A DNA stretch of 64,000 nt, taken from the NCBI GenBank assembly GCA_965214705.1, contig OZ243972.1, forward strand, positions 2,592,001-2,656,000. Reading direction: 5' to 3'. This DNA comes from Alphaproteobacteria bacterium (lineage in GTDB: Bacteria > Pseudomonadota > Alphaproteobacteria > UBA828). Shown here piece after piece: positions 1-64,000 of the stretch. Below the pieces are notes generated by a model. It worked only from the letters and a program-made list of their open reading frames with translations, was not told the origin of the DNA and did not search any database. Every line of letters begins with the position of its first letter. Within the stretch, counting starts at the first letter, position 1. The position numbers were made by a program, and so were the translations under genes.

Positions 1-1
1 C

Positions 2-1165
2 AATGCGCGCGCCTGTCAGCGGTGCCACCTGAAGGATGGTCGCGGCCGCCCGCCTGCGGCCGGCGAGCGGGCCGAAACCATGCTCGTGCGGCTCTCGATC
101 CCGCCGCAGACTGAGTCCGAGCGCGCGGCCTTGCGGGAGCACCGGCAGGCCACCATTCCCGAGCCCACCTACGGCGGCCAGCTTCAGAACTTCTCGACAC
201 AGGGGATTCTGGCTGAAGGCGATGTAACGATCGCCTACGAGGAGATGCTGATCGCGCTGGCAGACGGCGAGGTGGTCGATCTCCGCAAGCCCACCTATGG
301 CATCTCGGGCCTGCACTATGGGCCGCTTCACCCCGAAGCCATGCTGTCGCCCCGTGTCGCGCCGCCGGTCATTGGCATGGGCCTGCTCGAAGCGATATCG
401 GACGCCGACATCCTTGCCGGCACCGATCCGGACGACCGCGACGGTGACGGCATCTCCGGGCGGGCGAACCTGGTGTGGAGCGACGAGCATGACCGGCCCA
501 TGCTCGGCCGCTTCGGCTGGAAGGCGGGGCAGCCCACCGTCTCACAGCAGGCGGCGGCGGCCTTTCGCGGCGATGTGGGAATCTCGACGCCGCTCTACCC
601 GCCCCCCCACGGCGACTGCACGACGGCGCAGGAGGCGTGCCGGCGCGCGCCGCACGGCGGCGCCTCGGCAGAGCACACGGTCGAGGCGAGCGCCGCCCTC
701 TTCGACCTGCTCACCTTCTACACGCGCAATCTCGGCGTGCCCGCGCGGCGCGACATCGGCGATCCGCAGGTGCTCGAAGGCAAGCGCCTCTTCTACGACG
801 CCAACTGCATCGGCTGCCACACGCCCAAATTCGTGACGCGTCGGGACTCCATCGGAGAGGAGCAGTCCTTCCAGCTCATCTGGCCCTACTCCGACCTCCT
901 GCTTCACGACATGGGGGAAGGGCTCGCCGACGGCCGGCCCGAGGGCGAGGCCAGCAGCCGCGAATGGCGCACGCCGCCGCTCTGGGGCATCGGGCTCACG
1001 GAGACGGTAAGCGGCCACACGTTCTTTCTGCACGACGGCCGCGCACGCAACCTGCTCGAAGCGATCCTCTGGCACGGCGGCGAGGCGGAGGCGGCGAAAC
1101 AGCACGTCGTCGCCATGACGCGCGAGGAGCGGGCGGCCTTGCTCGCCTTCCTGCGCTCGCTTTGA
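2..1165 (+). CDS. di-heme oxidoreductase family protein (DUF1111-like), 5' end lies before the window
   Basis: Frame open from base 2. Two CxxCH motifs (CQRCH at window start, CIGCH), GRFGWKA, WRTPPLWG and LHDGRAR motifs; sits next to imelysin. Confidence 0.85.
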   Translation, partial: NARACQRCHLKDGRGRPPAAGERAETMLVRLSIPPQTESERAALREHRQATIPEPTYGGQLQNFSTQGILAEGDVTIAYEEMLIALADGEVVDLRKPTYGISGLHYGPLHPEAMLSPRVAPPVIGMGLLEAISDADILAGTDPDDRDGDGISGRANLVWSDEHDRPMLGRFGWKAGQPTVSQQAAAAFRGDVGISTPLYPPPHGDCTTAQEACRRAPHGGASAEHTVEASAALFDLLTFYTRNLGVPARRDIGDPQVLEGKRLFYDANCIGCHTPKFVTRRDSIGEEQSFQLIWPYSDLLLHDMGEGLADGRPEGEASSREWRTPPLWGIGLTETVSGHTFFLHDGRARNLLEAILWHGGEAEAAKQHVVAMTREERAALLAFLRSL

Positions 1166-1181
1166 CAACAGGTCCAACGAC

Positions 1182-2276
1182 ATGACTCGCCTCTTCCTGT
1201 CGCTCGCACTCGCCGGTCTGATCCTCGTGGGCGCGACGTCCGCAATGCGTGCGCAGGAGATCGCCCCGGCCGACTACGGCCGCGTGAATGCCGCCCTGGT
1301 GGAAACCCACGCGCTGCTTCGCTACGAGCGCCTGGCAACGGCAACGGACGCCTTCGCCGGAGCTGCGGAGGCGTTTTGTGCCGGAGGGAGCGACGCGGAT
1401 CAAGAGCGGCTCCGCGCCGCCTTTCACGATGCGATGGACACGTGGATGGGCGTTCAGCACCTGCGCTTCGGTCCGGTCGACTCCCGGATGCGCGGCTTTC
1501 GCTTCTATTTCTGGCCCCAGGCACGGAACAAGGTGGGCGAGGCTGTCGCCGAGCTTGTCGCCGCCGGCGAAGACGACGCCGCGCTCGCCGCGCGCATCGG
1601 GCGTGCCAATGTGGCGGTTCAGGGCCTGCTGGCCGCCGAAGTGCTGCTCTACGACGGCCGCTACCTCGGCGCCGACGCCAGGGGCTGCGGGCTGCTCGTG
1701 GCTCTGGCAGCGAACATGCGTACCATGGCGACGGCAATTCTGGCGGAGTGGCGGGAGGGCGACGACGCCTTCGCCAAACTGATGTCGACTCCGGGGCCCG
1801 ACAATCCGCATTTCGAGGATCATGCCACCGCCACCTTGGCTTTCTTCCAGGGGCTCCACGACAGCTTGCAACTGATCTACGACATCAACCTCAAGCCGGT
1901 CATCGGCGACAGCGCGCAATCCGTCCGTCCGGTGCTGGCGGAATCCCGCCTGAGCGGGCGGTCGCAGCACAACATCGCCGTCACCTTGGAGGCATTGCAG
2001 GCGCTCTATCTCGGCGAGGGCAGCGCCGGTCTCGGCGAGCTCACCGCCGTTGCCGATCCCAAGCTCAACCGCCTGATGCGGAAGGCGTTCCGCCTCACGC
2101 TCGCCACGGCACAGTCAATCGAAGGCCCTGTGGAGCAGGCTGCGACCGACCCCGCGCGCCGCCCGCTGGTCCAAAAGCTCGCCAAGCAGATGCGGGCGCT
2201 GAAACAGATCGTGCGGGATCGCTTGGCGCCCGCGCTTGGGCTCGCCGTCGGATTCAATGCCCTCGATGGAGATTGA
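1182..2276 (+). CDS. imelysin-family periplasmic protein
   Basis: Signal peptide, FGP...FWP motif, C-terminal GFNALDGD; typical gene order DUF1111-imelysin-DUF1513. Confidence 0.85.
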   Translation: MTRLFLSLALAGLILVGATSAMRAQEIAPADYGRVNAALVETHALLRYERLATATDAFAGAAEAFCAGGSDADQERLRAAFHDAMDTWMGVQHLRFGPVDSRMRGFRFYFWPQARNKVGEAVAELVAAGEDDAALAARIGRANVAVQGLLAAEVLLYDGRYLGADARGCGLLVALAANMRTMATAILAEWREGDDAFAKLMSTPGPDNPHFEDHATATLAFFQGLHDSLQLIYDINLKPVIGDSAQSVRPVLAESRLSGRSQHNIAVTLEALQALYLGEGSAGLGELTAVADPKLNRLMRKAFRLTLATAQSIEGPVEQAATDPARRPLVQKLAKQMRALKQIVRDRLAPALGLAVGFNALDGD

Positions 2277-3405
2277 ACGCAGGGCGGCGCTTCTGCTGCT
2301 CGCCGGCGGGGTCGCCGGCTCGTTGCTGCCAGCGCCGTTCCGCGCGGAGGCCGCCACGCCCGGCACCCCGCTCTATCTCAGCGCTCGCGCCGACGCCACC
2401 GGCGGCTACCGGGTCAGCGGTATCGCGGCGGAGGGCGCCCGCGTCTTCGATTTGCCGCTGCCGGGGCGGGGTCATTCGTTCGCGGTCCGCCCCGACGGAA
2501 GCGCTGCCGTGCATTTCGCCAGGCGGCCCGGCCGTTTCGCGCTAATCCTGGACCTCGTGCAGGGCACCGTCGCCCGACGAGTGGAAGCGCCTACCGACCG
2601 ACATCTCTATGGGCACGGCGTCTTCAGCCCGGACGGGCGGCTGCTCTACGTCACCGAGAACGATTTCGAGGGCGAACGCGGCGTCATCGGCATCTACGAC
2701 GCGGAGCGCGGGTACAAGCGCCTGGGCGAGCTTCCCTCCCACGGCATCGGACCGCACGAGATCGCGTTGCTCTCCGACGGCGAGACACTGGTCGTCGCCA
2801 ACGGCGGCATCGCGACCCACCCCGACCTGCCTCGCGTCAAGCTCAACCTGCCGACCATGGCGCCGTCGCTCTGTTTCGTGGACAGGCGGAGCGGCGCGCT
2901 TCGGCGGGAACTGACGCTCGACCCCGTCCTGCATCGGCTCAGCATCCGCCATCTGGCTGTGGCCCCGGACGATACGGTCGCGGTCGCCATGCAGTACGAG
3001 GGCCCGGCGCACGACCGCGTCCCTCTGGTTGCCCTGCAGCGCGGGGAAGGCCCGCTGCGCCTTCTGCAAGGGCCGCTCAGCCTCCTCCGCGCGATGCAAA
3101 ACTACTGCGGCAGCGTCTGTTTCGACCCGAGCGGTCTGATCATCGCCGTCTCCGCACCGCGCGGCAATCTCGTGACGTTCTGGGATGTCGGCACGGGCCG
3201 CTACCAGTCATCCACCGGGGTCTCGGACGGCTGCGGCATCGCACCTGGCTTGCTTCCTGATGAGTTTCTGGCCAGCAGCGGGCTGGGCGGCGTGGTCGTC
3301 ATCGATGCACGCTCGGGTACGACACGACCGCTCGCTGTCGGTGGCCTCGAAGCCGCCCGCTGGGACAATCACCTGGTCGCCGCGTCGGTGTCCCGGCGGA
3401 CGTGA
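2266..3405 (+). CDS. DUF1513 family Tat-exported beta-propeller protein
   Basis: ERRAALL Tat-like leader; RGH, FARRPG, YGHG, GIGPHE, ANGGIATHP, LSIRHL and terminal WDNH motifs. Alternative start at 2257. Confidence 0.85.
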   Translation: MEIERRAALLLLAGGVAGSLLPAPFRAEAATPGTPLYLSARADATGGYRVSGIAAEGARVFDLPLPGRGHSFAVRPDGSAAVHFARRPGRFALILDLVQGTVARRVEAPTDRHLYGHGVFSPDGRLLYVTENDFEGERGVIGIYDAERGYKRLGELPSHGIGPHEIALLSDGETLVVANGGIATHPDLPRVKLNLPTMAPSLCFVDRRSGALRRELTLDPVLHRLSIRHLAVAPDDTVAVAMQYEGPAHDRVPLVALQRGEGPLRLLQGPLSLLRAMQNYCGSVCFDPSGLIIAVSAPRGNLVTFWDVGTGRYQSSTGVSDGCGIAPGLLPDEFLASSGLGGVVVIDARSGTTRPLAVGGLEAARWDNHLVAASVSRRT

Positions 3406-3435
3406 GCGCTGAGAACGCACCTGACACGAATTCTC

Positions 3436-3454
3436 ATTGACACTCGTTCGCATT
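3436..3454. promoter_or_regulatory. putative Fur-type iron box upstream of bfd
   Basis: 19-bp imperfect palindrome ATTGACACTCGTTCGCATT overlapping a TTGACA -35 hexamer, 35 bp before bfd. Confidence 0.5.
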
Positions 3455-3489
3455 CTCTTCAATATTGGGGCGTAGAGCGGAGTGCCGCC

Positions 3490-3720
3490 ATGTACGTGTG
3501 CGTTTGCAACGCCTATCGGGACGCCGAGATCCGCGCCGTGGCGCAGAACGGTGTCCGGTGCGCGAAGAAGGCGTACCAGGAACTCGGCAACGGGCCCCAG
3601 TGCGGGCGCTGCCTGAGCTTCGCCCAGGGCTTGATCGACAGGATCCACGAAGACCGGCCGCACGGCAGCCCGGCGGCACCCATCAGGGAGCGGGCCGTCG
3701 GCGAGGGCGCGCACCCCTAA
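3490..3720 (+). CDS. bfd: bacterioferritin-associated ferredoxin
   Basis: MYVCVCN...PQCGRC gives the C-x-C and C-x2-C 2Fe-2S ligands; adjacent to bfr. Confidence 0.9.
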   Translation: MYVCVCNAYRDAEIRAVAQNGVRCAKKAYQELGNGPQCGRCLSFAQGLIDRIHEDRPHGSPAAPIRERAVGEGAHP

Positions 3721-3887
3721 TGCACGCCTGGGCCGCGCTGAAGCCGGCGGATATCGTCCAGGCAGCGCGCGCCCTTCGCGACATGATCAGGGGTGAGAGT
3801 CCCGCCCACGAAGCGCAAGATACGCGCCCCGTCGAAGAGGCAGCTTCCGATGATGTGCGTGCTGGAGATTCGGCTGCCGCCGAGTAG
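3720..3887 (+). CDS. possible 55-aa acidic small protein coupled to bfd
   Basis: ATG overlaps the bfd stop (TAATG); no recognisable family. Confidence 0.3.
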   Translation: MHAWAALKPADIVQAARALRDMIRGESPAHEAQDTRPVEEAASDDVRAGDSAAAE

Positions 3888-3922
3888 CCGTCCCCCGGTC
3901 TTGCCGCCTGGTATCGTCGGCG

Positions 3923-4402
3923 TCAGTCGTCGGCCGGTTCGCTCTGTAGCTGCACGTAATTTTCCAGGCCCATCCGCTTGATCAGCTCGTACTGCGTCTC
4001 CAGCCAGTCGACGTGCTCCTCCTCGCTCTCCAGGATCTCGCGCAGGAGGTGCCGGGTCACGTAGTCGTCGACTTGCTCGCAATGCGCGATTCCCTCCCGC
4101 AGGGTGGGGATCGCCATGTTCTCGAGGGCGAGGTCGCAGTCGAGGATTTCCTTTACGTCCTCGCCGATCATGAGCTTGCCGAGATCCTGAAGATTGGGCA
4201 GGCCCTCGAGGAACAGGACACGCTCGATGATCTCGTCCGCGTGCTTCATCTCGTCAATGGATTGGTCGTACTCGTATTTCGCGAGCTTGGAGACGCCCCA
4301 GTTCCGGAGCATCCGCGAGTGCAGGAAATACTGGTTGATCGCGGTCAGCTCGTTCTTGAGCACCGCATTGAGACACTCGATGACCTTGGGGTCGCCCTTC
4401 AT
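3923..4402 (-). CDS. bfr: bacterioferritin
   Basis: [31 protein letters not shown] (heme Met)..EEEHVDWLE; GGAG RBS. Confidence 0.96.
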
Positions 4403-4658
4403 AATCTCCTCCACTCGTTCCAACCCGTCCGGGGGCGGTGGCTGCCGACGATAGGTTGTTCCATGGTCCACTAATGATCACTAAGCCAGCATTATCTAAA
4501 GCAATAGTACAAAAGTCAGATAATGGCAAGCATTAAAGCGTGTCTCACTGATTTAATTCCAACGTATGCTCAAAATATACTGGTTTTCTCTCTGAAATCC
4601 ATTCTCATTATTCTTCTCAATAGGAATGACTAGCGTAAATTCTGGCAAAAATCGCAGT

Positions 4659-4677
4659 AATGAGACTGACTGTCATT
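4659..4677. promoter_or_regulatory. putative Fur-type box in the AT-rich region upstream of bfr
   Basis: AATGAGACTGACTGTCATT (AATGA...TCATT palindrome) within an AT-rich stretch at 4470-4700. Confidence 0.45.
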
Positions 4678-4940
4678 TCAATTGCGATGATAAGCAGATG
4701 CCGGGCCTTGCAGGGGCTATCAAGGCGAAATGGCATTTTGTCCATCCAACGGACAAGACCGCCGCTGGAGTGTGTCTTGACCCGAGGCATAGGGGGCGCC
4801 GGTTTGCGCCCGACAGCCGGCGCCCCATCCGCTTCAACTCATGGGGCGCCCGGAGCACGAGCCTGGGGCGCTGCGGTGACATCCCGGTGACACAGCAGTT
4901 TCGGCGGTTGCGGGTAAGCCACCTAACCCATTGAAAGGAT

Positions 4941-5016
<76 letters not shown>

Positions 5017-5179
5017 ACATGCGGCCGAGACTTGCCACGATTCAGCCAGCGGTGCAACCGGCCCCCGCCGGCGGTACCGCCGAGGCGGTGGAATCTGGAA
5101 TGGCGGCCGGCTTGATGCTATATAGGGCGCGCAATTAGACGTTCAGCCAAGAGGTGAGCGGCCAAACGGCGATCGATGA

Positions 5180-5255
5180 TCCCCGGTAGCTCAGTTGGTA
5201 GAGCAAGCGGCTGTTAACCGCTGGGTCGCTGGTTCGAGTCCGGCCCGGGGAGCCA
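5180..5255 (+). tRNA. tRNA-Asn(GTT)
   Basis: TCCCCGGTAGCTCAGTTGGTAGAGCAAGCGGCT-GTT-AACCGCTGGGTCGCTGGTTCGAGTCCGGCCCGGGGAGCCA, 76 nt. Confidence 0.98.
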
Positions 5256-5294
5256 GTTTCGGGGCCGCCGGAATGAGCGGTCCGCCGAAAGGCG

Positions 5295-5328
5295 CGAGAC
5301 CCCGCAGGGTGACCCTGGCGGGGTCTCG
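5295..5328. terminator. GC-rich hairpin between convergent tRNA-Asn and nitroreductase
   Basis: CGAGACCCCGCAGGG-TGA-CCCTGGCGGGGTCTCG; no U-tract. Confidence 0.45.
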
Positions 5329-5369
5329 TCGTCTCTGCCGGGGCGTGGTACCGACGCCCCAGGCGCGCA

Positions 5370-6038
5370 TCAATTCTGCGTGAATACCTCGCCGTCGAAA
5401 CGCTCGCGGGTCGCGATCTCCTCCACCGGACGGCGCCTCAGCTTGGTGAGCTGCTTGACCGGGCGCCCGAAGGGCATGACCGCGCAGACCGCGTGATCCT
5501 CCGGGATGTTGAGCAGCGTCTTGATCTCGGGCTCGTGGGCAATGGGGAGGGTTGTGATCGTGCCGCCGAACCCGTTCTGCCGGGCCGCCAGCAGCAGGCT
5601 CCAGGCGAAGGGATAGATCGAGGCCCCGCCGATCACGCCGACGCGGTCCAGATACTGATCGGTTGCGGCGACCACCTTGAGGTCGACGCAGACCACCAGC
5701 ACGACCGAGGACTTGATCAGCGGCTCCGTCAGCATGGCCGGCGCCGAAGTCGCCTCGATCTGCTCGGGCGTGAGCTTGGTCGGAACCCAGGCGCTCCAAG
5801 GACTTTCGCCCGCATCAATCTGGGCGCGGTAGCGCTTGGCGACCGGTATCGTCAGGTCCGAAAGCCGCTGCCTGGTCGCCATGTCGCGCACGATGATGAC
5901 CCGGTTGCCCTGGCGGTTGCCCCCGCTCGGCGAGAAGCGGGCGTTCTCGATCATCTCGTAGATCACCTCGTCGGGCAGGTGATCGTCGGTAAAGTCGCGG
6001 CACGCGAAGGTCGTGCGCATGGCCTCGTACAGTTCCAT
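5370..6038 (-). CDS. nitroreductase family protein
   Basis: R-x-x-x-x-x-R-x-F near the N-terminus, SPSGGNRQ, GASIYPFAWSLLLAARQNGFGG. Confidence 0.9.
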   Translation of the reverse strand: MELYEAMRTTFACRDFTDDHLPDEVIYEMIENARFSPSGGNRQGNRVIIVRDMATRQRLSDLTIPVAKRYRAQIDAGESPWSAWVPTKLTPEQIEATSAPAMLTEPLIKSSVVLVVCVDLKVVAATDQYLDRVGVIGGASIYPFAWSLLLAARQNGFGGTITTLPIAHEPEIKTLLNIPEDHAVCAVMPFGRPVKQLTKLRRRPVEEIATRERFDGEVFTQN

Positions 6039-6083
6039 CGATTCGTCCTCTCAGCGTTCGGCGGCGCGCCCGGCGGCGGTTAA

Positions 6084-6232
6084 GGAAGGTCTGAATAAGT
6101 GCCTCCTGCATTTCTCAGACGCGCAAGGCGGAAGCGCGCTTTCCGCTTTGCTCACATTTTCAGTGACTTACAGCCACCGAAAATGGTGGCACATCCCTGT
6201 GCCACGGGAACCCCTGATAAATCAGAGGTTCC
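6084..6232. mobile_element. 149-bp IS5-family MITE
   Basis: Ends GGAAGGTCTGAATAA...AAATCAGAGGTTCC; TTAA duplicated at 6080-6083 and 6233-6236; left end matches the IS5 at 21121. Confidence 0.8.
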
Positions 6233-6468
6233 TTAAAGACCACCCGGTCGCGGGCAAGGCGAAATTGGGCGGCGGTGTATGGCGAGGCCGACCACCATGA
6301 GTAGTATACAACTAACTGTATTCACGACATATTCCCGGTGGACGCTTCCTCCATCCCCACATTGATACCCGCACGCCGGGTGGCAACAGGTGGGCGCGCT
6401 TGGCAAGCTTATACGGCTGATACTCCGGAAACCAATACCCATCGTGCGCTCACCCTGGGGTTTGTAGC

Positions 6469-6560
6469 CGTTGATCGGCGCGTAGATTGGACGCCAATCG
6501 GCCTGCTTACTTGTTGATTTTACGTGACACCGTGGGGTCAAAGTTGGGTGCCGAACAACA
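6469..6560 (-). repeat. 92-bp IS21-end-like miniature element, copy 1
   Basis: Reverse complement TGTTGTTCGGCACCCAACTTTGACCCC...GGCGTCCAATCTACGCGCCGATCAACG aligns with copies 2 and 3. Confidence 0.65.
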
Positions 6561-6705
6561 GTCTGTCGAAGATTTGGGCGGCACACGGTAGTAGGCGAGG
6601 AAGACTGCAGGCCGCCGCCGAGCGCATCGGAAAGGCCATCGAGGCCACAATGGGACTGGACACTCAACTGCACCCCTCGGATGCGTCGAGCGACAGCTCG
6701 TCCGG

Positions 6706-6918
6706 GTGACGCACCCGTTTCATCCGCTTCACGGCCGTGAGTTCCCACTGGTCGAGATCAAGTCGGTGATAGGAGTGGAGTTGGTGCATTACACGGGAGA
6801 TGATGGCGTGCTGCGCAGCATACGGCGAGGCTGGACCAGCGTTGCCTGCGAGGATCCGTTTTTGCGGGTGGGGTCGGGCCGGTCGGCGTTTCGGGTGTCG
6901 GATCTGCTCGCGCCGGGG
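6706..6918 (+). pseudogene. DUF5372 (Y4bD/Y4pK-like) mobile-element accessory gene fragment
   Basis: VTHPFHPLHG...GWTS...DPF...AFRVSDLL, cut at 6919 by the 92-bp element. Confidence 0.6.
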
Positions 6919-7010
6919 TGTTGTTCGGAGTGCAATTCTGACCCCACAGTATCGAAGTACATCAATAGCTTATCGCGCCGATCGGCGTGCAACCCACGCG
7001 CCGGACAACA
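6919..7010 (+). repeat. 92-bp IS21-end-like miniature element, copy 2
   Basis: TGTTGTTCGG...CCGGACAACA termini, TGACCCC motif, central IHF-like ATCAATAGCTTA. Confidence 0.7.
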
Positions 7011-7179
7011 CCATGGCGGTTGTGGAGAACGGCGATGCTTGTCACCGACGCGCTTGACGAAAGTCGGGGCGTCCCCGGCGCAGGAAGCGTGCAGGACGTG
7101 AATACGCTCGCACGCCGGCGATACGAGAGGTTCGCTGCGACATGGGGGGCGCTGGTGAAGGGGATGCCGGCCAGGCAGA

Positions 7180-7300
7180 GTGGCTGAATGAGTCTTGGCT
7201 CCTGAGCCTTGAGGATGCGCGATCCAGGTGCGAAGCGTGGCGAACGGATTGCATCGAGGTCCGTCCACACAGCCCGACGGGCCAGAAAACCCCAGTTAGG
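7180..7300 (+). pseudogene. IS3-family transposase C-terminal remnant
   Basis: LNESWLLSLEDARSRCEAWRTDCIEVRPHS..GQKTP resembles the integrase-core C-terminus. Boundaries approximate. Confidence 0.65.
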
Positions 7301-7347
7301 CGCTTCACAGCACGCCGGCTTCGACCAAACTGGGAAGCGACATCGCG

Positions 7348-9549
7348 CTATGCGATTTCGACCGTGGGCCGGGCATCGCCCAGCTTCGGAAAGGTCTCGG
7401 CGCCCCATATCTGGCGTTCGCGAATAAACGGCAGCGGATACTGGGGATGTGGCGAATCGAACTCGCGAGCAAGGCGATGGCCGTCGAAGATCGCGTTGGT
7501 GATGTGTCTCGGCGCATGGCAGTCGCCGATGCGATACACGTCTCCGATTTCATTCTCCGCCCACTCGTCGCGGCGGGCCTTCAATCCGTCGTAGAGTTCG
7601 GTGTTCGAGACGCGCGTGGTCACCAGCACGAGCGCGTCACAGTCCAGCGGGACCAGGTCGCTGGACATGGTGCGGCCCCACTTGCCGGGCTCCTGCTCGG
7701 TTAGTGCTGCAGAATCCCGGTACAGATAGAAGAGGGTGAGCACGTTGTCTCGATAATCCTGCCCCCAGTGATTGGTGTAGGTCCGGATACCCTTCTGGTA
7801 CAGCAGGCGCTTGTTGTTCGCCATTTCCATCGTGAAGAGCGAGTACTGCACGATGTCGTGCATGTTGGTGACCAGCGAGACCTGCTTCCCCTGGTCGGCC
7901 AGCAACTCGGCCATGGCGATCCCGGTGAAGCGGCCATCGCCATCGAGGACCACCGCACTAGAGCCTGGCACGGTCTTTCCCGCCATGATCTGCTCGGGGG
8001 TAAGCACGTTGGGCAGGTCCGCGTCTGCGCCATCCATATCCGCGTGAACCTCGGCCCCGAATCCTGTCGTCGACCAGTGAGCCCCCGTCGCGATAACCAC
8101 GCGCTCGGCGCCGTAGTGCAGCACGTCGTCCACGCCGAGAGGTGCGACGCCTAGGTGAACCTCCACGTTCCTGAGCTTGGCCAGTTGTGCCTCTCGGTAG
8201 GTGATCACGCGGCCCCATTCGGCGCAGCGCGGGTAGCGCGCAACGTCCCGCCAGTGCCCTCCAAGCTCGTCCGCCTTGTCGACGAGGTGGACGTCGTAGC
8301 CCCGCTTGCCGAGCACGACCGCACACTCCATCCCGGCCGGACCGGCGCCGACCACGAGGACGGATTTCTTGTCCTCAGTCGTGGTGAAATTCTCGGGATG
8401 CCAGCCGCGCCGGTACTCCTCGCCGATGGTCGCGTTCTGGGTGCACCAAAGCAGGGCCTGCTGCTGCATGCCCGAGACGCACATGTTGCAGCCGATGCAC
8501 TCGCGGATGTCGTCGAGGCGGCCTTCGGAAATCTTGTGTGGCAGGAAGGGGTCCGAGATTGAAGGCCGGGCGGCGCCAATGATGTCGCACTGCCCGGCGT
8601 TGATGGCATCGACCATGACGTCGGGATCGGTGAAGCGGCCGTTGGAAACGACGGGCGTGTCACCCACCAGGCCCTTAACGTCCTTGACGAAGGGACGCAT
8701 CCAGTTGGTCTCGCGGAACCGCGAACTGCCGGCGTCCTCGCCCCACTCCTCGTAATCGCCGATCTTCAGCGCCCAGAGATCGACGACTCCTTCGCGATGC
8801 ATGATCTCGACGAAGCGCATTCCCTCATCGTGGTGATCGATCTTGTGGTCGCCGTTGACCGTGTCCGTCTCAAAGCGCGTCGTCACGGCGATCTCGTCGC
8901 CGACTGCGCTCTTCAGGGCGCTCATCAGCTCGATGTAAAACCGCGCCCTGTTCTCGAGCGATCCTCCGTACTTGTCTGTTCGGTGGTTGTAGCGCTTCTC
9001 TAGGAATTGCATGGGCAGGCTGCTGTCGCCTCCTGAGACTTCAACGAAGTCGAAGCCGGCAGCGACGGCGCGCTTAGCGGCCAACACGTACATGTTGATG
9101 AAGCGGTTGATCTCGTCTCCGTCAGCGACGGCCGCGTAAACGCAGCGCTCGGGGAACACGTTGGAGGCGAAGCCTGACGGGCTGAGCGGGACCTCGCGTG
9201 TTTCCATGGATGGCGAATGCAGGCCGTTGTACCAGAGCTGCACGCCCGCCAAGGCGCCATGCGTATGCGCCACCTCGGTCATCTTGCCAAGGTTGATGAC
9301 GTCTCCATCGTCCCAGAGCCGCGCGAGATCGAAGGGATAGTCGTCGGATTCCGGATGGACAGAGCACGCCTCGGTGCACACCACGCCCCAGCCGCCTTCC
9401 GCCTTCATCCCGCGAAAGTAGGCCTGCGTGCCCGGTCGCTCGGAGCCGAAGCCAGAGCAGTGGGCCGACTGCCAGAAGCGGTTCCGCATCGTCTTGGGGC
9501 CGAACGAAATGGGCTCGAACAGAATGTCGTGCCGGGGATTTCGTGCCAT
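7348..9549 (-). CDS. trimethylamine/histamine dehydrogenase-family flavo-iron-sulfur protein, paralog 1
   Basis: MARNPRHDILFEP, NRFWQSAHC (Cys for 6-S-cysteinyl-FMN), CIGCNMC...CTQN 4Fe-4S motif, EEYRRGWHPE, GAGPAG. Confidence 0.9.
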   Translation of the reverse strand: MARNPRHDILFEPISFGPKTMRNRFWQSAHCSGFGSERPGTQAYFRGMKAEGGWGVVCTEACSVHPESDDYPFDLARLWDDGDVINLGKMTEVAHTHGALAGVQLWYNGLHSPSMETREVPLSPSGFASNVFPERCVYAAVADGDEINRFINMYVLAAKRAVAAGFDFVEVSGGDSSLPMQFLEKRYNHRTDKYGGSLENRARFYIELMSALKSAVGDEIAVTTRFETDTVNGDHKIDHHDEGMRFVEIMHREGVVDLWALKIGDYEEWGEDAGSSRFRETNWMRPFVKDVKGLVGDTPVVSNGRFTDPDVMVDAINAGQCDIIGAARPSISDPFLPHKISEGRLDDIRECIGCNMCVSGMQQQALLWCTQNATIGEEYRRGWHPENFTTTEDKKSVLVVGAGPAGMECAVVLGKRGYDVHLVDKADELGGHWRDVARYPRCAEWGRVITYREAQLAKLRNVEVHLGVAPLGVDDVLHYGAERVVIATGAHWSTTGFGAEVHADMDGADADLPNVLTPEQIMAGKTVPGSSAVVLDGDGRFTGIAMAELLADQGKQVSLVTNMHDIVQYSLFTMEMANNKRLLYQKGIRTYTNHWGQDYRDNVLTLFYLYRDSAALTEQEPGKWGRTMSSDLVPLDCDALVLVTTRVSNTELYDGLKARRDEWAENEIGDVYRIGDCHAPRHITNAIFDGHRLAREFDSPHPQYPLPFIRERQIWGAETFPKLGDARPTVEIA

Positions 9550-9598
9550 CGGACGGTACTCCCTCTTGGAAGGGGGCCGTAACTGTGTGTAAGGCCGT

Positions 9599-10678
9599 TC
9601 AGGCGCGCAGCCTGTCGCCGCTCGCACTGTCGAAGGCCAGGACGTACGCCGGATCGGCGCCGATTCTGATCGTCGTTCCGTGACGAAGCGCATCGTTGCG
9701 CTTGATCCTCGCGGTGACCTCGGGCCCCGACGTGGACAGGCCTACGATGGTCTCGGCACCCAGATGCTCGACCACTTCGAGGCGGCCGTCGATGGTGGCC
9801 CAGCCTTCGGGCGGATCGAGCTCGAGAAACTCGGGCCGGATGCCCAGCTGGACCGAGCCGGCCCGGCCCGCGGGATGGCTCGCCGGCAGCGATATCGCCA
9901 GGCCGTCCACGGCGACGGACAACGCACCGTTGCCGGACGTCACACGGCCATCGAAAAGGTTCATCGCGGGGCTACCGATGAAGCCGGCGACGAAGGCGTT
10001 GTCGGGATCGTCATAGACCTCGAGCGGGGTCCCCGACTGCTGTATCTCGCCCTCGTTCATCACCACGATGCGGTCGCCCATGGTCATCGCCTCGACCTGA
10101 TCGTGCGTGACGTAGATCATGGTCGCCTCGAGCCTATGGTGAAGCCTGATCAGCTCGGCCCGCATCGCGGTGCGCAGTTTGGCATCGAGGTTGGAGAGCG
10201 GCTCGTCGAACAGAAACACCGCAGGATCGCGCATGATGGCACGGCCCAAGGCGACGCGCTGCTGCTGTCCGCCGGAGAGCGTCTTGGGCTTGCGCGGCAG
10301 CACCTCGGCAATGCCAAGGGTTGTCGCCACCTCATGAACGCGGCGATCGATCTCGTCCCTCGGCATCTTGCGTAGCTTGAGCGCGAAGCCAAGATTCTGT
10401 GCAACGGACATATGGGGATAGAGCGCGTAGGACTGGAAGACCATGGCGACGTTTCGGTCCTTCGCATGAACCCGTGCGACGTCGCGCTCACCGATGAGAA
10501 TCTGACCCGACGTGACTTCCTCCAGGCCGGCGATCATGCGAAGCGAAGTGGTCTTGCCGCAGCCGGACGGCCCGACCAGCACAACCAATTCTCCGCTGTT
10601 GATGGTGAGGTCGATTGCGTCGACCGCGATGACCTCGCCAAATTTCTTGGTCAAATTTTGGAGCCTGACATCGGTCAT
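9599..10678 (-). CDS. MalK/UgpC-type ABC ATP-binding protein
   Basis: GPSGCGKT, LSGGQQQR, FLFDEPLSNLDAKLR, TOBE-like C-terminus. Confidence 0.93.
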   Translation of the reverse strand: MTDVRLQNLTKKFGEVIAVDAIDLTINSGELVVLVGPSGCGKTTSLRMIAGLEEVTSGQILIGERDVARVHAKDRNVAMVFQSYALYPHMSVAQNLGFALKLRKMPRDEIDRRVHEVATTLGIAEVLPRKPKTLSGGQQQRVALGRAIMRDPAVFLFDEPLSNLDAKLRTAMRAELIRLHHRLEATMIYVTHDQVEAMTMGDRIVVMNEGEIQQSGTPLEVYDDPDNAFVAGFIGSPAMNLFDGRVTSGNGALSVAVDGLAISLPASHPAGRAGSVQLGIRPEFLELDPPEGWATIDGRLEVVEHLGAETIVGLSTSGPEVTARIKRNDALRHGTTIRIGADPAYVLAFDSASGDRLRA

Positions 10679-10836
10679 GCAAAAACACCGAAGTAGATAA
10701 ATTCCATCGTGACAAAGATGCAGATTCCCCAGAAGCGGAGTGCCCCGGGCGTAAAGAGATTCTTGCGCGAATTCCAAAGTCCCAGACCGACAATGAACGG
10801 GACGGAAACGCCGAAGACCGCCAGATGGGGAAGCAT
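10675..10836 (-). CDS. 53-aa two-helix membrane protein (not in the ORF track)
   Basis: MLPHLAVFGVSVPFIVGLGLWNSRKNLFTPGALRFWGICIFVTMEFIYFGVFA; stop overlaps the ATPase start (ATGA). Confidence 0.6.
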   Translation of the reverse strand: MLPHLAVFGVSVPFIVGLGLWNSRKNLFTPGALRFWGICIFVTMEFIYFGVFA

Positions 10837-10841
10837 TGGGC

Positions 10842-11027
10842 CTATTCCCTCGGCGCCTTGAGCAGGAAGAGGAACGGTGCGGCCGCGATCAGAGGTAGAG
10901 CGAATAGGCCGACCGGAACAACCGCGACATGCGATACGCCGGCTTCAATCAGCCCACCGCACACCACGACAACCAAGAAACAATAAAGAAGCGTATAGAG
11001 AGTCGCCCGCAGGTCTCCCCGCTTCAT
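10842..11027 (-). CDS. 61-aa two-helix membrane protein
   Basis: MKRGDLRATLYTLLYCFLVVVVCGG...; GAGGAAGG RBS; ends 5 bp before the next small ORF. Confidence 0.6.
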   Translation of the reverse strand: MKRGDLRATLYTLLYCFLVVVVCGGLIEAGVSHVAVVPVGLFALPLIAAAPFLFLLKAPRE

Positions 11028-11281
11028 GGAAGTCGCCTTCCTCTCCCATTCCGCCGTTCGACGGCGGGGCCATGCATGGTAGGCCATCGGGACGAGACCG
11101 CTCAAGCGCCGAGTCCGGAACGTGTGGGCGGTTGGGGTCGGGAATTCCTGGATGAACGCGATTGATCGTTCGGCTATGCTCTCCAGGTCGGCTCAACCAG
11201 CACCGAAGAATGGCACGCCGGCAACGGAGGTGGAGGAGCCCGGCTAAGGGCACCCGCCCAACAAGACATGGGAGGCACTCG

Positions 11282-12673
11282 ATGAAAGCGTTCGTACGCC
11301 GGGGCGCCGTTGGCCTGTGTGCCGCTGCGGCCCTGGGACTCGGCCTTTCGAACTCGGAGGCGCAGGCCTGGTCCCTCGAAGAAGCAGCCGCACCTTACAA
11401 GGGAAGCGAGATCAATATCATTTGCGAGGGTTATCCGCCCTGTTACGCGCTGCAGGAAGTTTCGGCGGAGTTCAGTGAGATTACCGGTATCACGGTCAAC
11501 TTCGAATTCGGCGATCTTCTCGCCATCGCGCAACGAATGGTTGCCGAGCAACTGACCGAATCCGAACACTTCGACGGGATGCAGGTCCTCTCCTATCACT
11601 TGGCTCTATTCGGAGAACAGAATTTCGCGACACCGATGTCCAAGTTTCTGGACGATCCAGCCCTCAGGGATCCTAACTTCGATTGGGAAAACTTCGTGCC
11701 CGAACTGATCGCCCAAAGCTCCATGTACAAGGGCGAGGCCATCGCGCTGCCGTTCCAGTTTCTCGCCACCTTCGGCGTGATCCGCAAGGACATCGTCGCG
11801 GATCCCGGCGAGCGCGCCGCGTTCAAGGAAAAGTACGGCTACGACCTGCCCGAGCCCGGACTGATCATGGAGATGCCGAGCTACGAGAAGTGGCGCGACA
11901 TCGCCGCGTTCTTCCGCCGTGACGCGGGCGAGACGTTGGCCGGGCAGACCCTGGAACAGGATTTCTATGGCATAAGCTCGCCGTTCAAACGGCATCTCAC
12001 CGTGTTCTGGTTCACTTGGGCAAACCTGGTGGCGCACGGCGGTGAGATCTTCGATGCAGAGGGCAACGTGGCGCTGGGCAAGAACTCGGCGGCGGTCGAT
12101 ACGGTCCAGTTCCTGCTCGACATGCGCGAGTACGCGCCGCCTAGCTATCGCGAATACACTTGGGACGAGCAGTATCGCGATTTCTGCGCGGGCCTCATCT
12201 TCAGCACCACCTTCTGGCCCGATGCGGTCTACTACCTCGAAGATGCAAACGAGTGCGTCTCGGCGGGCAACATCGGCTACTTCGCTCTGCCCGCGACTCA
12301 CGCGACGCTGCCGTTTGTCTACTCCTACGTCGTGCCGCCCACTTCTACGAATGCTGAGGCATCCTTCCTTCTCATGCAGTGGGCGCTCTCGCAGGATGTC
12401 CAGACCCGGGCGACGCCGCTCGGCTGGATTTCGAGCGTGCGCAAGGATGTCATCGCCCTGGATTGGTCGCATGAGAAGCAGATCGAAGGCGACATGGCGA
12501 TCCAGAACGTCATCGGTGAGAACGGCTGGTTCTACGCCTTGCCTCACCACCCGGCGCTGATCGCGGCGCAGGACATCATGATGGATGAGTTGAGCGCGGC
12601 GGGTGCTGACGAGATCGACGCCCAGACGGCCGTCGACAACATCATCGAACGTCTTGAAAAGGTCATCAACTAG
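11282..12673 (+). CDS. carbohydrate-type (CUT1) ABC substrate-binding protein
   Basis: GGAGG RBS, signal peptide ending AQA, WSLEEAAAPYKG, FKEKYGYDL; followed by two permeases. Confidence 0.88.
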   Translation: MKAFVRRGAVGLCAAAALGLGLSNSEAQAWSLEEAAAPYKGSEINIICEGYPPCYALQEVSAEFSEITGITVNFEFGDLLAIAQRMVAEQLTESEHFDGMQVLSYHLALFGEQNFATPMSKFLDDPALRDPNFDWENFVPELIAQSSMYKGEAIALPFQFLATFGVIRKDIVADPGERAAFKEKYGYDLPEPGLIMEMPSYEKWRDIAAFFRRDAGETLAGQTLEQDFYGISSPFKRHLTVFWFTWANLVAHGGEIFDAEGNVALGKNSAAVDTVQFLLDMREYAPPSYREYTWDEQYRDFCAGLIFSTTFWPDAVYYLEDANECVSAGNIGYFALPATHATLPFVYSYVVPPTSTNAEASFLLMQWALSQDVQTRATPLGWISSVRKDVIALDWSHEKQIEGDMAIQNVIGENGWFYALPHHPALIAAQDIMMDELSAAGADEIDAQTAVDNIIERLEKVIN

Positions 12674-12695
12674 GCGGCGATCGTCGCTTTGAGTT

Positions 12696-12730
12696 GCCCG
12701 GCCCGATGATTTCGGGCTGGGCTTCTTTTT
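12696..12730 (+). terminator. intercistronic hairpin with U-tract after the binding-protein gene
   Basis: GCCCGGCCCGA...TCGGGCTGGGC followed by TTCTTTTT. Confidence 0.6.
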
Positions 12731-12773
12731 CCATGTCTGTCGGCAGCCGTCCTCGGCTCGATCAGGTAAGTTG

Positions 12774-13691
12774 ATGCAGGATCGCGGCGACACAGCGAAG
12801 GTGCGCTTAGGCAAGTTCGATCTGAATTCCGAACGGGCGTTTCTTTGGGTCTGCCTCGTCCCTGTGCTCGTTTTTTTGGCTATTGTCGCGGTTGCGCCGA
12901 CCACGGCAGCGATTATCGACAGCTTCCGCGAGCTTTCCCTTGTCTCGTTCGGTGCACGCGGCGATTTCATCGGCTTCGAGAACTACGGGGAACTTCTCAG
13001 CAGCGACCAAAAATTCTACACGGCGGTCTGGCACACGTGCCTGTTCGTAATCGTCGTCGTTCCCATCGAATTCTGTGGCGGTCTCGCCATCGCGCTGTGG
13101 ATCAACCGCGAGTTCCGTGGACGGCGCGTGATCCTCACGTTGATCATGATTCCGACGGTCATCGCGCCGATCGTGGTCGGTTTGATCTGGTATCTCTTCT
13201 TCTTGCCGACGTTCGGTCTGTTCACCCAGGGCCTGAACGATCTGGGATTGTTCCGGGATACCGGGGTGTTTTCCACGCCGGAATCCGCGCTCGCCGTTCT
13301 CATGCTGATCGACATCTGGGAATGGACGCCGTTCGTCATGCTGATCCTGTTGGCGGGGCTGACGGCGATGCCGAAGGCGCCGATCGAGGCAGCGACGCTG
13401 GACGGCGCGTCGCGGCGGCAGATCCTCTGGTACGTGCAGATACCGTTGCTCCGCCCGCTCATCGTCATCGCCCTGCTGCTGCGCTCCATCGACGCCAGCA
13501 AGATCTTCGATACCGTCTACGTGCTGACCGGCGGAGGGCCCGGCGACTCGACCGAGATGGTGACGACATTCGCCCACCGAACGAGCTTCATGACCTGGAA
13601 CCTGGGCTACGGCGCGGCGATCTGCCTGGTTCTGGCCTTCGCATCCCTGGTCATGGCGGCGATCTTCTACAGGGTCGTGGCGAGGCCCTAG
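12774..13691 (+). CDS. ABC permease (MalF-type)
   Basis: DIWEWTPF, EAATLDGA (EAA loop), LTGGGPG. Confidence 0.92.
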   Translation: MQDRGDTAKVRLGKFDLNSERAFLWVCLVPVLVFLAIVAVAPTTAAIIDSFRELSLVSFGARGDFIGFENYGELLSSDQKFYTAVWHTCLFVIVVVPIEFCGGLAIALWINREFRGRRVILTLIMIPTVIAPIVVGLIWYLFFLPTFGLFTQGLNDLGLFRDTGVFSTPESALAVLMLIDIWEWTPFVMLILLAGLTAMPKAPIEAATLDGASRRQILWYVQIPLLRPLIVIALLLRSIDASKIFDTVYVLTGGGPGDSTEMVTTFAHRTSFMTWNLGYGAAICLVLAFASLVMAAIFYRVVARP

Positions 13692-13701
13692 GAATCGCAT
13701 A

Positions 13702-14517
13702 ATGCGCCGCCTGCGACAGATACTCTACTCCGTGCCGATAGGTATTCTGCTGATTACCACCGTGTTCCCGTATGCCTGGGTTCTCATGGCGAGCTTCAAG
13801 GTTCATCAGGACCTTTTCTCCAGACCGATCAGGTGGCTGTTCAGCCCCACAGTCGAAAACTACGTGGAAATATTGGACAAGGGATTCGGCGGTTACTTCC
13901 TTAATTCGGTGATCGTCGGCTTCTGCAGCACTGCATTGTGCCTCTCCATCGGCACCCTCACGGCCTATGCGCTTTCACGCTATCGGGTGCCGGCCGGCCA
14001 GCATCTCTTCTTCTACATCCTGGCGACTCGCTTGGGTCCGCCGATCGCCTACGCGCTCCCGATGTATCTGATCTTCGACCGTATCGGCATCGCCAACTCT
14101 CTAATCGGCGTCATTCTGGCCCATGCGACCTTCAATCTCGTGCTCGTGGTCTGGATGATGAAGTCGTTCTTCGACGACGTTCCGCGCGAGGTGGAGGAGG
14201 CGGCCTTTCTCGACGGCGCCGGCCCGTTCCGCGTGTTCTTTCAGATCGCCCTGCCGATGACGTATACAGGCCTGGTGGCAGTCATCATCTTCGTCCTGAT
14301 TTTCTCCTGGAACGAACTTCTGTTCGCCTTAGTGCTTACCGGCGGCGAGGACCGCACGTTCACAGCAATGATCCCGTCGCTGGTGGGACATCCCAAAGGA
14401 CTTTGGCCGCAGGTCGCAGCCGCCTGTATCTTCCAGAGCGTGCCGGTTCTGGTCCTGATTTTCTTCGTGCAACGCTACTTGGTGCGCGGCCTCACCTTCG
14501 GCGCGGTGAAGGGCTAA
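13702..14517 (+). CDS. ABC permease (MalG-type)
   Basis: EEAAFLDGA, FSWNELLFAL, RGLTFGAVKG. Confidence 0.92.
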   Translation: MRRLRQILYSVPIGILLITTVFPYAWVLMASFKVHQDLFSRPIRWLFSPTVENYVEILDKGFGGYFLNSVIVGFCSTALCLSIGTLTAYALSRYRVPAGQHLFFYILATRLGPPIAYALPMYLIFDRIGIANSLIGVILAHATFNLVLVVWMMKSFFDDVPREVEEAAFLDGAGPFRVFFQIALPMTYTGLVAVIIFVLIFSWNELLFALVLTGGEDRTFTAMIPSLVGHPKGLWPQVAAACIFQSVPVLVLIFFVQRYLVRGLTFGAVKG

Positions 14518-14626
14518 ACCGCAATTCTCGCCAGGCGCAGCGCGAACGTCAGGGATAGCCGCCGCCGGTCGCGTCGTTTCCGCCGTCGACGGAGAAATTC
14601 GTTCCGGTGACATAGCTGGAGAGATC

Positions 14627-16292
14627 GTAACTGCCCAGGTCGCTTACTGAGGTGATTCCGGTGTTGGGGAGTTCTTGCCCGGTAGGCTCACGCGCACTTG
14701 ACGGTGGCGATGAGTTGGTCCGATGGGCTGATCAGGGCTTCGATGATGTTCCAGCCCTGCTTTCTGGCGGTGGTGATCACGCTGCGCAGGATGGCGAAGT
14801 TCTCGGCCCCCTTTGCGGATCGGAAGCCGCCGGAGATCTTCTGGCGCAGCTTCATCATCCGCAGGTCGCGCTCGGCCTCGTTGTTGGTAAACGCCACTTC
14901 GGGGTCGGTCAGGAAGCGGAGAACCGCGCATTTTCGATCGCGCAGGCGCAGGGCGAGGTTGTGGCCGATCCGCCGCTTCTTGCGTCCCCGCTTTCCGGGC
15001 TTGGGAGGCGAGAGCGGCGGCTGGCTCTCGTGGAAGGCCAGCGCCTCGGCAATGATCTCGTCGTATCGGCGCTCGATCAGCGCCACAAGCGTCGCCGGAA
15101 CGGCGATATCCTTGTCCTGCGCGATCCGGGCGGCGCGATTGGCCCGGCGCAGGAGCTGCTGCATGCGTCCGGCCCAGCCTTCCCCTTCGATGTCCACCAG
15201 CGCCTGCAACTCCCGCAGGTGGTGGGCGTTGCACAAGCCGTGCTCCACCCCCTCCAACGTGAAGTACGGCTTCCAGTGATCGTGAACGACGATACCGGAA
15301 ACACCCAAGAGCAGGTCGCCGCGCTTGGCGCTGACCCGGAATGCCGCCAGATGCGGCGTGCAGATCACATGGAGCCACTGCGTTTGCCCGCCAATCCGGA
15401 ACCCGGTCTCGTCGAGGTGCTTCACCCGCGCCGTGCCCGCCGCAAGCTCCTGTATGTGGGTGGCAACTCCCCGCAGCCGATCGGCCGCCCTCTCGCTCAT
15501 CGCCGCCAGTGTCGCAGCCGTCACCGGCGCGCCGAACAGCTCCGCCATCACCTGCGACAGCCGGTCCTCCGGCAGGAAGTGGGCGTGCTGAAGGTAGACC
15601 GCCACGCCTGCAATGCGCGACCCGTACTGCACCGGTGCCGACACCCCCTCGGGGAACGCTGCACGGGTCAGCGTGCCGCAATGCCCGCAGCACTTGGCAT
15701 GCGCCCGGTGCTCGGTCACCTCCAGCGCACGCGCCTCGGGCAGGTCGAAGACCTGGCGGGCGTGCGACACCCCTGCCGTGGCCGCCGCCGACAGGGACGA
15801 ACCGCATCCCTCGCAGGCAGCCGGAACGTGGTTCTCCACCCGGTCCGGGTGATCCGTGCGGCGCAACGTCTCGCCCTTGTGGCCGGGCTGACCGCCCGGC
15901 TTGCGCCCCGATTTGCCCCGCTGGCTTTGGGTCCGCCGCTTGGCCCTCGGCTTCTTCAACCCATCGCTCGACGGCGGCTTGGCGCTGTTGCGACTGCTCA
16001 GTCCGAGACGGCGTTCCAACTCCTCGATACGCTCGACAAGACGCGTGTTTTGTTCCTCCAGCCGCGCATTCTGCTGCCGAAGCCAGGCGTTCTCCTCCTC
16101 CAGGCGAGCGATCTTCTGCTCGGAACTTTCGGGCCGTGCCCCCGTTGAAGGGCCGCGCGGCGACTCGGGATTGCTCATGTCGTTGTTGAGTCATTTTCCG
16201 AAACTTCCGTCAACCCCCTCGTGTCAACTCCAAACTGGCCGTGCCTCAACCCCAAGGTTCAAAATGACAAATCAGACAACCTGGGCAGTTAC
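14627..16292 (-). mobile_element. IS66-family (single-ORF, ISBst12-type) insertion sequence
   Basis: TIRs GTAACTGCCCAGGT/ACCTGGGCAGTTAC; 8-bp TSD GAGAGATC at 14619-14626 and 16293-16300. Confidence 0.95.
14688..16178 (-). CDS. IS66 transposase
   Basis: Coiled coil, SSRNSAKPPSSD, GGQPGHKG, Zn finger, HLDETG, LCNAHHLREL, FTNNEAERDLR. Confidence 0.95.
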   Translation of the reverse strand: MSNPESPRGPSTGARPESSEQKIARLEEENAWLRQQNARLEEQNTRLVERIEELERRLGLSSRNSAKPPSSDGLKKPRAKRRTQSQRGKSGRKPGGQPGHKGETLRRTDHPDRVENHVPAACEGCGSSLSAAATAGVSHARQVFDLPEARALEVTEHRAHAKCCGHCGTLTRAAFPEGVSAPVQYGSRIAGVAVYLQHAHFLPEDRLSQVMAELFGAPVTAATLAAMSERAADRLRGVATHIQELAAGTARVKHLDETGFRIGGQTQWLHVICTPHLAAFRVSAKRGDLLLGVSGIVVHDHWKPYFTLEGVEHGLCNAHHLRELQALVDIEGEGWAGRMQQLLRRANRAARIAQDKDIAVPATLVALIERRYDEIIAEALAFHESQPPLSPPKPGKRGRKKRRIGHNLALRLRDRKCAVLRFLTDPEVAFTNNEAERDLRMMKLRQKISGGFRSAKGAENFAILRSVITTARKQGWNIIEALISPSDQLIATVKCA

Positions 16293-17350
16293 GAGAGATC
16301 GCTGGCCAGAAACAGCACGCAATTCGCAACTTCGCCGGGCTTGGCCAGACGACGCATGGGCACGCCCGATGCGAGCTCCTCCGGCGTACTGCCGGCCTCC
16401 TTCAGCATCTCGTCGACCATCTGGGTATGCACCTCGCCAGGGCAGACAGAGTTGACCCGGATGTTTTCCTGCGCGTGGTCGAGGCTCATGCAGCGGGTCA
16501 TCTGCACCACGGCACCCTTGCTCGTACAATAGGCGAGGTAGCCGGGCTCACCGTTGAGACCCCATTCAGAGGCAAGATTGATAATGCAGCCACCTCCCTG
16601 CTTTCGCATCTGAACAACCGCCGATTTGCTGATCACAAAGAGCGAGGTAATGTTGACGTCGACAATCTCGCGCCATTGCTCCTCGGTGGTTTCCACGACG
16701 TCGCCGGCGCTGAGAACGCCCGCATTGTTCACCAGCACGTCGAGAGAATCGAAGCGCTCGACGGTCGCCGAGACGAGCCTGTCCCCGACCCCGTCGTCGC
16801 GAACATCGCACGCCAGGAAATCCGCATCGGCGCCCCGGTCTTTCAGCGCCGAGACGACGGAAGCGCCGCGCGCTTCGTCGCGCCCGGTGACCATCACCGC
16901 CGCCCCGGCCTCTGCGAAAACATGGGCACAGGCTTCCCCGATACCGGTGGTCGATCCGGTGATCAACGCGACTTTTCCACTGAGGTTTATCATCGCGATA
17001 CGCGCCTCTACGGTCGAATATTGGTTTTTCCAAGGGAAAACCGTGTAACGAGACGATCAAGATAGAATTTTGCCGATAGCGGTACAAGCGCACGGTCGAA
17101 TACAGGTGGTCAGATCGCGAGAGGCTAGCCCGCCCTGGAGCCGTCGCACGGCGCTCGCCGAGCCACCGGGCTTTAAGACTCCGCTTGCTGCGTGCCGCGA
17201 CCCGTTGCGTGCCGCCCGATAGCGACGGAGATGTGATAAGGTCGAAGGATGACTTTCTCGTTGGCCTGGCCCGGCGCTATTGCCGGGACCGGCATCCGGT
17301 TCAAACGACTTATCGCAACTAGTTGACCGTTCGTTTTTCGGGGACTTGTC

Positions 17351-18208
17351 ATGAAGGAACTCAAAATCCGGCCCGAAGACATCGAGCAATTCGATCGGGA
17401 CGGTTTCATCGTTTTCGAGGAATTCTTGGACCCGGATGAGGTCGATTGCCTCAAGTCACGCTTCGAGCTGTTGTTCCACGGTCACTGGGAAACAGGACTG
17501 GCTCCAGACGAAGTCAATTGGCAGTACGGGCGCGACAGGAATGACAGGACGCGCCAGCTCTGCAACACCTGGAAGGCGGATTACGCCGTGGCGGACGTCG
17601 TGCTCCGGCCCGCGGTTGGACGCATTGCCGCAGAGCTCTCCCGCTGGGACGGAACGCGGCTTCACCTCGACAACGTCATCTGGAAACCACCCGGCGCCTC
17701 GGGGCTTGCGATGCACCAGGACGGCAGCTACGGGCATTACATGGTGCCGAATGCGATGACCTCGCTGTGGATGGCTCTCACGGACACCTCGGCCGAGACC
17801 GGCACCGTGCTCTACGTGCGCGGCTCCCACAGGTGGGGAGAAACGCCCAAGCCGGACACCTTCATCGTCGACGATCATCTGGCGCCCATGCACCAGGCCG
17901 CTCGGCAGGCTGGCGTCGACGATCCCGACGTCGTCGCTGTGGAGGTTCCGGCAGGCGGCCTTGCCGTGCACTCGACATGGATATGGCACGGCTCCGGCCA
18001 CAACACTGCCGAGACGCCACGCCAGGCGGTCGTCGCGCACTGCACGCCATCGACCGCCCGCTTCCACCCCACGAACACGACGCACGTCTATGCCCGCTAC
18101 CGGCGCCATGCGGACACGTCGATGGACGAGAGCTTCTTTCCCATCCTCTGGACCCGCGACGGCTACCGTACGCCGTGGCTGAACGACTACGTCGCGAGGA
18201 GAGGCTGA
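17351..18208 (+). CDS. phytanoyl-CoA dioxygenase family Fe(II)/2OG dioxygenase
   Basis: KPPG...MHQD (HxD), W-x-AL-x-D, GSHRW, WHGSG-x-N...R. Confidence 0.88.
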   Translation: MKELKIRPEDIEQFDRDGFIVFEEFLDPDEVDCLKSRFELLFHGHWETGLAPDEVNWQYGRDRNDRTRQLCNTWKADYAVADVVLRPAVGRIAAELSRWDGTRLHLDNVIWKPPGASGLAMHQDGSYGHYMVPNAMTSLWMALTDTSAETGTVLYVRGSHRWGETPKPDTFIVDDHLAPMHQAARQAGVDDPDVVAVEVPAGGLAVHSTWIWHGSGHNTAETPRQAVVAHCTPSTARFHPTNTTHVYARYRRHADTSMDESFFPILWTRDGYRTPWLNDYVARRG

Positions 18209-18222
18209 GAGAAAGCCTCCTA

Positions 18223-20403
18223 TCAGGCGGACGACAAGGTCGGGACGGTCTCGGCGCCCCAGAGCTGACGCTCGCGGATCCACGGCAGGGGTGTTTCGGG
18301 GTGCGGCGAATCGAATTCGCGTGCCAGCCGGTGCGCGTCGAAGATCGCGTTCATGAGCTGTTGCGGCGCACGGCAGTCGCCAACCCTGTAGATGCCGCGG
18401 ATCTCCTTCGCCTCCCACTCTCCGGCGCGCGCCTTGAGTTCTCGATAAAGTGCGGCATTCGGCACTCGCGCGGTCACGAGCACGACTGATTCGCACGGCA
18501 TCTCGATGGTATCGGTGCCCTCGCGGCGCCCGAAGCGCCCGTTGCCAAGGTCGGTCAGGTCGGGGCTGTCACGGTACATGTAGTAGAGCGTGGCTGCGCC
18601 CGGCTCGATTTTTTCCGGCCAGTGATAGGCCAAGTGGCCGATCTTCTTCTCGTGCATCATGCGTTTGAGGTTGCCCATCTCCATCGTGAAATAGGTGTAT
18701 TCCGCGACGTTAGCCGCGTCGTTCGCGATCGTCACCCGCTTGCCCCGGTCGGCCAGAAGCTCGGCCATGGCCGCCCCGGTGAAGTGATTGTCGCCGTCGA
18801 CGATCAGGACCCGTTCGCCGACCGGCTTGCCCGCCATGACCTGCTCGGGCGTGAGACAGTGCGCCAGCGCCGAGTCGGCACCCGGGATCGGGGCCTGGGT
18901 CTCGGCCCCCAGCCCGTCCTCCGACCAGTGAGAGCCCGTCGCGATCACCACCCGATCGGCGCCGTAGTCGAGCACGTCGTCCGCCGTCATGTGGCCGACG
19001 CCGAGATGAACCTCGACGTTCTTGAGCTTGGCGAGCTGGAATTCGCGGTAGCTGATGATCCGGCCCCACTCGGCGCAGCGTGGGTAGCGCGCGACGTCCT
19101 TCCAGAGACCGCCGAGCTCGCTCTCGGCCTCGCGCAGGTGCACGTCGTAGCCGCGCTCTCCCAGCGCCCGCGCACACTCCATGCCGGCGGGTCCGCCGCC
19201 CACCACGAGAACCGAGCAGGGGTCCGTCGACTTCGCGAACTTCTCGGGATGCCAGCCGCGGCGATACTCCTCCATCGTGGTGGCATTCTGGGTGCAGTAA
19301 ATCTGGCCGTTCTGCTGGAACTTCGAGACGCACATGTTGCAGCCGATGCACTCACGGATGTCCTCGGGACGCCCCTCCTCGATCTTCTTCGGCAGAAAGG
19401 GATCGGCGATCGACGGCCGCGCCGCGCCGATGATGTCGCATTGGCCTGTGTTGATGACGCCGACCATGTCGTCGGGGCTGGTGAAGCGCCCGTTGTTGAC
19501 GACCGGTATGTCGCCCATCACCGACTTGACCTGATCGACGAACGGTCCGGTCCAGTTGGTCTTGCGGAAGCGCGAGCCGCCGGCGTCCTCGCCAGCCCAT
19601 TCCTCGAGATCGCCGATCTTGGTGGAGAGCACATCCACCACGCCCTCGCGCGCGAGGATCTCGCAGAAGCCGATGCCCTCGTCGAAGTGCTGGATGCCCC
19701 GGGCGCCGCGCGTGGTGTCGAGGTTGAAGCGGGCGCAGATGGCGCTGTCGTCGCCGCAGGCTCTCTTGAGCGCGCTCAAGACCTCGATGATGAAGCGCGC
19801 GCGGTTCTCCAGCGGCCCGCCGTAGCCGTCGCGGCGGTGATTGTAGCGTCGCTCCAGGAACTGCATGGTGATGTTGCTGTCGCTGCAGATCACCTCGAGG
19901 ATGTCGAAGCCCGCCTGCTGGCCGCGCTTCGCCGCTTCCACGTACATCTCGATGAGCGCCTTGATGTCGTCCGCGTCGGCCTCGGCGCCGTAGATCGTGC
20001 GCGCGCGGTAGCCGTCGGACGGAAGGTCGCCCGCGCTGCGCGGCACCTCGCGCGATTCGAGGCAGGCCGACTGGATGCCGCCGTACCAGAGCTGGACGCC
20101 CGCCAAGGCGCCGTGGCCGTGCAGGGTGTCGCAGAGGTGGCGCAGATTGAGGATGTCGCCTTCGTCCCAGAGCCGCGCGGACACGTAGGGGTAGTCGTCC
20201 GATTCCGGATGGATCGAGCAGAACTCGGTGAACACGGTGCCCCAACCGCCTTCGGCCTTCATGCCCCGGAACGCCGCCTGCGCACCCGGACGCTCGGAGC
20301 CCGGCCCCGCGCAATGCGGTGTCTGCCAGAACCGGTTCTTCGCAACCTTCGGGCCCACCGCGATGGGCTCGAACAGGATGTCGTGCTTCGGATCACGTGG
20401 CAT
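18223..20403 (-). CDS. trimethylamine/histamine dehydrogenase-family protein, paralog 2
   Basis: MPRDPKHDILFEP, NRFWQTPHC, CIGCNMC...CTQN, EEYRRGWHPEKF; collinear with paralog 1. Confidence 0.9.
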   Translation of the reverse strand: MPRDPKHDILFEPIAVGPKVAKNRFWQTPHCAGPGSERPGAQAAFRGMKAEGGWGTVFTEFCSIHPESDDYPYVSARLWDEGDILNLRHLCDTLHGHGALAGVQLWYGGIQSACLESREVPRSAGDLPSDGYRARTIYGAEADADDIKALIEMYVEAAKRGQQAGFDILEVICSDSNITMQFLERRYNHRRDGYGGPLENRARFIIEVLSALKRACGDDSAICARFNLDTTRGARGIQHFDEGIGFCEILAREGVVDVLSTKIGDLEEWAGEDAGGSRFRKTNWTGPFVDQVKSVMGDIPVVNNGRFTSPDDMVGVINTGQCDIIGAARPSIADPFLPKKIEEGRPEDIRECIGCNMCVSKFQQNGQIYCTQNATTMEEYRRGWHPEKFAKSTDPCSVLVVGGGPAGMECARALGERGYDVHLREAESELGGLWKDVARYPRCAEWGRIISYREFQLAKLKNVEVHLGVGHMTADDVLDYGADRVVIATGSHWSEDGLGAETQAPIPGADSALAHCLTPEQVMAGKPVGERVLIVDGDNHFTGAAMAELLADRGKRVTIANDAANVAEYTYFTMEMGNLKRMMHEKKIGHLAYHWPEKIEPGAATLYYMYRDSPDLTDLGNGRFGRREGTDTIEMPCESVVLVTARVPNAALYRELKARAGEWEAKEIRGIYRVGDCRAPQQLMNAIFDAHRLAREFDSPHPETPLPWIRERQLWGAETVPTLSSA

Positions 20404-20570
20404 GAATTCGACCTCCCTGTGTCATCGCTCAGCATTCAGTCGGAATGCCTGGAGTACTGTCTTCCGATGTATAGCGGTTGCCCCAGCCAAGCCCGCTAGA
20501 CCGAGTTTGCTGGACTACGCCCCGTCATGCGACGCGGCAACGTTTCTGCAAGTCCCCTTGTCCATCACCT

Positions 20571-20661
20571 TGTTGTTCGGCACGTCGGTTGCGCGTCGAT
20601 CGCGCGATAAGCTATTGAAGTGGCTCGATAATTAGGGGTCACAATTGCACGCCGAGCAACA
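20571..20661 (-). repeat. 91-bp IS21-end-like miniature element, copy 3
   Basis: Reverse complement TGTTGCTCGGCGTGCAATTGTGACCCC...TCAATAGCTTATCGCGC...CCGAACAACA aligns with copy 2. Confidence 0.7.
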
Positions 20662-21120
20662 GACTGGGCGTCCAGCGCCGGCAAAATCATGCCGAATGGA
20701 TCGCGGCCTTCACCGGATGCTCAGAGTGCCAGGCTAACTGGTGGAAGGGTAGCGGGTGAAAGTCCCGCGAAACGAAAGGAGTAGCCAACCACGTTTCTCC
20801 GCGAGCCGTGCATCGTCGGCCGTGAGGCTGGGGGTGAAGCGTCGGTAGCGGTGCATGCGGGCAGGGACAGTGAACGCCGAAAACGAGATGGTCCGAAGTG
20901 CCGAGACGGTTGAGCACGTCGAAGGCAACATCTCCCGCACCGTAATATGGCGAGGTGTGAGGGAGCTTCGCGGCGTCGGGGACCCCATGCACGCATGTAA
21001 GCCCACCACCGGGACCTGGGAGGTCTTCACTCTGCCCCGATGGTCGTATCGGGGCCGCGAAGGGAAGGAGGTATCCGAAGCCTGAGATGAACGGAGTGAA
21101 GAAGTCGGACGGGGCCATAG

Positions 21121-22322
21121 GGAAGGTCTGATCAAGTCGAGTGTGCCATGATTTTCGTAGGAGTCGCAGATTGGATGATCGGGTCATGGCACAGGCGAGC
21201 TTTTCGGAACTGGAGCACGACTTGAAGAAGCGCCGGACGCGGCGCGAGCTGTTCCTGGAGAAGATGGACAAGCTGGTTCCCTGGGAGCGGCTGGAACGGC
21301 GGATCGAGCCGTTCTATCCGAAGGCGGGGCGCGGTCGGCGCCCGTACCCGCTTGCGGTGATGCTGCGCGTTCACTGCGTGCAGCTGTTCTACAACCTGAG
21401 CGATCCGGGGATGGAGGACCTGCTCTACGAGGTGGAGTCGGTGCGGCGTTTCGTGGGGCTGCGGCTGGCGGAGGCGTTGCCTGACGAGACCACCATCCTG
21501 AACTTCCGGCATCTTCTGGAGAAGCACGGCCTGGGCGAGGGTCTGTTCGAGGAGATCAATGCGCACCTGGCGTCGCGCGGCCATTGGCTGCGCACGGGGA
21601 CGATCGTTGACGCGAGCATCATCGAGGCGCCGTCGTCGACGAAGAACCGGCGCCGCGCACGGGACCCTGAGATGCGTCAGACGAGGAAGGGCAAGCAGTG
21701 GTATTTCGGGATGAAGGCGCACATCGGGGTGGACGCCGGGTCGGGTCTGGCACACAGCGTGGTGACGACGGCGGCCAACGCAAGCGACGTGACGCAGGCG
21801 GGAGCGCTGCTGCATGGCGCTGAGACGACGGCGTGGGGCGACGCGGGCTACCAGGGGGTGGAGAAGCGTCCCGAGCACCGGGATGGCGGTGTCGAGTGGC
21901 GTGTGGCGATGAAGCCGGGGCGGCGCCGGCTGCTGGCCGGGGGTGGCGCCGAAGCGGCGGCCGAGACGCGCAAGGCGTCGGTGCGGGCGAAGGTGGAGCA
22001 TCCGTTCCTGTACGTGAAGCGGCACTTCGGCTACGCCAAGGTGCGCTACCGGGGCGTGGCGAAGAACAGGCAGCGCATCGCGTTGCTGCTGGGGTTCTCG
22101 AACCTGCTGATCGCCGGCCGCTACGCGACGCAATGACAGGGGAGCAGTCCGCCCGCCGCCGGCGGGACGACGGGGAATGCGGCGGATCGACGCGGATATC
22201 GCCCGTTCGCTCCGTATCCCGCGACAAAAGCAGCCCCCGGCCTGCCGGCAATATCGTCGAGCTTCAAATCCAAGCCCCCTCTCCCCCTCGAAGCCGCCAA
22301 GATGGGGTTGTTCAGACTTTCC
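21121..22322 (+). mobile_element. IS5-family insertion sequence
   Basis: TIRs GGAAGGTCTGATCAA/TTGTTCAGACTTTCC; TSD ATAG at 21117-21120 and 22323-22326. Confidence 0.95.
21186..22136 (+). CDS. IS5 transposase
   Basis: RTRRELFL, PDETTILNFRHLLE, IVDAS, FGMKAHIGVD, GDAGY, RAKVEHPF. Confidence 0.96.
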   Translation: MAQASFSELEHDLKKRRTRRELFLEKMDKLVPWERLERRIEPFYPKAGRGRRPYPLAVMLRVHCVQLFYNLSDPGMEDLLYEVESVRRFVGLRLAEALPDETTILNFRHLLEKHGLGEGLFEEINAHLASRGHWLRTGTIVDASIIEAPSSTKNRRRARDPEMRQTRKGKQWYFGMKAHIGVDAGSGLAHSVVTTAANASDVTQAGALLHGAETTAWGDAGYQGVEKRPEHRDGGVEWRVAMKPGRRRLLAGGGAEAAAETRKASVRAKVEHPFLYVKRHFGYAKVRYRGVAKNRQRIALLLGFSNLLIAGRYATQ

Positions 22323-22327
22323 ATAGT

Positions 22328-24351
22328 GTGTGCTGGGCAGCGCCCAGATCAGGTGGGTTCAAGTCCCACTGGCGCTCGGGTAAGGGGCGCCATATCCAAA
22401 AGTGGGGGTAATTCCTCACTGGCCGGAGTGAGCCGATAAGCGAAACTCTAAACGGGCACGAAGCCGGAAACGGCGGAGACAGCCAAGGGAGGAGCTAAGT
22501 TGGTCCACTGTCGAAAGACAACCGGAAGGCAGGGTGTCCACCGCGAGGTGGAATCTGAAGGGCTTGCGGAGAAGTACCGGGCCGTAATCGAGGGGGCCAC
22601 CCCATGATGAATCGGTCGGCCAAAGACGGGGCAAGGTCGAGCCGGCACTATGGCGGCGAAGGCGTTCTTACCCACCCGTCGCACCAAGGTGTTTGCGAGC
22701 GGCACGGTACGGAAGATCTGGACGTGACCCCAGGAGGGCTCGCCGCGTTCCCGGGTGGCACCGGGATAACGGACCCTATAAGCCGAAAGGCGAAATGGGA
22801 AAGGATGCGCGGCGAGCAATCGGACAACCGAATAGTACCTGAAGCCCGGCGAAAGCCGGGTGACCGCGCGAGCGGCGGCCGTGTGGGCCGGGGAAGTCGG
22901 TTGGCAGAGGTGGTCGGCGAGAGACAGCGATGAGTGAGTAAGGACCATGACGCGGACAAGTTCCTTGAGCGAAAGACCCGGACATCATGGCCCGAGGAGA
23001 CTCATCGACTGGATCAACCCGGCGGGTGACAGGAAGGTCCACTCACTGGTGGACAAGGTGTACAAGCGGAAGAACCTTGAGGTGGCCTGGGAAAAGGTGA
23101 AGCGCAACCGGGGTGCCGGTGGCGTGGACGGAGAGGATTTAGCGGCGTTCGAGGCATCGCTGGATGCAAATCTCGATCGCCTGCACCGGGAGTTGCGGGA
23201 CGGTGAGTATCACCCGCAGCCGGTTCTCCAATGCCTGATCCCCAAGGCGGGCCAGCCGGGGAAGTTCCGCCCGCTCGGCATCCCGACAATCTACGACCGG
23301 GTGTGCCAGCAGGCGCTGCTGAACCGGCTGGAACCGATCTTCGAGCCGGTGTTCGACGATGCCAACTACGGGTACCGGCAAGGAAGGTCTGCCCATGGAG
23401 CGTTACGCAAGATATGGAGGGAACTGGACGAGGGCAACGAGTGGGTTCTCGATGCGGATTTGAAAGACTTTTTCGGGTCCGTGGACCACGAAAAGCTCCT
23501 CGAACTCGTCAACCAGCGAGTCTCGGATGGCCGGGTATTAGGTCTGCTCAGGCAGATGCTCACGGCCGGGGTGGTGGCCGACGGTAAGAGGCTGCCGACC
23601 GAACAGGGCACTCCGCAGGGCGGCATCGTTTCACCGCTGCTCAGCAATATCTTGCTGACCCCGTTCGATTGGGAAATGCGTCGTCGCGGCTATCGACTAA
23701 CGCGATACGCCGATGATTGGCTGATCACGTGCCGCACACGCGGGGAAGCCCGCGCAGCACTGGAGACGGCCAGGCGGATTCTGGCAAAGCTGGGTGTGTC
23801 CCTCAACGCCGGGAAGACCCGCATTGTCCATGTCAGGCACGGGTTTGAGTTCCTCGGCTACAAGATCAAGCAGGGCGAGCGGCCTCTCCGGCTGTCGTCC
23901 TCCAAGATCAAGAGCGGGGTTCGCGGGGGAGCGCGCTACGCGGTTCCGCGTGAGAAATCCATCCGGCACTTCAAGGACCAGATTCGCCAGCGTACCCGGC
24001 GCAAGGCTCCTGTCAGCACGCAGGAGCTGATTGACGAGATCAACCCGATCATTCGGGGATGGGGCCAATACTATTGCAAGGCCCACGTCCGCGGGCTCTT
24101 CCACCAGCTTGACGGCTGGATCGTGCGGCGGCTCTGGTCGCATCGTCGCAAGCGCTGGCGCAACGCTGGCTGGAAACAGTTGCCGGAGCGCAAGCTGATC
24201 GACGAATACGGGCTTGTTCGCCTGATCTCACTGGTTCCGTCCTTGAACCTTCGTTGAGACACCTTTGTGAAAGCGGCTTACGGGAAAACCGTACGGGCCG
24301 TTTGAGCGGCGGACGGAGGCTAGCCTCGCGGGGCGCCTCCTCCGACCCGAC
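22328..24351 (+). mobile_element. group II intron B (intact), inserted inside intron A
   Basis: 5' GTGTG; EBS1 ACTATG (22647-22652) pairs with upstream CATAGT; DV AAAGCGGCTTACGGGAAAACCGTACGGGCCGTTT; 3' CCCGAC. Removing it restores ATAGT/ACCGATGAAG of intron A. Confidence 0.9.
22947..24257 (+). CDS. ltrA: group II intron reverse transcriptase/maturase, no endonuclease domain
   Basis: HSLVDKVY, GAGGVDG, RPLGIPT, DADLKDFF, GTPQGG, RYADD, FEFLGY, X domain NPIIRGWGQYY. Confidence 0.95.
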   Translation: MTRTSSLSERPGHHGPRRLIDWINPAGDRKVHSLVDKVYKRKNLEVAWEKVKRNRGAGGVDGEDLAAFEASLDANLDRLHRELRDGEYHPQPVLQCLIPKAGQPGKFRPLGIPTIYDRVCQQALLNRLEPIFEPVFDDANYGYRQGRSAHGALRKIWRELDEGNEWVLDADLKDFFGSVDHEKLLELVNQRVSDGRVLGLLRQMLTAGVVADGKRLPTEQGTPQGGIVSPLLSNILLTPFDWEMRRRGYRLTRYADDWLITCRTRGEARAALETARRILAKLGVSLNAGKTRIVHVRHGFEFLGYKIKQGERPLRLSSSKIKSGVRGGARYAVPREKSIRHFKDQIRQRTRRKAPVSTQELIDEINPIIRGWGQYYCKAHVRGLFHQLDGWIVRRLWSHRRKRWRNAGWKQLPERKLIDEYGLVRLISLVPSLNLR

Positions 24352-24850
24352 ACCGATGAAGCGGGCGAACAAGGGGGCGCGAGCCCCTGCGGAACCTGTG
24401 GAGGGAAGGGCCTCGACCAAGGGGAATCCGCGAAGCGAAAGCACGCGCCGGACGCAGGGCCGGGAAAGCGTGACCCAGGCCGCCGAGCGGATACGTCAAG
24501 CTGCAACGAGGAAGCCGCAGGAGAAACTGACGGCGCTCCTGCACCATGTCACACCGGACGCGCTGCGCTGGGCCTTCCACGCGTTGAAGCGGGACGCCGC
24601 GGCGGGGATGGACGGCATGACATGGGCTGAGTACGCGAACGGTGTTGTTTCCCGCTTTAGCCGGATAGCGGGTCGGCGATTTTTCTCACATTGATCGGTT
24701 CAGGGATTTCCCCGGATGGTGGGGGAAAGCGGGAGATCGGCGAGCATCGCGGCTTCGGCGGTTGGCGGTGCCGGGGCGGGACCGTAGTCTCGGGCTGACG
24801 AGGAACAAGAAAGAGGCCCGCGCGGGCTGACTCCCGCCGGGCCATGGCCG

Positions 24851-25486
24851 GTGCAGCTTCGCTACGAAACGGGGCTTACCGGCGAGGAATACGTTAGGGC
24901 CGAGGCGTGGCGCGACGCAAGGCTTGAGCGCTGCCCGAATCACCCGCACGGCGGATGTTCCGTGGGAAGCCACGGCACCTACGGGCGGAAGACCCCGCCC
25001 GGCGCGAGGGTTCCTCGCTGGTATTGCCGCGAGAGCCATACGACGATCAGCCTTCTGGCCGACTGCCTGGCGGCGCGGCTGCCGGGCACGCTCGACGATC
25101 TGGAAGCGGTTGTCGTCGCGGCCGAGGGCGCGAAGAGCCAGGAGGAGGCGGCGAACGAGGTGCGCCGCCCCGAGGACGATGACGCCATCGAGCTTCCCGG
25201 CGCGCTGCGCTGGCTGCGCCGGCGGGTGGATCTCGTCCACGATGTCCTTTCCCGCGTTATCGGCCTGATCCCCGACAAGCTCGCGGGCTGCGCCGCCACC
25301 ATGAGCGCGGTGCGCGACAAGCTCAAAAGCAACCGCGCATTGATGGCGCTGCGCGGCCTGGTCGCCGGGCAGCTGCAGGCGCTGCCCGCGCCGTTGGGCT
25401 TCCAACCCCACGGAACCGGCGCGAGGAGTCGCAAGCCGGGCCTCCAACACTCGATGGGGCCTGATCCGCCCCCGCCAGGCGCCTAG
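24851..25486 (+). CDS. putative Zn-binding transposon accessory protein (DUF6431-like position)
   Basis: CPNHPHGGC...HGTYGRK...RWYC...TISLL; first gene of the element. Confidence 0.65.
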   Translation: MQLRYETGLTGEEYVRAEAWRDARLERCPNHPHGGCSVGSHGTYGRKTPPGARVPRWYCRESHTTISLLADCLAARLPGTLDDLEAVVVAAEGAKSQEEAANEVRRPEDDDAIELPGALRWLRRRVDLVHDVLSRVIGLIPDKLAGCAATMSAVRDKLKSNRALMALRGLVAGQLQALPAPLGFQPHGTGARSRKPGLQHSMGPDPPPPGA

Positions 25487-25530
25487 CGTCATGGTCCCGG
25501 GCCCGAGGGGCCGCGAACGAGGACCGTGAC

Positions 25531-26850
25531 ATGAAGGAATCGGATGACGACCTCCGCCAGGCGATCGCGCTCTTCCGATACGGCGTGATCGCCGATCTGG
25601 TGCATCTGCCGCTGGGCACGAAGGGCGTCGGCGACAGGCTTCGCGAGAAGGCCAGCCAGCCCTATGCCATCCCCGGAACCGACCGGACCCGGGTTGCCGC
25701 CGACACCATGCGGGAGTGGATCAGGCACTACCGCGATGGCGGCTTCGAGGCGCTCTACCCCAAGCCGCGCACCGACCGGGGCAAGCCCCGGCGGCTGCCG
25801 CCCGAGGTCGCCGAGCGCCTGGTCGCGCTGAAGGCCGACAACCCGGCCTGGCCGGTGCGCGCGATCATCCGCGCGGCCGCCGAGGAGGGCATCGATCACC
25901 CGCTCGCGCCCTCGACCGTGCACCGGCTGCTGAGCCGCGAGGGGCTGTTCGACAGGAAGCCGCCGGACGGCGCCGACCGCCGCCGCTTCGCCTTCCGCGA
26001 GGCCGGCGAGCTGTGGATGAGCGACGTCATGCACGGGCCCAAGGTCCGCTTCGGCCGGAGCCGGCGCAAGACCTACCTCATCGCATTCATCGACGACGCC
26101 ACCCGGGTCGTGCCCTTCGCCGCCTTCGCCACGGCCGAGAACGTCCAGGCCTTCCTGCCCGTGTTCAAGAATGCGCTGATCCGCCGCGGGCTGCCGCAGC
26201 GCCTTTATGTCGACAACGGCGCCGCCTACCGCTCCCGCCATCTCGCCCTGATCTGCGCAAGACTGGGCGTCGTGCTGGTGCATGCGAGGCCGTATCAGCC
26301 AGCCGGAAAGGGCAAGATCGAACGCTGGTTCAGAACGCTTCGCGCCGGCTGGCTCGCCCATCTCGATGCGCCGGTCCTGGACAGCCTCCAGACGCTCAAC
26401 CGCAGCCTCTGGGCGTGGATCGAGGGCGAGTATCACGACACCCCGCATCGCGGCCTCGAGGGACGCACGCCGCTGGAGCAGTGGGCGTTGGCCTCGGCCG
26501 CGGTCCGCTACCCCGACGCCACGCTCGACCTCGACGACATCTTCCTCTTCGAGGCCAGGCGGCTGGTCCACAAGGACCGCACCGTCAGCCTCAACGGTCG
26601 CGTCTACGAGGTCGACGCCATCCTGGTCGGGGAAAGGGTCGTGCTGCGCTACGACCCGGAGGCACCGCCCGGCCGGCCGCTCGACGTGGTCTGCGACGGA
26701 AAGCCCGCCGGCCAGGCAACCCGCCTCGACGCCTATGCCAACACCGCGGTGAAGCGCGGCCACTACTCCAAGAAGATCGAGCCCGACGACCCGGCGCCCG
26801 AGCCGCCGCCCTCGCCGCTCAAGATGCGCAAGTTCAAGGAGGACGACTGA
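25531..26850 (+). CDS. DDE transposase/integrase (IS481/Mu-like, rve core plus C-terminal beta-barrel)
   Basis: N-terminal HTHs, WMSD, FIDD, YVDNG, KGKIERWF. Confidence 0.92.
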   Translation: MKESDDDLRQAIALFRYGVIADLVHLPLGTKGVGDRLREKASQPYAIPGTDRTRVAADTMREWIRHYRDGGFEALYPKPRTDRGKPRRLPPEVAERLVALKADNPAWPVRAIIRAAAEEGIDHPLAPSTVHRLLSREGLFDRKPPDGADRRRFAFREAGELWMSDVMHGPKVRFGRSRRKTYLIAFIDDATRVVPFAAFATAENVQAFLPVFKNALIRRGLPQRLYVDNGAAYRSRHLALICARLGVVLVHARPYQPAGKGKIERWFRTLRAGWLAHLDAPVLDSLQTLNRSLWAWIEGEYHDTPHRGLEGRTPLEQWALASAAVRYPDATLDLDDIFLFEARRLVHKDRTVSLNGRVYEVDAILVGERVVLRYDPEAPPGRPLDVVCDGKPAGQATRLDAYANTAVKRGHYSKKIEPDDPAPEPPPSPLKMRKFKEDD

Positions 26851-27650
26851 TGTACCAGCGCCACTTCGCCCTGACCGGCATGCCCTTCGAGACCCCGGCA
26901 CAGACCGACGAGCTGTTCGAATCCTCGGCCCGGCGCGAGGCCGAGGCCAGGCTCGGCCACCTCATCGAGCTCAAGGGCATCGGCCTGCTCACCGGCGAGG
27001 TCGGCGCCGGCAAGACCACCGTCTGCCGCCACCTCACCGACCAGCTCCACCCGGGGCTGTATCGCGTCCATTACGTCTCGCTCACCACCGGCAACGTGCT
27101 CGACACCTACAAGGCCATCGGATGGGAGCTCGGGCTGACCGTCGAGCGATCCCGCTCCTCGGCCCATCACGCGATCAGGACCGAGATCTCCCGCCTCGCC
27201 AAGGAAGCCAGGCAGCTCCCCGTCCTCGTCGTCGACGAGGCCCACCATCTGCGCAACGACGTGTTGGAGGATCTCCGCCTGCTGACCAACTTCGCCATGG
27301 ACTCCGAGAACCGCATGTGCCTCATCCTGGTCGGCCTCACTGAGCTCAGGCGGCGGCTGTCCATGGCGGTGCATGAGTCCCTCAGCCAGCGCCTCGTCGT
27401 GCGGCACCACCTCACCGGCCTCGAACGCGACGAGGTCGACGCCTATCTGACCCACCGCCTCCGGCTCGCCGGATGCGAGCTGCCGCTGTTCGAGGAGGCC
27501 GCCGTCGAGGCCCTGTTCCAGGGCACCCGCGGCCTGCCGCGCCAGATCAACCGCATCGCCCATTACGCGCTGTCGGCCGCCGCCCTCGACAAGGCAAAGA
27601 CCGTCAACGCCAACCACATCCAGACCGCCCTCGACGAGCTTCAGCCATGA
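26850..27650 (+). CDS. ExeA-family AAA+ ATPase (TniB/TnsC-like transposition partner)
   Basis: GEVGAGKTT, VLVVDEAH, LSQR, GLPRQIN; start overlaps the transposase stop. Confidence 0.9.
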   Translation: MYQRHFALTGMPFETPAQTDELFESSARREAEARLGHLIELKGIGLLTGEVGAGKTTVCRHLTDQLHPGLYRVHYVSLTTGNVLDTYKAIGWELGLTVERSRSSAHHAIRTEISRLAKEARQLPVLVVDEAHHLRNDVLEDLRLLTNFAMDSENRMCLILVGLTELRRRLSMAVHESLSQRLVVRHHLTGLERDEVDAYLTHRLRLAGCELPLFEEAAVEALFQGTRGLPRQINRIAHYALSAAALDKAKTVNANHIQTALDELQP

Positions 27651-28714
27651 ACAGCGTCGCCACCGAGGGCATGGCGATGACCGGCTTCCCGACGCGGGCG
27701 CCGATCGAGCTGGAGGACCGGCCGCGCCAGCAGCAGTGGCTCATCGACGGGCTCTGGGGGCGCCAGGCCGTCGGCATCGTCGGCGGCGAGCCGAAGTGCG
27801 GCAAGTCCTTCCTCGCGCTCGACATCGCCGTCGCGGTCGCCGCCGGCGTCCCATGCCTGCGCCGCTTCGCCGCCGACCGGCCGGGCCCGGTCCTGCTGTT
27901 CGCCGCCGAGGACGCCGGGCACATCGTGCGTGCCCGCCTCCAGGGTATCGCGAGCGCCGCCGGCGCCCGCTTCGACGCCCTCGACATCGCGGTCATCGAC
28001 GTGCCCGCGCTGCGCCTCGATCATCGCGCGGACCGTCAGCGCCTGGTGCAAACGGTGGAACGCGTCCGGCCCCGCCTCGTGGTCCTCGACCCCCTGGTCC
28101 GCCTGCACGGCATCGACGAGAACACCGTCGCCGAGGTCGCCCCCATCCTCGGCTTCCTGCGCGACGTCCAGCGCCGCTTCGAGACCGCCGTGCTGCTGGT
28201 CCACCACGCACGAAAGAGCGGCGCCGCCAGGCCGGGCCAGGCCCTGCGCGGAAGCAGCGAGCTGCACGCCTGGGGCGACTCCAATCTGTACCTGCGCCGG
28301 CGAGACAGGCAGATCCTCATGACCGTCGAGCATCGCGCCGCCCCCGGCCTCAACGACATCGAAATCGAGCTCGCCGACGACGGCAAGGGGCCCGCGCTGC
28401 GCCTCCGCCAGGTCGAGACCGGCGATGCCGCGCCGCGGCCCGAAACCCCTGAACGGCGCATCCTCCAGGCCCTCGCCGAAGCCGACGCGCCGCTCTCCCA
28501 GCGCCAGATCCGGGAGCGCGCCGCAACCCGGCACAAGACCGTGGGCGCCATCCTGCGAAAGCTCGTCCGTGAGGGACGCATCCGGCACGACGCCGAGGGA
28601 CATTACAGCCTCGTCACAGGCGAAACCGAGAACGCCGCGCCGGACGACGCCGCCAATGGCAGCCGCCATCCGGACGCCTCGCGGTTCCCGCCTCCCGGTT
28701 CCGCCCATCCCTAG
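27647..28714 (+). CDS. RecA-superfamily (AAA_25, RepA-helicase-like) ATPase with C-terminal winged helix
   Basis: QWLIDGL, GEPKCGKS, AAED, LVVLDP, VHHARK, RGSSEL; C-terminal ILQAL..LSQRQI..LRKLVREGRI..Y; ATGA overlap with the ATPase. Confidence 0.8.
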   Translation: MNSVATEGMAMTGFPTRAPIELEDRPRQQQWLIDGLWGRQAVGIVGGEPKCGKSFLALDIAVAVAAGVPCLRRFAADRPGPVLLFAAEDAGHIVRARLQGIASAAGARFDALDIAVIDVPALRLDHRADRQRLVQTVERVRPRLVVLDPLVRLHGIDENTVAEVAPILGFLRDVQRRFETAVLLVHHARKSGAARPGQALRGSSELHAWGDSNLYLRRRDRQILMTVEHRAAPGLNDIEIELADDGKGPALRLRQVETGDAAPRPETPERRILQALAEADAPLSQRQIRERAATRHKTVGAILRKLVREGRIRHDAEGHYSLVTGETENAAPDDAANGSRHPDASRFPPPGSAHP

Positions 28715-29515
28715 GAGTTCGAGCGGGAACCGCCCGCCGGAACCGCCCCCCAGGCGCCTCTCGGGCTCAAAAAACGACAATGCGTCGAGCGATCGGCCCG
28801 TGGCCGAAAGCTCCGCTTACGGCCATGGATGCACTTCGTCGGATGGACGGCGGCGGGTCACCCGAAGGGCCGTAGCGAAGCGGAGGAGCCGCGCAGCGGC
28901 TTGACGCGCCGACGGCCGTCCGACACCCCGGCACCCTGTCCCCCTTCCGGCAATGACCGATCAGTCCGGGAAATACGCGCGCCCGTCACCCGAAATAACC
29001 CGGGAAATCCGTCGTCAATCAATCCGGGAAACAACAACGGGCTGGAAGAGCGGCTGCTCGACCTGCACCGGCGCGTGCAGTCCGGGGCGTATCGAGCGCC
29101 GCCGGTCCGGCGGGTAGAGATACCCAAGCCGGACGGCGGGACACGACCGCTCGGCGTTGCCGCGCTGGAGGACAAGATCGTCCAGAAGGCGGTGACGGAG
29201 ATCATCCTGACGCCGATCTACGAGCCGGTCTTCCTCGGCTTCAGCTACGGGTTCCGACCGGGGCGCGGGGCGCATGACGCGCTCGACGCGCTCGCTGTCG
29301 CCATCAATCGGCGGAAGGTCAACTGGGTGGTCGACTGCGACATCCAAAGGTTCTTCGATACCGTTTCGCGGGACTGGCTGGTCCGGTTCCTCAAGCACCG
29401 GATCGGGGACCGGCGGGTGATCAGGCTGATCGTCAAGTGGCTGAAAGCCGGCGTCATGGTCGATGGCCGGTGGCAGGACACCTCGCAGGGCACGCCACAA
29501 GGGGCGATCGTTTCG

Positions 29516-29547
29516 CCGCTGTTATCGGAACGTTCCGATAACAGCGG
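29516..29547. repeat. perfect 32-bp palindrome at the RIT left junction
   Basis: CCGCTGTTATCGGAAC-GTTCCGATAACAGCGG. Confidence 0.95.
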
Positions 29548-29642
29548 ATATGGGAACCTTATGATTCTGGGAACCTGAGCCGCTGCGGGCGTTGATTATC
29601 AAGGGATTGGGCACGGCTCAGGTTCCCATAAGATTGGCGGGT

Positions 29643-30635
29643 TCAGGTGCCTGCAAGCATCGCGAGCACCTCGTCCTGCGCACCCTTGAACACGCCCTTC
29701 CGGAGGCTGGGAGGGCGCCATTTGTCGAGCGTATCCAGCTTGTCGGTGGGATCCGCCTGCAGGTACATCTCGGTGGTCTGAACGCTGGAGTGCCCGAGCC
29801 AGAGTGAGACCTTCCTGACGTCGCCTGTCGCCTCGAGAGTGTGGATCGCGCAAGCGTGCCGCAATAGATGGGGAGATACGGTCTTGCCGGCGATCGACGG
29901 CACGCTGCGCGCAGCGGTTTGCGCATGCAGGACAATCCGTTTGGCGAAGCCGCGCCGGGTCATGCCGGTGCCCATGGCATTGAGGAAGAGATGCCGGTCG
30001 GCACTCTTCGGCCGGATAGCGAGCCAGTCGCGCAGGGCACCGCGGGTTTCCTTCCACAGCGGCAGGATGCGTTCCCGCCGGCCCTTGCCGATGACGTGCA
30101 CCTCGTCGAGGGCCGGCATCTTCAGATCGTCGAGCGCGAGCCCGACCAGCTCCGAGACCCGCAGGCCGGCGTTGTAGGTGAGACACAGCATCGCGCGGTC
30201 CCGTGTTCCAGCCACCGTGCCCGGATCCGGCGCGTCGAGCAGAGCCTGCGTTTCCGCCCGGTCGAGAGAGCCGATGAGGGGCACGTCGCCCTTCTTCACC
30301 GGGATCTCACGCACCTGTGCGGCGAGGTCGAGATATCCCGGGTGCCGGAACTCGAGGAAGCGGAAGAAGGCCTTGATGGCCGCGAGCCGGGCATTGCGTG
30401 TACGCACCCCGTTTTCCCGATCCCGTTCGAGATGTTCGAGGAACTCAAGAAGGGTCGCTATGTCGAGATGACCGATCTCGAGCTTGCAGGGCCGAATGCC
30501 GTGCTTATCCGCCACGAAGACGACCAACAACTTGAAGCACAGGGCATAGCTCTCAACGGTATGCCGGCTCGTGCCCCTGTCGCGTGGAAGATATTCCCGG
30601 AGGAACATCGCAAGGGGAGGAGCGAGTTCAGCCAT
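29643..30635 (-). CDS. tyrosine recombinase RitC-type
   Basis: TRNARLAAIKAFF, GLRVSE, GKGRRER, HLLRHA, LGHS, TEMY. Confidence 0.92.
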   Translation of the reverse strand: MAELAPPLAMFLREYLPRDRGTSRHTVESYALCFKLLVVFVADKHGIRPCKLEIGHLDIATLLEFLEHLERDRENGVRTRNARLAAIKAFFRFLEFRHPGYLDLAAQVREIPVKKGDVPLIGSLDRAETQALLDAPDPGTVAGTRDRAMLCLTYNAGLRVSELVGLALDDLKMPALDEVHVIGKGRRERILPLWKETRGALRDWLAIRPKSADRHLFLNAMGTGMTRRGFAKRIVLHAQTAARSVPSIAGKTVSPHLLRHACAIHTLEATGDVRKVSLWLGHSSVQTTEMYLQADPTDKLDTLDKWRPPSLRKGVFKGAQDEVLAMLAGT

Positions 30636-31554
30636 CGTTCTTCCTCCCCTCATGCAGCCGCTCGGTTGCCTGCGATACCTGTCGCAGCAACACAGGCGTC
30701 GCTTCGAGGTACCAGTAGGTGTCGGCGATGTTGGAATGGCCGAGATAGGTCGACAGCGCCAGCATGTGACGGCCGACATCCCGCCGCTCGGCCGAGACCA
30801 TATGTTCGAGCGCGCGAACTGCGAAGCTGTGCCTGAGGTCATGAAGGCGCGGCCCGGGCTCGCCTGGCCCGCCTCGAAGCCCGACCCGCCGTGCCAGCTT
30901 GATGAAGACGGTACAGAGATAGACCGGGTGCATGGGCCGGCCCGTCGAGAGCACGAACAGGTGGTCGTCGGGCCCACCGCGGCGCTTCCTCTCCGCGAGA
31001 TACGTCTCCATGGCCCGATGGACGCTGTCATCCAGCGGGATGAGGCGGCGCTTGCCGAACTTCGCCTTCCTGATCAGCAGGCCATCCACCGTCAGGTCCG
31101 TCAGCAGGAGGCCGGTCGCCTCCGAGCGCCGCAATCCGGTCGCGGCGATCAGCCCCAGGATGTAATGGAACGTCAGGGGCGTGATCGAACCGGCCGGCGG
31201 CAGCTCCAGCGCCGCATCCATGATCAGCCCGATCTCGGTCAATGACAGCAGATGAGGCGATGGCCGCCGTGATACTGCCTTGCCCAGGGCGTCGCGGTCA
31301 GGCACCTCGTGGCGTTCGTCTTCGGCGTGCAGGACGCTGGCAAGATCGCACACGTAGCGCAGCTTGACCTGCGCCTGGCGGGGAGACGGCGTTGTCGATG
31401 CCCAATCGAGGACCGTGCTGCTGCGCACGAAGCTGTCACCATGGGCCTCGGCGTAGGTCGCGTAATCCTGCAGGCACCGCGCCTGTTCCACATAGGCGTG
31501 GCCCAGAGCCCGGCGGAATATAACGTAACGCTCCACATGGTCGGCCAGGGTCAT
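30628..31554 (-). CDS. tyrosine recombinase RitB-type
   Basis: GLRRSE, KFGKRR, HDLRHSFA, LSTYLGH, TYWYL. Confidence 0.92.
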   Translation of the reverse strand: MTLADHVERYVIFRRALGHAYVEQARCLQDYATYAEAHGDSFVRSSTVLDWASTTPSPRQAQVKLRYVCDLASVLHAEDERHEVPDRDALGKAVSRRPSPHLLSLTEIGLIMDAALELPPAGSITPLTFHYILGLIAATGLRRSEATGLLLTDLTVDGLLIRKAKFGKRRLIPLDDSVHRAMETYLAERKRRGGPDDHLFVLSTGRPMHPVYLCTVFIKLARRVGLRGGPGEPGPRLHDLRHSFAVRALEHMVSAERRDVGRHMLALSTYLGHSNIADTYWYLEATPVLLRQVSQATERLHEGRKNDG

Positions 31555-33107
31555 CGTGCTTCTCCCGCGTCCGGCCAGGGCTGGGCCACTTCCCGGAGCA
31601 TTCGGACATCGACCCGCGCATAGATCGCCGTTGTCTGCGTGGACTGATGACGCAGCAGGGTGCCGATGACTTCCAGCGGCGTGTTGTCGCGCAGCAGATT
31701 GGTCGCCGCGGAATGCCGGAAGACATGCCCCGCCGGCAGACCCTCAGCCTTGACGCCGGACCGCTTGATCGCAGCCTGCGCGACCGCCGACACACCACCG
31801 CTGGCCAGGGGCTGATGGAGCGGCGGCATCATGCGCAGGAACACTTTCTCGGTATCCACGACAGGTCGGGCACGGAGGATGTAATCCTTGACCGCGGCGC
31901 CGACGTCCTGCGGCAACGGCAAGACCGCGGCGCGGCGCGATTTGCCGCTGACCCGAACGACGGCCTTGTCCCAGTCGATATCGTTCAGCCGAAGATTGGC
32001 GACATCGCCGGCACGCAGGGCGAGCCGGGCGAGGAGCAACAGGATGGCGCGATCCCGCAGTCCCATGGGCGTCGCCCGGTCGCAGGATGCGATGATGCGT
32101 TCGATGTCGTCCCGCGGCAGATGACGGGGCAATGTCGAGAACCTCTGAAGGGGGACCGTCGGCACCGCAGCGACAAGTCCCGGCCGGCAAAGGCCATCCA
32201 GCACGAGGAAGCGCAGATACAGCCGAAGCGCCGACGTCTCGCGTCGGACAAGATCGCGCGATGCCGTCTCAAGGCGGCACTGCACCGTGTTCCTGATCAG
32301 CGTCGCGCTGTATCGATCGGGATCGTCGCCAAGATGGGGAAGCAGCACCCGCATGGCCTTGTGGTAGCTCTCTATGGTCCTCTCCCCGATGCCGCGATAG
32401 CGCCGCAGCCAGACCAGAAAACGCGCCACATATTGTCCGGGTTCCTCGCGCGCCGGCATCGGGCGCGGCGGGGCGATGCCCGTGCCGATCAGGTAATCGA
32501 TGAACAACCCGATCTTCGATCGGCTGTTGTTGCAACCCGCGAATCTGCCGGTCCTGATGAAGAAGTCCGGATGCGCGCAGGTGCAGTCGTGCGCGAGGAA
32601 GCGGGAGAGGACATCGTCATCGATCTCGGCGAGTGCGACATCGTGCAGGTAGAGCCAGACGATGAAGTGGCGACAGCGCTTCCGGTACGCGGCGATCGAC
32701 TCGGGCACATATCCTTGTGCCACGAGCGTTTGAAGGAATGCCTCCACCACGCGGCCGCCGCTCTCGATCTCCGGAGGTATCCGCACTCGCCCCGTTTCCA
32801 TGAGGAAGCCGAGAAACCGGTGCAGATGCCATCGGGCACGTCCGAGGTTCTTCCGGTATCCGCGCGGACCGGGACAGGCGCAGTCATGGTTCAGGAATCG
32901 ATGCAAGACGCGAATGTCGAGCGTCTCGATCCCCATCCCGTTCGCCGACAACCATGCGATGAGGTGCAGGATCGTTCGGATGCACTTGCCCGTCAGGCTC
33001 GGGGAATATCCCAGGGCCTGCAACCGCGCCTTGTAGGTCGGGACGATGCCCGGATCCGGTCCATCACCCGCCTCGGGCGACGCCGTGTTGGTGATCATGG
33101 AAGACAT
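31551..33107 (-). CDS. tyrosine recombinase RitA-type (long form)
   Basis: LRAGDV, HVFRHS, LRH, TAIYA; duplicated N-terminal FL-x-HDC-x-C module. Confidence 0.92.
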   Translation of the reverse strand: MSSMITNTASPEAGDGPDPGIVPTYKARLQALGYSPSLTGKCIRTILHLIAWLSANGMGIETLDIRVLHRFLNHDCACPGPRGYRKNLGRARWHLHRFLGFLMETGRVRIPPEIESGGRVVEAFLQTLVAQGYVPESIAAYRKRCRHFIVWLYLHDVALAEIDDDVLSRFLAHDCTCAHPDFFIRTGRFAGCNNSRSKIGLFIDYLIGTGIAPPRPMPAREEPGQYVARFLVWLRRYRGIGERTIESYHKAMRVLLPHLGDDPDRYSATLIRNTVQCRLETASRDLVRRETSALRLYLRFLVLDGLCRPGLVAAVPTVPLQRFSTLPRHLPRDDIERIIASCDRATPMGLRDRAILLLLARLALRAGDVANLRLNDIDWDKAVVRVSGKSRRAAVLPLPQDVGAAVKDYILRARPVVDTEKVFLRMMPPLHQPLASGGVSAVAQAAIKRSGVKAEGLPAGHVFRHSAATNLLRDNTPLEVIGTLLRHQSTQTTAIYARVDVRMLREVAQPWPDAGEAR

Positions 33108-33937
33108 GCCGATTCTCCTGTCCAGGGGCAAAACCGGCAGGAGAAAAGCAGATTTTTATGGGAACCTGAGCCGTGCCCAATCCCTTGATAATCAACGCCC
33201 GCAGCGGCTCAGGTTCCCAGAATCATAAGGTTCCCATATCCCATACTGGCGAACGTGTATCTGCACTACGTCCTCGACCTCTGGTTCTATCGCAAGTGGC
33301 GGCCCGAAAGGGCAGAAGGCGACGCCATCATCGTGCGCTACGCCGATGATGTGGTCGTCGGGTTCCAGCACAGGCAGGACGCGGAATGCTTCCTGCATGC
33401 GCTTGGGGAGCGGCTCGGCCAGTTCGATCTGGCCCTGCATCCGGCCAAGACCCGGCTCATCGAGTTCGGCAGGTTCGCGGAGGTGGACCGCCGGGCACGG
33501 GGGCTGGGCCGCCCGGAGACGTTCGACTTTCTGGGCTTCACACACTATTGCCGGAAGACCAGAAGCGGGCGGTTCGGGCTCGGACGCAAGCCCGCTGCAA
33601 AGCGGATGAGCCGCACACTGAAGCGCGTCGCGGAGGTTCTGCGGCGGCGCAGGCACCACGACCTCCACGAGGTCGCCCGGTGGCTGGGGCGGGTCGTCAA
33701 CGGGTGGCTGAACTACTATGCCGTCCCGACGAGTGCCCGCTTCCTGCGACGCTTCACCTACATCCTGAAACGGATATGGCTGAAGGCACTGCGCCGACGG
33801 TCGCAACGGGATCGCTTCAGCTGGCAACGGCTTCAAGCCCTGGTGGACTGATATTGGCCCAAGCCGTGGATCCGCCACCCGTGGCCGGGACAGCGGTTCA
33901 ACGTCAAATACCCGAGGTAGGAGCCGGATGGTTTAAC

Positions 33938-35908
33938 CCGAACTTCCCCAGCAGATATTGAGCTAAGTTGTTGCGGTGGCTTTCCAAACCACCGTTTCGC
34001 GGAGTCGCGTACTGGGTACGCTACAGGCTGACGCCAAGCAGATCGAGCGCCTGGCGCTGTACCGGCGTCGGCTTGGTGACCAGATCGAAGGGCGGTGCTC
34101 CGGCGAGTTTCGGTTGAACGCGGTTCCTGGCGATGGTCGCCAAATCATCGAGGAGCGTGCGGAAGCTGTGCACCGGCATCCCGTCTGGCGTGCGTTTGCC
34201 GGCGGCCTTGCGACGGGCGGAGGGCGAGGGCTTTGCCGGTGAGACGATGGAAGCGCGCGCGGCGTCCGCAGCGGCCGGGTCGTCCTCGTCGAACAGGATG
34301 GGGGCGAGCCTTTGGCGCATGTGCCATTCGACGTGGTAGGCGAGCATGCACAGCAGCACGTGGGCGCGCACGCGCTCGGGGCGGTAGTGGTGGATGGGCC
34401 GCACCTTGAGGTCGACGGTCTTGACGCTGCGGAAGGCGCGCTCGATGCGGCTCAATCCCTTGTAGGCGCGCACCGTGTCCTCGGCTCCGAGCTCGCCCTC
34501 GGGCACGCTGGTGCGGATGACGTAGAGGCCATCGAGCGCCGCCTCCTCGGCGATCCGCTCCCGGTTGCGCTGCCAGGTGAAGCCGTCATCGGCGATCTCC
34601 AGCTCGAAGTGCTTGGCGACCTTGTGCTTGCCGATGACCTTGCCCACGCGCAGGCCGATCTTGTCCTTGCCGGCGAGGCGGCGCTTGGCGCGCCGTGTTG
34701 CCGCTCGGATCTCGTCGAGGTCGCCCTCGGTGGCCTGGAGCAGGGCCTCGCGCTTGCGCGCCCTCTCGACGGCGAGCAGCGGGTTGCGGCAGGCGATCAG
34801 GCGTTCGCCGGGGAAGTCGGGATGATGGATCTCGGCCAGGTCGCGTTCGTCGAAGAGCGAGGGCTGCAGCGTTCCGCTGGAGGCCAGCTCCCGGATCGCC
34901 GGCGCCCGCAGCGCGCTGATCCACTCCAACCCGGCCGGCTTCACCTCCTCGCGGATGCGCGCCTCGGTGAGCATGCCGCGATCGCCCACCAGCACCACCC
35001 GCGAGAGGCCGAAGCGCCGGCGCAGCTTGTCGATCTGGGAGCCCAGGGTGGCCGGATCGGCGGTGTTGCCCTCGAACACCTCCACCGCCACCGGGCAGCC
35101 CTGCGCGTTGCACAGGAGCCCGAACACGATCTGCAGCTTGCCGCGCTTGCCGTCGCGGGAGTAGCCGTGATGCGCCAGCGGGCAGCAGCGCCCCTCCAGC
35201 CATGTCGAGGTGACGTCGTAGAGTACCAGAGCGCCGTCCTCGAGGTGACGCTCGGCCAGACGCCGTTCGATCCTGCCCTGGCGCTCAAGCAGCCAGTCCA
35301 TCGCCTGGTAGAGTTCGTCTTCGTCGACCTCGCCCAGGTCGAGGGCCTCGCCGAGGCCGCAGCTCAGGGTGTCGCCGCTGAGCCCGCGTGCGGTGGCGAG
35401 CTTCGAGCGCGGCGCCACGATGCGGGCGACGATCATCGCCGCCGCGAGGTCGCGCAGCCGCGAGCGCCTGGCCGCGATCAGCCGTTCCAGACCGAGGCCG
35501 CGCAGAGCCCCGAGCACCGCTGCGACATGGCCGAAGGGACGCGAGCGGGTGATGTCGAAGCCGTCGTCCTCGCGGCGCTTCTCGCCGCGGGGCACAGCGG
35601 TTCCGCCGCGCAAGAGGATGCGCAGGCCCTCGACCAGGTGCGGGGGCCACCTGGAGAGGTTGGCGAGGGTGCGCTTTCTGATTTTTCCGCCTTCGCGCCA
35701 TGATTCGCGCAGGAGGATTGCGGGGGGTGAGTTCCGGTTTGGGACGCTTTCGATATACATGGGGACGGATCATAGTGCCTGACCCGCAAAATATCAACGC
35801 CCCATCCTCATTTACATGGGTACACTTTGCATCCGCACCAACGGCCGATACGTCCGCAAAAACAAAGACTTATGCCCGAAAATCAGCGAAATTCTGGGGG
35901 AAGTTCGG
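33938..35908 (-). mobile_element. IS1634-family insertion sequence in domain V of intron A
   Basis: TIRs CCGAACTTCCCC/GGGGAAGTTCGG; 6-bp TSD TTTAAC (33932-33937, 35909-35914). Confidence 0.93.
34021..35760 (-). CDS. IS1634 transposase
   Basis: LLRESWREGGK..RTLANLS, LYDVTS, GYSRD, VGDRGM, YKGLSRIERAFR, RPIHH. Confidence 0.94.
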   Translation of the reverse strand: MYIESVPNRNSPPAILLRESWREGGKIRKRTLANLSRWPPHLVEGLRILLRGGTAVPRGEKRREDDGFDITRSRPFGHVAAVLGALRGLGLERLIAARRSRLRDLAAAMIVARIVAPRSKLATARGLSGDTLSCGLGEALDLGEVDEDELYQAMDWLLERQGRIERRLAERHLEDGALVLYDVTSTWLEGRCCPLAHHGYSRDGKRGKLQIVFGLLCNAQGCPVAVEVFEGNTADPATLGSQIDKLRRRFGLSRVVLVGDRGMLTEARIREEVKPAGLEWISALRAPAIRELASSGTLQPSLFDERDLAEIHHPDFPGERLIACRNPLLAVERARKREALLQATEGDLDEIRAATRRAKRRLAGKDKIGLRVGKVIGKHKVAKHFELEIADDGFTWQRNRERIAEEAALDGLYVIRTSVPEGELGAEDTVRAYKGLSRIERAFRSVKTVDLKVRPIHHYRPERVRAHVLLCMLAYHVEWHMRQRLAPILFDEDDPAAADAARASIVSPAKPSPSARRKAAGKRTPDGMPVHSFRTLLDDLATIARNRVQPKLAGAPPFDLVTKPTPVQRQALDLLGVSL

Positions 35909-35970
35909 TTTAACGACCACGTCCGGATCTGTGCGGGGGGCGCCGGAAAACCGGCGTCCCTACCGCGACC

Positions 35971-36201
35971 GATATTCTACACCCTCAAGGAGGCCCAGGT
36001 TCTCATCGAATCGTGGCGGTGCCATTACAACGCGATCCGCCCACATGGCAGCCTGGGATACCGGCCGCCGGCCCCGGAGACGGTCGTCTTGACAAGCCGG
36101 CCGCCCGGTCCGCTACGCTACGCTCCGCCGGCCACCCAGCTTGGCCGAGAAACCGGCAATGCACTAACATTCGACTTGGACCGGTCGCTGGGGGCAGGTC
36201 A
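35971..36201 (+). pseudogene. IS3-family remnant (transposase C-terminus and right end)
   Basis: IFYTLKEAQVLIESWRCHYNAIRPHGSLGYRPPAPE; terminal ..GGGGCAGGTCA. Confidence 0.8.
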
Positions 36202-36282
36202 ACGCGTCGACCAACAAACAATGCTCTAACCAGCGTCTACGGTGCTGTCCAGCCCCAGGGAGCCACTCCATAGGTGCGGTCA

Positions 36283-36663
36283 TCAGCCGCTTCGTTGTTC
36301 CAAGTAGGCGCGCCAGCCGCCGTACTCGGAAATGTCGCGATGCCGGCCTTCCGCCATCTCGCGCGGATAGAGGACTGCTTGCACGCGCCTGCCATTCGAA
36401 AGCGTGGCCTCCCCCCGGTATAGGTGAGGTGGCTCGCCAGCCTCAATGCGTGCCCACAACTCGTCGTCCACCAGGTACAACTCTCCCTTCACCGACACGC
36501 CGCCCGCGCCCACCTCGAACATTCCCGGATGGCGGTCGTCAATGGAATACACGCGATAGGTCGGCGCCGTCTGGGCCTCCCCCAAGAACTCCGCTCCCTC
36601 GAGATTTCCGTGGAGCTCGAGGCCCCGCATCAGCGTTCCGTTGACGAACAGCTCAAACGACAC
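36283..36663 (-). CDS. gamma-glutamylcyclotransferase-fold protein resembling the allophanate hydrolase C-terminal domain
   Basis: LFVNGTLMRGL, TAPTYR, HPGM, GELY, DISEYGGWRAY; AGGAGG RBS before GTG. Confidence 0.8.
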   Translation of the reverse strand: MSFELFVNGTLMRGLELHGNLEGAEFLGEAQTAPTYRVYSIDDRHPGMFEVGAGGVSVKGELYLVDDELWARIEAGEPPHLYRGEATLSNGRRVQAVLYPREMAEGRHRDISEYGGWRAYLEQRSG

Positions 36664-37376
36664 CGCATTTCTCCTCCTGCCGCACAATGGCTGTCGGGAA
36701 ATCCCAGTGAAAGCACACGCGAATCATAGCGGCCTCGGGGTTTCCATCCGTCGGTCCCTGATGCGAATCGACTTCCCCGCCCGACAAGTAGTCCATCGTG
36801 TCTCCGGTGACGGAGGCAACAACGCAATTGCCGACGGCGATAGCCTGTTTGGCTTCAATGTTGAAATCATCGTGCATCGCGACGCTGGCCTCGGCGCGCC
36901 TCGTGACCGGGTACGACAAGCTTCGCTAGCACGTTCACGACCCTCTCAAGATGGGATTCGGAGGGGCAGCAAGCGAAGTCGAGCTCTGCGCTCTTCATCG
37001 CCCCTTTTTACGCCGTTAGGGTCTATCAGATCTTTCATGATGCTGTGGACGATACAAATAATCCCTCACTGTTGGCGAAGAGCCGCCCAGGCCGACGGCC
37101 TCGGCGCGGGACTTTATTTCCCCGACGATGTCGAATAGACGCTGGGTTAGAGCGAGAATTCGCGTCGCACGAACTGATTGCCCAGCTTCTCCTCGGGAAT
37201 TTTATCGGTCTCGATGCCGACGCCTAGGGCCAAGGCATCGTGCGGTTAGCACATTGAGCAAAATGGGTTACGCTCGTTTCCTCGGTCACGATGGTTTGTC
37301 CCTCGCTCTTAGCGTCTGCGATGGAGGCGGGCCCCCTTAGACCGGTGCCCGCCCCCCTCGCGCGTGCTACGCCTTC

Positions 37377-38150
37377 CTACCAGTAGGCAGCCGGATCTTT
37401 GACCGCCCGTTCGGGCCGCAACTGAGACGGCGTGACGGCGTCTGCGTCCTCGAGTCCTTTGATCACATTGTCCGACGTCGTCCACCAGCCAAATATCCCC
37501 GCCTGAATCGGTAGCTGATCGACCATGCTTTGATGTATCTTTTCATCTGCTGAGGCGCAGGCATCCGTGATCATGCAACAGCCGAAGCCCATGTCATTTC
37601 CGTCCCGCATCGTGGTGGTAACGCAAACATCAGTCGTAATTCCGGTGATTAGCAGCATCTCTCGCCCTTGCGATCTGAGAATCAGCTCGAGATCGGTGTA
37701 GCGAAAGCTGCTCTTGGTGGATTTCTCAATGATGGGCTCACCTTCCAAGACAGCTAGTTCGTCGATTATTTGCCAGCCGAGGTCGCCCCGGATGCACATG
37801 CGGCCCAAATGAGCGGGTTCGCCAAAAACGGCAGCCCCTTCCACACCTGCATCGCGCGCCGCCTTGAAGCGTCCGATATCAGAGGGAGGCTCATCGGAGA
37901 GGTCTGCTCGCTTCCCATAGCGGGTCCAAATCACGAGGATTTCAGTTCCACGAACGGTTTCCAGCAGCCGACGGATGGGCTCAATCGGACTACGTAGCGG
38001 CTCGACGCTGTAGCCCATTTGTTCAAGATAGCCCCCTTGAATGAGGAACTCCTTCTGCATGTCTATCACCAGTAGAGCAGTGCGGTCCGGCTGGACAGGA
38101 AAGCTCACTGGTCCTGCGGGAATGTCTATCGTTTGCGCGGTCATGATCAT
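37377..38150 (-). CDS. isochorismatase-family cysteine hydrolase, biuret hydrolase (BiuH)-like
   Basis: IDMQ..GGY..MGY, K-x-x-K, TDLELIL, GITTDVCV, IQAGIFG; D-K-C triad. Confidence 0.82.
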   Translation of the reverse strand: MIMTAQTIDIPAGPVSFPVQPDRTALLVIDMQKEFLIQGGYLEQMGYSVEPLRSPIEPIRRLLETVRGTEILVIWTRYGKRADLSDEPPSDIGRFKAARDAGVEGAAVFGEPAHLGRMCIRGDLGWQIIDELAVLEGEPIIEKSTKSSFRYTDLELILRSQGREMLLITGITTDVCVTTTMRDGNDMGFGCCMITDACASADEKIHQSMVDQLPIQAGIFGWWTTSDNVIKGLEDADAVTPSQLRPERAVKDPAAYW

Positions 38151-38255
38151 CAACCTCCTTCTGAGTTTTCTGCACTGATGTACTGCAACACCCTCTCAAG
38201 ATAGCTCCTTCTTGGGAGTCCTAGCTCTAAACCAATACCGTTACGCATGCCCCAT

Positions 38256-39320
38256 TCATGCCTCAGGACTCAACTTCTCGCGTCTGCTGATGCGGCCCCA
38301 AGTTAGCTTGGCTCCCGACAAACGCCTTGCCCAAACGTCAAGAGCTAGCGCCAAGATCAGCACAGACCCCTTCGAGATGTTTTGGAAGAACGGGTCAAGG
38401 CCGAGGAGCGTGAAACCATTCGACAGCGTCGCCAGAATTGCCAATCCGACGGCCGTACGCCAAATGGCGCCGATCCCTCCCGCAAGAGAGGTGCCGCCGA
38501 GCACGACGATCGCGATAACGTCGAACACGATGGTCGGTTCCATGCTGGCCTGTGCGGAACTGAGTTGCGAGCCTGCCAGCATCCCAGCGACGCCCATGCA
38601 CAGACCGGAAATGACATATGTGCTTCCCGTCAGAACCCGCACGCGCAGACCGCTTAATCGACTCGTCTCGGGATTGCCTCCGATCGCGTACAGGTATTTT
38701 CCATAAACTGTCTTCGCGAGGACGATCCCGCCCACAATAAGGAAGGCGAGGAGGAACATTCCTTTGTATGTGAAGCCATGCCAACTTCCGGAACCGAGCG
38801 CGTCGAAGCTCGGATCCTCGACGAGGATGTATGTGTGCGGCGTCGCGAAGAGATTGATGCCGAAGAATATAAAGCCGGTCCCGACTGTCGCGATAAAGGG
38901 ATTGATCCGGAAACCGGAAACGAGGAGAGCATTGACCAGTCCTACCCCGAGGCCCGCGCCGATCGCTGCAAGAAACGCAACGGCGGGCGAATAATCCAAA
39001 CTGCCGACCAGCGCAGCAATGATAGCGCAAAGAGAGAAACCGGACGCGATCGACAGATCGAATCCCCGCACGATGACGACATAGGTCATGCCGACGGCCA
39101 TGATGCCTGCGGGTGCCCACTGCCCAAGCATATTGAAGATGTTAGACTTGCTCAGGAAAGCTGGATCCCCAATCGCCACTAGGGCAACAAGGATCACGAG
39201 GGAAACTCCGATCCCGTAGGTGCGGAGCACCTCGCCGCCCTGGCGCAGAATAGCGGCACGCAACGCCCACAAGGGACCCGAACGACTGGCCTCTAACTCA
39301 ACCAGCTTCGTCTGGCTCAT
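38256..39320 (-). CDS. RbsC-type ABC permease
   Basis: GFDLSI, NPFIAT, AIGGNPE..RLSG, VLGGTSL. Confidence 0.9.
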   Translation of the reverse strand: MSQTKLVELEASRSGPLWALRAAILRQGGEVLRTYGIGVSLVILVALVAIGDPAFLSKSNIFNMLGQWAPAGIMAVGMTYVVIVRGFDLSIASGFSLCAIIAALVGSLDYSPAVAFLAAIGAGLGVGLVNALLVSGFRINPFIATVGTGFIFFGINLFATPHTYILVEDPSFDALGSGSWHGFTYKGMFLLAFLIVGGIVLAKTVYGKYLYAIGGNPETSRLSGLRVRVLTGSTYVISGLCMGVAGMLAGSQLSSAQASMEPTIVFDVIAIVVLGGTSLAGGIGAIWRTAVGLAILATLSNGFTLLGLDPFFQNISKGSVLILALALDVWARRLSGAKLTWGRISRREKLSPEA

Positions 39321-39402
39321 ATCACCCTTTGCCACCCACCATACCCAACCACGTTACCGTCGAACTCCAACCAATTGCATGCACTAAGGCGACTTCCGCC
39401 TG

Positions 39403-40431
39403 TCACTGCCGCGCGAAATACTTCGCACGGCGTGCTTTCAGCTCTGCCTTTGCCGCCAGCCGCCGAGTGAACACATCCAAACCCAATGCGCCCACGATAA
39501 TGCATCCCTTCACGATGTACTTGTAGAACGGCTCCACCCCCATAAGGTTAAGACCGTTCTCCAGTGTTGCGAGGATGGCCAGCCCCAATGCGGTGCGCCA
39601 CATGGCGCCGAAGCCACCCGACAGGGATGTGCCCCCCACGACCACGGCGACGATTACGTCGAACACAAGAGCAGGATCTAGGTCGGCCGCCGAATAGCTG
39701 AGCTGGGAGGTCGCGACCACCGCTGCCGCGCCCATGCAAAGGCCGGAAAATACATAGGTACTTCCGGTTACGAGTCGCACCCGGATGCCGAAGAGTCGAC
39801 TGGCCTCGGGATTCCCGCCAACCGCGTAGATTGTTCGTCCGTAGGGTGTCTTGCCGAGAGCGATTCCGCCGAGCACAAGAAAACCTATAAGCAGCACCCC
39901 GGTAAACGGAAAACCACCCCATGAGCCAGTCCCAAAGTCGTCGTAGGCGGGATCCTCCACCAGGATAAAGGGATTGCCGATTGTCACATGGGGCAATCCG
40001 GCGAGCACAAACCCCGTTCCGAGCGTGGCAATAAAAGGATTGATGTTCAAGCCGGCGATCAGAAACGCGTTCAACAGACCGACCGACACGCCCACGCCGA
40101 TCGCCGCCAGGAAAGCCAGCTCGGGCGTCGCGCCCGCCTTTGCCAGCGCTGCCGCCACGACCGCGCAAAGCGCGAATCCGGATGCCACCGAAAGGTCGAA
40201 ACCCCGAGTTAGAATGACGTAGGTCATGCCCACGGCCATGATGCCGACAGGCGCCCATTGATCGAGCAAATTGAAAATATTTTGTTTGCCGAGGAACGCG
40301 GGACTCGCGGAAGCGACAATGGCCAAGAGAACTAGAAAAGCCACGACGACGCCATAGGTGCGAAGAATCGCGGTCCATTCGACTGTGAAGGGCCGACCAG
40401 GCACGTCCTTCTGCTTGGCGGTGTCGCTCAC
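39403..40431 (-). CDS. RbsC-type ABC permease
   Basis: GFDLSV, NPFIATLG, AVGGNPEASRL, VGGTSL. Confidence 0.9.
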   Translation of the reverse strand: MSDTAKQKDVPGRPFTVEWTAILRTYGVVVAFLVLLAIVASASPAFLGKQNIFNLLDQWAPVGIMAVGMTYVILTRGFDLSVASGFALCAVVAAALAKAGATPELAFLAAIGVGVSVGLLNAFLIAGLNINPFIATLGTGFVLAGLPHVTIGNPFILVEDPAYDDFGTGSWGGFPFTGVLLIGFLVLGGIALGKTPYGRTIYAVGGNPEASRLFGIRVRLVTGSTYVFSGLCMGAAAVVATSQLSYSAADLDPALVFDVIVAVVVGGTSLSGGFGAMWRTALGLAILATLENGLNLMGVEPFYKYIVKGCIIVGALGLDVFTRRLAAKAELKARRAKYFARQ

Positions 40432-41990
40432 AGCGATGCTCGGACGCTGAACAGAAGATCAAGAATACGTTCGACCGATGCTTCGCTGCGGTCGAGAATG
40501 TGAAGCGATTGGCCTGCACCAATGACCATTGTTCGATCGGTGAGGTTGACGACCTCCTCCAGTTCGGACGAGACAAATATTACAGCCATGCCGCGGCTCG
40601 CGAGCCGCGTGACGACACTGAACATCTCGGCTTTTGCGCCGACATCGATACCGCGCGTGGGCTCATCGAGAAGCAGAACTTTGGGCTCGCGATAGAGCCA
40701 TTTTCCGACCACGAGCTTCTGTTGATTTCCGCCGGATAATGTCTCGGCCGGTGCCCTGAGTCGGCCAACATCAAACGCAAGGTCTGACATAATGTCTTCC
40801 GCATGGCGGAGTTGCTTTCGCTCGCTTACTAGGCCATAGGTCGTGGTGGTTCGTAGCTTGGAAAGCGTGACATTTTCGGCACCTCCCAAACCTAAGACCA
40901 ATCCCTGCTCCTTGCGGTCTTCTGGCGCAAGCGCAATACCATATTCCAGCGATCTTGCGACCGTCGTTGGCCAGGGTCGCTCGTGGCCATCAAGGTAGAG
41001 ATGCCCCCGCGCCTCCGAGTCTGCACCCGCCAGAGCGCGCAGAATCTCGCTGCGGCCCGAGCCTATCAGACCGGCAATACCGAGGATTTCCCCACTCCGC
41101 ACGCTGAATGACAGTCCTTCAATTATACCCGGAATTCGCAGGTCCTCGACGCGAAGCACCTCCTCGCCCGCCTCGCCGTGTCGCTTCACGGACTGCTTGA
41201 GTTCTGCGTCGCCGAGCATGGCGGCGACGGCATCCTCCTTGCTCCATTGAGAGACCGGCCTTGTCACAACTAACTGACCATCGCGCATGACCGATACACG
41301 ATCGCACAGGGAAAGGACTTCATCCAAATCGTGCGAGATGAATATTATGCACAGGCCCTGTTCCCTCAGGCCTCGAATGATCTCGTACAGCTTTTGCCTT
41401 TCGCGGGCTCCCAGCGACGCTGTAGGCTCATCCATGATCAGAATGCGGTGGTCTGCCTCGAGCGCACGCATGATCTCGATCAGTTGCTGATTGGCCACCG
41501 ACAACGAGCCCGCGCGACGCTGCGGGTCAATCGAAGCGCCGAGGTTTCCCGCCAATTCCCTGAAACGTTTCCGGCAAGCCCGTTCGGAGATGAATGGGCC
41601 CCACCTCTTCGGCCCTCCCAGGAACACATTCGCGGCTGCCGAGAGCTCGGGTACGATGAGCCGCTCCTGATAGATGACGGCAACCCCCGCCCTCTGTTGA
41701 GCGCGGGGGTCGGCGTGGGCGAGCCGCCGCTTCATGACTTCGATCTCGCCGCTGTCCGGAGCGTACACTCCGGCTATATGCTTAATGAGTGTCGACTTGC
41801 CCGCGCCATTCTCTCCGACCAGTCCGTGGACCTCGCCATGCGCGATGTCGAGATCCACGGAGTCGAGCGCCAAGACGCCCGGAAAGGTTTTGGTCAGGCC
41901 TCGAACGCGGACGGCGACAACGTTGCCCGCCGTTGCCTCGCTCTCGACTAATTTTTCTTCGGCCACTGCGCTTCCCCCATGTGACCTCAC
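40428..41990 (-). CDS. RbsA-type tandem ABC ATPase
   Basis: GENGAGKST, MDEPTAS, PEDRK, LSGGNQQK, DEPTRGIDVGAK. Start uncertain. Confidence 0.92.
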   Translation of the reverse strand: MRSHGGSAVAEEKLVESEATAGNVVAVRVRGLTKTFPGVLALDSVDLDIAHGEVHGLVGENGAGKSTLIKHIAGVYAPDSGEIEVMKRRLAHADPRAQQRAGVAVIYQERLIVPELSAAANVFLGGPKRWGPFISERACRKRFRELAGNLGASIDPQRRAGSLSVANQQLIEIMRALEADHRILIMDEPTASLGARERQKLYEIIRGLREQGLCIIFISHDLDEVLSLCDRVSVMRDGQLVVTRPVSQWSKEDAVAAMLGDAELKQSVKRHGEAGEEVLRVEDLRIPGIIEGLSFSVRSGEILGIAGLIGSGRSEILRALAGADSEARGHLYLDGHERPWPTTVARSLEYGIALAPEDRKEQGLVLGLGGAENVTLSKLRTTTTYGLVSERKQLRHAEDIMSDLAFDVGRLRAPAETLSGGNQQKLVVGKWLYREPKVLLLDEPTRGIDVGAKAEMFSVVTRLASRGMAVIFVSSELEEVVNLTDRTMVIGAGQSLHILDRSEASVERILDLLFSVRASL

Positions 41991-42049
41991 GGGAGTGAAT
42001 ACGTCGAGCAGTTGCTCATTTGCTTCGAGCAGCAGCCTATGTCACCAGA

Positions 42050-43195
42050 TCACCAGTTCGCTTCGTATTTGTCGATGTTCTGTTTCGTAATCAAGATGCT
42101 CCCTGTTCCCCTGGTGATACGGGGGAGGTGCGCCTCGTTTATATAGCCGTTGGGGGGGTCACCCTCGAGCGCCATGACCAAGGCGACAGCGGCATAGTAG
42201 GATTCGTTGTAGGGATCCTCAACCGTGCTTTCGTTGAATTCCCCCTCGAGGATTTTCTTCACGCCGCGGCCGTTTGCGCCGGCATTGAAGATCAGAACGT
42301 CTACGCCCGGCTTGAGGCCTGCCTTCTTGATTGCCGCCAACGCGCCCAAGGACATGTCGTCGTCGTGCGAGACGATGACATCCAGATCGGGATGAGCTTG
42401 GAGCGCATCTTGAGTCAGTTGCATGGCAATACGCGGATCGAACTTCGCTTCCTGACGTGACACCATCTCGATATTGAGGTGCGGATACTTCGCCATGGCG
42501 TTATCGATTGCCTTATCCCACCGCGTAAAGAGGTCGGATCCGGCAAATCCACCGAGCGAAACCGCCTTGCACACGTCATCGCCCTCGCACGCGGCAAGGA
42601 GCGCATTCTCCCAATGGAAGTCATAGTACGGCTGGCGTTGAATGGTGACGGTTGCCGCCACCCCGGGCGTGTAGTCGATGTCGCCGCACATCGTCAGGTC
42701 GAGAGTGACGACGGGCTTGCCCGTCGGGACGAGATAGTCCTTCCACATTTTGCATCCGGCCGCATCGGCGGTCGGCGCAAACAGATAGCCGTCAAACCCC
42801 TCCTGGACGGCGTTCTGCACGTGCTTCAGCTGCGCCTGCGGGTTGAAGTTCGGATCGAAGGTCTTGAAGGTGAACCCATACTTCTCCGAGGCGTCCGTCA
42901 GACCCCGCAAACGAGCCTCGCAATAGAGATTAGTGACGCACTCGGTCAGATAGGCGATCCGATACTCCTTGCTTGCTGTCTGCCCGGATTCGTCAAACGC
43001 GATAACCTTCTTTACAGCTTCAGGTTCCTCCCCAGACTTCGCCGCATCGCGCGGATCTCCTCGCAGCGGCGCGTAGGGATCCTTTCCATCCTCGGATTGT
43101 ACCGGGCCTGCCACGATCGCCAAGCCGAACGCGACTACAGCCGCACCTAGGACGCTGACGCACAGCGTCGACGTGTCCTTGCTTTTCCATTTCAT
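42050..43195 (-). CDS. RbsB-type periplasmic binding protein
   Basis: Signal peptide, periplasmic binding fold motifs (DDDMSLGA), head of the ABC operon. Confidence 0.85.
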   Translation of the reverse strand: MKWKSKDTSTLCVSVLGAAVVAFGLAIVAGPVQSEDGKDPYAPLRGDPRDAAKSGEEPEAVKKVIAFDESGQTASKEYRIAYLTECVTNLYCEARLRGLTDASEKYGFTFKTFDPNFNPQAQLKHVQNAVQEGFDGYLFAPTADAAGCKMWKDYLVPTGKPVVTLDLTMCGDIDYTPGVAATVTIQRQPYYDFHWENALLAACEGDDVCKAVSLGGFAGSDLFTRWDKAIDNAMAKYPHLNIEMVSRQEAKFDPRIAMQLTQDALQAHPDLDVIVSHDDDMSLGALAAIKKAGLKPGVDVLIFNAGANGRGVKKILEGEFNESTVEDPYNESYYAAVALVMALEGDPPNGYINEAHLPRITRGTGSILITKQNIDKYEANW

Positions 43196-43804
43196 GGCTT
43201 CGTCTCCCTTTCGGTTGAAATCTGCCTCGCCTCCGTTGGCGCGGCTCTCCGCGCCATTTTTATTCAAACACCGCAAGTGCGGAGATACTGGTGCTGTTCA
43301 ACATATCCTCCGGAGCGGGACACTCCGAAGGCACACCATACGTAGGATTATTACAGGTATACATGCGCCAGACCTTCTTTCGCGAGTCGCTGAATGTTAG
43401 ATCGTGCCCTTCGGATGTTCTCCAGGAGATATCTTTCCGCTTCCGCTGTTCGTCCTTCCTTTAGAGCCAAAACGACGCGCTGGTGCTCTGCTTTCGTCGC
43501 ACTGAATCTGCGTTTATCATCGAAGTCAATACGACGAATTATATGAATGCGTTCATTGACATGCTGCAGATAGCTGAGAAGGGCATGATTGCCTGACAAT
43601 TTCGCAATAGTTAGGTGAAATTTCTCGTCGCTAATCAATGCTTGCTCGGGATCACCGTTTTCCGGAAACTCATCCCAAACCTCGTGAAGGCGCTCCAGCT
43701 TGTCCGGTGACAGCGATTGAGCAAGCGTAACAATCGCTAGCCCCTCAAGCGCCTCCCGGATGTCCCATAGCTCGTCCATCTCTCGTAAGAGGGGCAAATC
43801 CTGG

Positions 43805-44475
43805 GAGCGCCAGGCTAACTCTGTCGTGGATAGCCGGTGAAAGTCCGGTGAAGGGAAGGACTAACGAACCACCCTTGCCTTGAGCCGTGCGTCGGCCTTC
43901 GCGAGGAGGCAGGCGAAGCGTCGGTAGAGGTGCGCGTGGGCAGGACATTGAGCACCGAAAATGCCGTCATTCGGAGTGCCGAGGCCATCCAGAAGGTCGA
44001 AGGCAACACCGGCCGCCCGCTTTCGTGAGGGCCGGCAGGGCTCCGCGGTGTCCAAGACCCCAGGCACGCGCGTACGTCCACACAGGGGACCTGGGAGGCC
44101 TCTTCATCACCCGTGCCTCAGAGTGCGGGTCGTGACGGGAAGGGTGGATGCCCATAGCCGTCGATGTACGATGGGGAGGAATCTGACTCGGTCGTAGTAC
44201 CGTTGAAACGGGGGAACAAAGGGGCGTGACAACCTTGGCGGACTTCGTGGAGGAAAGGACCGGGGCCAACGGGAGATCGGGGACCTGAAGCATGTGCCGG
44301 GCACAGAACCGGGTAAGCATGTCACAGGAGGGTCTCCGAACACGCCGCCGTGCGAGACGTCGCAAGAGCGACGAGAGTGCGCCGGACGTCTGACCGGAGG
44401 CAGGAGCCGGATGCCTTAGCGGGCACGTCCGGATCTGCGCGGGGGGCGCTGGGTAACCAGCGTCCCTACCGCGAA
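43805..44475 (+). ncRNA. ORF-less group II intron C (about 670 nt, DI-DVI)
   Basis: 5' GAGCG; DI homologous to intron A; DIII GTACCGTTGAA..GGAGGAAAGG; DV GAGCCGGATGCCTTAGCGGGCACGTCCGGATCT; DVI ending CCCTACCGCGAA. Confidence 0.85.
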
Positions 44476-44522
44476 GATGAAGCGGCGTGATTCCGGCTTT
44501 GAGGTCCGGTTTGGGCAGGACC

Positions 44523-46190
44523 TCAGATGGCCTGCGGAGCGAGCACTGGACCAGCGGTCGGTCGCTGGCGCGCGAGGTCGGGGAGCCAGGGGACACTTTC
44601 GGCACCTGGGATGCCCAGGCGGTCACCGAGGTAGTTCCAGAATGAGATGCCGTGGCGGGCACAGGTCTTCATGTGGGTGAGGAAGGCGTCGCGGCAGGCA
44701 CGGCCTTTATCCGAGCGGGTTCCGCCCGAGACCTTGCGGCGGACGACACAGACGCGAAGGTCGTTCTCGGTACCGTTGGTGTGGGCCGGCACGTCGGGAC
44801 GGTCGAGCACGGCGAGCAGCTTGTCGCGGTTGGCTAGGGTGCGCCCGATCTGCTCGTCGAGCAGGCGGTAGCCGGTGCCGGTCCGGAAGGTGCGCGCGAA
44901 GCTGCGCTCGACGACGGCGCGTCTGCGCGGACTTGGCTGGCGGCAATAGGCGCCAAGCAGCCGGTACGTCCGCCAGATGCCGCCGCGCACCTCATCGACG
45001 GCCGCACGGCTGGCGTCGCTCCAGACCGGCAACGTGCGATAGAGCCTCTCGGCATGGATCCAGCACAGGAACTGGTGCAGGCCGAGGTCGAACTGGCCGG
45101 CGTCGTCGCTCAGGATGGCGCTGTCCTCGCGCAGCAGGCCATGGGCGAACAGACAGCCGAGCCGGGCGCCCTCGGTGGCGAGGAGCCGGGCCCTGGGGGC
45201 GTCGATCCCGAGCCCGTCGAGGAACGCCATCCACAGGTCAGGCCCGTCAAACCGACCACCGGCATGCCCCCTCAACGCGTCAAGCGCCCGACGCGGCATG
45301 CTGTGGCTCTCCATGTGCCGGAACGCTTCATCGTTCAGCACGTACTCGTCGAGGGCGCCGCACATCGTGTCGAGGAAGCTCAGCCGGCTCTTCGACCCCG
45401 TCGTTCCGAACCAGCCGAAGCAATCGTTGCCGATCGAGATGCAATAGCCGTTGCGCCCTTGATGGCGCGCGCCAGTGTCGTCGACCGAGATCCAGGCCGC
45501 CCCTTCAAGACCCGCCTTCAGTATCTCCGCCGCCTCGCCGACGAACGGTTCCCTGTTCCCGGTCAGCAGGCGCCGCACCTGACGCTCCGAGATGTCGAGG
45601 CCGATCCCATCGAGCAGGGCAGTGATGCGCGGGATCGTGCTCTGGCCCTGGTGGTAGAGCATCAGCACGAAGCGATGCAGCTCAAGGTTGAAGCCGCCGA
45701 TCACGCCGTCGGGCAGCTCAGCGACGATGATGCGCCCATCCGGCGTCACCACGCGCTCGCGCTGAAAGACGACGTTGTGGACTTCGAGTTCCAGCAGTTG
45801 GGCGTGATAGTCCTGGTAATCTTTGTGGACCGAGCCCTCGGGCGCGTCCTCTACGCAGACGACCACGCGCTTCGCGTCCTTGCGGCCCTGCTTGGGGCCT
45901 CGCCGCTTCTTCGAGGCGCCCGAAGAGCGCCGGCCTCCCTCCAGGCCCTTGCCGCCCGAGCCCTTGCCGTCTCCGTCGCCCGCGCCCGGTTTGATATCCG
46001 GCTTGCCGGGCAACCTCTTGAGTTGGCGGATCTCGGCCTTGAGCATCTCGATTGTCTCGGTGTGCACTGCGACCGTCTCCTTGAGACGCTCGTTCTCGGC
46101 ACGCAACTCAAGGATCGTTTCCGCCTGCGCGGCGTTCGTCGCCCGCAGTTCCTCGATCAACCGAGCTTGGGTTTGAAGCGAATCGACCAT
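44523..46190 (-). CDS. IS66-like transposase
   Basis: Coiled-coil N-terminus, SVDDTG, SDDAGQF, CWIHAER, HTNGTENDLR, RKVSGGTRS. Confidence 0.9.
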   Translation of the reverse strand: MVDSLQTQARLIEELRATNAAQAETILELRAENERLKETVAVHTETIEMLKAEIRQLKRLPGKPDIKPGAGDGDGKGSGGKGLEGGRRSSGASKKRRGPKQGRKDAKRVVVCVEDAPEGSVHKDYQDYHAQLLELEVHNVVFQRERVVTPDGRIIVAELPDGVIGGFNLELHRFVLMLYHQGQSTIPRITALLDGIGLDISERQVRRLLTGNREPFVGEAAEILKAGLEGAAWISVDDTGARHQGRNGYCISIGNDCFGWFGTTGSKSRLSFLDTMCGALDEYVLNDEAFRHMESHSMPRRALDALRGHAGGRFDGPDLWMAFLDGLGIDAPRARLLATEGARLGCLFAHGLLREDSAILSDDAGQFDLGLHQFLCWIHAERLYRTLPVWSDASRAAVDEVRGGIWRTYRLLGAYCRQPSPRRRAVVERSFARTFRTGTGYRLLDEQIGRTLANRDKLLAVLDRPDVPAHTNGTENDLRVCVVRRKVSGGTRSDKGRACRDAFLTHMKTCARHGISFWNYLGDRLGIPGAESVPWLPDLARQRPTAGPVLAPQAI

Positions 46191-46437
46191 GGACCCTCCG
46201 CGCGCAGGCTGTCCGTAAAGCGCGCGAAGTCCAGCGAAAAATGCGCGCTCAACCCCCTGATCCGGATCGGCAACGCGGTCGCGTCACATGGCCGGGCCCA
46301 TGGCCGCTGCACCCGGAACTGGAAGCGCGATGGCCAGGAAACGCCGAAGGTGGCCCGATGCCTATCACCAAGGACTACCGTCAGCGCCGGGCGTAACAGG
46401 GACCCCCAAGCGACATCACACCAGCTGCGCGCGCTCA

Positions 46438-46726
46438 CCAGGTCCCCTGTGTGGACGTACGCGCGTGCCTGGGGTCTCGGACACCGCGGAGCCCCGCCGC
46501 CCTCACGAAAACGGGCGGCCGGTGTTGCCTTCGACCTTCTGGATGGCCTCGGCACTCCGAATGACGGCATTTTCGGTGCTCGATGTCCTGCCCACGCGCA
46601 CCTCTACCGACGCTTCGCCTGCCTCCTCGCGAAGGCCGACGCACGGCTCAAGGCAAGGATGGGGCGTCAGTCCTTCCCTTCACCGGACTTTCACCGGCTG
46701 TCCACGACAAAGTTAGGCTGGCGCTC
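46438..46726 (-). repeat. 5' (domain I) fragment of intron C, inverted
   Basis: About 12 differences (manual count) against 43805-44094; same EBS1 loop. Confidence 0.9.
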
Positions 46727-47001
46727 CCAGGATTTGCCCCTCTTACCATCTCTCGAAGATCGAATTTTCGGACGCAGTAGCCTCGACCATCCCTTGCTAC
46801 CAGGCCAGCATGTTCGAGTTTCTGCAGTGCCTCGCGCACGGGCGTGCGACTCACTGACAGGAGCTGGGCGAGACCAGTTTCAGTAAGCCGTTCACCGGGC
46901 TTCAGCTCAAATCTTAGAATACGGTCTCGAAGCAGATACGCCATTGCGTCGCTTCGTCTTCGGTGCCGCGGCGTTGCTACATTCACTGCTGTATCCCGAA
47001 A

Positions 47002-47009
47002 TGTATACA
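47002..47009. promoter_or_regulatory. possible GntR operator core
   Basis: Palindrome TGTATACA just upstream of gntR. Confidence 0.4.
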
Positions 47010-47128
47010 ATATGATATGGAACATTAGTCGCGCTCCGTCCCGCATGTCAAGGGACCACAATCGAACCGACCACCGATAGGCCAGCATGCTGCACGTCAA
47101 CGGGTGAGGTTTCATCCACCGCACATAC

Positions 47129-49489
47129 ATGGACGCGGCCACGAACGTTTCATTCGGCTGGCCTCGCGGCGACACCTTCGCGATGGCCATGGTCCTGGCC
47201 CAGATCGAGGACCAGTGCCGTAATTTCATCGGGGGACCGGGCGCAGGGTCACTGGAGCATGTTGTGGAGTTCACAGCCGAGGCACGCTATCCGAGCCAGA
47301 TCTGGGAGGTAGAAGTACCGCTCCGTTCCAATCGATTTGCCTCGGACGCCGACGTGGCAGCCCTGCGCGCCGATTTCCACAAGGTCCACGAAGATATTTT
47401 CGCCATCGCAGATACGAAATCGGAGATCGAGATTGTCGGCTGGCGCGCGAACGTGCGCTGCACACTCCGAGAGGGCAAGGATAGGCGGCTGGTCGAAGAT
47501 GCCGGCGATTTCCACTCATCCGCGCGCAGGACGGTCTACCTGCCGGATGTCGGCAAGATCGAGGCAAAGGTTGTCCGCCTCGAAGCGATCGACCGGGGCG
47601 TCATTGTAGAGGGGCCGGCGATCATCGAATCGTCCTTCACCACCGTGGTGGTCGAGCCGGGCGCTGCTGTGGAGAGGCGCGCTTCGGGCAGCCTGATGAT
47701 CACGCCCCCTGCTCCGGCTGCCAAGGAGGTCTCGACGCTGGGCAGCCTCGATGGCGTACAATTGGCCATACTCAACAAACGCATGGAGGCACTTTCGGCC
47801 AAGATGGCCAACACGCTGCTGCGCACCGGACGATCCGGCGTGCTGAACAGCGCGCGCGATTTCTCGTGCTGTATCGTGACGGCCGAACACCAGCTAATCT
47901 GCGCCTCCGAGAGCCTGCCCGTTCACGTGCTGCGCGGCGCCGACCTGATGTGCGCTTCCATGAAGGAGTTCCACCCCGAGGTCGCACGCGGCGACGCGTT
48001 TCTGCACAACTCGCCCTACCACGGCAACACGCACCCCGCCGACCACACGATCCTGCTCCCTGTGATCGACGACGGCGGCATCCACCGCTTCACCATGGTA
48101 GCCAAGGCGCATCAGGCCGATTGCGGCAACTCGATTCCCACGACTTATCACGGTGGCGCGCGCGATGTGTATCAAGAGGGAGCGCTGATCTTTCCTGCCG
48201 TCCAAATTCAACGCGACTACAAGGACATCGACGACATCATCCGCATGTGCCGGCTGCGCATCCTCGTGCCCGACCAGTGGTGGGGCGACTATCTCGCCAT
48301 GTTGGGTTCCGCCCGCATCGGCGAGCGCGAGATGCTGGCCCCCGGCAAGGAGGTCGGCTGGGACACGCTCGAGCGCTTCTCGGCGCAGTGGATGGACTAT
48401 TCCGAGCAGCTCATGGCCGAGGCGATCGAGAAGATGCCGGAGGGCCGCGCGACTTGCGAGAGCCGGCACGACCCCTTCCCTAACGCTGAGGAGGGCATTC
48501 CGCTGCAAGCCGTGGTCGAGACGCGGCCCAAGGACGGCATCATCGAGGTGGACTTGCGCGACAACCCGGACAGCTATCCGTGCGGACTCAATCTGAGTCG
48601 GGCAAGCTCAGAGAGCAACGCTCTGCTCGCCGTGTTCAACGGAATTCCGGACCAAGTGCCGTGTAACGAGGGCTCGTTCCGCCGTATCAAGGTGCACTTG
48701 CGCGAGGGCAGCGTCGCGGGCATCGCGGTCCATCCGACGAGCTGCTCGGTGGCAACGACCAATGTCGCCGACCGCGTGGGCAATGCCGTGTCGCGCGCGA
48801 TCGCCAATCTCGGTGACGGCTTTGGCATGGCGAGCACGGGCTCGCTCCAGCCACCCTCGCTCGGCGTCATTTCGGGTGTAAGCGAGAAGACGCGCGGGCC
48901 TTACGTGAACCAGATCTTTCTCGGTTGGGGTGGCGGTGCGGCGGCACCGCATTGCGACGCCTGGATCTCCATCGGCCATATGGGCAATGGCGGTGCTTGC
49001 CATCAGGATAGCGTGGAGCTCGACGAGATGCGCTTTCCGTTGATCGTGGTCGGTCGACACTACGTGACGGACAGCGGTGGCTTCGGGCGCACCCGAGGCG
49101 GTGAAGCCATGTATTCGGAGTTCGGGCCCACCGAAGCGGACATCGAGGTCGGCTTTGTGAGCGATGGCAACATATCGGCTCCGGAAGGGGCCCGAGGCGG
49201 CGGGCCGGGCGCACGTTCCAATCAGTTCCGCCGTGCTCCCAATGGCGATCTCCACCAGCTGGAACCCTGCTCCCAAGCGATCATCTCGCTCGGCCACACC
49301 ATCGTGTCCTATTCTTGCGGCGGTGGCGGTTACGGTTCGCCGCTTGAACGTGCGCCCCAGAAGGTGGCGAGCGACGTGCGCGAGGGGTGGGCTTCCGTCG
49401 AAGCTGCACGTGAGATTTACAAGGTCGTCGTCAGCGCGGACGGTGAACTCGACAAGGCCGCGACAGACGCACTGCGCCGCTTCGGATAG
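47129..49489 (+). pseudogene. 5'-truncated hydantoinase/5-oxoprolinase A-B fusion
   Basis: Only the HyuA C-terminus (RYPSQ..FHKVHE..GPAIIES..TTVVV) precedes a full HyuB domain (RDFSC, NSPYHGNTH, HQADCG, GGGGYG). Confidence 0.8.
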
Positions 49490-50216
49490 CGTAGAACTCG
49501 GGCATAGGCTGCCGCCGAAAACTGTCCCGCCTCAGGGGCCCACTTCTGTAATGGGGCGTTTCCCGTCAAGCTCGATTTTCAACGGATCATTGTCGCGACA
49601 ATCGGTTGTTTTCCTGGCGTGGTGTAGGGGGCTCCTTCGGCTTGGCTGTGAGGCGCCGGCGAGGCGCGGAGGAGGATGCCCGCGTCAGGTTCAATGTGGC
49701 CGACCGCATTGGTCTTGTGCTTGACCAACGTCTTGAGTCCTTCGCCGGGTTCTCGCTTCTGTCCGTGGTCAGCGCATTGGCTGCCGACGTCATGCCCCGT
49801 CCAAATCGGTTCCCCAGTGCCTATCTCCAAAGCGTGCTCGAACGCGACAGGTCGGTTCGGCAAACAAGTGGGCCCACGTGCATCATCGGGGACCGCGTCC
49901 CGGCGAGGGGACACGGGGGGATCGCCCCCCTTCAGGCGCGGCTCTTTCCTCCTCTCCTCGCTGATTGCCGATGGGATGCAGCCGTGCCTATGCCATCTGA
50001 AACGCCATCGCCTCGTCGCGCGTGAAGCGGAACTCGGTGCCATCCCGCCACATCTGGTGGAGCACCACGCCGATACGCCGGGCCAAGGCAACGGTCGCGC
50101 GCTTCTTGCCCCGAAGCTTTGACAGACGTAGCGCCCAGCCCTTCAGATCCTATGGGGCCGACTCGGAGACCGGCACTACGGTGCCGTTCTCGCTAGACCT
50201 CATCAGGAGACAAGAG

Positions 50217-51413
50217 ATGTCCCCAACGAACGAGACCGCCGCGCCGGTCAACGCAGAGCATAGCACGCTGTACGTTGCCATCGAGATCAGCGGAAAGAGC
50301 TGGGTGGTGGGAGTGAAGAGCCCTGCCAGTGATCGGATCGGGCTGCATTCACTGGGGCCAGTGGACGCGGCGACGGTCGAAGGGCTCAAGGAATTGATCG
50401 AGAAGCAGCGAGCCAAGGCTGAACAGGCTCTCGGCCGAGAGGTGCGTGTTCTGTGTTGCTACGAGGCGGGCTACCAGGGCTTCTGGCTTGTGCGCTGGTT
50501 AGATCAGGAGATGTCCATTGAGACAGTGGTGCTCGATCCGGCGAGTCTGCTGGTGAACCGAAAAGCGAAGCAGCGCAAGACGGATCGGATCGATGCGAAG
50601 AAGATGGTGCGCGCGCTACTGGCGCACGACCGAGGCGACGCTGCAGTGCTGAGCCGGGTGCGGGTGCCGAGCGTGGAGGAAGAGGACCGCAAGCGCCTGC
50701 TTCGTGAGCGTCGGCGGCTGGTGAAAGAGCGGACCTCACTGACGAACTCGATCAAAGGGCTGCTCAAGCTGCAAGGGGTCTTCGACCTGGCCCCCCGAGC
50801 CAAGGAGTTCGAGGAGGAGTTCGCGGAAGTGGTGACCGCGTACGGCTCACCGTTCCCGCCGCGGGCGCGTAAGGAGATCGAGCGGCTCAAGGAGAGGTTG
50901 TCCTTGGTGGAACGACAGCTCGCAGATGTCGAGGCCGAGCGCGACGCGGTCGCACGGTCGGGAGCCGACCTCCCGATCACGGATGTCTCGGAGGGGAGCG
51001 ATAAACAGGCGGCGGCGAAGATCGCAACGCTGGCCCGGCTCAAGGGGATCGGCAAAAACGATGCGACCCTGCTCACCAATGAGATTTTCTATCGCGACTT
51101 CCGAAACCGCCGCGAACTCGCGAGCTGGGTCGGCCTGGCGCCAACCCCGTGGGCGAGCGGTGACACGCACCGAGACCAAGGGATCGGCCGAGATGGCCCT
51201 GGCTGGGTCCGATCTCAACTCATCGAAATGGCGTGGCGCTGGCTGCGCCATCAGCCCGATAGTGCACTTAGCGAGTGGTTCGAAAAGCGCACTGCTGGCG
51301 GGCGCGGGCGCATCCGTCGAGTGATGGTTGTAGCACTTGCCCGGAAGCTGCTCATCGCCTTGTGGCGGTTCTCTGAAACCGGTCTCGTGCCGACGGGCGC
51401 CAGGATCGCCTGA
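50217..51413 (+). CDS. IS110-family recombinase/transposase
   Basis: AIEIS, CYEAG, KTDRIDA (RuvC-like domain), GLAPTPWASG (catalytic Ser), VALARKL. Confidence 0.94.
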   Translation: MSPTNETAAPVNAEHSTLYVAIEISGKSWVVGVKSPASDRIGLHSLGPVDAATVEGLKELIEKQRAKAEQALGREVRVLCCYEAGYQGFWLVRWLDQEMSIETVVLDPASLLVNRKAKQRKTDRIDAKKMVRALLAHDRGDAAVLSRVRVPSVEEEDRKRLLRERRRLVKERTSLTNSIKGLLKLQGVFDLAPRAKEFEEEFAEVVTAYGSPFPPRARKEIERLKERLSLVERQLADVEAERDAVARSGADLPITDVSEGSDKQAAAKIATLARLKGIGKNDATLLTNEIFYRDFRNRRELASWVGLAPTPWASGDTHRDQGIGRDGPGWVRSQLIEMAWRWLRHQPDSALSEWFEKRTAGGRGRIRRVMVVALARKLLIALWRFSETGLVPTGARIA

Positions 51414-51720
51414 ATCGTGAGACCGTTCCGTTCTTGCGTCAGCCGGACGCGGCCGGCGCTGGGCCGGGTGGCGTGTGGCCGGAGAACTGGCGGGCTGAAA
51501 GACGCCGACCTTCAGATGGGCCCCGCCTCCGGAACGCTGTGCCCGCAGCAAGCGGGATTGTGGGATGGAGCCAGCGTCTCGCCGCTGGCAACCGCCCGGA
51601 TAAGAGTTGGGTACGCGCAAAGCCGTGTGACCGGTGCAACAAGCGTTCCGATCTGGCAAGAGTAGCCGCCGATCCTGCGAACCCAGGGAGGCCGACACAT
51701 GTGGTAGCTGGTTCTGAATT
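51414..51720 (+). ncRNA. putative bridge/seek RNA region
   Basis: Contains GAACTGGC and CCTTCAG matching both target flanks and ATAAGAG matching the element's right end. RNA boundaries unknown. Confidence 0.7.
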
Positions 51721-52063
51721 TCTTGTTTGACATTCTACAGCCCCATAAGAGCCAGTTCGGTCCTGCGCGGTTCAGCATCACCGTGGCGGCCTGATAGAGC
51801 GCCGTGCGCAGAGTTGCGTCGCCGCACTTCGTGATTCCGCCGACAATATCTCGTTCGCCGGATTGGTCCCGTCCCGGCGTCAGCCCCACCCAGGGGCCGA
51901 CATCCTTCGATCTTCGGAACCGATCGGGATCGTCAATCGCCGACATGAAGGTCAGCGCCACTGCGGCTAATACGGTCTGACGGGGAACAGCAAACGTCTC
52001 AGCGGCTTCCGCTACTGGGTCATCCGCCACGGGCGCAAGGCGCTCGCGCGCCGCAGCCGCTAG

Positions 52064-53709
52064 CCCGGATTTCTCACGAGCGTCCATCGTTGGGTTGTTT
52101 GGTGTTTGTCGTGGGTTTGGTTAGAGAGTTGCGGTGTGGGCCGGGTAATGGCGCAGGAGTGGCGGTGGCGCCGGGGGCGCGGTTGAGGCTGGAGCGGGTT
52201 TTTGGTTGTTGGCGGGAGGGTGGCAGCGGGCCTGAGGCTCGGCTCAGGTGCATAATCGGGCGTGAGCACGTGCGAACTCGGGCGCGTGGGGTGCGCTTGA
52301 GGCCATGGCGATGCGGATGCGGCGGGTACTCAGGCGGACCTGGGCGCCGATCTTCAGCAGCTTGAGGCGGATCGAGCCGCAGGTAGCGCGGGCAAGGCGA
52401 GTTCCGGCGAGCGCGATGCGCCTGAGCGCTGCGAGCAGCACGTAGGCCATGGCGGCGAACCAGAGACGGAGCTGGTTGGCGCGCATGGTCTGAGCCGAGG
52501 TGCGGTCGGCGAAGAGGTCGAGCTGGCACTCCTTGATGCGGTTCTCCATGTCGCCGCGGGCGCAGTAGAGGGTCTCGTAGAGTTCCCGCCGGTCGATGGC
52601 GGCCGCGCTCAGCGAGGTGACGACGAAGCGGGGGTTGGCGCGGCCCGGCATCCACTCCGCCTTGCCGACGACACGGCGCGGGCGCGACCAAGTCTTGCAC
52701 GTGCGGTAGCGGAACTCGGTGAACAGCCGCGCCGGCTGGCCGCTCTCCCGCGAGCGGGCTTCGGCCAGGTCCAGGGCCGGTTGCAGGCGGTCCGTGAGCC
52801 GCGGGTTCCGGGCGAGCCCGAAGACATAGTCCACCCCGTTCGCCTCGCACCAGGCCATCAGTCCCTCGCGGGCGAAGCCAGAGTCTGCGCGCAGCACGAT
52901 CTCGACGGCGGGCCAGCGGGCGCGGATGCGCGCGACGATGCGCGCCACCTCTTCGGCCGCGCCGGCGCTGGCGTCGATGTCGGCCCGCCTCAGCTTGGCG
53001 GCCAGCAGGTGATCGCCGCAGAAGATGTAGAGCGGCAGGTAGCAGTAGCAGTCGTAGTAGCCGTGGAAGAAGCGGCCTTCCTGATGGCCGTGCAGCGGGT
53101 CGTCGGTGGCGTCCAGATCGAGGACCAACCGCTCAGGGGCCTGCCCGTGGGCGTCGAGGAAGAGATCGACGAAGAGCGTCTCGATCGCCTCAGGCTCATG
53201 ACCGATCCGGCGATAGCGATGGGCGCCCGAAGGCGCGTGCTCCAGCCGGTTCAGCGTCGACTTGCCCGCAAGCGGCGCACAGCCCGCACGCCCGGCCTCC
53301 AAACGCCCCAGCACCACCCCCAGCACGGGGTCGTGGCGCAGCGCGTCGTGGTCGATCAAGTCCTCGTAGCCCAGCGCGATCCCGAACACCCGCTGGCCCA
53401 CCAGGGTGGCAACGTCGTGCACCACACGAGAGGCCGCGCGCCCGTCCGAGAAGCAGGCGGCGAAGCAATCCACCAGTCCGATCGCCCGGTCCGTGGCGCC
53501 CAGCAGCAGGGCGCCCGCGTCCGAGGTCATCACCCCGCCGCCGAAGTCGGCCACCACATCACGCCCGTTCAGGCGTGCAAACTGCATCGCGGGCGGGCTA
53601 CACTCTGCAGGCATCGGGGAACTCCTCTGCAGCCGGTGAAGTCTTTGTTGCAGAAGAACTTTCTCACGAGCAGAGCCCCGATGCACACCATACTCGTGAG
53701 AAATCCGGG
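52064..53709 (-). mobile_element. IS1380-family insertion sequence
   Basis: 17-bp TIR CCCGGATTTCTCACGAG; TSD CTAG (52060-52063, 53710-53713). Confidence 0.95.
52244..53614 (-). CDS. IS1380 transposase
   Basis: TSDAG, LDLDATDD..HGHQE, RADSGF, YCARGDMENRIKE. Confidence 0.95.
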   Translation of the reverse strand: MPAECSPPAMQFARLNGRDVVADFGGGVMTSDAGALLLGATDRAIGLVDCFAACFSDGRAASRVVHDVATLVGQRVFGIALGYEDLIDHDALRHDPVLGVVLGRLEAGRAGCAPLAGKSTLNRLEHAPSGAHRYRRIGHEPEAIETLFVDLFLDAHGQAPERLVLDLDATDDPLHGHQEGRFFHGYYDCYCYLPLYIFCGDHLLAAKLRRADIDASAGAAEEVARIVARIRARWPAVEIVLRADSGFAREGLMAWCEANGVDYVFGLARNPRLTDRLQPALDLAEARSRESGQPARLFTEFRYRTCKTWSRPRRVVGKAEWMPGRANPRFVVTSLSAAAIDRRELYETLYCARGDMENRIKECQLDLFADRTSAQTMRANQLRLWFAAMAYVLLAALRRIALAGTRLARATCGSIRLKLLKIGAQVRLSTRRIRIAMASSAPHAPEFARAHARLCT

Positions 53710-53713
53710 CTAG

Positions 53714-54064
53714 CATCGAGGTGGCGCGCATGACGGCCCGCCCTGGTCGATCTCTTCTGCCGCAGCTTCGCGGCCCCACCTGCCGCCATCACGCTGGATA
53801 TCGACGATACCTGCGATGCCGTGCACGGCCACCAGCAGCTCTCGCTCTTTCATGCCCACCACGACACGCGCTGCTTCCTCCCCGTCCACGTCTACCAATC
53901 CGCTCACCAGCGCTGAGTTCACCACTCTCAGGTTACGCCTGTTCAAGATCGTCGCCCGCGTCGTCGAAAAGGTTACACACATCCAAATCCACTCCGCCTC
54001 GCCCTGTCCCGACACCGCCCTCTTCCGCCTGCTCGCAGGTCGCCTCTCCGCAGCAAGCCCCTGA
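53714..54064 (+). pseudogene. degenerate, internally deleted IS1380 transposase
   Basis: LVDLFC..TLDIDDTCDAVHGHQQLSLF..CFLPVHVY joined directly to AEFTTLRLRLFKIVARV. Confidence 0.75.
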
Positions 54065-54410
54065 TCACCGGAGCGGCGTGCCCCGCGACCCCGAACCCTC
54101 TCAACCCCCAACTCGGACACAACGAGCCCCAAATGCCGGCGCCACGGAGCGCTGCAGGACAATTGCGCGCGGCTAACCAGCGCCCTCAACCGCACGGGTA
54201 CCTCGAAAAGATCGGAATAAGTTGCGCAGGGACGCGGTCGACACGAACCACGGTGAGACCGGGCACCGCTGTGCAGGTTCCCTCCGGACCATGGTGCGGT
54301 GCACGGTGCGGGGCGGGTGCGGCATCATCGCGGCATGGGGTGCTTGAACGAACGTGCTGCGGCTGGCGTCGGCGCCAAAGATGTCCGGGCCGGGCGGCTG
54401 TCCCGCGGAA

Positions 54411-54498
54411 ACCCACTTGTCCCACCTAATCCCACCTATCCCACTTACGCCGCTTATCCCGCTTATCCCGCGTATCCCACTTATCCCGCCGAATCCCG
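54411..54498. repeat. degenerate 9-bp tandem repeat (CCCRCTTAT), about 9 units
   Basis: cccacttgt cccacctaat cccacctat cccacttac gccgcttat cccgcttat cccgcgtat cccacttat cccgccgaat. Confidence 0.85.
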
Positions 54499-54696
54499 GT
54501 CGTCCGTCTCACCGGGCGCCCGCGGGCGGTGCCTCCGTACCTGTCGCGGGCGTCGCCACCATGGCGGTGAGCCGGCCCGAAATCTCCCGCAGGCGACGCC
54601 ACTGCTGGTAGTAGAGGGGAAGCGACATCACCGCTCATCGCATGAGCCTCGGACTGTGGATTGGGACGATCGGAGGCGATCGGGCGGGGCGGGCGC

Positions 54697-56640
54697 CTAC
54701 TCGAATGCCGGGAGCCGGGCAAGGAGCTGCGCGATCTCGGCATCGCTCACCTGCGCCGGGCGGTACCAGGACCGTTCCGACGCGCTCACGATCTTCTGCC
54801 GCTCCGCCGGCACATCGGGAACGAAGCCGATCCAGAGCTCGCTCATCTCGTCCGTGGTCTCCCAGCCCCAGGTCACGGTCTGGGGTTCGACCGCCGGGTT
54901 CTGCGGGTTGTCCGCCGTGTTGTCGTAGCGCACCCAGGCGTCGATGCGGCTGCCCGCCGGCAGATGGACCGGCTCGCGGTAGGCGAAGGTGTTCTGCCAG
55001 CGAAAGTCCCAGTCGGCGATGCGGATGAGCGGCTTCTCGCTGCCGTCGGGCAGGGTCGCGATGGCGATGAACTCGCGGCCGAGGAAGTGCATGTGCGGGG
55101 TGACGTCGGTCAGCGCCATGCCGGACGGGACGTCCATGGAGAAGCGCCGCCAGTAGTTCTCCTCGCCCGGCAGAATGCGCAGGTTCTGGGTGCCGATGAC
55201 CACGCCATCGACGTAGCGGCTGACCGGCTCCCTGGCGAAATAGAAGCCCACCTCGCTCCGGTCGGTGGTGGCCTTGCCGTTCAGGTGATAGTGCACCTCC
55301 AGCACCAGGTCCCCGCCCCTGGGCAGCCACATGCCCAGCCCCTTGTCGAGGACGTAAGGCTCGACGCCGGGTGCCCAGCCTCCGATGCCCCAGGCGTTGT
55401 AGTCGAGGAACGCCCCGGTGCCGAAGACGGAGAAGCCCGGCTCCGCGTCCTTCGCATCCGCCGCCCTGGCGCGCCCGCTGTAGTCCATGAGGTAGTTGGC
55501 GTGATGCACCACCTTGGCATCGCCGGGGCTGAATTCGAGCGCTGCCACCACCTTGTCCTCGGCGAAGCCGGTGGGGATGACGAAGTAGCGATAGATGTCG
55601 TCGCCGTCCGCCGGAACCTGGAAGGGCTCGGTCATGCTGAGCACCAGGTCGGGCTCGCCCAATTGCCACTTCGAGCTGGAGCGGACGGAGGCCGGCATGG
55701 CGTCGCCCGCCTCGCCCAGCCGGGCGCCGTTCTCCGACCATGATGCGAGCAGCGATATCTGGTGGTCGCTGAGGCGGCGCGCGTCGCGGAACGCGCCGAA
55801 GCCGGGCACCGCGCGCCACGGAGGCATCAGGCGCTCGCCGGCCATGAAGGAGACCATGCGGTGCCAGCGCTTCGCGTTGTCGTAGCCCTCGAGGGAGAAG
55901 GGGGCGATGCCGCCCTGCCGGTGGCATTCGACGCAGTTGGCCTCCAGCAGCGGGGCGATGTGGTGGTTGTAGGTGACTTCGTCGAGGCCTGTGCGGTTGG
56001 CGCCCGCCCGGTTCCAGTCGTGGTGGAAGCATCCGATGGCCTCGGTGGCGTAGGGTTCCGGCTGGCCGCCGTCCGCCATCGCCTCGATGACGGTGCGCAG
56101 GTCGTGCGAGGAGATTCGCGTGCGCAGCCTGCCCACGGCGGCGAAGCGATCGTCGATGCGGCCCCGGTAGACGACGCGGTCGGCGGTGGAGATCACGAAG
56201 GCCTCCGACATGACGCGGGGGCCGAGGCGGTGCGCCAGGTCGCCGGTGCTGTCCAGGATGACCGGGAACGCGATGCCGAACTCGTCCACGAAATCCGCGC
56301 TCTGGCGCCAGGTGATGTCCGGGTTCGACAGGACGCCATAGAGCGCCACGCCATTCGCGCGCGCTTCGGCGTGGAGCGCGTTGAGCGTCGGCACGTAGCG
56401 CGTGGCGACGGGGCAGGCGGTATCGAGGAAGACCAGGACTGCCGGCTGCACCGCCCCTGCGGAGACGCCGATGCGGTGGTGGTGGCCTTTCACGTCGGTC
56501 ACGCGGACCCCGATCAGATCCACCTCATCGCCTGGTCCCGGCGAGGCGGCGATAGTCATCGCCGGTGCTGCGACCATCAGGCAGGAGAGAACGAACAGGA
56601 CGCGAAGTCGCGTCGCGGTGGCGGTCATCGCGGTCATCAT
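54697..56640 (-). CDS. exported redoxin + cytochrome c + copper monooxygenase (PHM/DBH-like) fusion protein
   Basis: Signal peptide; TACPVA..YRGRIDD..GC (redoxin); CVECH; VVHH, EVHY, PHMH, DEM (Cu ligand pattern). Confidence 0.78.
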   Translation of the reverse strand: MMTAMTATATRLRVLFVLSCLMVAAPAMTIAASPGPGDEVDLIGVRVTDVKGHHHRIGVSAGAVQPAVLVFLDTACPVATRYVPTLNALHAEARANGVALYGVLSNPDITWRQSADFVDEFGIAFPVILDSTGDLAHRLGPRVMSEAFVISTADRVVYRGRIDDRFAAVGRLRTRISSHDLRTVIEAMADGGQPEPYATEAIGCFHHDWNRAGANRTGLDEVTYNHHIAPLLEANCVECHRQGGIAPFSLEGYDNAKRWHRMVSFMAGERLMPPWRAVPGFGAFRDARRLSDHQISLLASWSENGARLGEAGDAMPASVRSSSKWQLGEPDLVLSMTEPFQVPADGDDIYRYFVIPTGFAEDKVVAALEFSPGDAKVVHHANYLMDYSGRARAADAKDAEPGFSVFGTGAFLDYNAWGIGGWAPGVEPYVLDKGLGMWLPRGGDLVLEVHYHLNGKATTDRSEVGFYFAREPVSRYVDGVVIGTQNLRILPGEENYWRRFSMDVPSGMALTDVTPHMHFLGREFIAIATLPDGSEKPLIRIADWDFRWQNTFAYREPVHLPAGSRIDAWVRYDNTADNPQNPAVEPQTVTWGWETTDEMSELWIGFVPDVPAERQKIVSASERSWYRPAQVSDAEIAQLLARLPAFE

Positions 56641-57188
56641 GAACCCAATCCTTCGAGCAATGTGCGAAGCGCCAGGTCGGCCGCGTGCGCGGGCGCCAGA
56701 TTTCCCGCCGCGACTTCCGACCAGGCAAGCCAGACCTGTGCATCGATGTTGACGACCGCCCAGCTGCGCGGCACGTCGGCGGCGATCACGCCTTCCGCCT
56801 TGAGGTCGTCCACCAGGTGCCCGAGCCAGTCGAGCTCCTCGGCGTACCGCTTGCGCACGGCCTCGTCGTCGACGGCCTCGGAGACCAGAAAGTGGTAGCG
56901 ATCGCCGAGCGGGATCACCGCTTCCAGCATGCGCGAGAGGCGCTCCTGTGCCGAGCGTGCGTCCTGGAGCGCTTCGACGGTCGCGGCGTCGATCTCGTCC
57001 ATGCACTGCCTGGAGGCGGCGGCGATGAGATCGCCACGAGAGGAGAAATGGCGGTGCAGGCTCGCCCGGCCGACTCCGGCGCGGCTCGCGATCTCGGAGA
57101 GGGATGCGCCCGGATTGCGCGCAAGCGTGTCGATGGCCGCATCGAGTACGGCCTGTCGTGTCGAGGGTCTGAGAGGTCGTTCGGGCAT
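56637..57188 (-). CDS. TetR-family regulator
   Basis: LSEIASRAGVGRASLHRHF HTH; stop overlaps the next start. Confidence 0.92.
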   Translation of the reverse strand: MPERPLRPSTRQAVLDAAIDTLARNPGASLSEIASRAGVGRASLHRHFSSRGDLIAAASRQCMDEIDAATVEALQDARSAQERLSRMLEAVIPLGDRYHFLVSEAVDDEAVRKRYAEELDWLGHLVDDLKAEGVIAADVPRSWAVVNIDAQVWLAWSEVAAGNLAPAHAADLALRTLLEGLGS

Positions 57189-57195
57189 GGCTATG

Positions 57196-57213
57196 TGATA
57201 CAATATTGTCTCA
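57196..57213. promoter_or_regulatory. probable TetR operator
   Basis: Near-perfect palindrome TGATACAATATTGTCTCA, 7 bp before the tetR start. Confidence 0.65.
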
Positions 57214-57313
57214 TATGAGGCAATGTTCAATACCTCGCGCCGCGCCCTCCTCGCGGCGTGGCGTGATAGGATCGCGCGCCTCGACGCCAACCACGATCCC
57301 AGGTGCCCGGTCC

Positions 57314-58651
<1,338 letters not shown>

Positions 58652-58682
58652 AGGCGCAAGCGGACCACGGGGGAGCGGCAGG

Positions 58683-59882
58683 ATGACGCGGGCCTATATC
58701 GTCGGCACCCTCGACACCAAGGGCGCGGAGCTGCTCTACGTCCGCGATCTGCTCGCGGCGGATGGCGTGCAGGCCTGCGTCGTGGACGTGGGCACCGGCG
58801 GCAGCGCGCGGCCGGCCGGCGTGGACGTGAGCGCGGCCGAGGTCGCGGCCCATCATCCGGACGGCGCCGATGCGGTGCTGAGCTTGGACGACCGCGGCCA
58901 GGCGGTCACCGCCATGGGCGAGGCGCTGGCGCGCTTCCTGCCCACGCGCGATGACATCGGCGGGGTGATCGGGGCAGGGGGCTCCGGCAACACCGCGCTG
59001 GTTTCCATCGGGATGCAGGCGCTCCCCATCGGGGTGCCGCGGGTGGTGGTCTCCACCGTCGCGTCGGGCAACGTCGCGCCCTACGTCGGACCCAACGACA
59101 TCACCATGATGTACTCGGTGGTGGACATCGCCGGGCTCAACCGAATTTCGCGGGTGGTGCTCGCCAACGCGGCCCACGCGCTCGCCGGCATGATGCGGGG
59201 GGAGGCGCCGGCGGCCGAGGACAAGCCCGCCATCGGGCTCACCATGTTCGGCGTCACTACGCCCTGCGTGGATCAGGTCCGCACGGCGCTCGAGGGGCGC
59301 TACGACTGCCTGGTCTTCCACGCGACCGGGACCGGCGGACGCTCAATGGAGAAGCTGGTCGATTCGGGCCTGGTGCTGGGCTGCATCGACAGCACCACGA
59401 CCGAGGTCTGCGACCACCTCATGGGCGGCGTCTTCAGCGCGGGCGGGGACCGGCTCGGCGCCTTCGCGCGGACCGGCCTGCCCTACGTGGGCTCGTGCGG
59501 GGCGCTCGACATGGTGAACTTCGGTGCGCGTGAGACCGTGCCGGCGCAGTACGAAGGCCGCACCTTCCACATCCACAATCCCAACGTGACGCTCATGCGG
59601 ACGACGCCCGACGAAAACCGAGCCATGGGCGAATGGATCGGCGCCAGGCTCAACGCCTGTGAGGGGCCGGTGCGATTCCTGATCCCGGAGCAGGGGGTTT
59701 CGCTGATCGACGCACCGGGGATGCCGTTCCACGACCCCGACGCCGACGCGGCGCTCTTCGAGGCGCTGGAGCGGACGGTCGAGCAGACCGACGCGCGGCG
59801 CCTGATCCGCCTGCCGCTCCACATCAACGACGACGATTTCGCCCGGGCTCTGGTCGAGTGCTGGAACGAGATCGCCGCCTGA
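58683..59882 (+). CDS. Tm-1-like ATP-binding protein (UPF0261)
   Basis: GTLDTK, GGSGNT, DIAGLN, MFGVTTP, FHATG-x-GG-x-x-ME, GALDMVNF. Confidence 0.9.
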
Positions 59883-59904
59883 GCCGGACACAGGGAGGCC
59901 GACA

Positions 59905-60735
59905 GTGCCGGGCATGGATCGCCGCACGCTGCTGGACAAGTTTCACGGCATGGTTGCCCGCCGCGAGCCGATCATCGGCGGCGGTGCGGGCACCGGGCTC
60001 TCGGCCAAGTGCGAGGAGGCGGGCGGTATCGACCTCATCGTGATCTACAACTCGGGCCGCTACCGCATGGCGGGCCGGGGCTCGCTCGCGGGCCTGCTCG
60101 CCTACGGCAACGCCAACGAGATCGTGAAGGAGATGGCGAGCGAAGTGATCCCCGTGGTCAGCCGCACGCCGGTGCTGGCCGGGGTGAACGGCACCGACCC
60201 CTTCATGGTGCTCGACCGCTTCCTGGACGAGCTCAAGGCGCTGGGGTTCGCGGGCGTGCAGAACTTCCCGACCGTGGGGCTGATCGACGGCGTCTTCCGC
60301 GCCAACCTGGAAGAGACCGGCATGGGCTACGGCCTGGAGGTTGACATGATCCGCGCGGCCCACGAGGCCGACCTGCTCACAACGCCCTACGTCTTCTCGG
60401 AGGACGACGCGGTCGCCATGGCGGACGCCGGCGCCGACATCATCGTCTGCCACATGGGGCTCACCACCAGCGGCACCATCGGCGCGCAGACCGCGAAGTC
60501 GCTGGAAGAGTGCGTGGCGTTGATCGACGCGTGGGCGCTCGCGGCCAAGGCTGTGCGGGAGGACGTGATCGTGCTCTGCCACGGCGGCCCCATCGCCTCG
60601 CCCGAGGACGCCACGCATGTGCTGCAGAACGCGGAGCATGTCCACGGCTTCTACGGTGCGAGCAGCATGGAGCGCCTGCCCACCGAGGTCGCCATGACCG
60701 CGCAGACCAAGGCCTTCAAGGACATCAGCTTCTGA
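59905..60735 (+). CDS. phosphoenolpyruvate hydrolase-like TIM-barrel protein
   Basis: [40 protein letters not shown]. Confidence 0.9.
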
Positions 60736-60747
60736 GGCGCGGCGGCC

Positions 60748-61437
60748 TTACACGCCCAGGTATCTGTCCGTCAGTGCGGGTGTGAGGTCGGCGCTGGCGC
60801 CGGACCAGCAGGTCGCGCCTTTCTCCAGGATGACGCAGCGCTCGGCGACGGCCGTGAGTTCCTTGAGCGACTTGTCGACGACGAGGATGGAGAGACCGGC
60901 CTCTTTGAGGCGGGCAATCACCGACCAGATTTCCCGGCGGATGAGCGGCCCGAGCCCCTCCGTCGCCTCGTCCAGGATCAGCAGCCGGGGGTTGGTCATC
61001 AGCGCCCGGCCGATGGCGAGCATCTGTTGCTCGCCGCCGGAGAGCGTGTTGGCCTTCTGATTGCGGCGCTCCGCGAGCTGGGGGAAGAGCGCGATCACCC
61101 GCTCCTCGTTCCAGTGGCCGGGCCGGGCGGCAGCCGTGAGGTTCTCGCGCACCGTCAGCGTCGGGAAGCAGCGCCGGCCCTCCGGCACCAGCCCGAGGCC
61201 GAGCCAGGCCGCCCGGTGCGAGGGCAGGCGCGCGAGGTCGCGGCCGGCGAAGGCGATGCGGCCCTCGCGGTGCGGCATCATGCGGCAGATCGTGCGGATG
61301 GTCGTCGTCTTGCCCATGCCGTTGCGGCCCATGAGCGCAACGACCTCGCCTTCGCCGACGGCGAGGTCGACGCCGAAGAGCGCCTGCGAGGTGCCGTAGA
61401 AGGCGGTGACGCCCGCGACCTCAAGCAGCGCCGTCAT
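60748..61437 (-). CDS. LivF-type ABC ATPase
   Basis: GRNGMGKTT, VPEGRR, LSGGEQQML, LDEATEGL. Confidence 0.92.
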   Translation of the reverse strand: MTALLEVAGVTAFYGTSQALFGVDLAVGEGEVVALMGRNGMGKTTTIRTICRMMPHREGRIAFAGRDLARLPSHRAAWLGLGLVPEGRRCFPTLTVRENLTAAARPGHWNEERVIALFPQLAERRNQKANTLSGGEQQMLAIGRALMTNPRLLILDEATEGLGPLIRREIWSVIARLKEAGLSILVVDKSLKELTAVAERCVILEKGATCWSGASADLTPALTDRYLGV

Positions 61438-62185
61438 GCCCTTCGTCCCCGAGGTAGGCGCGCTGCACCTCCTCGTTGGCGCGTATCTCCTCCGGCGTGC
61501 CGCTTGCGATGATCCGGCCGTAGACGATGACGGAGATACGGTCCGCAAGGGCGAAGACCGCATCCATGTCGTGCTCGACCAGCAGGATCGGGGCCTCCGC
61601 CCGCAGGTCATCGAGAATCTCGATCAGCTTCGCCGTGTTTTCCGGCCCCATGCCCGCCATGGGCTCGTCCAGCAGGAACGCCTTGGGCTTGAGCGCGAGC
61701 GCGATGGCGATCTCCAGCGCCCTTCGCTCGCCGTGCGACATGTCGCCTGCGCGAACGTCAGCCCTGTCGTCCAGCAGGAGGCGTTCGAGATGGGCCATCG
61801 CCTGCGTCATCAGTGGCTTGTCCTTGAGCGCCGGCTTGAGGAAGCGGAAGGTCTTCCGTTCCACCGATTGGACCGCCAGCATGACGTTCTGCAGCCCCGA
61901 GAACTCCGGCGCGACGGAGGACACCTGAAACGTCCGCGCCAGCCCAAGCTGGGCGCGCGCCACCATGTCCAGCCGGTCGATGTCGCGGCCGGCGAAGCGG
62001 ATCGAGCCGCTGTCCTGCCTGATCTCGCCCGCGATCTGCTTGATGACGGTGGACTTGCCGGCACCGTTCGGCCCGATCAGCGCATGAATCTCGCCGGGCA
62101 CGAGGTCGAGCGTCACCGCGTCGCTCGCGACCACCGCGCCGAAGCGCTTCGACAGCTTCTCGGTCTGGAGGATCGGCTCAGGCAT
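61421..62185 (-). CDS. LivG-type ABC ATPase
   Basis: GPNGAGKST, RTFQ, LDEPMAG, VEHDM, RAYLG. Confidence 0.92.
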   Translation of the reverse strand: MPEPILQTEKLSKRFGAVVASDAVTLDLVPGEIHALIGPNGAGKSTVIKQIAGEIRQDSGSIRFAGRDIDRLDMVARAQLGLARTFQVSSVAPEFSGLQNVMLAVQSVERKTFRFLKPALKDKPLMTQAMAHLERLLLDDRADVRAGDMSHGERRALEIAIALALKPKAFLLDEPMAGMGPENTAKLIEILDDLRAEAPILLVEHDMDAVFALADRISVIVYGRIIASGTPEEIRANEEVQRAYLGDEGHDGAA

Positions 62186-63161
62186 GGCGGGGTTGGCCCG
62201 CCAGAATGCCGATGACGCCGCCGCGGGCGAACAGCACCAGCGCCACCAGCAGCGCGCCGAGTAGGAGAAGCCAGTGCTCGCTCACGTCGCCCAGGGTGTT
62301 TTCCAGCACGATGTAGAGCGCGGCGCCGGCGGTGGGGCCGAACAGCCGTCTCGTACCGCCCAGGATCACGAACACCATGATCTCGCCCGAGGTGTGCCAC
62401 GACAGCATCGACGGGCTGACGAAGCGGTTGAGGTCGGCGTAGAGCGCGCCCGCGAGCCCCGCCATCATGCCCGAGATCACGAAGGCGGTGAGCTTCACGC
62501 GGAAGGGACTGATGCCGACGGTCGCCAGCCGCTGCGCGTTCTGCCGCGCGCCGCCCAGCGCGAGCCCAAAGCGCGATCGCGAGAGCAGGAAGGAGAAGCC
62601 GATCGCAAGGATGAGGAGGACGTAGCAGATGGCGAAGAAGTGGAGCGGGTTGAGCGTGTTGAGGCCGGGGAATTCGTTCCTGATGTAGATCGAGAGCCCG
62701 TCCTCGCCGCCGTAGGCCGGCCACGAGATGGCGAAGTAGTAGACCATCTGGGCGAAGGCCAGCGTGATCATGATGAAGAAGACGCCGGTGGTGCGCAGGG
62801 AGAGCGCGCCGATCACCAGCGCCGCAATGCCGCTGACGACGATGGCGACGGGCCAGATGATCAGCATCTGCGTCGTGCCTTCGATCAGCAGCGGCGCGGT
62901 GAAGAGCGGCTCGTAGTTGAGGGCGTGGCTCGCGAGGATGCCGGCTGCGTAGCCGCCGAGCCCGAAGAACGCCGCGTGGCCGAGCGAGACCACGCCGCCG
63001 TAGCCGAGGGCGATGTTGAGGCCGGTGCCGGCAAGCCCGAGGATCGCCACCTTGGTCGCGAGCGTGATGACGAAAGGCTCGTCGAAGGCGTTGCCGAGCA
63101 GCGGCGCGGCAAGCAGGCCCACCGCGATTAGGAGACTGATGGCCGCCTCGCGGGTCATCAT
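62178..63161 (-). CDS. LivM-type ABC permease
   Basis: SLGHAAFFGLG, MITLAF, GGEDG, VILGG. Confidence 0.9.
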   Translation of the reverse strand: MMTREAAISLLIAVGLLAAPLLGNAFDEPFVITLATKVAILGLAGTGLNIALGYGGVVSLGHAAFFGLGGYAAGILASHALNYEPLFTAPLLIEGTTQMLIIWPVAIVVSGIAALVIGALSLRTTGVFFIMITLAFAQMVYYFAISWPAYGGEDGLSIYIRNEFPGLNTLNPLHFFAICYVLLILAIGFSFLLSRSRFGLALGGARQNAQRLATVGISPFRVKLTAFVISGMMAGLAGALYADLNRFVSPSMLSWHTSGEIMVFVILGGTRRLFGPTAGAALYIVLENTLGDVSEHWLLLLGALLVALVLFARGGVIGILAGQPRHA

Positions 63162-64000
63162 CAGTGCGCCCTGGTGCCGAACAGGCCGGTCGGGCGCAGG
63201 AACAGCACCAGCGCCATCAGGATGTAGATGAGCATGGAGGCCAATGCTGAGCCGACGTTGTTGGCAGTGGAGGAGTCCATGAACGTGTCGAACGCGACGG
63301 GGAGCAGGAAGCGCCCGAGCGTGTCGGCGAGGCCCACCAGGATTGCGCTTACCAGCGCGCCGACGATGGAGCCGAGCCCGCCGATGATGATGACGACGAA
63401 GGCGAGAATCAGCACCGGCTCGCCCATGCCCACCTGCACCGACTGGATGGTGCCCACCAGCGCGCCTGCGAGGCCGGCCAGCGCCGCGCCGATGGCGAAC
63501 ACGGTGGTGTAGAGCTTGCGGATGTCGACACCGAGGGCGGCGATCATCTCCCGGTCGGATTCGCCGGCCCGGATGCGGATGCCGAGGCGCGTGCGTGCGA
63601 TCAGGAGAAAGAGTCCGCCTGCGATCACGAGTCCGATCAGGATGATCGCGAAGCGGAAGAGGGGGTAGTCGATGCCGCCGGGAAGCGCCACCGGCCCCGA
63701 CAGGAAGTCGGGCACGGTGAGGTAGAGCGGAAAGGAGCCGAATACCCAGCGGGTGCCCTCGGAGAAGACAAGGATCAGCGCGAAGGTCGCGAGCACCTGA
63801 TCGAGATGGTCGCGACGGTAGAGCCGGCGGATGACGGCGACCTCGACGAGGGCGCCTGCGGCGGCGGCGGCCGCGAGGCTCGCCGCAAGCCCCACCCAGT
63901 AGGAGCCGGTCGCGGCAGCCACGGCGGCGCAGGCGAAGGCGCCAATCATGTAGAACGAGCCGTGGGCGAGGTTGATGAGGCCCATGACGCCAAAGATGAG
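63161..64000 (-). CDS. LivH-type ABC permease, 5' end lies beyond the window
   Basis: INLAHG, TRLG..IRA, GGLGS, RPTGLFG. Confidence 0.9.
   Translation of the reverse strand, partial: LIFGVMGLINLAHGSFYMIGAFACAAVAAATGSYWVGLAASLAAAAAAGALVEVAVIRRLYRRDHLDQVLATFALILVFSEGTRWVFGSFPLYLTVPDFLSGPVALPGGIDYPLFRFAIILIGLVIAGGLFLLIARTRLGIRIRAGESDREMIAALGVDIRKLYTTVFAIGAALAGLAGALVGTIQSVQVGMGEPVLILAFVVIIIGGLGSIVGALVSAILVGLADTLGRFLLPVAFDTFMDSSTANNVGSALASMLIYILMALVLFLRPTGLFGTRAH

Follow-up and report, generated by a model that had tools for sequence, protein, structure and literature searches.

The window, which is the whole analysed stretch of 64,000 nucleotides, contains a group II intron (named intron A) at 20724-35969 whose span has grown from 1917 bp to 15.2 kb by five insertions, and the question is why so many mobile elements came to lie in one small intron. 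The original prediction regarded the intron as a landing pad, either a neutral sink or a site actively targeted by several invaders. Our whole account, which we regard as very probable, divides the invaders. A dead intron A would have been targeted by a second group II intron (named intron B) and by a RIT element, and an IS5-family element, a four-ORF transposon and an IS1634-family element would be chance insertions that were tolerated.

Anatomy and reassembly of intron A

The 5' flank of intron A (20659-20723, plus strand) is a remnant of an IS3-type transposase gene, 94% identical to C1:1511849-1511785, and the 3' flank (35970-36229, plus strand) encodes the C-terminal end of an IS3-type transposase remnant (rve_3, E = 4.5e-11, in the ORF at 35816-36229). 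The joined flanks read ..IFYTLKEAQVLIESWR.., a sequence indicating that this remnant is the host gene in which intron A is lodged.

The insertion boundaries were set by comparing copies across the genome, and removal of the five insertions by coordinate leaves exactly 1917 bp, in agreement with the prediction that the junctions can be repaired from the sequence. Five plus-strand pieces remain. The first (20724-21120) carries the 5' ribozyme domains and codons 1-11 of the reverse transcriptase (RT) gene, with the ATG at 21087, and closes with ATAG, the left-hand copy of the 4-bp IS5 duplication. The second (24352-24642) holds RT codons 12 to ~108, ends with ..MTWAEYANG and is 89% identical to the unfilled A' copies. 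The third (29037-29517) begins with the repeat ACGG (29037-29040), covers RT motifs 0 to 4 and ends with ..GTPQGAIVSP. The fourth (33242-33937) runs from RT ..ILANVYLH to YADD and onward through the maturase domain and a TGA (33849-33851) into the 5' half of DV, and its last 6 nt are the target-site duplication (TSD) TTTAAC. The fifth (35909-35969) comprises the 3' half of DV and DVI, and ends with ..CCCTACCGCGAC.

The group II 5' domain model of Rfam (RF02005) matches at 20759-20985 on the plus strand over model positions 1-225 of 225, at 159.6 bits (threshold 49), and intron A aligns with related introns from 20724 onward. Canonical group II introns start with GUGYG and end with AY. Intron A ends with ..CGAC and starts with GAGUG at the point where the flanks diverge, and GAGCG is found in all related families. 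RF00029 gives no score because DV is split by an insertion. Once the IS1634 element and one TSD copy are taken out, the tail folds into DV-like and DVI-like hairpins, and the genome contains 10 uninterrupted examples of this DV sequence type.

The RT and maturase (X) domains are distributed over two fragments beside the invaders, with RVT_1 1-132 in 28829-29578, and RVT_1 145-204 and GIIM in 33255-33851. After reassembly, the RT frame comprises 493 codons, contains YADD and is broken solely by the TGA, which had been predicted as the one further lesion. An intact RT in L029 shares 69% identity with it across 487 residues and likewise reads SPILAN at the position of the RIT site. The proposed in silico reassembly thus succeeded, and the accompanying search for intact copies yielded this RT and no second copy of intron A in this assembly. 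Several other introns in the genome are interrupted too. Collectively, Rfam, Pfam, NCBIfam and the comparison of genome copies bear out the predicted five insertions from different mobile elements in a ~1.9-kb group II intron. Given the five insertions and the premature TGA, splicing and retrohoming of intron A are presumed lost. Each invader has sister copies at other places in the genome that match it at 99.9-100% identity, and intron A is probably an old, inactive element that received five recent, independent insertions.

The same near-identity raises the possibility that the nesting is an assembly chimera, an artefact of collapsed or mis-joined repeats. All invaders are multi-copy, one RIT copy stops at a contig end, and CheckM-type contamination is 8.7%. 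Against this, the assembly has three Mb-scale contigs, each junction shows either the expected target duplication or an exact duplication-free joint, and the RT frame is recovered with single-base precision. Furthermore, contigs from public runs, possibly of the source sample or close kin, bridge a subset of the junctions. Two of them (X15 and X18) cross the junction of intron A and IS5 from the unique flank. The predicted empty sites are also reproduced: X16 joins 21120, a T and 24352, which is intron A without IS5 and intron B, and in X1 (351 nt, 0 mismatches) position 29515 adjoins 33240, so that 3724 bp are absent, as in an empty RIT site. The joint without RIT in X18 has just 28 nt on one side. 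We consider a chimera highly improbable.

Probable site-specific entry of intron B and the RIT

Intron B (22328-24351, plus strand) is a 2024-bp group II intron, GTGTGC...CCCGAC, nested in the RT gene of intron A, and its ends were fixed against the unfilled A' sites and 21 genome copies. It encodes its own RT/maturase (22947-24257), with RVT_1 and GIIM domains and 384 bits for TIGR04416 (cut-off 300). The IS5 element and intron B had been placed just before DIII, which proved incorrect. Both lie inside domain IV, at codons 11-12 of the RT gene, 34 nt 3' of the ATG, in the context MNGVKKSDGAIV|PMKRANKG. The 5' ends of 11 of the 21 copies of intron B fall at the same ..SD(S/G)(A/P)IV| codons, in four RT-gene families, and the 3' ends of 12 of 21 adjoin RT-start codons of A-type introns. 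Two of four A' copies (C1:1870884 and C2:592483) retain the unfilled site, GGCCATAGT|AGCGATGAAG. Intron B is also present in non-intron sites that have just ..C-R-TAGT|A in common. From the positions of these copies, intron B is judged to home actively, not by chance, to the RT-gene start of other introns. It would retrohome into the short motif ..C-R-TAGT|A, which encodes the conserved SD-x-x-IV start of many intron RT genes, and retrohoming into RT starts would yield twintrons.

The RIT (29518-33241, minus strand; 3724 bp) had been predicted after PQG, and indeed lies directly 3' of the Ser-Pro codons (..GTPQGAIVSP). Its three tyrosine-recombinase genes (33131-31551, 31554-30628 and 31031-29643) are adjacent on the minus strand with short overlaps, carry Phage_integrase domains (Pfam) and are all Xer-like by NCBIfam, with scores under the equivalog cut-offs. 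Perfect inverted repeats of 86 bp, one starting at 29546 and the other at 33156-33241, are accompanied by a 28-bp palindrome outside them (29518-29545). A second copy (C3:2988393-2992116) matches it at 100% identity along 3724 bp, and a third, at a contig end, is incomplete. All three follow the same Ser-Pro codon pair of PQG..SP, TC(N)CC, in introns A, B and X, and both orientations occur. Removal of 3724 bp from the C3 copy gives a 120-mer identical to intact intron B, with 19 occurrences in the genome; the 3724-bp insertion leaves no target duplication.

Across the RIT clade, nine of ten distinct insertions occupy one RT codon, three of them genomic and six in relatives from other assemblies. 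The same junction is found in L001 (88% RitB identity) and in the metagenome loci L095, L096/L104, L098 and L102, and L002 has a matching right junction. The tenth, L003, lies in a gene for an IS1634-like transposase. On this evidence, the RIT is assessed as site-specific for the conserved RT motif-4 DNA of group II introns. No report of RIT targeting of RT genes was found in the literature searched.

We propose that the RIT recombines site-specifically, as a 3724-bp unit and without target duplication, into the part of RT motif 4 that encodes ..(I/V)-x-S-P. Whichever direction the RIT interior faces, the RT-5' side always carries a 20-bp palindrome together with a 6-nt stretch, CC+GCTG. The joined RIT ends would form a perfect palindrome, which would hold the core-type site GTTCCCATAT-CCGCTG-TTATCGGAAC in either orientation; strand exchange at the edge of this site could produce the observed junctions. 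Such a 26-bp site would exist only with the two ends joined, or with one strand folded on the long inverted repeats, and exchange at one spacer edge would resemble the single-strand integration of integron cassettes or CTX phage. If true, spacer-edge exchange explains why the RIT 6-mer is kept on the palindrome side and the target 6-mer on the other side, in both orientations. The copy in intron X has the left end GATG, not GCTG, and in several metagenome relatives the left and inner 4-mers are not complementary, contrary to what the simple model would lead one to expect. Another RIT type in the genome behaves alike: its left 6-mer is constant, its right 6-mer varies, and all three of its in silico excisions restore a short in-frame C-terminus. 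We tentatively suggest, at somewhat less than even confidence, that RIT elements live as hyperparasites of other mobile elements and recognise conserved codons in the genes of these hosts. One widespread clade would use PQG..SP DNA of group II intron RTs as its attachment site and would integrate conservatively, without duplication, via the 26-bp core-type site, in which a 6-bp spacer separates two 10-bp arms.

Exchange between similar RT genes, by homologous recombination or gene conversion, might also spread the RIT and intron B among introns. RT genes have conserved stretches around both sites, and introns A and B are alike in the 32 nt that border the RIT on its left. This explanation conflicts with the RIT flanks, which differ between hosts on both sides (TCGCC^CATACTGGCGAAC in A and TCACC^GCTGCTCAGCAAT in B), with the occurrence of both orientations, with a host RT in L001 that is only ~40% identical, and with the non-intron sites of intron B, where only the short motif is shared. 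It is very improbable, and site-specific entry of intron B and the RIT is the reading that we retain.

Probable chance insertions in a tolerant intron

The IS5-family element (21121-22322, plus strand; 1202 bp) has the ends GGAAGGTCTGA../..TCAGACTTTCC and a transposase gene at 21141-22136 (NCBIfam NF033581, 333 bits, cut-off 140). The predicted TSD ATAG is present at both junctions (21117-21120 and 22323-22326), and is off-consensus against the YTAR duplications at other copies. Among the 21 copies or fragments in the genome, one lies in an intron.

The transposon (24643-29036, plus strand; 4394 bp) interrupts the RT gene after about codon 108, early in the gene as predicted, and has the ends TGTTGTTTCCCG../..CGGGAAACAACA. 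Its four plus-strand ORFs encode a protein of no family (24851-25486), a transposase with rve/Mu-C domains by Pfam (25531-26850; NCBIfam IS481-like at 215 bits, slightly below the 224 cut-off), an AAA_22 ATPase (26847-27650; Pfam) and an AAA_25 protein (27473-28714; Pfam). Tn7/Tn5053-like transposons are recognised by TGT..ACA ends, a 5-bp duplication, and an rve transposase with an AAA+ regulator. The present element has TGT..ACA ends and the rve/Mu-C and AAA_22 genes; its flanking repeat is only 4 bp (ACGG) in intron A versus 5 bp at the other two copies, and no TniQ/TnsD or resolvase homologue was identified in it. Three genome copies share at least 99.9% identity, one in an intron and two in ordinary DNA. 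By these distributions, the IS5 and transposon insertions in intron A look accidental.

The IS1634-family element (33938-35908, minus strand; 1971 bp) encodes a transposase at 35760-34021 (NF033559, 326 bits, cut-off 100). As predicted, it sits in the DV loop of intron A with the TSD TTTAAC (33932-33937 and 35909-35914), in the context GAGCCGGATGG-TTTAAC-GACCACGTCCGGATC; a homologous unfilled DV was found at C3:2746218-2746330. The genome has four full copies at 100% identity and one partial copy. The 6-bp duplications have a YTAR core in all four full copies and in seven copies in G012, two of which are imperfect. Two of the five copies, facing opposite ways and flanked by different TSDs, are in the DV loops of two different introns, and with ~12 such DV loops among 9088 YTAR sites this is unlikely under a uniform YTAR model. 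In a congener, all seven copies are outside DV, and that genome has just one such DV. DV targeting is not established, because a YTAR core is needed, intron A has only two YTAR sites, one of them the DV loop, and tolerance is strong. A preference for hairpin loops is conceivable, and the element was probably steered to the DV loop as one of the two YTAR sites.

Five hits in 1.9 kb, the IS1634 copies in DV loops and the IS5 site only 1 nt from the 5' splice site of intron B could suggest that all five invaders seek group II introns, for example via hairpins or conserved motifs. For IS5, with 20 of 21 copies outside introns at YTAR, for the transposon, with two of three in ordinary DNA, and for IS1634, with three of five here and all congener copies outside DV and two YTAR sites in intron A, the placements point the other way, and we regard such general targeting as unlikely.

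An unrelated 1683-bp IS without target preference has 4 of 26 copies inside intron B copies, which implies a strong tolerance effect. Together with the interruption of other introns and the lack of intron preference of IS5 and the transposon, this would fit a pure neutral sink, in which no invader recognises intron sequence and all five survived in harmless DNA. That extreme is contradicted by the RIT, found at an identical codon in nine of ten insertions across assemblies and RT classes, and by intron B, since chance cannot give nucleotide precision at one RT-start position; it is improbable.

The landing-pad prediction and its proposed tabulation of the invaders' other insertions are accordingly upheld in part: active, intron-directed targeting stands for intron B (11/21) and the RIT (9/10) and fails for IS5 (1/21) and the transposon (1/3), and IS1634 (2/5) is covered by YTAR and tolerance. 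In the mixed account that we favour, IS5, the transposon and IS1634 would land by chance and survive because a dead selfish element is costless to the host. Against this account, three apparently untargeted hits within 1.9 kb are a high number even for a sink, with ~0.06 expected if 10% of the genome is tolerant, a rough, assumed and uncomputed figure.

Comparison with known nested elements

Nested transposon clusters, or graveyards, arise in dead mobile DNA, where insertions pile up because they are costless. In intron A, unlike in these, part of the accumulation would come from sequence-specific homing and not from tolerance alone.

The closest parallel to intron B in intron A is given by the F3-in-F1 twintrons of Thermosynechococcus elongatus (Mohr, Ghanem and Lambowitz 2010, PMC2882425), a report that also cites nested arrays in Methanosarcina acetivorans. 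As described there, near-identical inner copies occupy one conserved site by the start of the outer RT ORF, in domain IV, of diverged outer introns, as is the case here. One intron ORF (TeI4g) is reported there as interrupted by an IS, and twintrons are said to enlarge non-essential target DNA. Unlike the inner introns of that report, which are ORF-less, intron B carries its own RT, and its hosts span at least four outer families; the outer intron A, again unlike those described, also holds four non-intron elements.

The RIT resembles published RIT elements (Van Houdt 2012, PMC3414803; Idola 2023, PMC10214605; Nielsen 2017, PMC5737581) in several features: three adjacent overlapping tyrosine-recombinase genes, a length of ~3.5-3.7 kb, terminal inverted repeats beside a palindrome, and the recurrence of identical copies in one genome. 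These accounts record occasional insertions in genes of other mobile elements, namely a Tn6049-like transposase and radC of an ICE; as far as they go, the mechanism is not deduced and target specificity is untested, and mobility was not reproduced in the laboratory (PMC10214605). The clade described here differs from the elements in these accounts by a defined RT motif-4 target, exact filled and empty pairs, no duplication, and a one-sided, orientation-independent palindrome. Tn554, SE and GInt, as outlined in PMC10214605, are likewise site-specific without a classical duplication, the 6 bp at one junction deriving from element or donor and those at the opposite junction belonging to the target. 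In contrast to them, the RIT here has no counterpart of TnpC, Tfp or Srap, bears long perfect inverted repeats, and has its target in the gene of another retroelement.

Structure and repair of the inflated intron

The dead group II intron A (20724–35969, 15.2 kb) sits in what remains of an IS3-type transposase gene (..IFYTLKEAQVLIESWR.., rve_3), which is flanked by an OYE-like oxidoreductase gene and an allophanate-hydrolase-C-like gene. The window corresponds to C1:2592001–2656000 in a 7.9-Mb assembly (G000) of three contigs (C1–C3). Intron A, at window position 20724, and all its relatives (the A', D and E types) start with GAG(C/U)G where the flanks diverge, the usual 5' start of group II introns being GUGYG. 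Rfam identified a complete group II 5' domain model (RF02005) at 20759–20985 (+) with 159.6 bits. At permissive thresholds over 20000–48000, no DV/DVI model match was found for intron A, because its DV is split by an IS, or for the nested intron B, whose type is evidently poorly covered by these models.

The Pfam/NCBIfam matches comprise an IS5-family transposase (21141–22136), the complete group II RT/maturase of intron B (22947–24257), four ORFs including an rve/Mu-C transposase, an AAA_22 ATPase and an AAA_25 protein (24851–28714, +), the N-terminal two thirds of an RT (within 28829–29578), three tyrosine recombinases (29643–33131, −), the C-terminal RT part with the maturase domain (33255–33851), and an IS1634-family transposase (34021–35760, −). 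Element boundaries were determined by whole-genome comparison of the region and direct reading of the junctions. IS5 occupies 21121–22322 with ATAG repeated on both sides, intron B 22328–24351 (GTGTGC...CCCGAC), the four-ORF transposon 24643–29036 (ends TGTTGTTTCCCG..), and IS1634 33938–35908 with TTTAAC repeated. The recombinase-in-trio (RIT) element is bounded by perfect 86-bp inverted repeats (29546–29631 and 33156–33241).

Joining the remaining pieces by coordinate yields 1917 bp, the figure originally given, with an RT frame of 493 codons (ATG at 21087) that is continuous save for a single TGA (33849–33851). The rejoined RT shares 69% identity over 487 residues with the uninterrupted RT beside a RIT in locus L029, which has an Arg at the position of the stop, and on folding, the rejoined tail forms hairpins resembling DV and DVI. 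The original observation is thus confirmed, except that the placement of IS5 and intron B just before DIII had to be corrected: they lie 34 nt inside the RT ORF (MNGVKKSDGAIV|PMKRANKG), in domain IV. No second copy of intron A was found in the assembly; its nearest relatives are 72–82% identical, and a 3' fragment at C3:2746218–2746749 reaches 91%.

Contigs (not long reads) from four public runs, which may include the source sample or close kin, were compared with 20500–36200. Those from X15 and X18 match 20500–21170 with 0 mismatches and connect the unique flank, the first part of intron A and IS5. In one X16 contig (718 nt), 21120 is followed by a single T and then 24352, representing intron A without IS5 and intron B; this joint matches exactly the prediction from unfilled A' sites, and the contig extends 28 nt into the transposon end. 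The five insertions into the dead intron are real, and the locus has preserved them well.

Two further intron signatures were observed in the window. The first is a group II intron at 43805–44520 (+; RF02005, 168 bits) that spans about 0.7 kb and has no ORF, with a weak RF00029 DV match at 44402–44475; its four to five genomic copies share the upstream site ..GGGGCAAATCCTGG|GAGCGCC, and two stand head to tail at C1:1859845/1860516. The third intron 5' domain (RF02005, 155 bits) at 46438–46726 (−) is followed by an IS66-family transposase ORF (44523–46190, −), and probably marks another interrupted or truncated intron.

Attachment site and proposed integration of the RIT element

All three genomic RIT copies occupy the same point of three different RT genes, preceded by ..ATCGTTTCGCC^ in intron A, ..ATCGTTTCACC^ in intron B and ..ATCTCGCC^ in intron X, where the copy lies at a contig end with its interior inverted. 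On the RT-5' side the order is four bases (GCTG in A and B, GATG in X), the 20-bp palindrome TTATCGGAACGTTCCGATAA, CAGC and the inverted repeat, which in this clade reads ..ATGGGAACC. The opposite end adjoins the target directly (CATACTGGCGAAC in A, GCTGCTCAGCAAT in B). Removal of 3724 bp from the copy in intron B gives a 120-mer of intact B that is present 19 times in the genome. For intron A, in a 351-nt X1 contig (0 mismatches) 29515 is followed directly by 33240, so that 3724 bp are absent, and the joint reads TCGCC-CATACTGGCGAAC (SPILAN), matching the L029 homologue. These empty sites establish that the RIT (29518–33241, 3724 bp) inserts without target duplication, its joint being placeable at three positions because CC is shared; CATA is target sequence and GCTG is part of the RIT. 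A reading of GCTG as a 4-bp target duplication was also considered; it agrees with the C3 copy, but not with the window (GCTG vs CATA) or the empty-site contig.

A RIT-less 29515/33240 joint was also seen in X18, a run that carries the window's flank–A–IS5 junction too, at a lower contig depth of 10.6, contig depths not being taken as copy numbers. With 28 nt on one side against a 31-nt bridging rule it was not counted, and it could reflect a strain mixture, a second copy or excision.

Relatives were collected by a RitB search (37 loci) and an exact palindrome search of metagenome contigs (20 loci). L001 (RitB 88% identity) reads ..PQGGVVSP, 4 nt, the same palindrome and the inverted repeat, in a host RT only about 40% identical to that of intron A. 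The right-hand junction of L002 (88%) falls at ..SP|TLANMTLD, and L095, L096, L098 and L102 carry ..PQG(G/A)xxSP at the palindrome, the flank of L096 being that of L104. L003 (86%) is the exception, its RIT being placed within the N-terminal codons of an IS1634-like transposase. Thus, one RT codon is used in 9/10 distinct insertions of the clade, a count that leaves out 15 metagenome loci with the same 20-mer, a different repeat type and another conserved flank. No additional insertion sites were provided by kin, since a DNA search of 61 related genomes gave nothing above about 66% identity outside G000. The RIT therefore has an attachment site whose filled and empty versions are resolved to the base in several introns and assemblies, providing an unusually clean view of integration.

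In those fifteen contigs (L093, L094, L097, L099–L101, L103 and L105–L112) the 20-nt palindrome adjoins a different repeat type (..TTATCGGAAC.. motifs), many with the conserved flank AACAAGC-hairpin-GCTTGCC; they possibly represent another RIT-like clade with its own target. In L003 (8607–10399), a second, distant RIT-like recombinase pair (−) adjoins an RT fragment that also ends in this region of the gene (residue 272 of the intron A RT).

More distant RIT clades too use fixed points in genes of other elements. L007 lies in an RT, 25 codons upstream (KKWL|), and L004–L006 lie in the C-termini of IS110-type transposases (..ARKLLIALWR|). A second RIT type in G000, of 3763 bp, occurs in three copies (C1:2694345, C1:4048688 and C1:4089422; L113). 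Each interrupts a YAcAr/SLOG-domain gene four to five codons ahead of its stop and has the palindrome GTTATGCCGAGCTCGGCATAAC on the gene's 5' side. In silico removal restores an in-frame C-terminus in all three; the copies share the left 6-mer TGCACG and differ in the right 6-mer.

The outermost 10 nt of the RIT inverted repeat (ATATGGGAAC) resemble the palindrome half (TTATCGGAAC), both being versions of a single motif. Joined RIT ends would read GTTCCCATAT-CCGCTG-TTATCGGAAC, the reverse complement of which already lies between the palindrome and the left repeat. This joined form, or one strand folded on the 86-bp repeats, would be a perfect palindrome in which a core-type site can be read both ways. 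If this site recombined with a target ..TCN-CCNNNN-.. at the edge of its 6-nt spacer, all observed junctions would be reproduced: regardless of the direction of the interior, the palindrome would remain on the RT-5' side, one side keeping the 6-mer of the RIT and the other that of the target. This 6-mer pattern was found in all four cases where the 6-mers differ and both junctions are known (A and the three type-2 copies), a hint of one fixed exchange and not two exchanges that segregate at random, although four cases prove nothing. Misfits to the model are GATG in copy X and the non-complementary 4-mers flanking the palindrome in several metagenome relatives. Inspection by eye for target mimicry in the RIT arms revealed weak similarity at most (..GAAC).

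Insertions of IS5, the transposon and IS1634

IS5 is present as 21 copies or fragments at ≥90% identity in the genome, and only the window copy touches an intron (1/21); the sites elsewhere are CTAA, CTAG, TTAG or TTAA. Of three transposon copies, the two outside the window lie in ordinary GC-rich DNA (1/3 in an intron). The window copy is flanked by a 4-bp ACGG (24639–24642, 29037–29040), compared with 5-bp CCCCG and CGCGC at the others; one base seems to have been lost at one of its two junctions, with the RT frame restored nonetheless.

IS1634 (four full copies and one partial) occupies the DV loops of two different introns in opposite orientations, with target duplications TTTAAC and CTTAGC, and the copies outside introns show TTTAGC, ATTAGT and (C)CTAAC. 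However, YTAR sites are scarce, only 9088 in the genome and two in intron A, one of which is the DV loop. Insertions in introns are also strongly tolerated, as shown by a 1683-bp IS that makes arbitrary 4-bp duplications: among its 26 copies at 99.9–100% identity (ends GGGGGGTG../..TACACCCG; e.g., C3:1610864–1612546), four lie inside B introns at four different positions. For both reasons the DV hits are not compelling evidence of targeting, with a roughly estimated chance of being seen of 0.01–0.05, a judgement rather than a computed value. A 91% relative in the congener genome G012 has 0/7 copies in DV and all at N-YTAR-N sites; this genome is uninformative as a test of DV preference, with one DV of that type vs twelve in G000.

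Intron B homing and relation to known systems

Among 21 intron B 5' ends in the genome, 11 follow the codons ..SD(S/G)(A/P)IV in outer introns of four families: A (one), A' (two), A'' (five) and A''' (three). Another two follow comparable sequence in a fifth type, X, and the remaining ends share only ..C-(A/G)-TAGT|A. The 3' exons of 12/21 run on as ..MK.ANK.. RT sequence. Unfilled sites were found in two of four A' copies and, by coordinates, in two A''' copies.

Two other stretched introns were observed. At C3:2984180–2993829 (L038, L073), a second inflated intron of A'' type carries intron B at its RT start, a RIT inside the RT of intron B, and IS1634 in the outer DV loop (CTTAGC). The A''-type intron at C1:4025046–4037147 has grown to about 12 kb, and the intron B nested within it is split by the 1683-bp IS and a 4.5-kb insert.

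The five insertions in intron A are best explained by two homing mechanisms and three tolerated accidents. The proposal that the intron acts as a landing pad by active targeting thus holds for intron B and the RIT, whose other insertions are biased towards introns; for IS5 and the transposon the tally of other sites shows no such bias, and for IS1634 targeting of DV is not established. The value of the locus lies in this separation of causes, a measured example of the shares of targeting and tolerance in a "hotspot", and in the clean view of how and where a RIT integrates. What is gained is a defined attachment site, a rule of insertion without duplication, and a core-site model that can be tested. 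The most conserved stretch of a retroelement polymerase gene can offer an unrelated DNA element a portable "safe harbour", adding a parasite-on-parasite layer of ecology that could limit intron spread.

RIT elements have been catalogued since 2009. In the literature consulted, RIT insertions are described in a transposase gene and in the radC gene of an ICE, as are inverted repeats with an overlapping palindrome. The mobilisation mechanism reportedly had not been deduced as of 2017 (PMC5737581), and target specificity was untested and transposition not reproduced in the laboratory as of 2023 (PMC10214605). The searched portions of the RIT literature make no mention of group II introns; Ricker et al. 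2013 may bear on this. Nested mobile elements and twintrons are already known, and the inflated intron alone is a good specimen, not a discovery. In the T. elongatus twintrons, inner introns lie between the two start codons of the outer RT ORF (PMC2882425), and intron B shows the same twintron habit.

Follow-up and report, generated by a model that had tools for sequence, protein, structure and literature searches.

The window, a stretch of 64,000 nt within which all coordinates are given, contains a real and recently active transposon of 4,394 bp at 24643–29036. The most probable explanation of its features is that it is an active element of the Mu/Tn7/Tn552 kind, distantly related to Tn6049, in which the fourth gene (gene 4) and a structured motif form an accessory 3′ module, most likely providing a ring helicase for the replication step. 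Transposons with a DDE enzyme of the Mu, Tn7, or IS21 kind are thought to depend on host functions for converting the strand-transfer product to a replication fork, and in Mu this step takes a chain of host factors. The repeated capture of a helicase gene, in the same slot and in three lineages, suggests that some transposons bring part of the fork step along. The handover from transposition to replication becomes directly testable in a small four-gene system with natural helicase-less controls. The initial annotation of this DNA had described a four-gene DDE transposon with clean boundaries and an ExeA-type ATPase. The ends, copies, and domains described below support that description and show the element to be active and of the Mu/Tn7/Tn552 kind, its ATPase being ExeA/MuB-like.

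Ends, copies, and insertion site

The element is flanked by a duplicated ACGG at 24639–24642 and 29037–29040; the boundaries first proposed (24639–29040) hold and represent the element together with both duplications. An alternative 5-bp duplication (AACGG) can be read only if the last A of the element is missing. The inverted ends are 12 bp long and of the TG..CA type. Identity among the three copies in the genome starts at the left repeat, TGTTGTTTCCCG (24643–24654, forward strand), whose terminus is the same in relatives, and ends at the right repeat, CGGGAAACAACA (29025–29036, forward strand). Three direct subterminal repeats of the form (T/C)CCGGGAAA occupy 28965–29031 on the forward strand, starting at 28965, 28999, and 29023 (8-mers CCGGGAAA at 28966–28973, 29000–29007, and 29024–29031), and related repeats occur at matching positions in two relatives, B and C. 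The 12-bp ends, the 4-bp duplication, and the three right-end sites had all been noted from the outset. Related sites had also been reported at the left end, where one was found, TCCGGGGAA, on the opposite strand at 24708–24716, with a similar site at the corresponding position of relatives B and C. The terminal and subterminal repeats are putative transposase-binding sites. Across the whole window the end-site 9-mer shows no enrichment (17 occurrences against 15 expected); the signal is its clustering at the element ends. A promoter scan found none, terminator-like sites numbered 4 against 2.2 expected, and an Rfam search of 24400–29300 returned no family at E ≤ 1.

The genome carries three full copies that are 100% identical, with similarity stopping exactly at these ends; the other two are flanked by 5-bp duplications (CGCGC and CCCCG). 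A near relative is present in 30 copies in one genome, and the element group rises to 60 or more copies per genome in certain bacteria associated with sponges, corals, or marine settings, where the insertions break genes and assemblies. Among 61 copies of relatives, duplications of 5 bp (34 copies), 4 bp (9), 6 bp (6), and 7 bp (1) were seen, with none in 6 copies and truncation in 5. The 4-bp duplication in the window is a normal minority outcome, because 7 of 16 in the closest group have 4 bp. Copies lacking a duplication were considered as products of replicative transposition; this was rejected, as one pair has reciprocally swapped duplications, indicative of recombination between two copies.

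The window copy interrupts the reverse-transcriptase gene of another mobile element. Its flanks are contiguous in four uninterrupted paralogous copies of that gene (88–89% identity), and the insertion site is also bridged by contigs from other runs. As originally predicted for excision, the rejoined window reads N-G-L at this point, where the four paralogues read E-G-L. Contigs from RNA libraries cover 30 of 30 bins of the element, which may reflect DNA carry-over rather than expression. No right-end-to-left-end joint was present among the joints listed for contigs of four public runs, a result that is uninformative about circles since contigs drop rare forms.

The four genes and the 3′ motif

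ORF1 (24851–25486, forward strand; 211 aa) is a Cys/His zinc-ribbon protein that resembles DUF6431 by hhalign and Atlas clusters. It had no Pfam match even at E ≤ 10. Alignment with the DUF6431 protein of a Cupriavidus element by hhalign gave a probability of 71% (E = 3.6e-5, 44 columns), the nearest Atlas clusters carry DUF6431 (0.98) on 29–57% of their members, and a homologue at 64% identity has a weak match to this family (PF20020; 0.034). ORF1 is present in 79 of 79 related loci with a dN/dS of 0.29–0.46; its AlphaFold model (18 sequences) has a mean pLDDT of 57, with the zinc-ribbon part below 50. The DDE transposase (25531–26850, forward strand; 439 aa) contains Pfam domains HTH_32, rve (4.9e-12), and Mu-transpos_C (1.1e-5, above the Pfam cut-off). 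Its best solved relative is TnsB (5e-8), and its PHROG match is a Mu-type transposase (3e-45). Membership of the IS481 family was ruled out by a score of 214.8 bits against the NCBIfam model, under the cut-off of 224, and by the presence of four genes rather than the one of a single-gene IS. IS21 was also ruled out, with 40.5 bits against 160 for the IS21 transposase model and no IstB_IS21 match in gene 3. The latter (26850–27650, forward strand; 266 aa) encodes an AAA+ ATPase of the AAA_22 family (7e-26), ExeA/GspA/MuB-like; among solved proteins the closest is phage Mu protein B (8.7e-4), and the PHROG match is "DNA transposition protein" (3e-27). The sequence AAGGAGG lies 7 nt upstream of its start, which shares one base with the transposase stop (TGATG). 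The last three genes had been described as overlapping. This is correct for the transposase and ATPase genes, but the ATGA overlap of the ATPase gene with gene 4 requires translation to start at the ATG at 27647, and the start seen in homologues of gene 4 corresponds to the ATG at 27677.

Gene 4 (27647–28714, forward strand) encodes 355 aa from the first of these codons and 345 aa from the second, comprising a RepA/DnaB-fold ATPase (residues ~12–262) and a C-terminal winged helix (~268–322). Pfam identified AAA_25 (5e-37) and weak winged-helix matches. The best solved sequence match is RSF1010 RepA (9.5e-9), and a Foldseek search with the AlphaFold model (pLDDT 87.9) returned DnaB, RepA (TM 0.76 of target), and RadA, bearing out the first description of the product as RepA-like, with a RecA-fold ATPase and a winged helix. 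PHROG comparison gave helicase/primase families, and PADLOC gave no defence family. Residues K53, E88, D148, and R201 are invariant across 72 sequences, and one relative at 44% identity bears a DnaB N-terminal domain. The predicted RecA-fold core and NTPase motifs place gene 4 in the RepA/DnaB-type (SF4) class, and it would presumably act as a helicase at the step proposed below. Modeled as three copies, the protein scored 0.58 for self-association against 0.00 for the best of three controls, with at least 79% of contacts agreeing between runs and a partner pLDDT of at least 78; N-terminal residues 12–25 pack against residues 83–140 of the neighbor. Of solved homomers, 20 of 30 passed the mark for self-association, as did 1 of 23 single chains; because RepA rings have already been solved, the model may be reproducing known structures here. 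The gene has a dN/dS of 0.27–0.38, comparable to the core genes, and is under purifying selection; this and the invariant catalytic residues mark it as functional. It has stayed intact even where a genome has dozens of copies. In-frame stops in some copies, considered as signs of pseudogenes, are natural stop codons.

A conserved motif of 145 nt (28782–28926), identified by comparative analysis, travels with gene 4 and folds on the sense (forward) strand. It is 94% identical to the copy in a second transposon lineage. Both sides had changed in 9 of its 45 pairs, compared to 2.3 ± 1.1 in shuffled alignments (0 of 500) and 0–4 in slid controls, and a strand test gave 19 G-U against 3 A-C. The right tail folded alone is unremarkable (z-score −1.0), the structure being visible only by comparative analysis. 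In the window's own genome, the motif model matched only the three copies and, partially, relative B. The motif appears confined to one gene-4 subclade. Among 80 more distant metagenome gene-4 loci, the model found only 2 matches. Two solo copies lie behind unrelated genes, so that the motif may have a general function as a 3′ RNA element and not be a site for the helicase.

Distribution and exchange of gene 4

The initial annotation had taken gene 4 for core machinery and had named, as the observation that would speak against this, that close relatives usually lack it. That is partly the case: among 79 related loci, 35 lack the gene and 44 carry it. It is missing from all 8 distinct outer lineages and from 3 of the 15 distinct rows in the clade of gene-4 carriers to which the window's element belongs, and its presence on the tree needs at least three changes. 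A search with gene 4 as query in five genomes with gene-4-less elements found no homologue in four, three of them multi-copy. Slot 4 of such relatives usually holds a small gene of 68–75 aa. They occur at 11 and 10 loci in single genomes, and numbers of at least 10 copies are seen in genomes that gave no gene-4 homologue; because they multiply as well, any benefit from gene 4 is invisible in copy numbers. Collectively, these comparisons indicate that gene 4 is not core machinery and is not needed for transposition.

Gene 4 is rare: a sample of 300 other genomes from the class contained it once, and a collection of 72,556 plasmids gave only three weak matches. In metagenomes it immediately follows the gene for a transposition ATPase at all 53 judgeable loci, the ATPase being AAA_22 in 50 and the IstB (with IstA) of IS21 in 3, and a DDE gene is present in 36 of 38 gene-4 loci. 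Start and stop codons overlap at gene 4 in two transposon lineages. Gene 4, described at the outset as coupled to the transposition genes, is by this constant position specifically tied to such transposons, and it does not appear to be random cargo.

The window's Tn6049-like lineage (type I) and the second lineage (type II) have transposases of 25–27% identity and versions of gene 4 that are 67–82% identical. The dS of gene 4 is 0.38–0.52 between the lineages and 0.29–0.50 within them. In a quick tree of gene 4, rooted at the midpoint, the 10 type I rows all fall into a single starred clade, which is nested among those of type II. On this evidence the gene was acquired once by the window's lineage, from type II, replacing the small ORF; the window's own genome contains no type II elements. 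Gene 4 is an optional add-on that takes the same slot in several unrelated kinds of transposon. It works next to ATPases sharing 28% identity and also next to IstB, which speaks against any specific protein partner.

Proposed role of gene 4 and relation to known systems

In the proposed mechanism, the transposase would bind the terminal and subterminal CCGGGAAA-type repeats, nick the 3′ ends at TG..CA, and join them to the target with a stagger of 5 bp, sometimes 4 bp; the MuB-like ATPase would serve target capture or activation, and the zinc ribbon of ORF1 would be an accessory DNA-binding protein. As no second-strand nuclease or resolvase is encoded, completing the joined intermediate must fall to replication or repair. 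The gene 4 ring helicase would act at the strand-transfer fork or in copy-out, with less dependence on host helicase loading. The combination of RecA fold and winged helix would also suit a regulator or a protein that chooses targets, and the element encodes no primase or initiator; both points count against the helicase reading.

A more tentative and rather doubtful extension is that slot 4 couples transposition to the replisome, either through a small protein with an SSB-tip/β-clamp-like tail or through the element's own ring helicase, loaded by the transposition AAA+ ATPase. The small protein, which occupies the slot in most elements and whose tail resembles the SSB C-terminal tip and a β-clamp-binding motif, would recruit host restart factors; the ATPase (MuB-like here, and in IS21 the DnaC relative IstB) would load the gene 4 helicase onto the strand-transfer intermediate. 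Such a loader–helicase pair would be self-contained for replicative transposition.

Other roles can be weighed against the preferred one, a ring helicase at the replication step. Gene 4 and the motif are unlikely to be the replication module of a transient mini-replicon (an excised or copied-out circle), with the winged helix as origin binder and the motif as single-strand initiation site. The closest solved protein to gene 4 is indeed a plasmid replicative helicase, the only large ORF of an 8.3-kb Caldicellulosiruptor plasmid matches 84% of gene 4 at 26% identity, the transposase is also near IS481/IS3-type enzymes, whose families use circular intermediates, and a structured sense-strand motif lies 3′ of gene 4. 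However, this motif is restricted to one subclade and also stands alone behind unrelated genes, the element has neither initiator nor primase, and the Mu-type C-terminal domain and MuB-like partner favor Mu-type strand transfer over circles. It is similarly unlikely that gene 4 is a regulator of transposition frequency or a TnsE/TniQ-like target selector acting through its winged helix and oligomeric ATPase. Like target selectors it is optional and swappable, it carries a winged helix, it has the last operon position that they occupy in Tn7-like elements, and the window copy was inserted in a gene of another mobile element; yet 43 duplicated target sequences share no consensus beyond G+C richness (74%), duplications and ends look alike whether or not gene 4 is present, none of the catalytic motifs of a helicase has been lost, one relative has the DnaB N-terminal domain, and ORF1 already supplies a DNA-binding zinc ribbon. 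About as improbable is selfish or host-directed cargo without a role in transposition (such as a defence, addiction, or repair gene): gene 4 is dispensable and rare, and RecA-fold ATPases occur in many systems, but ordinary cargo differs in kind and place, whereas gene 4 stays intact in its many copies and immediately follows the transposition ATPase in three transposon lineages, overlapping it in two, with no PADLOC match.

Mu (A/B), Tn7 (TnsB/TnsC), Tn552, and Tn5053 (TniA/TniB) share with the window element an rve domain with a Mu-type C-terminal domain and an adjacent AAA+ gene, and like them the window group combines TG..CA ends with multiple subterminal repeats and duplications that are most often of 5 bp. 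By these features the element, which is smaller overall, can be classed as a heteromeric transposon of this kind. None of its four ORFs matched TnsA nuclease, TniQ, TniR, or BinL resolvase in Pfam or NCBIfam, so it is not Tn7, Tn5053, or Tn552 proper. None of Mu, Tn7, Tn552, and Tn5053 is known to encode its own replicative-type helicase. IS21 has a comparable two-gene DDE and AAA+ core (IstA/IstB), and at the three metagenome loci noted above a gene 4 relative directly follows istB. The fullest fold match to gene 4 is RSF1010 RepA, a minimal hexameric replicative helicase of ~20% identity, from which the Walker A Lys, catalytic Glu, Walker B Asp, His-His, and Arg residues of the aligned motifs are retained; unlike RepA, gene 4 adds a C-terminal winged helix and lacks RepB primase and RepC initiator partners. 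The literature search yielded no account of a Tn6049-like or IS21 element that carries a helicase (its AAA_25 part gave mostly accession-number matches), in line with the early view of a poorly described transposon group.

The closest annotated transposase relatives (42% identity) belong to elements of Cupriavidus necator pBB2 and a Pandoraea pnomenusa plasmid. These have the same order of DUF6431, DDE, and ATP-binding genes; their fourth ORF encodes a hypothetical protein of 65–74 aa, and they lack the helicase and the motif. For Tn6049, found in Cupriavidus metallidurans CH34 and Pseudomonas aeruginosa plasmid pHS87a, excerpts of the published accounts give 12-bp imperfect inverted ends starting from TGT, a 4-bp direct repeat, and 12 copies in CH34 (PMC2864759, PMC4739549). 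Like the window element, it opens with a small ORF, followed by a DDE transposase that is IS481-like and Mu-type in its C-terminal part, and then by an AAA ATPase ("gspA"). Its first ORF is annotated as a transposase and has no detectable profile similarity to ORF1, and the pHS87a copy shares 27% identity in the transposase and 28% in the ATPase; Tn6049 itself groups with the type II lineage (49.6% identity to its transposase). The window element is a distant relative at the superfamily level only, rather than Tn6049 itself. Gene order, ends, and duplication agree with the Tn6049-like layout, and where the 3.5-kb Tn6049 has an ORF of 90 aa in slot 4, the window element has a helicase gene of 355 aa and the motif.

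Boundaries, gene content and insertion of the element

The 4,394-bp transposon extends from 24643 (TGTTGTTTCCCG) to 29036 (CGGGAAACAACA) and is flanked on both sides by ACGG. A DNA search of its own genome (7.9 Mb, 3 contigs) identified three full-length copies that are 100% identical, and identity between them stops exactly at these termini; the duplications of the other two copies are 5 bp (CGCGC and CCCCG), and that of the window copy, as it stands, is 4 bp. The element is inserted in a reverse-transcriptase gene of the group II intron type. Four paralogues of this gene that lack the insertion (88-89% identity) cross the site without a break, reading E-G-L against N-G-L in the rejoined window, and the site is likewise bridged in contigs from other public runs. 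These copies and the empty paralogues upheld the initial annotation in its description of clean ends with a target duplication and of an excision that restores N-G-L. The right end carries three CCGGGAAA sites inside 67 bp and the left end one related site, inverted; similar end repeats occupy matching positions in two diverged relatives of its own genome.

The transposon lies in a nest of mobile DNA (21141-24257 and 29037-33131). An ORF for an IS5-like transposase occupies 21141-22136 and a reverse transcriptase of an intact group II intron type 22947-24257; the reverse transcriptase interrupted by the element is cut a second time near 29545, and the minus strand carries three ORFs for tyrosine recombinases (29643-33131). 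At least half of the words sampled from the element and its flanks (24400-29300) were recovered in 10 of the coded public runs X1-X18, sponge and coral metagenomes among them, and smaller shares in marine metagenomes. Contigs from one coral metatranscriptome library covered all 30 bins of the same stretch; DNA carry-over is possible there.

ORF1 (24851-25486) encodes a Cys/His zinc-ribbon protein that gave no match in Pfam and NCBIfam searches. The transposase (25531-26850) contains HTH_32, rve, and Mu-transpos_C domains, scored 214.8 against the NCBIfam IS481 model (just below its cut-off of 224), and has TnsB as its best solved relative. Gene 3 (26850-27650) encodes an AAA_22 ATPase; among solved proteins its best relative is protein B of phage Mu, and its best PHROG is "DNA transposition protein". 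Gene 4 (27647 or 27677 to 28714) matches AAA_25 and, weakly, a winged helix. At its core the element has a Mu/Tn552-like transposition machine of two proteins, to which the zinc-ribbon protein is accessory. The start/stop overlaps described previously held for the transposase and ATPase genes, whose stop and start codons share one base, AAGGAGG lying upstream; the ATPase/gene 4 overlap (ATGA) exists only with the first ATG, and homologues start at the equivalent of residue 11.

Target duplications were counted in 61 copies from eight multi-copy groups and were 5 bp in 34, 4 bp in 9, 6 bp in 6, and 7 bp in 1; 6 copies had none and 5 were truncated. The 4- and 5-bp targets (43 in all) have a G+C content of 74% and gave no consensus. 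In L049 and L054, inverted copies about 44 kb apart on one contig, the halves of the 5-bp duplications (cgggg and ccctc) are reciprocally swapped, which indicates inversion by recombination between the two copies. The right end of another related locus (L030:7001-13136) lies about 2.9 kb past gene 4 and that copy thus contains extra DNA, either cargo or a nested insertion. At three similar places in the genome of the window (C3:519011-519345, C3:560475-560765, and C1:2513393-2513589), right-end-like sequence adjoins a short gene 4 fragment (residues ~134-201); these look like copies of the product formed when one element inserted into the helicase gene of another.

Distribution and history of gene 4

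A pattern scan for relatives of the core, in which each species was represented by a single genome, yielded 79 loci in about 17 assemblies, for the most part MAGs of alpha- and gammaproteobacteria. The order ORF1-transposase-ATPase is identical in all 79; gene 4 follows in 44 and is absent from 35, a count that includes L040, whose sequence stops before the presence of gene 4 can be judged. A tree of the transposase and ATPase was built from 23 distinct rows, after the partial rows L040, L058, L067, L070, and L074 were dropped. All 12 rows with gene 4 fall inside one starred clade of 15, the other three members of which are without it, as are all eight outer rows, and the distribution requires a minimum of three changes. 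Elements without gene 4 are multi-copy, with 11 and 10 loci from single genomes, and four of five genomes with such elements gave no gene 4 match (one query, E ≤ 0.001). The genome of the window also holds one further four-gene copy (81% identical, duplication GGCGG) and two copies without gene 4 that are 99.9% identical, one with the duplication ACGTG and the other with none. Gene 4 is therefore dispensable for movement, and its proposed status as core machinery was not sustained.

An exhaustive profile search with gene 4 yielded 506 representative clusters at E ≤ 1e-30, rising to 7,368 at 1e-10. Of 300 other genomes sampled from the class, only one had a match at 1e-30, and PLSDB returned three weak matches. 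Where present the gene is plentiful; one MAG carries 30 copies of the window type (type I) and 34 of a second type (type II). Elements of type II are 4.42 kb long and share the four-gene layout, and their proteins are 25-27% (transposase), 27-31% (ATPase), and 67-82% (gene 4) identical to those of the window. A metagenome scan added 80 loci with gene 4 relatives, mostly at 48-57% identity, and two closer ones at 79% and 92%. An AAA_22 ATPase gene lies directly upstream in 50 of the 53 loci with at least 900 nt of upstream sequence; the three exceptional loci have IS21 IstB and IstA in place of this partner. A DDE gene is present in 36 of the 38 metagenome loci whose upstream sequence is 2,600 nt or longer. 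Among 60 partners classified by best match, 56 are type II, three IS21, and one nearer to type I. One rival explanation takes gene 4 to be unrelated cargo; an ATPase gene (AAA_22 or IstB) stands directly upstream in all 53 loci with enough upstream sequence to judge, which supports the coupling of gene 4 to a transposition ATPase claimed at the outset. In the IS21-family elements (L177:603-3866, L180, and L131:1-2310) the relative, about 51-53% identical, comes right after istB. One predicted 597-aa protein, from a single metagenome sequence (P0169), has the AAA_22 ATPase and gene 4 fused in one frame; the fusion may be real or a sequencing frameshift.

In a quick gene 4 tree of 94 rows, all 10 of the type I rows that come from known elements group in a single starred clade, itself nested within a starred clade holding six type II rows, and the IS21 rows appear at two places amid type II rows. 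At synonymous sites gene 4 has diverged as far between the lineages (0.38-0.52) as within type I (0.29-0.50), and the divergence between type I and type II transposases is saturated; dN/dS of gene 4 (0.27-0.38) is like that of the core genes. In the simplest history consistent with these sequences, gene 4 would be at home in type II elements and would have entered the type I lineage of the window once and IS21 elements at least twice; in at least two type I sublineages it would then have been replaced again by the small-ORF tail of the element. The direction of transfer is read from the nesting alone in this midpoint-rooted tree.

Gene 4 product, structured motif and small ORF

Gene 4 is predicted to encode a RepA/DnaB-class ATPase. 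The RSF1010 RepA helicase is its only significant solved relative by sequence (9.5e-9), and the alignment keeps the Walker A GKS, AED, Walker B D, HH, and RGSS stretches. Across 72 relatives (34-95% identity), K53, E88, D148, and R201 do not vary, and H186/H187 are almost invariant. The AlphaFold model (pLDDT 87.9) first matched DnaB, RepA (TM 0.76 of target), and RadA, followed by Rad51-type proteins, and shows a winged-helix domain of three helices (about residues 268-322). One relative (44% identical) has a DnaB N-terminal domain fused ahead of it, and PHROG matches are the helicase parts of primase-helicases; no PADLOC defence family matched. A three-copy model of residues 12-262 passed a self-association test (0.58 against 0.00 for the best of three controls), with contacts agreeing at least 79% between runs and partner pLDDT at least 78. 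Among solved homomers 20 of 30 reach the mark used, as does 1 of 23 single chains; RepA ring structures are solved, and the pass may reflect prior exposure of the model to them.

Behind gene 4 lies a 145-nt structured motif (28782-28926). Its identity between the window and type II elements from a different genome is 94%, higher than that of gene 4 itself. The consensus structure from 13 copies has 45 pairs, nine of them with changes in both partners; 500 shuffles gave 2.3 ± 1.1 such pairs and never as many as nine, and slid controls gave 0-4; G-U against A-C pairs number 19:3, and the sense strand therefore folds. Rfam gave no match. A model of the motif found three copies and one partial match in the genome of the window and 2 of the 80 metagenome loci; solo copies aside, it is confined to a close gene 4 subclade. 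Two solo copies with no gene 4 nearby (L096:8082-8225 and L038:2825-2958, both minus strand) are located immediately 3' of an ORF for a RecD/AAA_30-like helicase and of one for a tyrosine recombinase, respectively, on the same strand. Together with the motif, gene 4 makes up an optional module that is specific to DDE transposons assisted by an AAA+ protein.

In helicase-less elements a small ORF of 68-75 aa begins at the ATPase stop and aligns with the small "hypothetical protein" after the ATPase in annotated plasmid elements and Tn6049; over all examples the length is mostly 65-75 aa (90 aa in Tn6049). It was found in all four plasmid elements and, among 11 type I groups without the helicase that were examined, in 8; it was missing from the L062 group, L071, and L085. 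Examples are L011:4900-5121 (contig C1 of the window's genome), L036:9117-9323, L075:9123-9329, L091:9129-9338, L014:7158-7355, L015:7100-7324, L193:5766-5981, and L192:5246-5518. Every one found ends in acidic residues and a final F, mostly as PF (ELDTPF, ELDLPF, HIDDPF, SIDEPF, LADNDF), and in several type I members QLxLF directly precedes the acidic end. We take this tail to resemble the SSB C-terminal tip and the beta-clamp-binding motif, which provides a lead.

With moderate confidence, the predicted gene 4 helicase would act at the replication step of transposition. This reading is based on the class of the protein, the conservation of its catalytic residues, and the kind of gene that it displaced, and on an element that has neither a second-strand nuclease nor a resolvase. 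Gene 4 could alternatively serve in a mini-replicon role or in target choice or regulation.

Relation to described elements

Literature searches returned no account of a helicase-bearing member, and the group is poorly described, as had been suggested; the comparison drew on PMC2864759, PMC4739549, and PMC3384475. A named relative is Tn6049, a type II member by transposase identity (49.6%), for which the published accounts give a length of 3.5 kb, 12 copies, and a "gspA" ATPase (PMC2864759), together with 12-bp ends and a 4-bp direct repeat (PMC4739549).

Follow-up and report, generated by a model that had tools for sequence, protein, structure and literature searches.

An ORF-less group II intron that probably homed independently into the ends of an IS66-like insertion sequence carrying an older intron relic

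An insertion sequence (IS) of 2,962 bp occupies positions 43785-46746 of the 64,000-nucleotide stretch of alphaproteobacterial DNA analysed here (the window), where it is inserted in a GntR/FCD gene. The interrupted regulator gene lies on the minus strand, with its winged-helix GntR (N-terminal) part at 46747-46944 (Pfam GntR HTH, 8.6e-15; the start codon is our own reading) and its FCD (C-terminal) part at 43351-43784 (Pfam FCD, 1.5e-21). The element is bounded by 20-bp terminal inverted repeats (TIRs) at its transposase-distal end (43785-43804, plus strand) and its transposase-proximal end (46727-46746, minus strand), the second a perfect inverted match to the first, and by an 8-bp target-site duplication (TSD), CATCTCTC, at 43777-43784 and 46747-46754. 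A first-pass annotation of the same DNA had described a 2.96-kb IS with perfect TIRs and an intact TSD that splits gntR into halves without stop codons. We reproduced all of these positions, and the gntR reading frame is open across the restored junction once the IS and one TSD copy are removed in silico. The empty gntR site itself is present in public contigs from one run (X5), in which 43775 is joined to 46746 with 2,970 bases skipped. A promoter and terminator scan of 43700-46850 returned a single weak promoter-like site on the plus strand (43707-43734), no terminator and nothing useful for the transposase gene, and a near-identity DNA search of a plasmid collection gave no match.

The native IS body (44476-46425, minus strand) matches at 87% an intron-free relative in another assembly (G004) and also matches the four other copies of the IS in this genome, which we refer to as copies 2-5, the element in the window being copy 1. 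The only transposase gene of the element (44523-46190, minus strand) encodes a distant IS66-family DDE protein of 555 aa (Pfam DDE_Tnp_IS66, 1.4e-10); this is the single ORF in the 1962-bp body, and there are no tnpA or tnpB genes. Transposases on rhizobial plasmids are 40-42% identical to this protein. Members of the IS66 family generate 8-bp target duplications and have TIRs starting GTAA, and canonical members carry accessory tnpA and tnpB genes. The present termini read GTAAG, and TSDs are 8 bp at six loci, three in this genome and three in other assemblies. In its GTAAG start, its 8-bp TSD and its DDE_Tnp_IS66 match, the element is like the single-ORF (ISBst12-like) IS66 members, and its single-ORF organisation resembles that subgroup. 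The IS66 label given earlier nevertheless holds only loosely: the Pfam match is weak (41.5 bits; cut-off, 23.1) and confined to the C-terminal part of the 284-position model (147-281), and the NCBIfam IS66 profile scores 81.5 bits, below its cut-off of 180. The base element is an ordinary 2.07-kb single-ORF IS distantly related to IS66, with a TIR of ~22 bp of the form GTAAG-A/T-GGGGCAAAT-Y-CTGGGG.

At the distal end of copy 1, a complete ORF-less group II intron of 671 nt (43805-44475, plus strand), identified by Rfam and by comparison with an empty site, reads inward from the IS tip, with the TIR doubling as its 5′ exon (IBS1 and a putative IBS2). Its limits are base-exact within a 2-nt GA ambiguity, as set by the intron-less IS end at G000:C1:1503884. 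Over its full model (1-225), RF02005 (group-II-D1D4-6) matches 43840-44060 on the plus strand with 168.1 bits (gathering score, 49). Putative domains V and VI lie at 44402-44475 on the plus strand and include an AGC triad and, 7 nt upstream of the 3′ end, a bulged A; this segment folds (-49.3 kcal/mol, z -5.1) into a domain V-like bulged hairpin and a domain VI whose bulged UA is likewise 7 nt from the end, and it shares 92% identity with the 3′ termini of RT-encoding introns of the same genome. The two model searches suggested by the first-pass annotation differ in outcome, with domain I above its gathering score and domain V/VI (Intron_gpII, RF00029) at 32.8 bits, under the gathering score of 40. 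The 5′ end, GAGCG, deviates from the usual GUGYG, and relatives in two other assemblies (G017 and G047) begin GTGCG; the existence of five identical copies argues that GAGCG would be tolerated. No RT or maturase is encoded within the intron, the longest plus-strand ORF of which is 82 aa, and only 47 nt stand at the position where the RT-encoding family carries an ORF of ~1.3 kb. Being ORF-less, the intron would depend on an RT supplied in trans. It is oriented antisense to both gntR and the transposase gene.

At the transposase-proximal end lies a 3′-truncated relic comprising intron nt 1-289 (46438-46726, minus strand), which is 96% identical to the full intron and scores 155.4 bits with RF02005 (46472-46691, minus strand; gathering score 49). 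Comparison with copy 4 and G004 shows that a 12-nt junction filler between body and relic (46426-46437) stands in place of ~30 bp of native IS sequence. The complete intron on the left and the inverted domain I fragment on the right, as first annotated, give inverted repeats of ~310 bp at 96% identity, measured here as arm pairs 43785-44032/46499-46746 (248 nt, 96%) and 44030-44094/46438-46502 (65 nt, 95%). Copies 1, 2 and 3 are truncated at an identical point of the intron and have TSDs CATCTCTC, CAACTACT and GATTGCAA, respectively. Three copies sharing one breakpoint but having three different TSDs mean that the relic travels with the IS, transposing together with it. The persistence of 5′ fragments of group II introns as relics is known, but this one sits inside a still-active IS and is copied along with it.

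Copies of the IS in this genome are 95-100% identical to one another. The distal end is occupied by the intron in two of five copies and intron-less in copies 3, 4 and 5, in which the 20-bp TIR is joined straight to the IS body; the corresponding joint (43804>44476) is also found in public contigs from three of four runs. Copy 3 (G000:C1:1501614-1503904) has a body 100% identical to that of copy 1, with the TIR directly against it. The full architecture is common to copies 1 and 2, which lie at different TSDs and are intron-bearing copies of the kind that the first-pass annotation proposed to look for. They differ at 35 positions, of which 27 fall in the 1962-bp body, 7 in the 289-nt relic, 1 in the left TIR and none in the 671-nt intron; at the body rate ~9 intron differences would be expected (Poisson P ~1e-4, by our own arithmetic). 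A C>T substitution private to copy 2 lies 3 bp away from where the intron is inserted. Copy 4, a 95% variant of the IS, has introns at its proximal end, where two abut head to tail after a TTCTGG TIR. In all, the genome contains five full-length intron copies, 100% identical to one another, one of which lies outside any copy of this IS, in an IS91-type transposase gene (Zn_Tnp_IS91, 4.6e-29, upstream; Y2_Tnp, 3.6e-51, downstream). Occupied and empty ends, compared in this way, establish the order of events and the movement of the intron independently of the IS.

The same comparison of empty and filled ends supports an earlier suggestion that the TIR is the homing site: the target comprises TIR positions ~8-20 plus the next base. 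EBS1, CCAGAA, lies in the loop of a domain I hairpin in the Rfam consensus structure (43989-43994, plus strand) and pairs with an IBS1 of sequence TYCTGG, followed by G at +1. Across the four distinct occupied sites at which we assessed EBS1-IBS1 pairing, it is 6/6 with TTCTGG, the TIR variant of copy 4, G004 and other relatives, which upholds the original choice of EBS1, and 5/6 with TCCTGG, TCTTGG and ATCTGG at the remaining sites. All occupied sites also have GGCA in common, which may be IBS2; the best candidate for EBS2 is UGCC, in a 13-nt internal loop 5′ of the EBS1 hairpin, predicted to pair with this GGCA. As the TIR is inverted, each IS copy offers two target sites, one per strand and both running inward from the tip, and the head-to-tail tandem in copy 4 is expected if the first G of the intron can replace the +1 G. 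The IS91-type gene was entered at a look-alike site with ~15 bp in common with the IS end, and 11 further copies of that site are empty. With three IS ends and 11 IS91-type sites well matching but empty, homing must be inefficient, strand-biased or very recent. Full-intron sites lie on the plus contig strand in 4/4 cases, compared with 4/14 of the empty sites; we make no claim of replication-strand bias, because origins and termini cannot be placed from a cumulative GC skew as weak and uneven as the one measured here. We also considered whether intron-free relatives retain an older intron stub, as the IS sequence immediately inside their TIR looks like the opening ~15 nt of the intron; aligned IS variants, however, reveal a native region that varies between them, and we take the resemblance as coincidence.

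Besides the intron-less ends in the same genome, intron-free relatives of the IS, which the first-pass annotation had proposed to seek, occur in three other assemblies: one in G004 (2073 bp, 87% nucleotide identity, TSD TGGCCATG) and five loci from two more. An Rfam scan covering seven loci gave no gathering-level match. The genome of the window is crowded with RT-encoding and nested introns. Its RT supply amounts to 43 GIIM matches, with 27 RF02005 matches above the gathering score. One RT-encoding intron family shares, at its 3′ end, 92% identity with intron nt 588-670; in domains I-III, none of the RT-encoding introns of the genome is closer than ~70% to the 671-nt intron. The strict class D C-terminal motif, in the form quoted in the available sections of PMC4615759, was found in 0/10 long resident RT frames tested.

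We consider the best explanation, with a probability of about 0.85, to be independent homing of the intron into IS ends, with an older relic carried by the IS. In this reading, the transposase-proximal IS end was the first to be invaded; the resident intron would then have been shortened by 382 nt at its 3′ end, with ~30 bp of IS sequence lost as well, and the IS would have kept transposing with the 289-nt relic to produce copies 1-3. The present-day intron, which differs from the relic by 4%, would have arrived much later by retrohoming into several sites: the distal ends of copies 1 and 2 in separate events, the proximal end of copy 4 (twice) and the IS91-type gene. The sequences suggest retrohoming through an RNA intermediate, perhaps with EBS2-IBS2 pairing and probably with an RT acting in trans that some RT-encoding intron of the genome would supply. 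On this view the ~310-bp inverted repeat is a by-product of two invasions and was not designed as the terminus of a hybrid transposon. As with any single intron-bearing copy, copy 1 may in principle have arisen by transposition of an IS that already contained the intron.

The first-pass annotation had favoured a true IS-intron hybrid, in which the whole unit transposes and DNA transposition is the main route by which an RT-less ribozyme spreads. Movement with the IS is borne out, for the truncated fragment, by three copies at three TSDs, which also indicates that 289 nt placed 20 bp inside the tip do not prevent transposition, and the architecture shared by copies 1 and 2 at different TSDs could be read in the same way. 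The full intron moves separately, and that it spreads as part of such a unit is unlikely: three of five distal ends are empty, including that of copy 3 with a body identical to that of copy 1; copies 1 and 2 differ at 0/671 intron positions but 27/1962 body positions; the identical intron recurs in the 95% variant, the IS91-type gene and the tandem; and the IS relatives elsewhere are all intron-free. Homologous recombination or gene conversion among IS copies, in place of retrohoming, would be favoured by the 95-100% identity of the ISs and would account equally well for identical introns within diverged ISs. It is very unlikely given that the IS91-type insertion has only ~15 bp in common with the IS end, that the private C>T of copy 2, 3 bp from the insertion, indicates that the flank was not co-converted there, and that a head-to-tail tandem is a known product of reverse splicing according to the available text of PMC4615759. 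Least credible is an assembly artefact, with the inverted fragment and long inverted repeat reflecting a misjoin, which the first-pass annotation had raised against itself. The assembly has a metagenome-type look with an 8.7% contamination estimate, and repeats are error-prone, but the same structure recurs at three loci that differ in flanks and TSD, the junction of fragment and IS body is crossed in short-read contigs of other runs with 27-30 letters on the short side, and one such contig extends out of the fragment, across the TIR and into flanking sequence.

An intron-IS association of this kind, which the first-pass annotation did not recognise from described families, is already on record. 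RmInt2 of Sinorhizobium meliloti GR4 targets ISRm17's left and right inverted repeats and, as described in the accessible parts of PMC4615759 and PMC5894124, is a direct precedent. The systems are alike in having an intron target in the IS inverted repeat with two sites per IS on opposite strands, in head-to-tail double insertions (both from the same parts of PMC4615759) and in relaxed target pairing, a 4-bp EBS2/IBS2 being tolerated (PMC4615759; PMC5894124). RF02005 also matches an RT-bearing intron on pRmeGR4b with 145 bits, the same ribozyme type as in the present intron. Judged by those parts, RmInt2 differs in encoding its own RT of 419 aa and in its IBS sequences, whereas the present intron is ORF-less, and a truncated relic carried by the IS to at least three sites sets the present case apart. 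The TeI3 introns of Thermosynechococcus elongatus, ORF-less by deletion of the domain IV ORF and driven by the RTs of related introns, similarly proliferate in trans in a twintron-rich genome (PMC2882425, in part); IS-end targeting is not described in the portions of that paper available, and the driver RTs were tested there, whereas the helper here is predicted from sequence. IStrons, which combine a group I intron with an IS, likewise have a ribozyme riding on a DNA transposon, but the IStron ribozyme splices the whole element from the host transcript (PMC4227781, in part). Here both splice sites lie inside one IS end, which excludes such excision of the whole transposon: with the 3′ splice site inside the IS and the intron antisense to gntR, splicing cannot remove the IS.

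A further proposal, which we regard as unlikely, is that the relic-bearing IS is a stable chimeric transposon on which the full intron may ride, using the IS as a DNA vehicle, and in which the ~290-310-bp repeats regulate transposition. If so, the IS would bring an RT-less ribozyme to replicons and hosts beyond the reach of retrohoming, and the 290-310-bp repeats could exert their effect, for instance, by forming a long stem in read-through RNA or by altering transposase expression. Independent homing does not overturn current understanding. Under it, the genome preserves an intron-IS association at three stages: empty, with the relic, and freshly invaded. An IS inverted repeat doubles as an intron landing site, as in RmInt2/ISRm17, and a naturally ORF-less intron would be proliferating in trans. 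That the IS transposes with 289 nt of foreign sequence 20 bp from its tip also sets a bound on the length of uninterrupted terminal sequence required by the transposase at that end.

The element of the window spans 2,962 bp (43785–46746). As the first-pass annotation described, it has a perfect 20-bp terminal inverted repeat (TIR) and an 8-bp target-site duplication (TSD), the direct repeat CATCTCTC on both flanks, and splits gntR; all coordinates in that annotation were correct. The interrupted gene encodes a GntR/FCD regulator, with one half on each flank, and a single open frame crosses the junction when the element and one of the two direct repeats are deleted in silico. Inward of the tips, inverted repetition extends over 248 nt (96% identity) and, beyond a 1-nt offset, over another 65 nt (95%). 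Between the intron sequences lies an insertion sequence (IS) body of 1,962 bp with one ORF, a transposase of 555 aa (44523–46190, minus strand).

The transposase-distal end holds a full, ORF-less group II intron of 671 nt (43805–44475, plus strand), whose limits are set, within a 2-nt GA ambiguity, by comparison with a copy of this IS end that has no intron; the transposase-proximal end holds a 3′-truncated 289-nt relic. The proposed group II identity was supported by Rfam at both arms, where the domain I model (group-II-D1D4-6, gathering score 49) matched over its full length with 168.1 bits (43840–44060, plus) and 155.4 bits (46472–46691, minus), and the domain V/VI match (44402–44475) scored 32.8 bits, below the gathering score of 40. 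At the 3′ end of the intron, the fold of the final 80 nt (−49.3 kcal/mol, z −5.1) comprises a bulged hairpin resembling DV and a DVI whose bulged UA lies 7 nt from the terminus. The intron begins with GAGCG (relatives in two other genomes, GTGCG), and its strand has no ORF longer than 82 aa. The genome also contains a family of RT-encoding introns; where these have an ORF of ~1.3 kb, the present intron has 47 nt, and its last 83 nt are 92% identical to theirs, beginning at their stop codon. This makes it an ORF-deletion derivative. A weak sigma-70-like promoter match (9/12; 43707–43734, plus) lies just outside the left TIR and faces the intron in sense orientation.

Five copies of this IS were compared in the genome, copy 1 being that of the window. 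Copy 2 (C1:421541–424505; 98.8% identical over the whole element) has the same intron-bearing ends, a distal full intron and a proximal 289-nt relic, with a TSD of its own (CAACTACT versus CATCTCTC). Copy 3 (C1:1501614–1503904; TSD GATTGCAA) is intron-less distally and has the same relic and a body 100% identical to that of copy 1. Copy 4 (C1:1859825–1863187; body 95% identical) is also intron-less distally, and its proximal end carries two complete head-to-tail introns followed by intact native sequence; no matching duplication was found at its flanks (CTTTAACG and GCTCCAAG), which points to recombination of two IS copies or to a rearrangement next to the element. Copy 5 (C1:4122988–4124596), 98.6% identical over the part present, is intron-less distally and cut off at 4124596, with the proximal end missing. 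A further intron copy (C3:1789188–1789858) lies outside this IS: it is inserted, in sense orientation, into a gene for an IS91/Y2 transposase, at a site that resembles the IS end.

The hybrid had been proposed to transpose as a unit, in which case the full intron would be inherited with the IS. All five full-length introns are 100% identical. Between copies 1 and 2 there are 35 differences, distributed as 27/1,962 in the body, 7/289 in the relic, one in the left TIR and 0/671 in the intron, where ~9 would be expected at the body's rate (P ~1e-4 by arithmetic). Copy 3 has no distal intron although its body is identical to that of copy 1, and the identical intron is also present in copy 4, the 95% variant, where it stands in tandem, and in an unrelated gene. 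Inheritance of the full intron together with the IS does not fit these observations, which agree with spread of the intron by repeated, recent site-specific insertion: the full intron moves by itself.

For the relic, transposition as a unit held. Copies 1, 2 and 3 share one breakpoint, at which intron nt 289 abuts a 12-nt filler; copy 4 and relatives have ~30 bp of native IS sequence in place of this filler. As the three copies carry three different duplications, the IS must have moved at least two times, and perhaps three, while bearing 289 nt of foreign sequence 20 bp inside its transposase-proximal tip. Relative to the current intron the relic has diverged by 4%, and its Rfam alignment contains extra non-canonical pairs, as expected of a decaying remnant. 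Misassembly of the inverted fragment, a risk raised at the outset, is countered by the relic's presence in three copies and by public contigs crossing its junctions, both into the IS body and through the TIR into the flank. These contigs are short and come from four runs in four studies, and one of the runs may derive from the source sample; three of the four contain the intron-less joint (43804>44476) and one contains the empty gntR site.

A genome motif search yielded 22 sites sharing a motif: nine IS ends (three with the full intron, three with the relic, three empty), 12 sites in IS91-type transposase genes (one with the full intron, none with the relic, 11 empty) and one other, empty site. 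The exon-binding site EBS1 recognised earlier, CCAGAA, indeed falls in a hairpin loop of the Rfam structure; its pairing is 6/6 with TTCTGG, the form of the TIR in copy 4 and most relatives, and 5/6 at the other occupied sites. The +1 base is G at all occupied sites; the intron likewise starts with G, which accounts for the head-to-tail tandem. GGCA, common to all sites, could pair with UGCC in an internal loop 5′ of EBS1. Full-intron sites lie on the plus strand of the contig in 4/4 cases, versus 4/14 empty sites. Replication-strand bias is typical of endonuclease-less introns and may underlie this excess; GC skew in the genome is too weak for assigning replication strands.

The transposase matched Pfam DDE_Tnp_IS66 with 41.5 bits, confined to the C-terminal part of the model, and NCBIfam IS66 with 81.5 bits (cut-off 180). 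GTAAG tips and 8-bp duplications are hallmarks of the IS66 family, and the element, having both, behaves as a single-ORF element distantly related to IS66. Transposases 40–42% identical occur in 231 plasmid records, mostly rhizobial; one homologue, a 2,239-bp element on pRmeGR4b of S. meliloti GR4, has a clearly related 23-bp TIR. Among 60 relatives searched, assembly G004 alone has the body at high identity (87%), in a 2,073-bp intron-free copy (TSD TGGCCATG). Scanning genome contigs with the protein as guide yielded eight loci; in the six nearest (72–87% amino-acid identity; three assemblies including G004) the TIR leads directly into IS sequence at every IS end present, and seven examined loci had no gathering-level Rfam match. 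Contigs assigned to a Dehalococcoidia assembly carry four intron-free loci (L051, L052, L054, L055; 83–87% amino-acid identity); the nearest relatives are otherwise alphaproteobacterial, and horizontal transfer or mis-binned contigs could be the cause. In intron-free relatives (L050 2232–2262 and the corresponding part of L051 and L052), sequence just inside the TIR is similar to the intron's first ~15 nt (G-GCGCC-AGGCT). We judged this coincidental from an alignment of IS variants; an ancient intron stub may alternatively lie behind it.

The genome has 43 GIIM maturase domain matches and 27 RF02005 matches above the gathering score, counting the eight full introns and relics described here. 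Since none of its RT-encoding introns is closer than ~70% to the ORF-less intron in domains I–III, we infer, rather than identify, a helper RT supplied by the genome's own introns. An RT-encoding intron present nine times in G004 is 82% identical to the ORF-less intron in domain I. Several RF02005-type introns of the genome contain a second intron between domains I and II and have RTs of ~430 aa, as estimated from one 437-aa frame and the YADD motif position in longer stop-to-stop frames. Of 11 RF02005-type loci examined, 10 align with the ORF-less intron in pieces separated by an insertion, which in most of them follows domain I and encodes a ~439-aa RT, a repeated twintron pattern (for example C3:1609560–1615300, C1:791350–795580, C3:92300–96350, C2:398500–402560 and C3:26400–30450); a 439-aa frame with an equally scoring GIIM match occurs at 13 places. 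Another RF02005-type intron in the window (~20724–35968; C1:2612724–2627968) looks heavily nested: a 439-aa-RT intron follows domain I, ~11 kb of further ORFs lie inside, and the matching domain V/VI comes only at ~35910–35968.

The first-pass annotation had not recognised this architecture from described families, yet PMC4615759 places all RmInt2 copies of S. meliloti GR4 in the inverted repeats of ISRm17, which give every IS two sites, one on each strand, and reports head-to-tail double insertions and sufficiency of a 4-bp EBS2/IBS2 pairing; PMC5894124 restates these findings. Our literature search for an IS66-specific or hybrid description found nothing closer than RmInt2/ISRm17. PMC4181065 describes such introns as prone to decay through loss of the 3′ terminus, and PMC2882425 describes natural ORF-less introns mobilised by the RTs of related introns in a twintron-containing genome. 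The present case is a combination of known behaviours: RmInt2-like residence in IS repeats, 3′ decay and the probable trans-mobilisation of an ORF-less intron.

Follow-up and report, generated by a model that had tools for sequence, protein, structure and literature searches.

A probable RNA-guided IS1111-type insertion sequence with its landing site inside the transposase gene of another IS110-family element

The window analysed here, a stretch of 64,000 nucleotides from an Alphaproteobacteria bacterium, carries an insertion sequence, element A, that interrupts the transposase gene of another element of the IS110 family. We found that element A is very probably an RNA-guided element of the IS110/IS1111 type, with target and donor guides around an AG core and a landing site in another IS110 gene. 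The original prediction had read these four features from the letters of the window, and the reading was supported by the covariation of guides and flanks, by compensatory base pairs and by the family and fold of the protein. The analysis directly covered the anatomy of the element, its site specificity, guide–flank covariation, the conserved RNA structure, and the protein family and fold. The element and its parts are as follows.

50147 to 51751, plus strand: whole insertion sequence, element A, delimited by three full copies and by empty-site contigs
50145 to 50146, no strand: target-side copy of the AG core at the left junction
50147 to 50216, plus strand: left end, read from the sequence; the left ends of relatives align from ATCCTATG
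50149 to 50158: left sub-terminal inverted repeat CCTATGGGGC, matching 51740 to 51749 at 9 of 10 positions, 8 of them contiguous
50217 to 51413, plus strand: recombinase gene, 398 aa, with the acidic set E23/E83/D123/D126 and the S314-G315 motif
51727 to 51732, plus strand: TTGACA, a hexamer resembling a −35 box, 19 nt from the right end
51740 to 51751, plus strand: right sub-terminal repeat GCCCCATAAG (51740 to 51749) and the element-side AG core

Element A is 1605 bp long and has the IS1111-type layout, in which a left end of 70 nt is followed by the recombinase gene and by 338 nt of 3′ non-coding sequence. Its sub-terminal inverted repeat is 10 bp with one mismatch, and two bases lie beyond the repeat on either side (AT left, AG right); assigning the core to the left end makes these AGAT and no bases, respectively. 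Three near-identical full copies occur in the genome, two of them identical and the third with three differences, together with one remnant, an 86-nt left end of 98.8% identity. Element A is an intact, recently active insertion sequence. Its left flank ends in CCCTTCAG and its right flank begins with CCAGTTCGG. The boundary is exact, because contigs from the public runs X1, X5 and X6 run from the letters of 50146 straight into the right flank; these contigs represent paralogous empty copies with 12–15 other letters, not the window locus. Occupied sites carry the AG at both junctions and empty ones carry it a single time, with no target duplication. Among the assembled contigs of runs X1, X5, X6 and X7, neither a circle junction nor a contig crossing the window locus without element A was seen. 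The same contigs contained one unexplained joint going back 913. The positions first proposed for the element, for GAACTGGC (51484–51491), CCTTCAG (51509–51515), ATAAGAG (51600–51606) and for the TTGACA hexamer all held.

The recombinase matched the Pfam families PF02371 (Transposase_20; E = 5.9e-13, 49.4 bits, cut-off 21.3) and PF01548 (DEDD_Tnp_IS110, the RuvC-like N-terminal domain; E = 1.1e-9, 38.7 bits, cut-off 29), as well as the NCBIfam model NF033542 (192.1 bits, cut-off 140). Its catalytic set departs from the D-E-D-D tetrad at the first position, where hhalign (probability 97.5%) pairs E23 with the D in the GLDVS of a canonical member. The glutamate, noted earlier in the motif AIEIS, was real and clade-wide, as all 26 clade sequences compared carry it; it is also found in relatives from Skermanella and Bradyrhizobium, and E83, D123 and D126 are conserved in the clade. 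Glu for Asp is a conservative change, and the IS110 assignment rests on the domains, the motif, the fold and the insertion mode. The G--P----SG motif is present as GLAPTPWASG, in which S314 and G315 are nearly invariant and align with the canonical QSG. The AlphaFold model (pLDDT 77.1) gave ISCro4 (9t56_A, 3.2e-10) and IS621 (8wt9_A, 5.3e-10) as its best Foldseek matches, and the ten top PDB matches were all IS621 or ISCro4 chains. A sequence search of the PDB with the protein alone returned nothing, and a coiled-coil match there to a six-sequence profile was spurious. Recombinases of the clade are 385–418 aa long, with one of 355 aa; the plasmid relatives are annotated just as "IS110 family transposase".

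The interrupted gene flanks the element on both sides.

51752 to 51961, minus strand: upstream half of the target gene, an IS110-family transposase remnant covering codons ~225–295 of an intact relative
49988 to 50146, minus strand: downstream half of the target gene, its last 52 codons and stop; BLASTN identity 88.1% (query 886–1044)

The upstream half shows 90.2% BLASTN identity to an intact copy (query 673–887) and matches PF02371 (1.7e-17). On the minus strand the translation runs as ...NRAGPNW to 51752 and as LKGWALRL... from 50146 to FQMA*, and excising element A restores the codons N-W-L-K of this gene, as had been proposed. All four insertions of element A have one orientation at one sequence, (CC)TTC-AG-CCAGTTC. 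The four left flanks are gCCTTCAG, cCCTTCAG, gCCTTCAG and tAGTTCAG. When the copies were inspected for insertion at unrelated sites with unchanged guides, TTCAG was found on the left in four of four and CCAGTTC on the right in the three of three whose right flank is known, an outcome in favour of the guided reading. Three of the four insertions lie at the same N-W-L-K codons of another IS110-family transposase gene, each taking off its last 52 codons; the fourth lies outside any IS gene. The host-gene copies are 88–99% identical to the intact copy while the copies of element A are at least 99.8% alike, which indicates separate insertions.

The exact 14-mer CCTTC-AG-CCAGTTC occurs empty at two sites in 7.9 Mb, both in the host transposase gene, and a search with the exact 12-mer returned the same two. 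Element A lands in the transposase gene of the second IS110 element because the 14-mer exists in this genome only there. Two intact copies of the target gene, at C1:603297 and C3:3041037, are left unoccupied. Eight sites with a single mismatch are all unoccupied, yet one site with two mismatches is occupied. The flanks of copy 1 (L001), of the relatives B1 (L004) and B2 (L005), and of L017 gave no Pfam family at E ≤ 0.001, so the idea of an ISAs1-type gene as the site of B1 was not confirmed; the search of these flanks gave a sub-threshold match to MmeI_N.

The 3′ non-coding end contains the predicted RNA and its guides, all on the plus strand.

51470 to 51650, plus strand: core of the putative bridge/seek RNA, with the target-binding module at 51470–51527 and the donor-binding module at 51530–51650
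51470 to 51482, plus strand: basal stem of the target loop, 5′ strand, pairing with 51517–51527 in the RNAalifold consensus
51484 to 51491, plus strand: 5′ target guide GAACTGGC, complementing the top strand of CCAGTTC and the core G
51491 to 51507, plus strand: distal hairpin between the target guides, 94.7% of cells paired
51509 to 51517, plus strand: 3′ target guide CCTTCAG, left flank and core, matching the element's own flank, then AT, as at the start of the left end
51530 to 51538, plus strand: basal stem of the donor module, 5′ strand, pairing with 51642–51650 in a 9-bp helix
51554 to 51559, plus strand: probable 5′ donor guide GGGATT, complementing the left end ATCC(T) and the core G
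51567 to 51593, plus strand: distal hairpin of the donor module, with a 7-bp stem GCCAGCG/CGCTGGC
51600 to 51606, plus strand: 3′ donor guide ATAAGAG, in the same sense as the right end and core, with which it covaries

The 5′ target guide matches 7 of 7 flank bases in all three full copies, and in element A it lies one base closer to the hairpin than in most relatives. The segment complementing the top strand (51484–51491) stands 5′ of the one matching the bottom strand (51509–51515). Such short matches may arise by chance, and the reading that those of the window copy are a coincidence, the non-coding end having some other role, was weighed against 20,000 dinucleotide shuffles of 51414–51720. 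A left match of at least 7 nt was common (2036 shuffles), as was a right match of at least 8 nt (520), while both occurred in 59, and 10 had the two correctly ordered and no more than 60 nt apart, a number that is small yet not negligible. The matches of the window copy, taken alone, are thus suggestive. In dozens of relatives, however, both segments vary along with the flanks, and all four insertions stand at one sequence; we therefore give coincidence a practically negligible probability.

It is the covariation of guides and flanks in the relatives, not the match of a single copy, that decides for the bridge-RNA reading. The best 80 of 195 confirmed relatives from other genomes were compared, and a scaffold downstream of the recombinase gene was found by nhmmer (79 hits in 80 loci). 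Their alignment shows a conserved scaffold carrying two hypervariable guide segments; B1 and B2, for example, are identical in 4 of 16 guide columns versus 188 of 211 others, and their 3′ guides (GGCAAGAG and GCGGACAG, respectively) each match their own left flank 8/8. The 5′ guide scored at least 6 against its own 7-nt right flank in 49 of 68 unique pairs, versus 75 of 4452 mismatched pairs (1.7%). Poor fits also occur, with a score of 3 or less in 11 of the 68 right pairs and 5/7 in B1. For the 3′ guide, which ends in AG in nearly all relatives, the mean score against the 6 nt before the AG of its own left flank was 4.11, versus 1.63 for mismatched pairs; a score of at least 5 was reached by 21 of 54 unique pairs and by 19 of 2770 mismatched ones, and 17 of the 54 scored 3 or less. 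The expectation that the guides covary with the flanks across homologues was thereby confirmed.

The donor guides vary as well. Where the right ends were set by alignment, the 3′ donor guide reads ATAAGAG in element A and ATAAAAG in B; ATACAAG, ATATAAG and ATAGGAG, with ends confirmed by flank–guide matches, bring the total to five variants. The right ends of the other relatives were found using the donor guide itself, so the match between donor guide and right end is partly circular except where alignment or flank–guide matches fixed the ends. The 5′ donor guide varies with the left end, as ATCC.. with GGGAT, ATACC.. with GGTAT (D and E) and ATGCC.. with GGCAT (L107); the variants are few and other relatives fit in part only. 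Two target guides and the donor guide ATAAGAG were thus located where the original prediction had placed them, and the probable left-end guide GGGATT had escaped it.

Single-sequence folds of 51440–51625 and 51414–51751 did not outperform shuffled sequences (z = 0.55 and 0.33), and the structure was taken from the consensus of relatives instead. With seven sequences, RNAalifold gave 40 pairs, 7 of them with compensatory change. With 44 sequences, 86.9% of cells were paired, versus 31.7–43.0% when the structure was slid along the alignment, and 19 of 37 pairs had changed on both sides; the covariation score was 0.207 versus at most 0.067 when slid, a value reached by 0 of 500 shuffles. The fold and covariation check suggested with the original prediction thus yielded compensatory base pairs in the helices. 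In the basal stem of the target loop, columns 12/66 (AU 28, GC 14) and 13/65 (CG 34, UA 5, GC 4) covary. The target hairpin GGGCTGAAAGACGCC is kept in close relatives, and distant ones carry a different, longer hairpin. The basal helix of the donor module has 97.5% of its cells paired, with two pairs changed on both sides in 15 and 17 sequences, while helices 5 and 6 reached 63.4% and 77.3%, the MAFFT alignment being poor in the donor distal hairpin. A CCGGAG/CTCCGG stem enclosing both target guides, as first drawn, was not kept, since the consensus places CTCCGG in the 9-bp helix with 51642–51650. An Rfam search of 49500–52500 gave no match at E up to 1.

It may be asked whether the guide–flank matches act in the DNA, by protein binding or DNA–DNA pairing in the right end, without any RNA, since they are present in DNA equally. 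The helices keep compensatory changes and contain G–U pairs, workable only in the RNA of the plus strand, and the protein folds like recombinases that were solved with bridge RNA. Moreover, PMC11187229 reports that homologous IS1111 ends give an RNA, the seekRNA, which co-purifies with the transposase and without which the elements do not move. An action in DNA is therefore highly improbable, and we retain the reading of an RNA guide. A promoter formed at the circle junction had also been suggested. The TTGACA is indeed present, and TTGAC is conserved in relatives of ~80% identity; no good −10 follows it, as spacings of 16–18 nt give GAGATC, AGATCC and GATCCT, and the junction promoter is unconvincing.

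In the proposed mechanism, the 3′ non-coding end would give a plus-strand bridge (seek) RNA of ~180 nt (51470–51650). Within its target loop, GAACUGGC would pair with the top strand of CCAGTTC and the core G, and CCUUCAG with the bottom strand of the left flank and AG core. The donor module would read the joined ends, AUAAGAG corresponding to the right end and core and GGGAUU probably to the left end. Excision would produce a circle joined as CATAAG-AG-ATCCTA, which would recombine at the AG of 5′-CCTTC-AG-CCAGTTC-3′ (CCTTCAGCCAGTTC) without target duplication. We infer that the RNA is transcribed and bound by the protein, and likewise the circular form, the chemistry and why this target is chosen.

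The mechanism itself is not new and has been known since 2024. Element A agrees with the IS1111 group (ISEc11, ISPa11, ISKpn4, ISPst6; PMC11187229, PMC11208160) in its short left end and long end after the gene, its sub-terminal repeats, the lack of a target duplication and the use of one orientation at one sequence, and also, as compared by descriptions rather than by sequence, in the guide order and the GL-P----SG motif. A right-end bridge RNA is predicted for 93.0% of IS1111 elements, and PMC11187229 places the complement of the top strand 5′ of the bottom-strand match in the seekRNA. The 10-bp repeat of element A lies within the range of 7–17 bp (PMC11208160) and below the usual 11–13 bp given in PMC11187229. 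Element A differs from the descriptions of the group in its recombinase of 398 aa, versus 330–350 aa, in its terminal extensions of 2 and 2 (or 4 and 0), versus 7 (or 6) on the left and 3 on the right, and in its first acidic residue. IS621 and ISCro4 of the IS110 group (PDB 8wt6, 8wt9, 9t56) share the fold (Foldseek E 3.2e-10 to 5.6e-9; TM 0.52–0.54 by query and 0.62–0.67 by target) and an RNA of two modules, in which target and donor guides flank a dinucleotide core. They differ from element A in having ~17% identity, the RNA before rather than after the gene, and the reverse guide order; the core of element A is AG. Another IS1111-type element reportedly has a specific target inside a mobile element, namely a transposon end, whereas the target here is internal to a gene that codes for another IS110-family transposase. 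The literature searched held no account pairing EEDD with IS110. Nor did it, with one preprint included, contain IS110-family targeting of transposase genes in the accessible parts of the papers, and the supplementary tables of PMC11208160 and PMC11187229 may list cases.

It had been proposed that element A is aimed at a competing IS110 family. The target does lie in an IS110 gene; the aim is an interpretation that the data allow and do not require, one of the four insertions being elsewhere. Under the same RNA mechanism, the guides could have been fixed as selected interference, if knockout of a rival transposase benefits the element or the host. Three of four insertions and both empty perfect sites fall in the rival transposase gene, whose last 52 codons are lost each time. 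In the same genome one sister lineage sits in an IS91-family transposase gene, with 19 of 99 copies occupied, and another in the IstB gene of IS21; a relative in Skermanella is inserted 10 nt beyond an ISL3 transposase gene. On the other side, two intact target copies are unoccupied and one insertion lies outside any IS gene. In other genomes, moreover, the pattern is weak: when the 133 ORF fragments adjoining 49 unique junctions were counted by Pfam family, few matched mobile elements (DDE_3 2, HTH_23 3, HTH_32 2, OrfB_IS605 1, Phage_integrase 1), others matched ordinary genes and most matched nothing. The longest ORF across the rejoined flanks was unreliable as a guide to target genes in G+C-rich DNA, and a Bradyrhizobium relative thought to lie in another IS110 gene was set aside because the element ends 150 nt outside that gene. 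The same pattern is expected without selection for interference, since a site-specific IS multiplies only on repeats and the repeats here are other ISs. Selected interference is thus possible but unlikely.

We think that the target is best read as a dispensable, multi-copy and travelling landing pad, the host IS being inactivated only incidentally. The logic would be the same as for the REP, attC and Tn21-end targets of other IS1111 elements. A bolder proposal, which we hold to be quite unlikely, is that the alphaproteobacterial clade of Glu-first (E-E-D-D), RNA-guided elements lives naturally as a hyperparasite on other transposons. Its guides would have been reprogrammed time and again onto conserved codons in the transposase or helper genes of unrelated IS families; the targets would then be IS110, IS91 and IS21 here and, elsewhere, sites near ISL3 and within IS630-like genes. 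If true, these elements would spread by both riding and silencing other ISs, and in genomes laden with ISs would act as a brake on IS expansion that is programmable by sequence.

Three sister lineages stand inside genes of three other IS families, which makes it directly testable whether RNA-guided ISs prey on others. The Glu-first clade is still multiplying and so bears on what the RuvC-like site tolerates. With at least 46 distinct natural 5′ guides on a single conserved RNA scaffold, each guide readable against its own flanks, the clade already provides a series of natural reprogrammings of a bridge recombinase whose core is AG.

All the letters quoted in the original prediction were found in place, and the limits of element A were read directly from the sequence. 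Its left flank ends CCCTTCAG and its right flank starts CCAGTTCGG. The features discussed here are as follows, in window positions:

50147 (ATCCTATGGGG) to 51751 (CCCCATAAGAG): element A, an insertion sequence of the IS110 family with IS1111-type layout
50217 to 51413: recombinase gene, 398 aa
51470 to 51480 (GGCGTGTGGCC), pairing with 51518 to 51527 (GGGCCCCGCC): stem closing the target loop of the guide RNA
51530 to 51538 (CGGAACGCT), pairing with 51642 to 51650 (AGCGTTCCG): helix of the second module, including the CTCCGG letters
51600 to 51606: ATAAGAG guide, in the second module

The minus-strand translation of the flanks gave ...NRAGPNW, ending at 51752, and LKGWALRL...FQMA before a stop codon, starting at 50146. 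The upstream piece matched Pfam Transposase_20 (1.7e-17). Therefore, element A interrupts the transposase gene of another IS110-family element (the host IS), as had been predicted, and the break lies 52 codons ahead of the stop. Contigs of three public sequencing runs join 50146 straight to CCAGTTCGG... and fix the boundary, although their source is paralogous copies without the element. Within element A, contigs of runs X1 and X5 (depth 8.2 and 4.8) also jump from 51568 to a point 913 bases earlier, at 50656; a rearranged relative may be the source of this joint. The host-IS remnant in the window retains only query positions 673–1044 of the intact gene, and it is adjoined by a 511-aa DDE transposase (Pfam DDE_Tnp_1_4, 8.1e-150; 52247–53779, minus strand), so that at least three different insertion sequences are piled up in this part of the window.

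In the organism's own genome (3 contigs, 7.9 Mb in total), element A is present in three full-length copies, two of them identical and the third with 3 differences, and as a left-end remnant of 86 nt (98.8%) at C3:1724983. The left flanks of these four insertions end cCCTTCAG, gCCTTCAG, gCCTTCAG and tAGTTCAG, and all three known right flanks start CCAGTTC. Three of the four lie within copies of the host-IS gene, whose intact protein has 347 aa (Pfam PF02371, 3.9e-22; PF01548, 3.4e-14). The interrupted gene copies are 88–99% identical to the intact gene, whereas the copies of element A are at least 99.8% alike; therefore, the insertions were separate and recent. The flank of the fourth insertion showed no Pfam family and no recognisable IS gene, and a putative helicase-like reading frame, recognised from motifs, adjoins it. 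The exact 14-mer CCTTCAGCCAGTTC was found at only two empty places genome-wide, both inside host-IS copies; allowing one mismatch gave 10 places, the two exact ones included, and allowing two gave 138.

The recombinase matched Transposase_20 (5.9e-13) and DEDD_Tnp_IS110 (1.1e-9) in Pfam, and it scored 192.1 bits against the NCBIfam model NF033542, "IS110 family RNA-guided transposase" (cut-off 140). A search of the PDB by its sequence returned nothing useful. For an AlphaFold model built from a 26-sequence alignment (pLDDT 77.1), the ten best Foldseek matches were to the bridge recombinases ISCro4 (9t56) and IS621 (8wt6, 8wt9), with E values from 3.2e-10 to 5.6e-9. Profile comparison with the host-IS protein aligned E23 (AIEIS) to the D of GLDVS, E83 to LEAG, KTDRID to KTDRRD and WASG to QSG. 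The first acidic RuvC residue is thus Glu, as originally proposed, and characterises the clade, being invariant in 26 of 26 members. Our literature search for both "EEDD" and "IS110" found no paper naming the two. Glu also occupies this position in more distant relatives (46–49% identity) on plasmids of two cultured alphaproteobacteria, Skermanella rosea and Bradyrhizobium sp. CB82, which share the RNA scaffold and are annotated just as "IS110 family transposase". The Skermanella relative begins 10 nt past an ISL3 transposase gene; 150 nt separate the end of the Bradyrhizobium one from another IS110-family gene of the Glu-first type.

Rfam gave no match for element A, and single-sequence folding of its non-coding end was uninformative (z = 0.55 and 0.33). 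RNAalifold on seven sequences predicted 40 pairs, with compensatory change in 7. From this result and inspection we wrote a seven-helix structure and tested it on 44 distinct sequences; it was partly derived from those sequences and is somewhat favoured by the test, in which 86.9% of cells were paired, compared with 31.7–43.0% when the partners were slid. Changes on both sides were seen in 19 of 37 pairs (8–14 when slid), and the covariation score of 0.207 (at most 0.067 when slid) was reached by none of 500 shuffles. Helices 5 and 6, which were paired in 63.4% and 77.3%, lie where the alignment is poor, near the second module's distal hairpin. It had been suggested that a CCGGAG/CTCCGG stem encloses the target guides; CTCCGG pairs instead with 51642–51650, in a helix that was 97.5% paired; two of its pairs have both bases replaced, in 15 and 17 sequences. 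In the same module, GGGATT (51554–51559) is probably the guide for the left end. Left ends of ATACC go with GGTAT in this segment, and one lineage combines ATGCC with GGCAT; other lineages fit just partly.

The scaffold is common to the sister lineages in the same genome, namely B1, B2 and B5 (about 80% identical to element A) and C, D and E (about 64%); these differ in exactly two short segments. B1 and B2 agree in 4 of 16 guide columns and in 188 of 211 other columns. Their left flanks (GGCAAGAG and GCGGACAG) recur 8/8 in their own 3' segments, and the 5' segment of B2 fits its right flank at 7/8; the right side of B1 (5/7) is among the weaker fits. The right end, CATAAGAG in A and CATAAAAG in B, is mirrored in the second module by GATAAGAG and GATAAAAG, respectively.

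A wider scan, with one genome per species, confirmed 195 relatives out of 284 candidate stretches; the scaffold HMM matched 79 times in the best 80 of the 195. With the own-genome loci, 86 near-full matches were aligned, and the right end was placed in 80. Of these 80, 62 showed both a credible left end and a flank ending in AG, which gave 54 unique guide–flank pairs. Scored on the 6 bases that precede AG, 3' guides agreed with the left flanks of their own elements at 4.11 positions on average, whereas mismatched pairs averaged 1.63, and a score of at least 5 was reached by 21/54 own and 19/2770 mismatched pairs. On the right side, duplicates and rows whose flank was shorter than 12 bases were left out, and two registers were allowed, for control pairs too; at least 6/7 was scored by 49 of 68 unique own pairs and 75 of 4452 mismatched ones. 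Misfits (score of 3 or less) numbered 17/54 on the left and 11/68 on the right. The guides thus track their own flanks in relatives, and the original reading of element A's target guides was correct. Most 5' guides use one register, in which the last two guide bases face the core; element A and eight other guide types lie one base nearer the hairpin, and these guides end in C before GGGCT.

Other arrangements were observed among the sister lineages. Lineage D (e.g., L016:1076–2740 and L022; contigs C1, C2 and C3) has its site at ...CTCTTCA|ACTCC... in an IS91-family gene, which its guides fit in part (6/8 and 9/11). Its left junction has core AG and its right AA, so the donor and target cores differ. 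One copy, L017, sits at another site, where its right side matches perfectly over 11 nt. In one D copy (C1:1874405–1874930), the final stretch of the non-coding end is repeated beyond the right end; this partial tandem duplication begins within the donor-module hairpin and looks like aberrant recombination between the right end and an internal ...GG-AG-CC... site. Lineage E (L019:1076–2728; C3, near 484000) interrupts its target gene at codons ...DRIVH|R, and its 3' guide TTCCATAG fits the flank GTCCACAG at 6/8. A B-type element at C3:532856–534520 lacks its first 117 nt and has a near-identical truncated copy 7 kb away; 77 nt past its right end lies another B-type left end, whose left flank CCCAAGAG fits the B1 guide at 6/8.

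Element A had been described as aimed at a competing IS110 family. The target gene does belong to another IS110-family element; the aiming is allowed by the data, no more. It would agree with the location of most insertions (three of four) and of the two unoccupied perfect sites in the host-IS gene, with lineage D occupying 19 of 99 copies of the IS91-family transposase gene (Pfam Zn_Tnp_IS91, Y2_Tnp) and with lineage E sitting within an IstB_IS21 gene (Pfam 4e-55). However, a site-specific element multiplies only on repeated DNA, which in this genome means other insertion sequences. Moreover, among 133 ORF fragments abutting 49 unique junctions in other genomes, mobile-element matches were few (DDE_3 2, HTH_23 3, HTH_32 2, OrfB_IS605 1, Phage_integrase 1); most fragments had no match and some were ordinary genes. 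For these two reasons, we prefer to regard the host IS as a probable landing pad. IS1111 elements are known for repeated or mobile targets, which agrees with the landing-pad reading; in one published case the target is reportedly a Tn21 end.

A promoter formed on circularisation, also predicted, is unsupported for now. TTGACA lies at 51727–51732, and TTGAC is kept in close relatives; at a spacing of 16–18 nt, the circle junction would offer GAGATC, AGATCC or GATCCT, and in lineage D the distance from TTGAC to the end is about 38 nt.

In their passages on IS1111, Siddiquee et al. (PMC11187229) place the long non-coding region after the gene and report that it yields a seekRNA, which co-purified with the transposase and was essential for movement. 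In the corresponding part of Durrant et al. (PMC11208160), a right-end bridge RNA was predicted in 93.0% of IS1111 elements. Element A has the same guide order as the seekRNA elements described there by Siddiquee et al.; given this order and the long non-coding region after its gene, it is, by analogy, considered to work like an IS1111-type bridge/seek system. It has the features of the IS110 family, Glu excepted, and shares with the IS1111 group its layout, its inverted repeats, the order of the guides and the GL-P----SG motif, but departs from it in two stated values, the transposase length (330–350 aa) and the terminal extensions (7 and 3 bp). The same passages of PMC11187229 state that there is a separate branch whose non-coding region lies downstream, and element A may belong there.

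Judged from its sequence, element A is a genuine and well-anchored RNA-guided insertion sequence that has been active recently. The RNA-guided IS110/IS1111 mechanism is already known, and element A adds a member, noteworthy for its target within another IS110 transposase gene and, across its clade, for the Glu-first active site and for its wealth of naturally reprogrammed guides.
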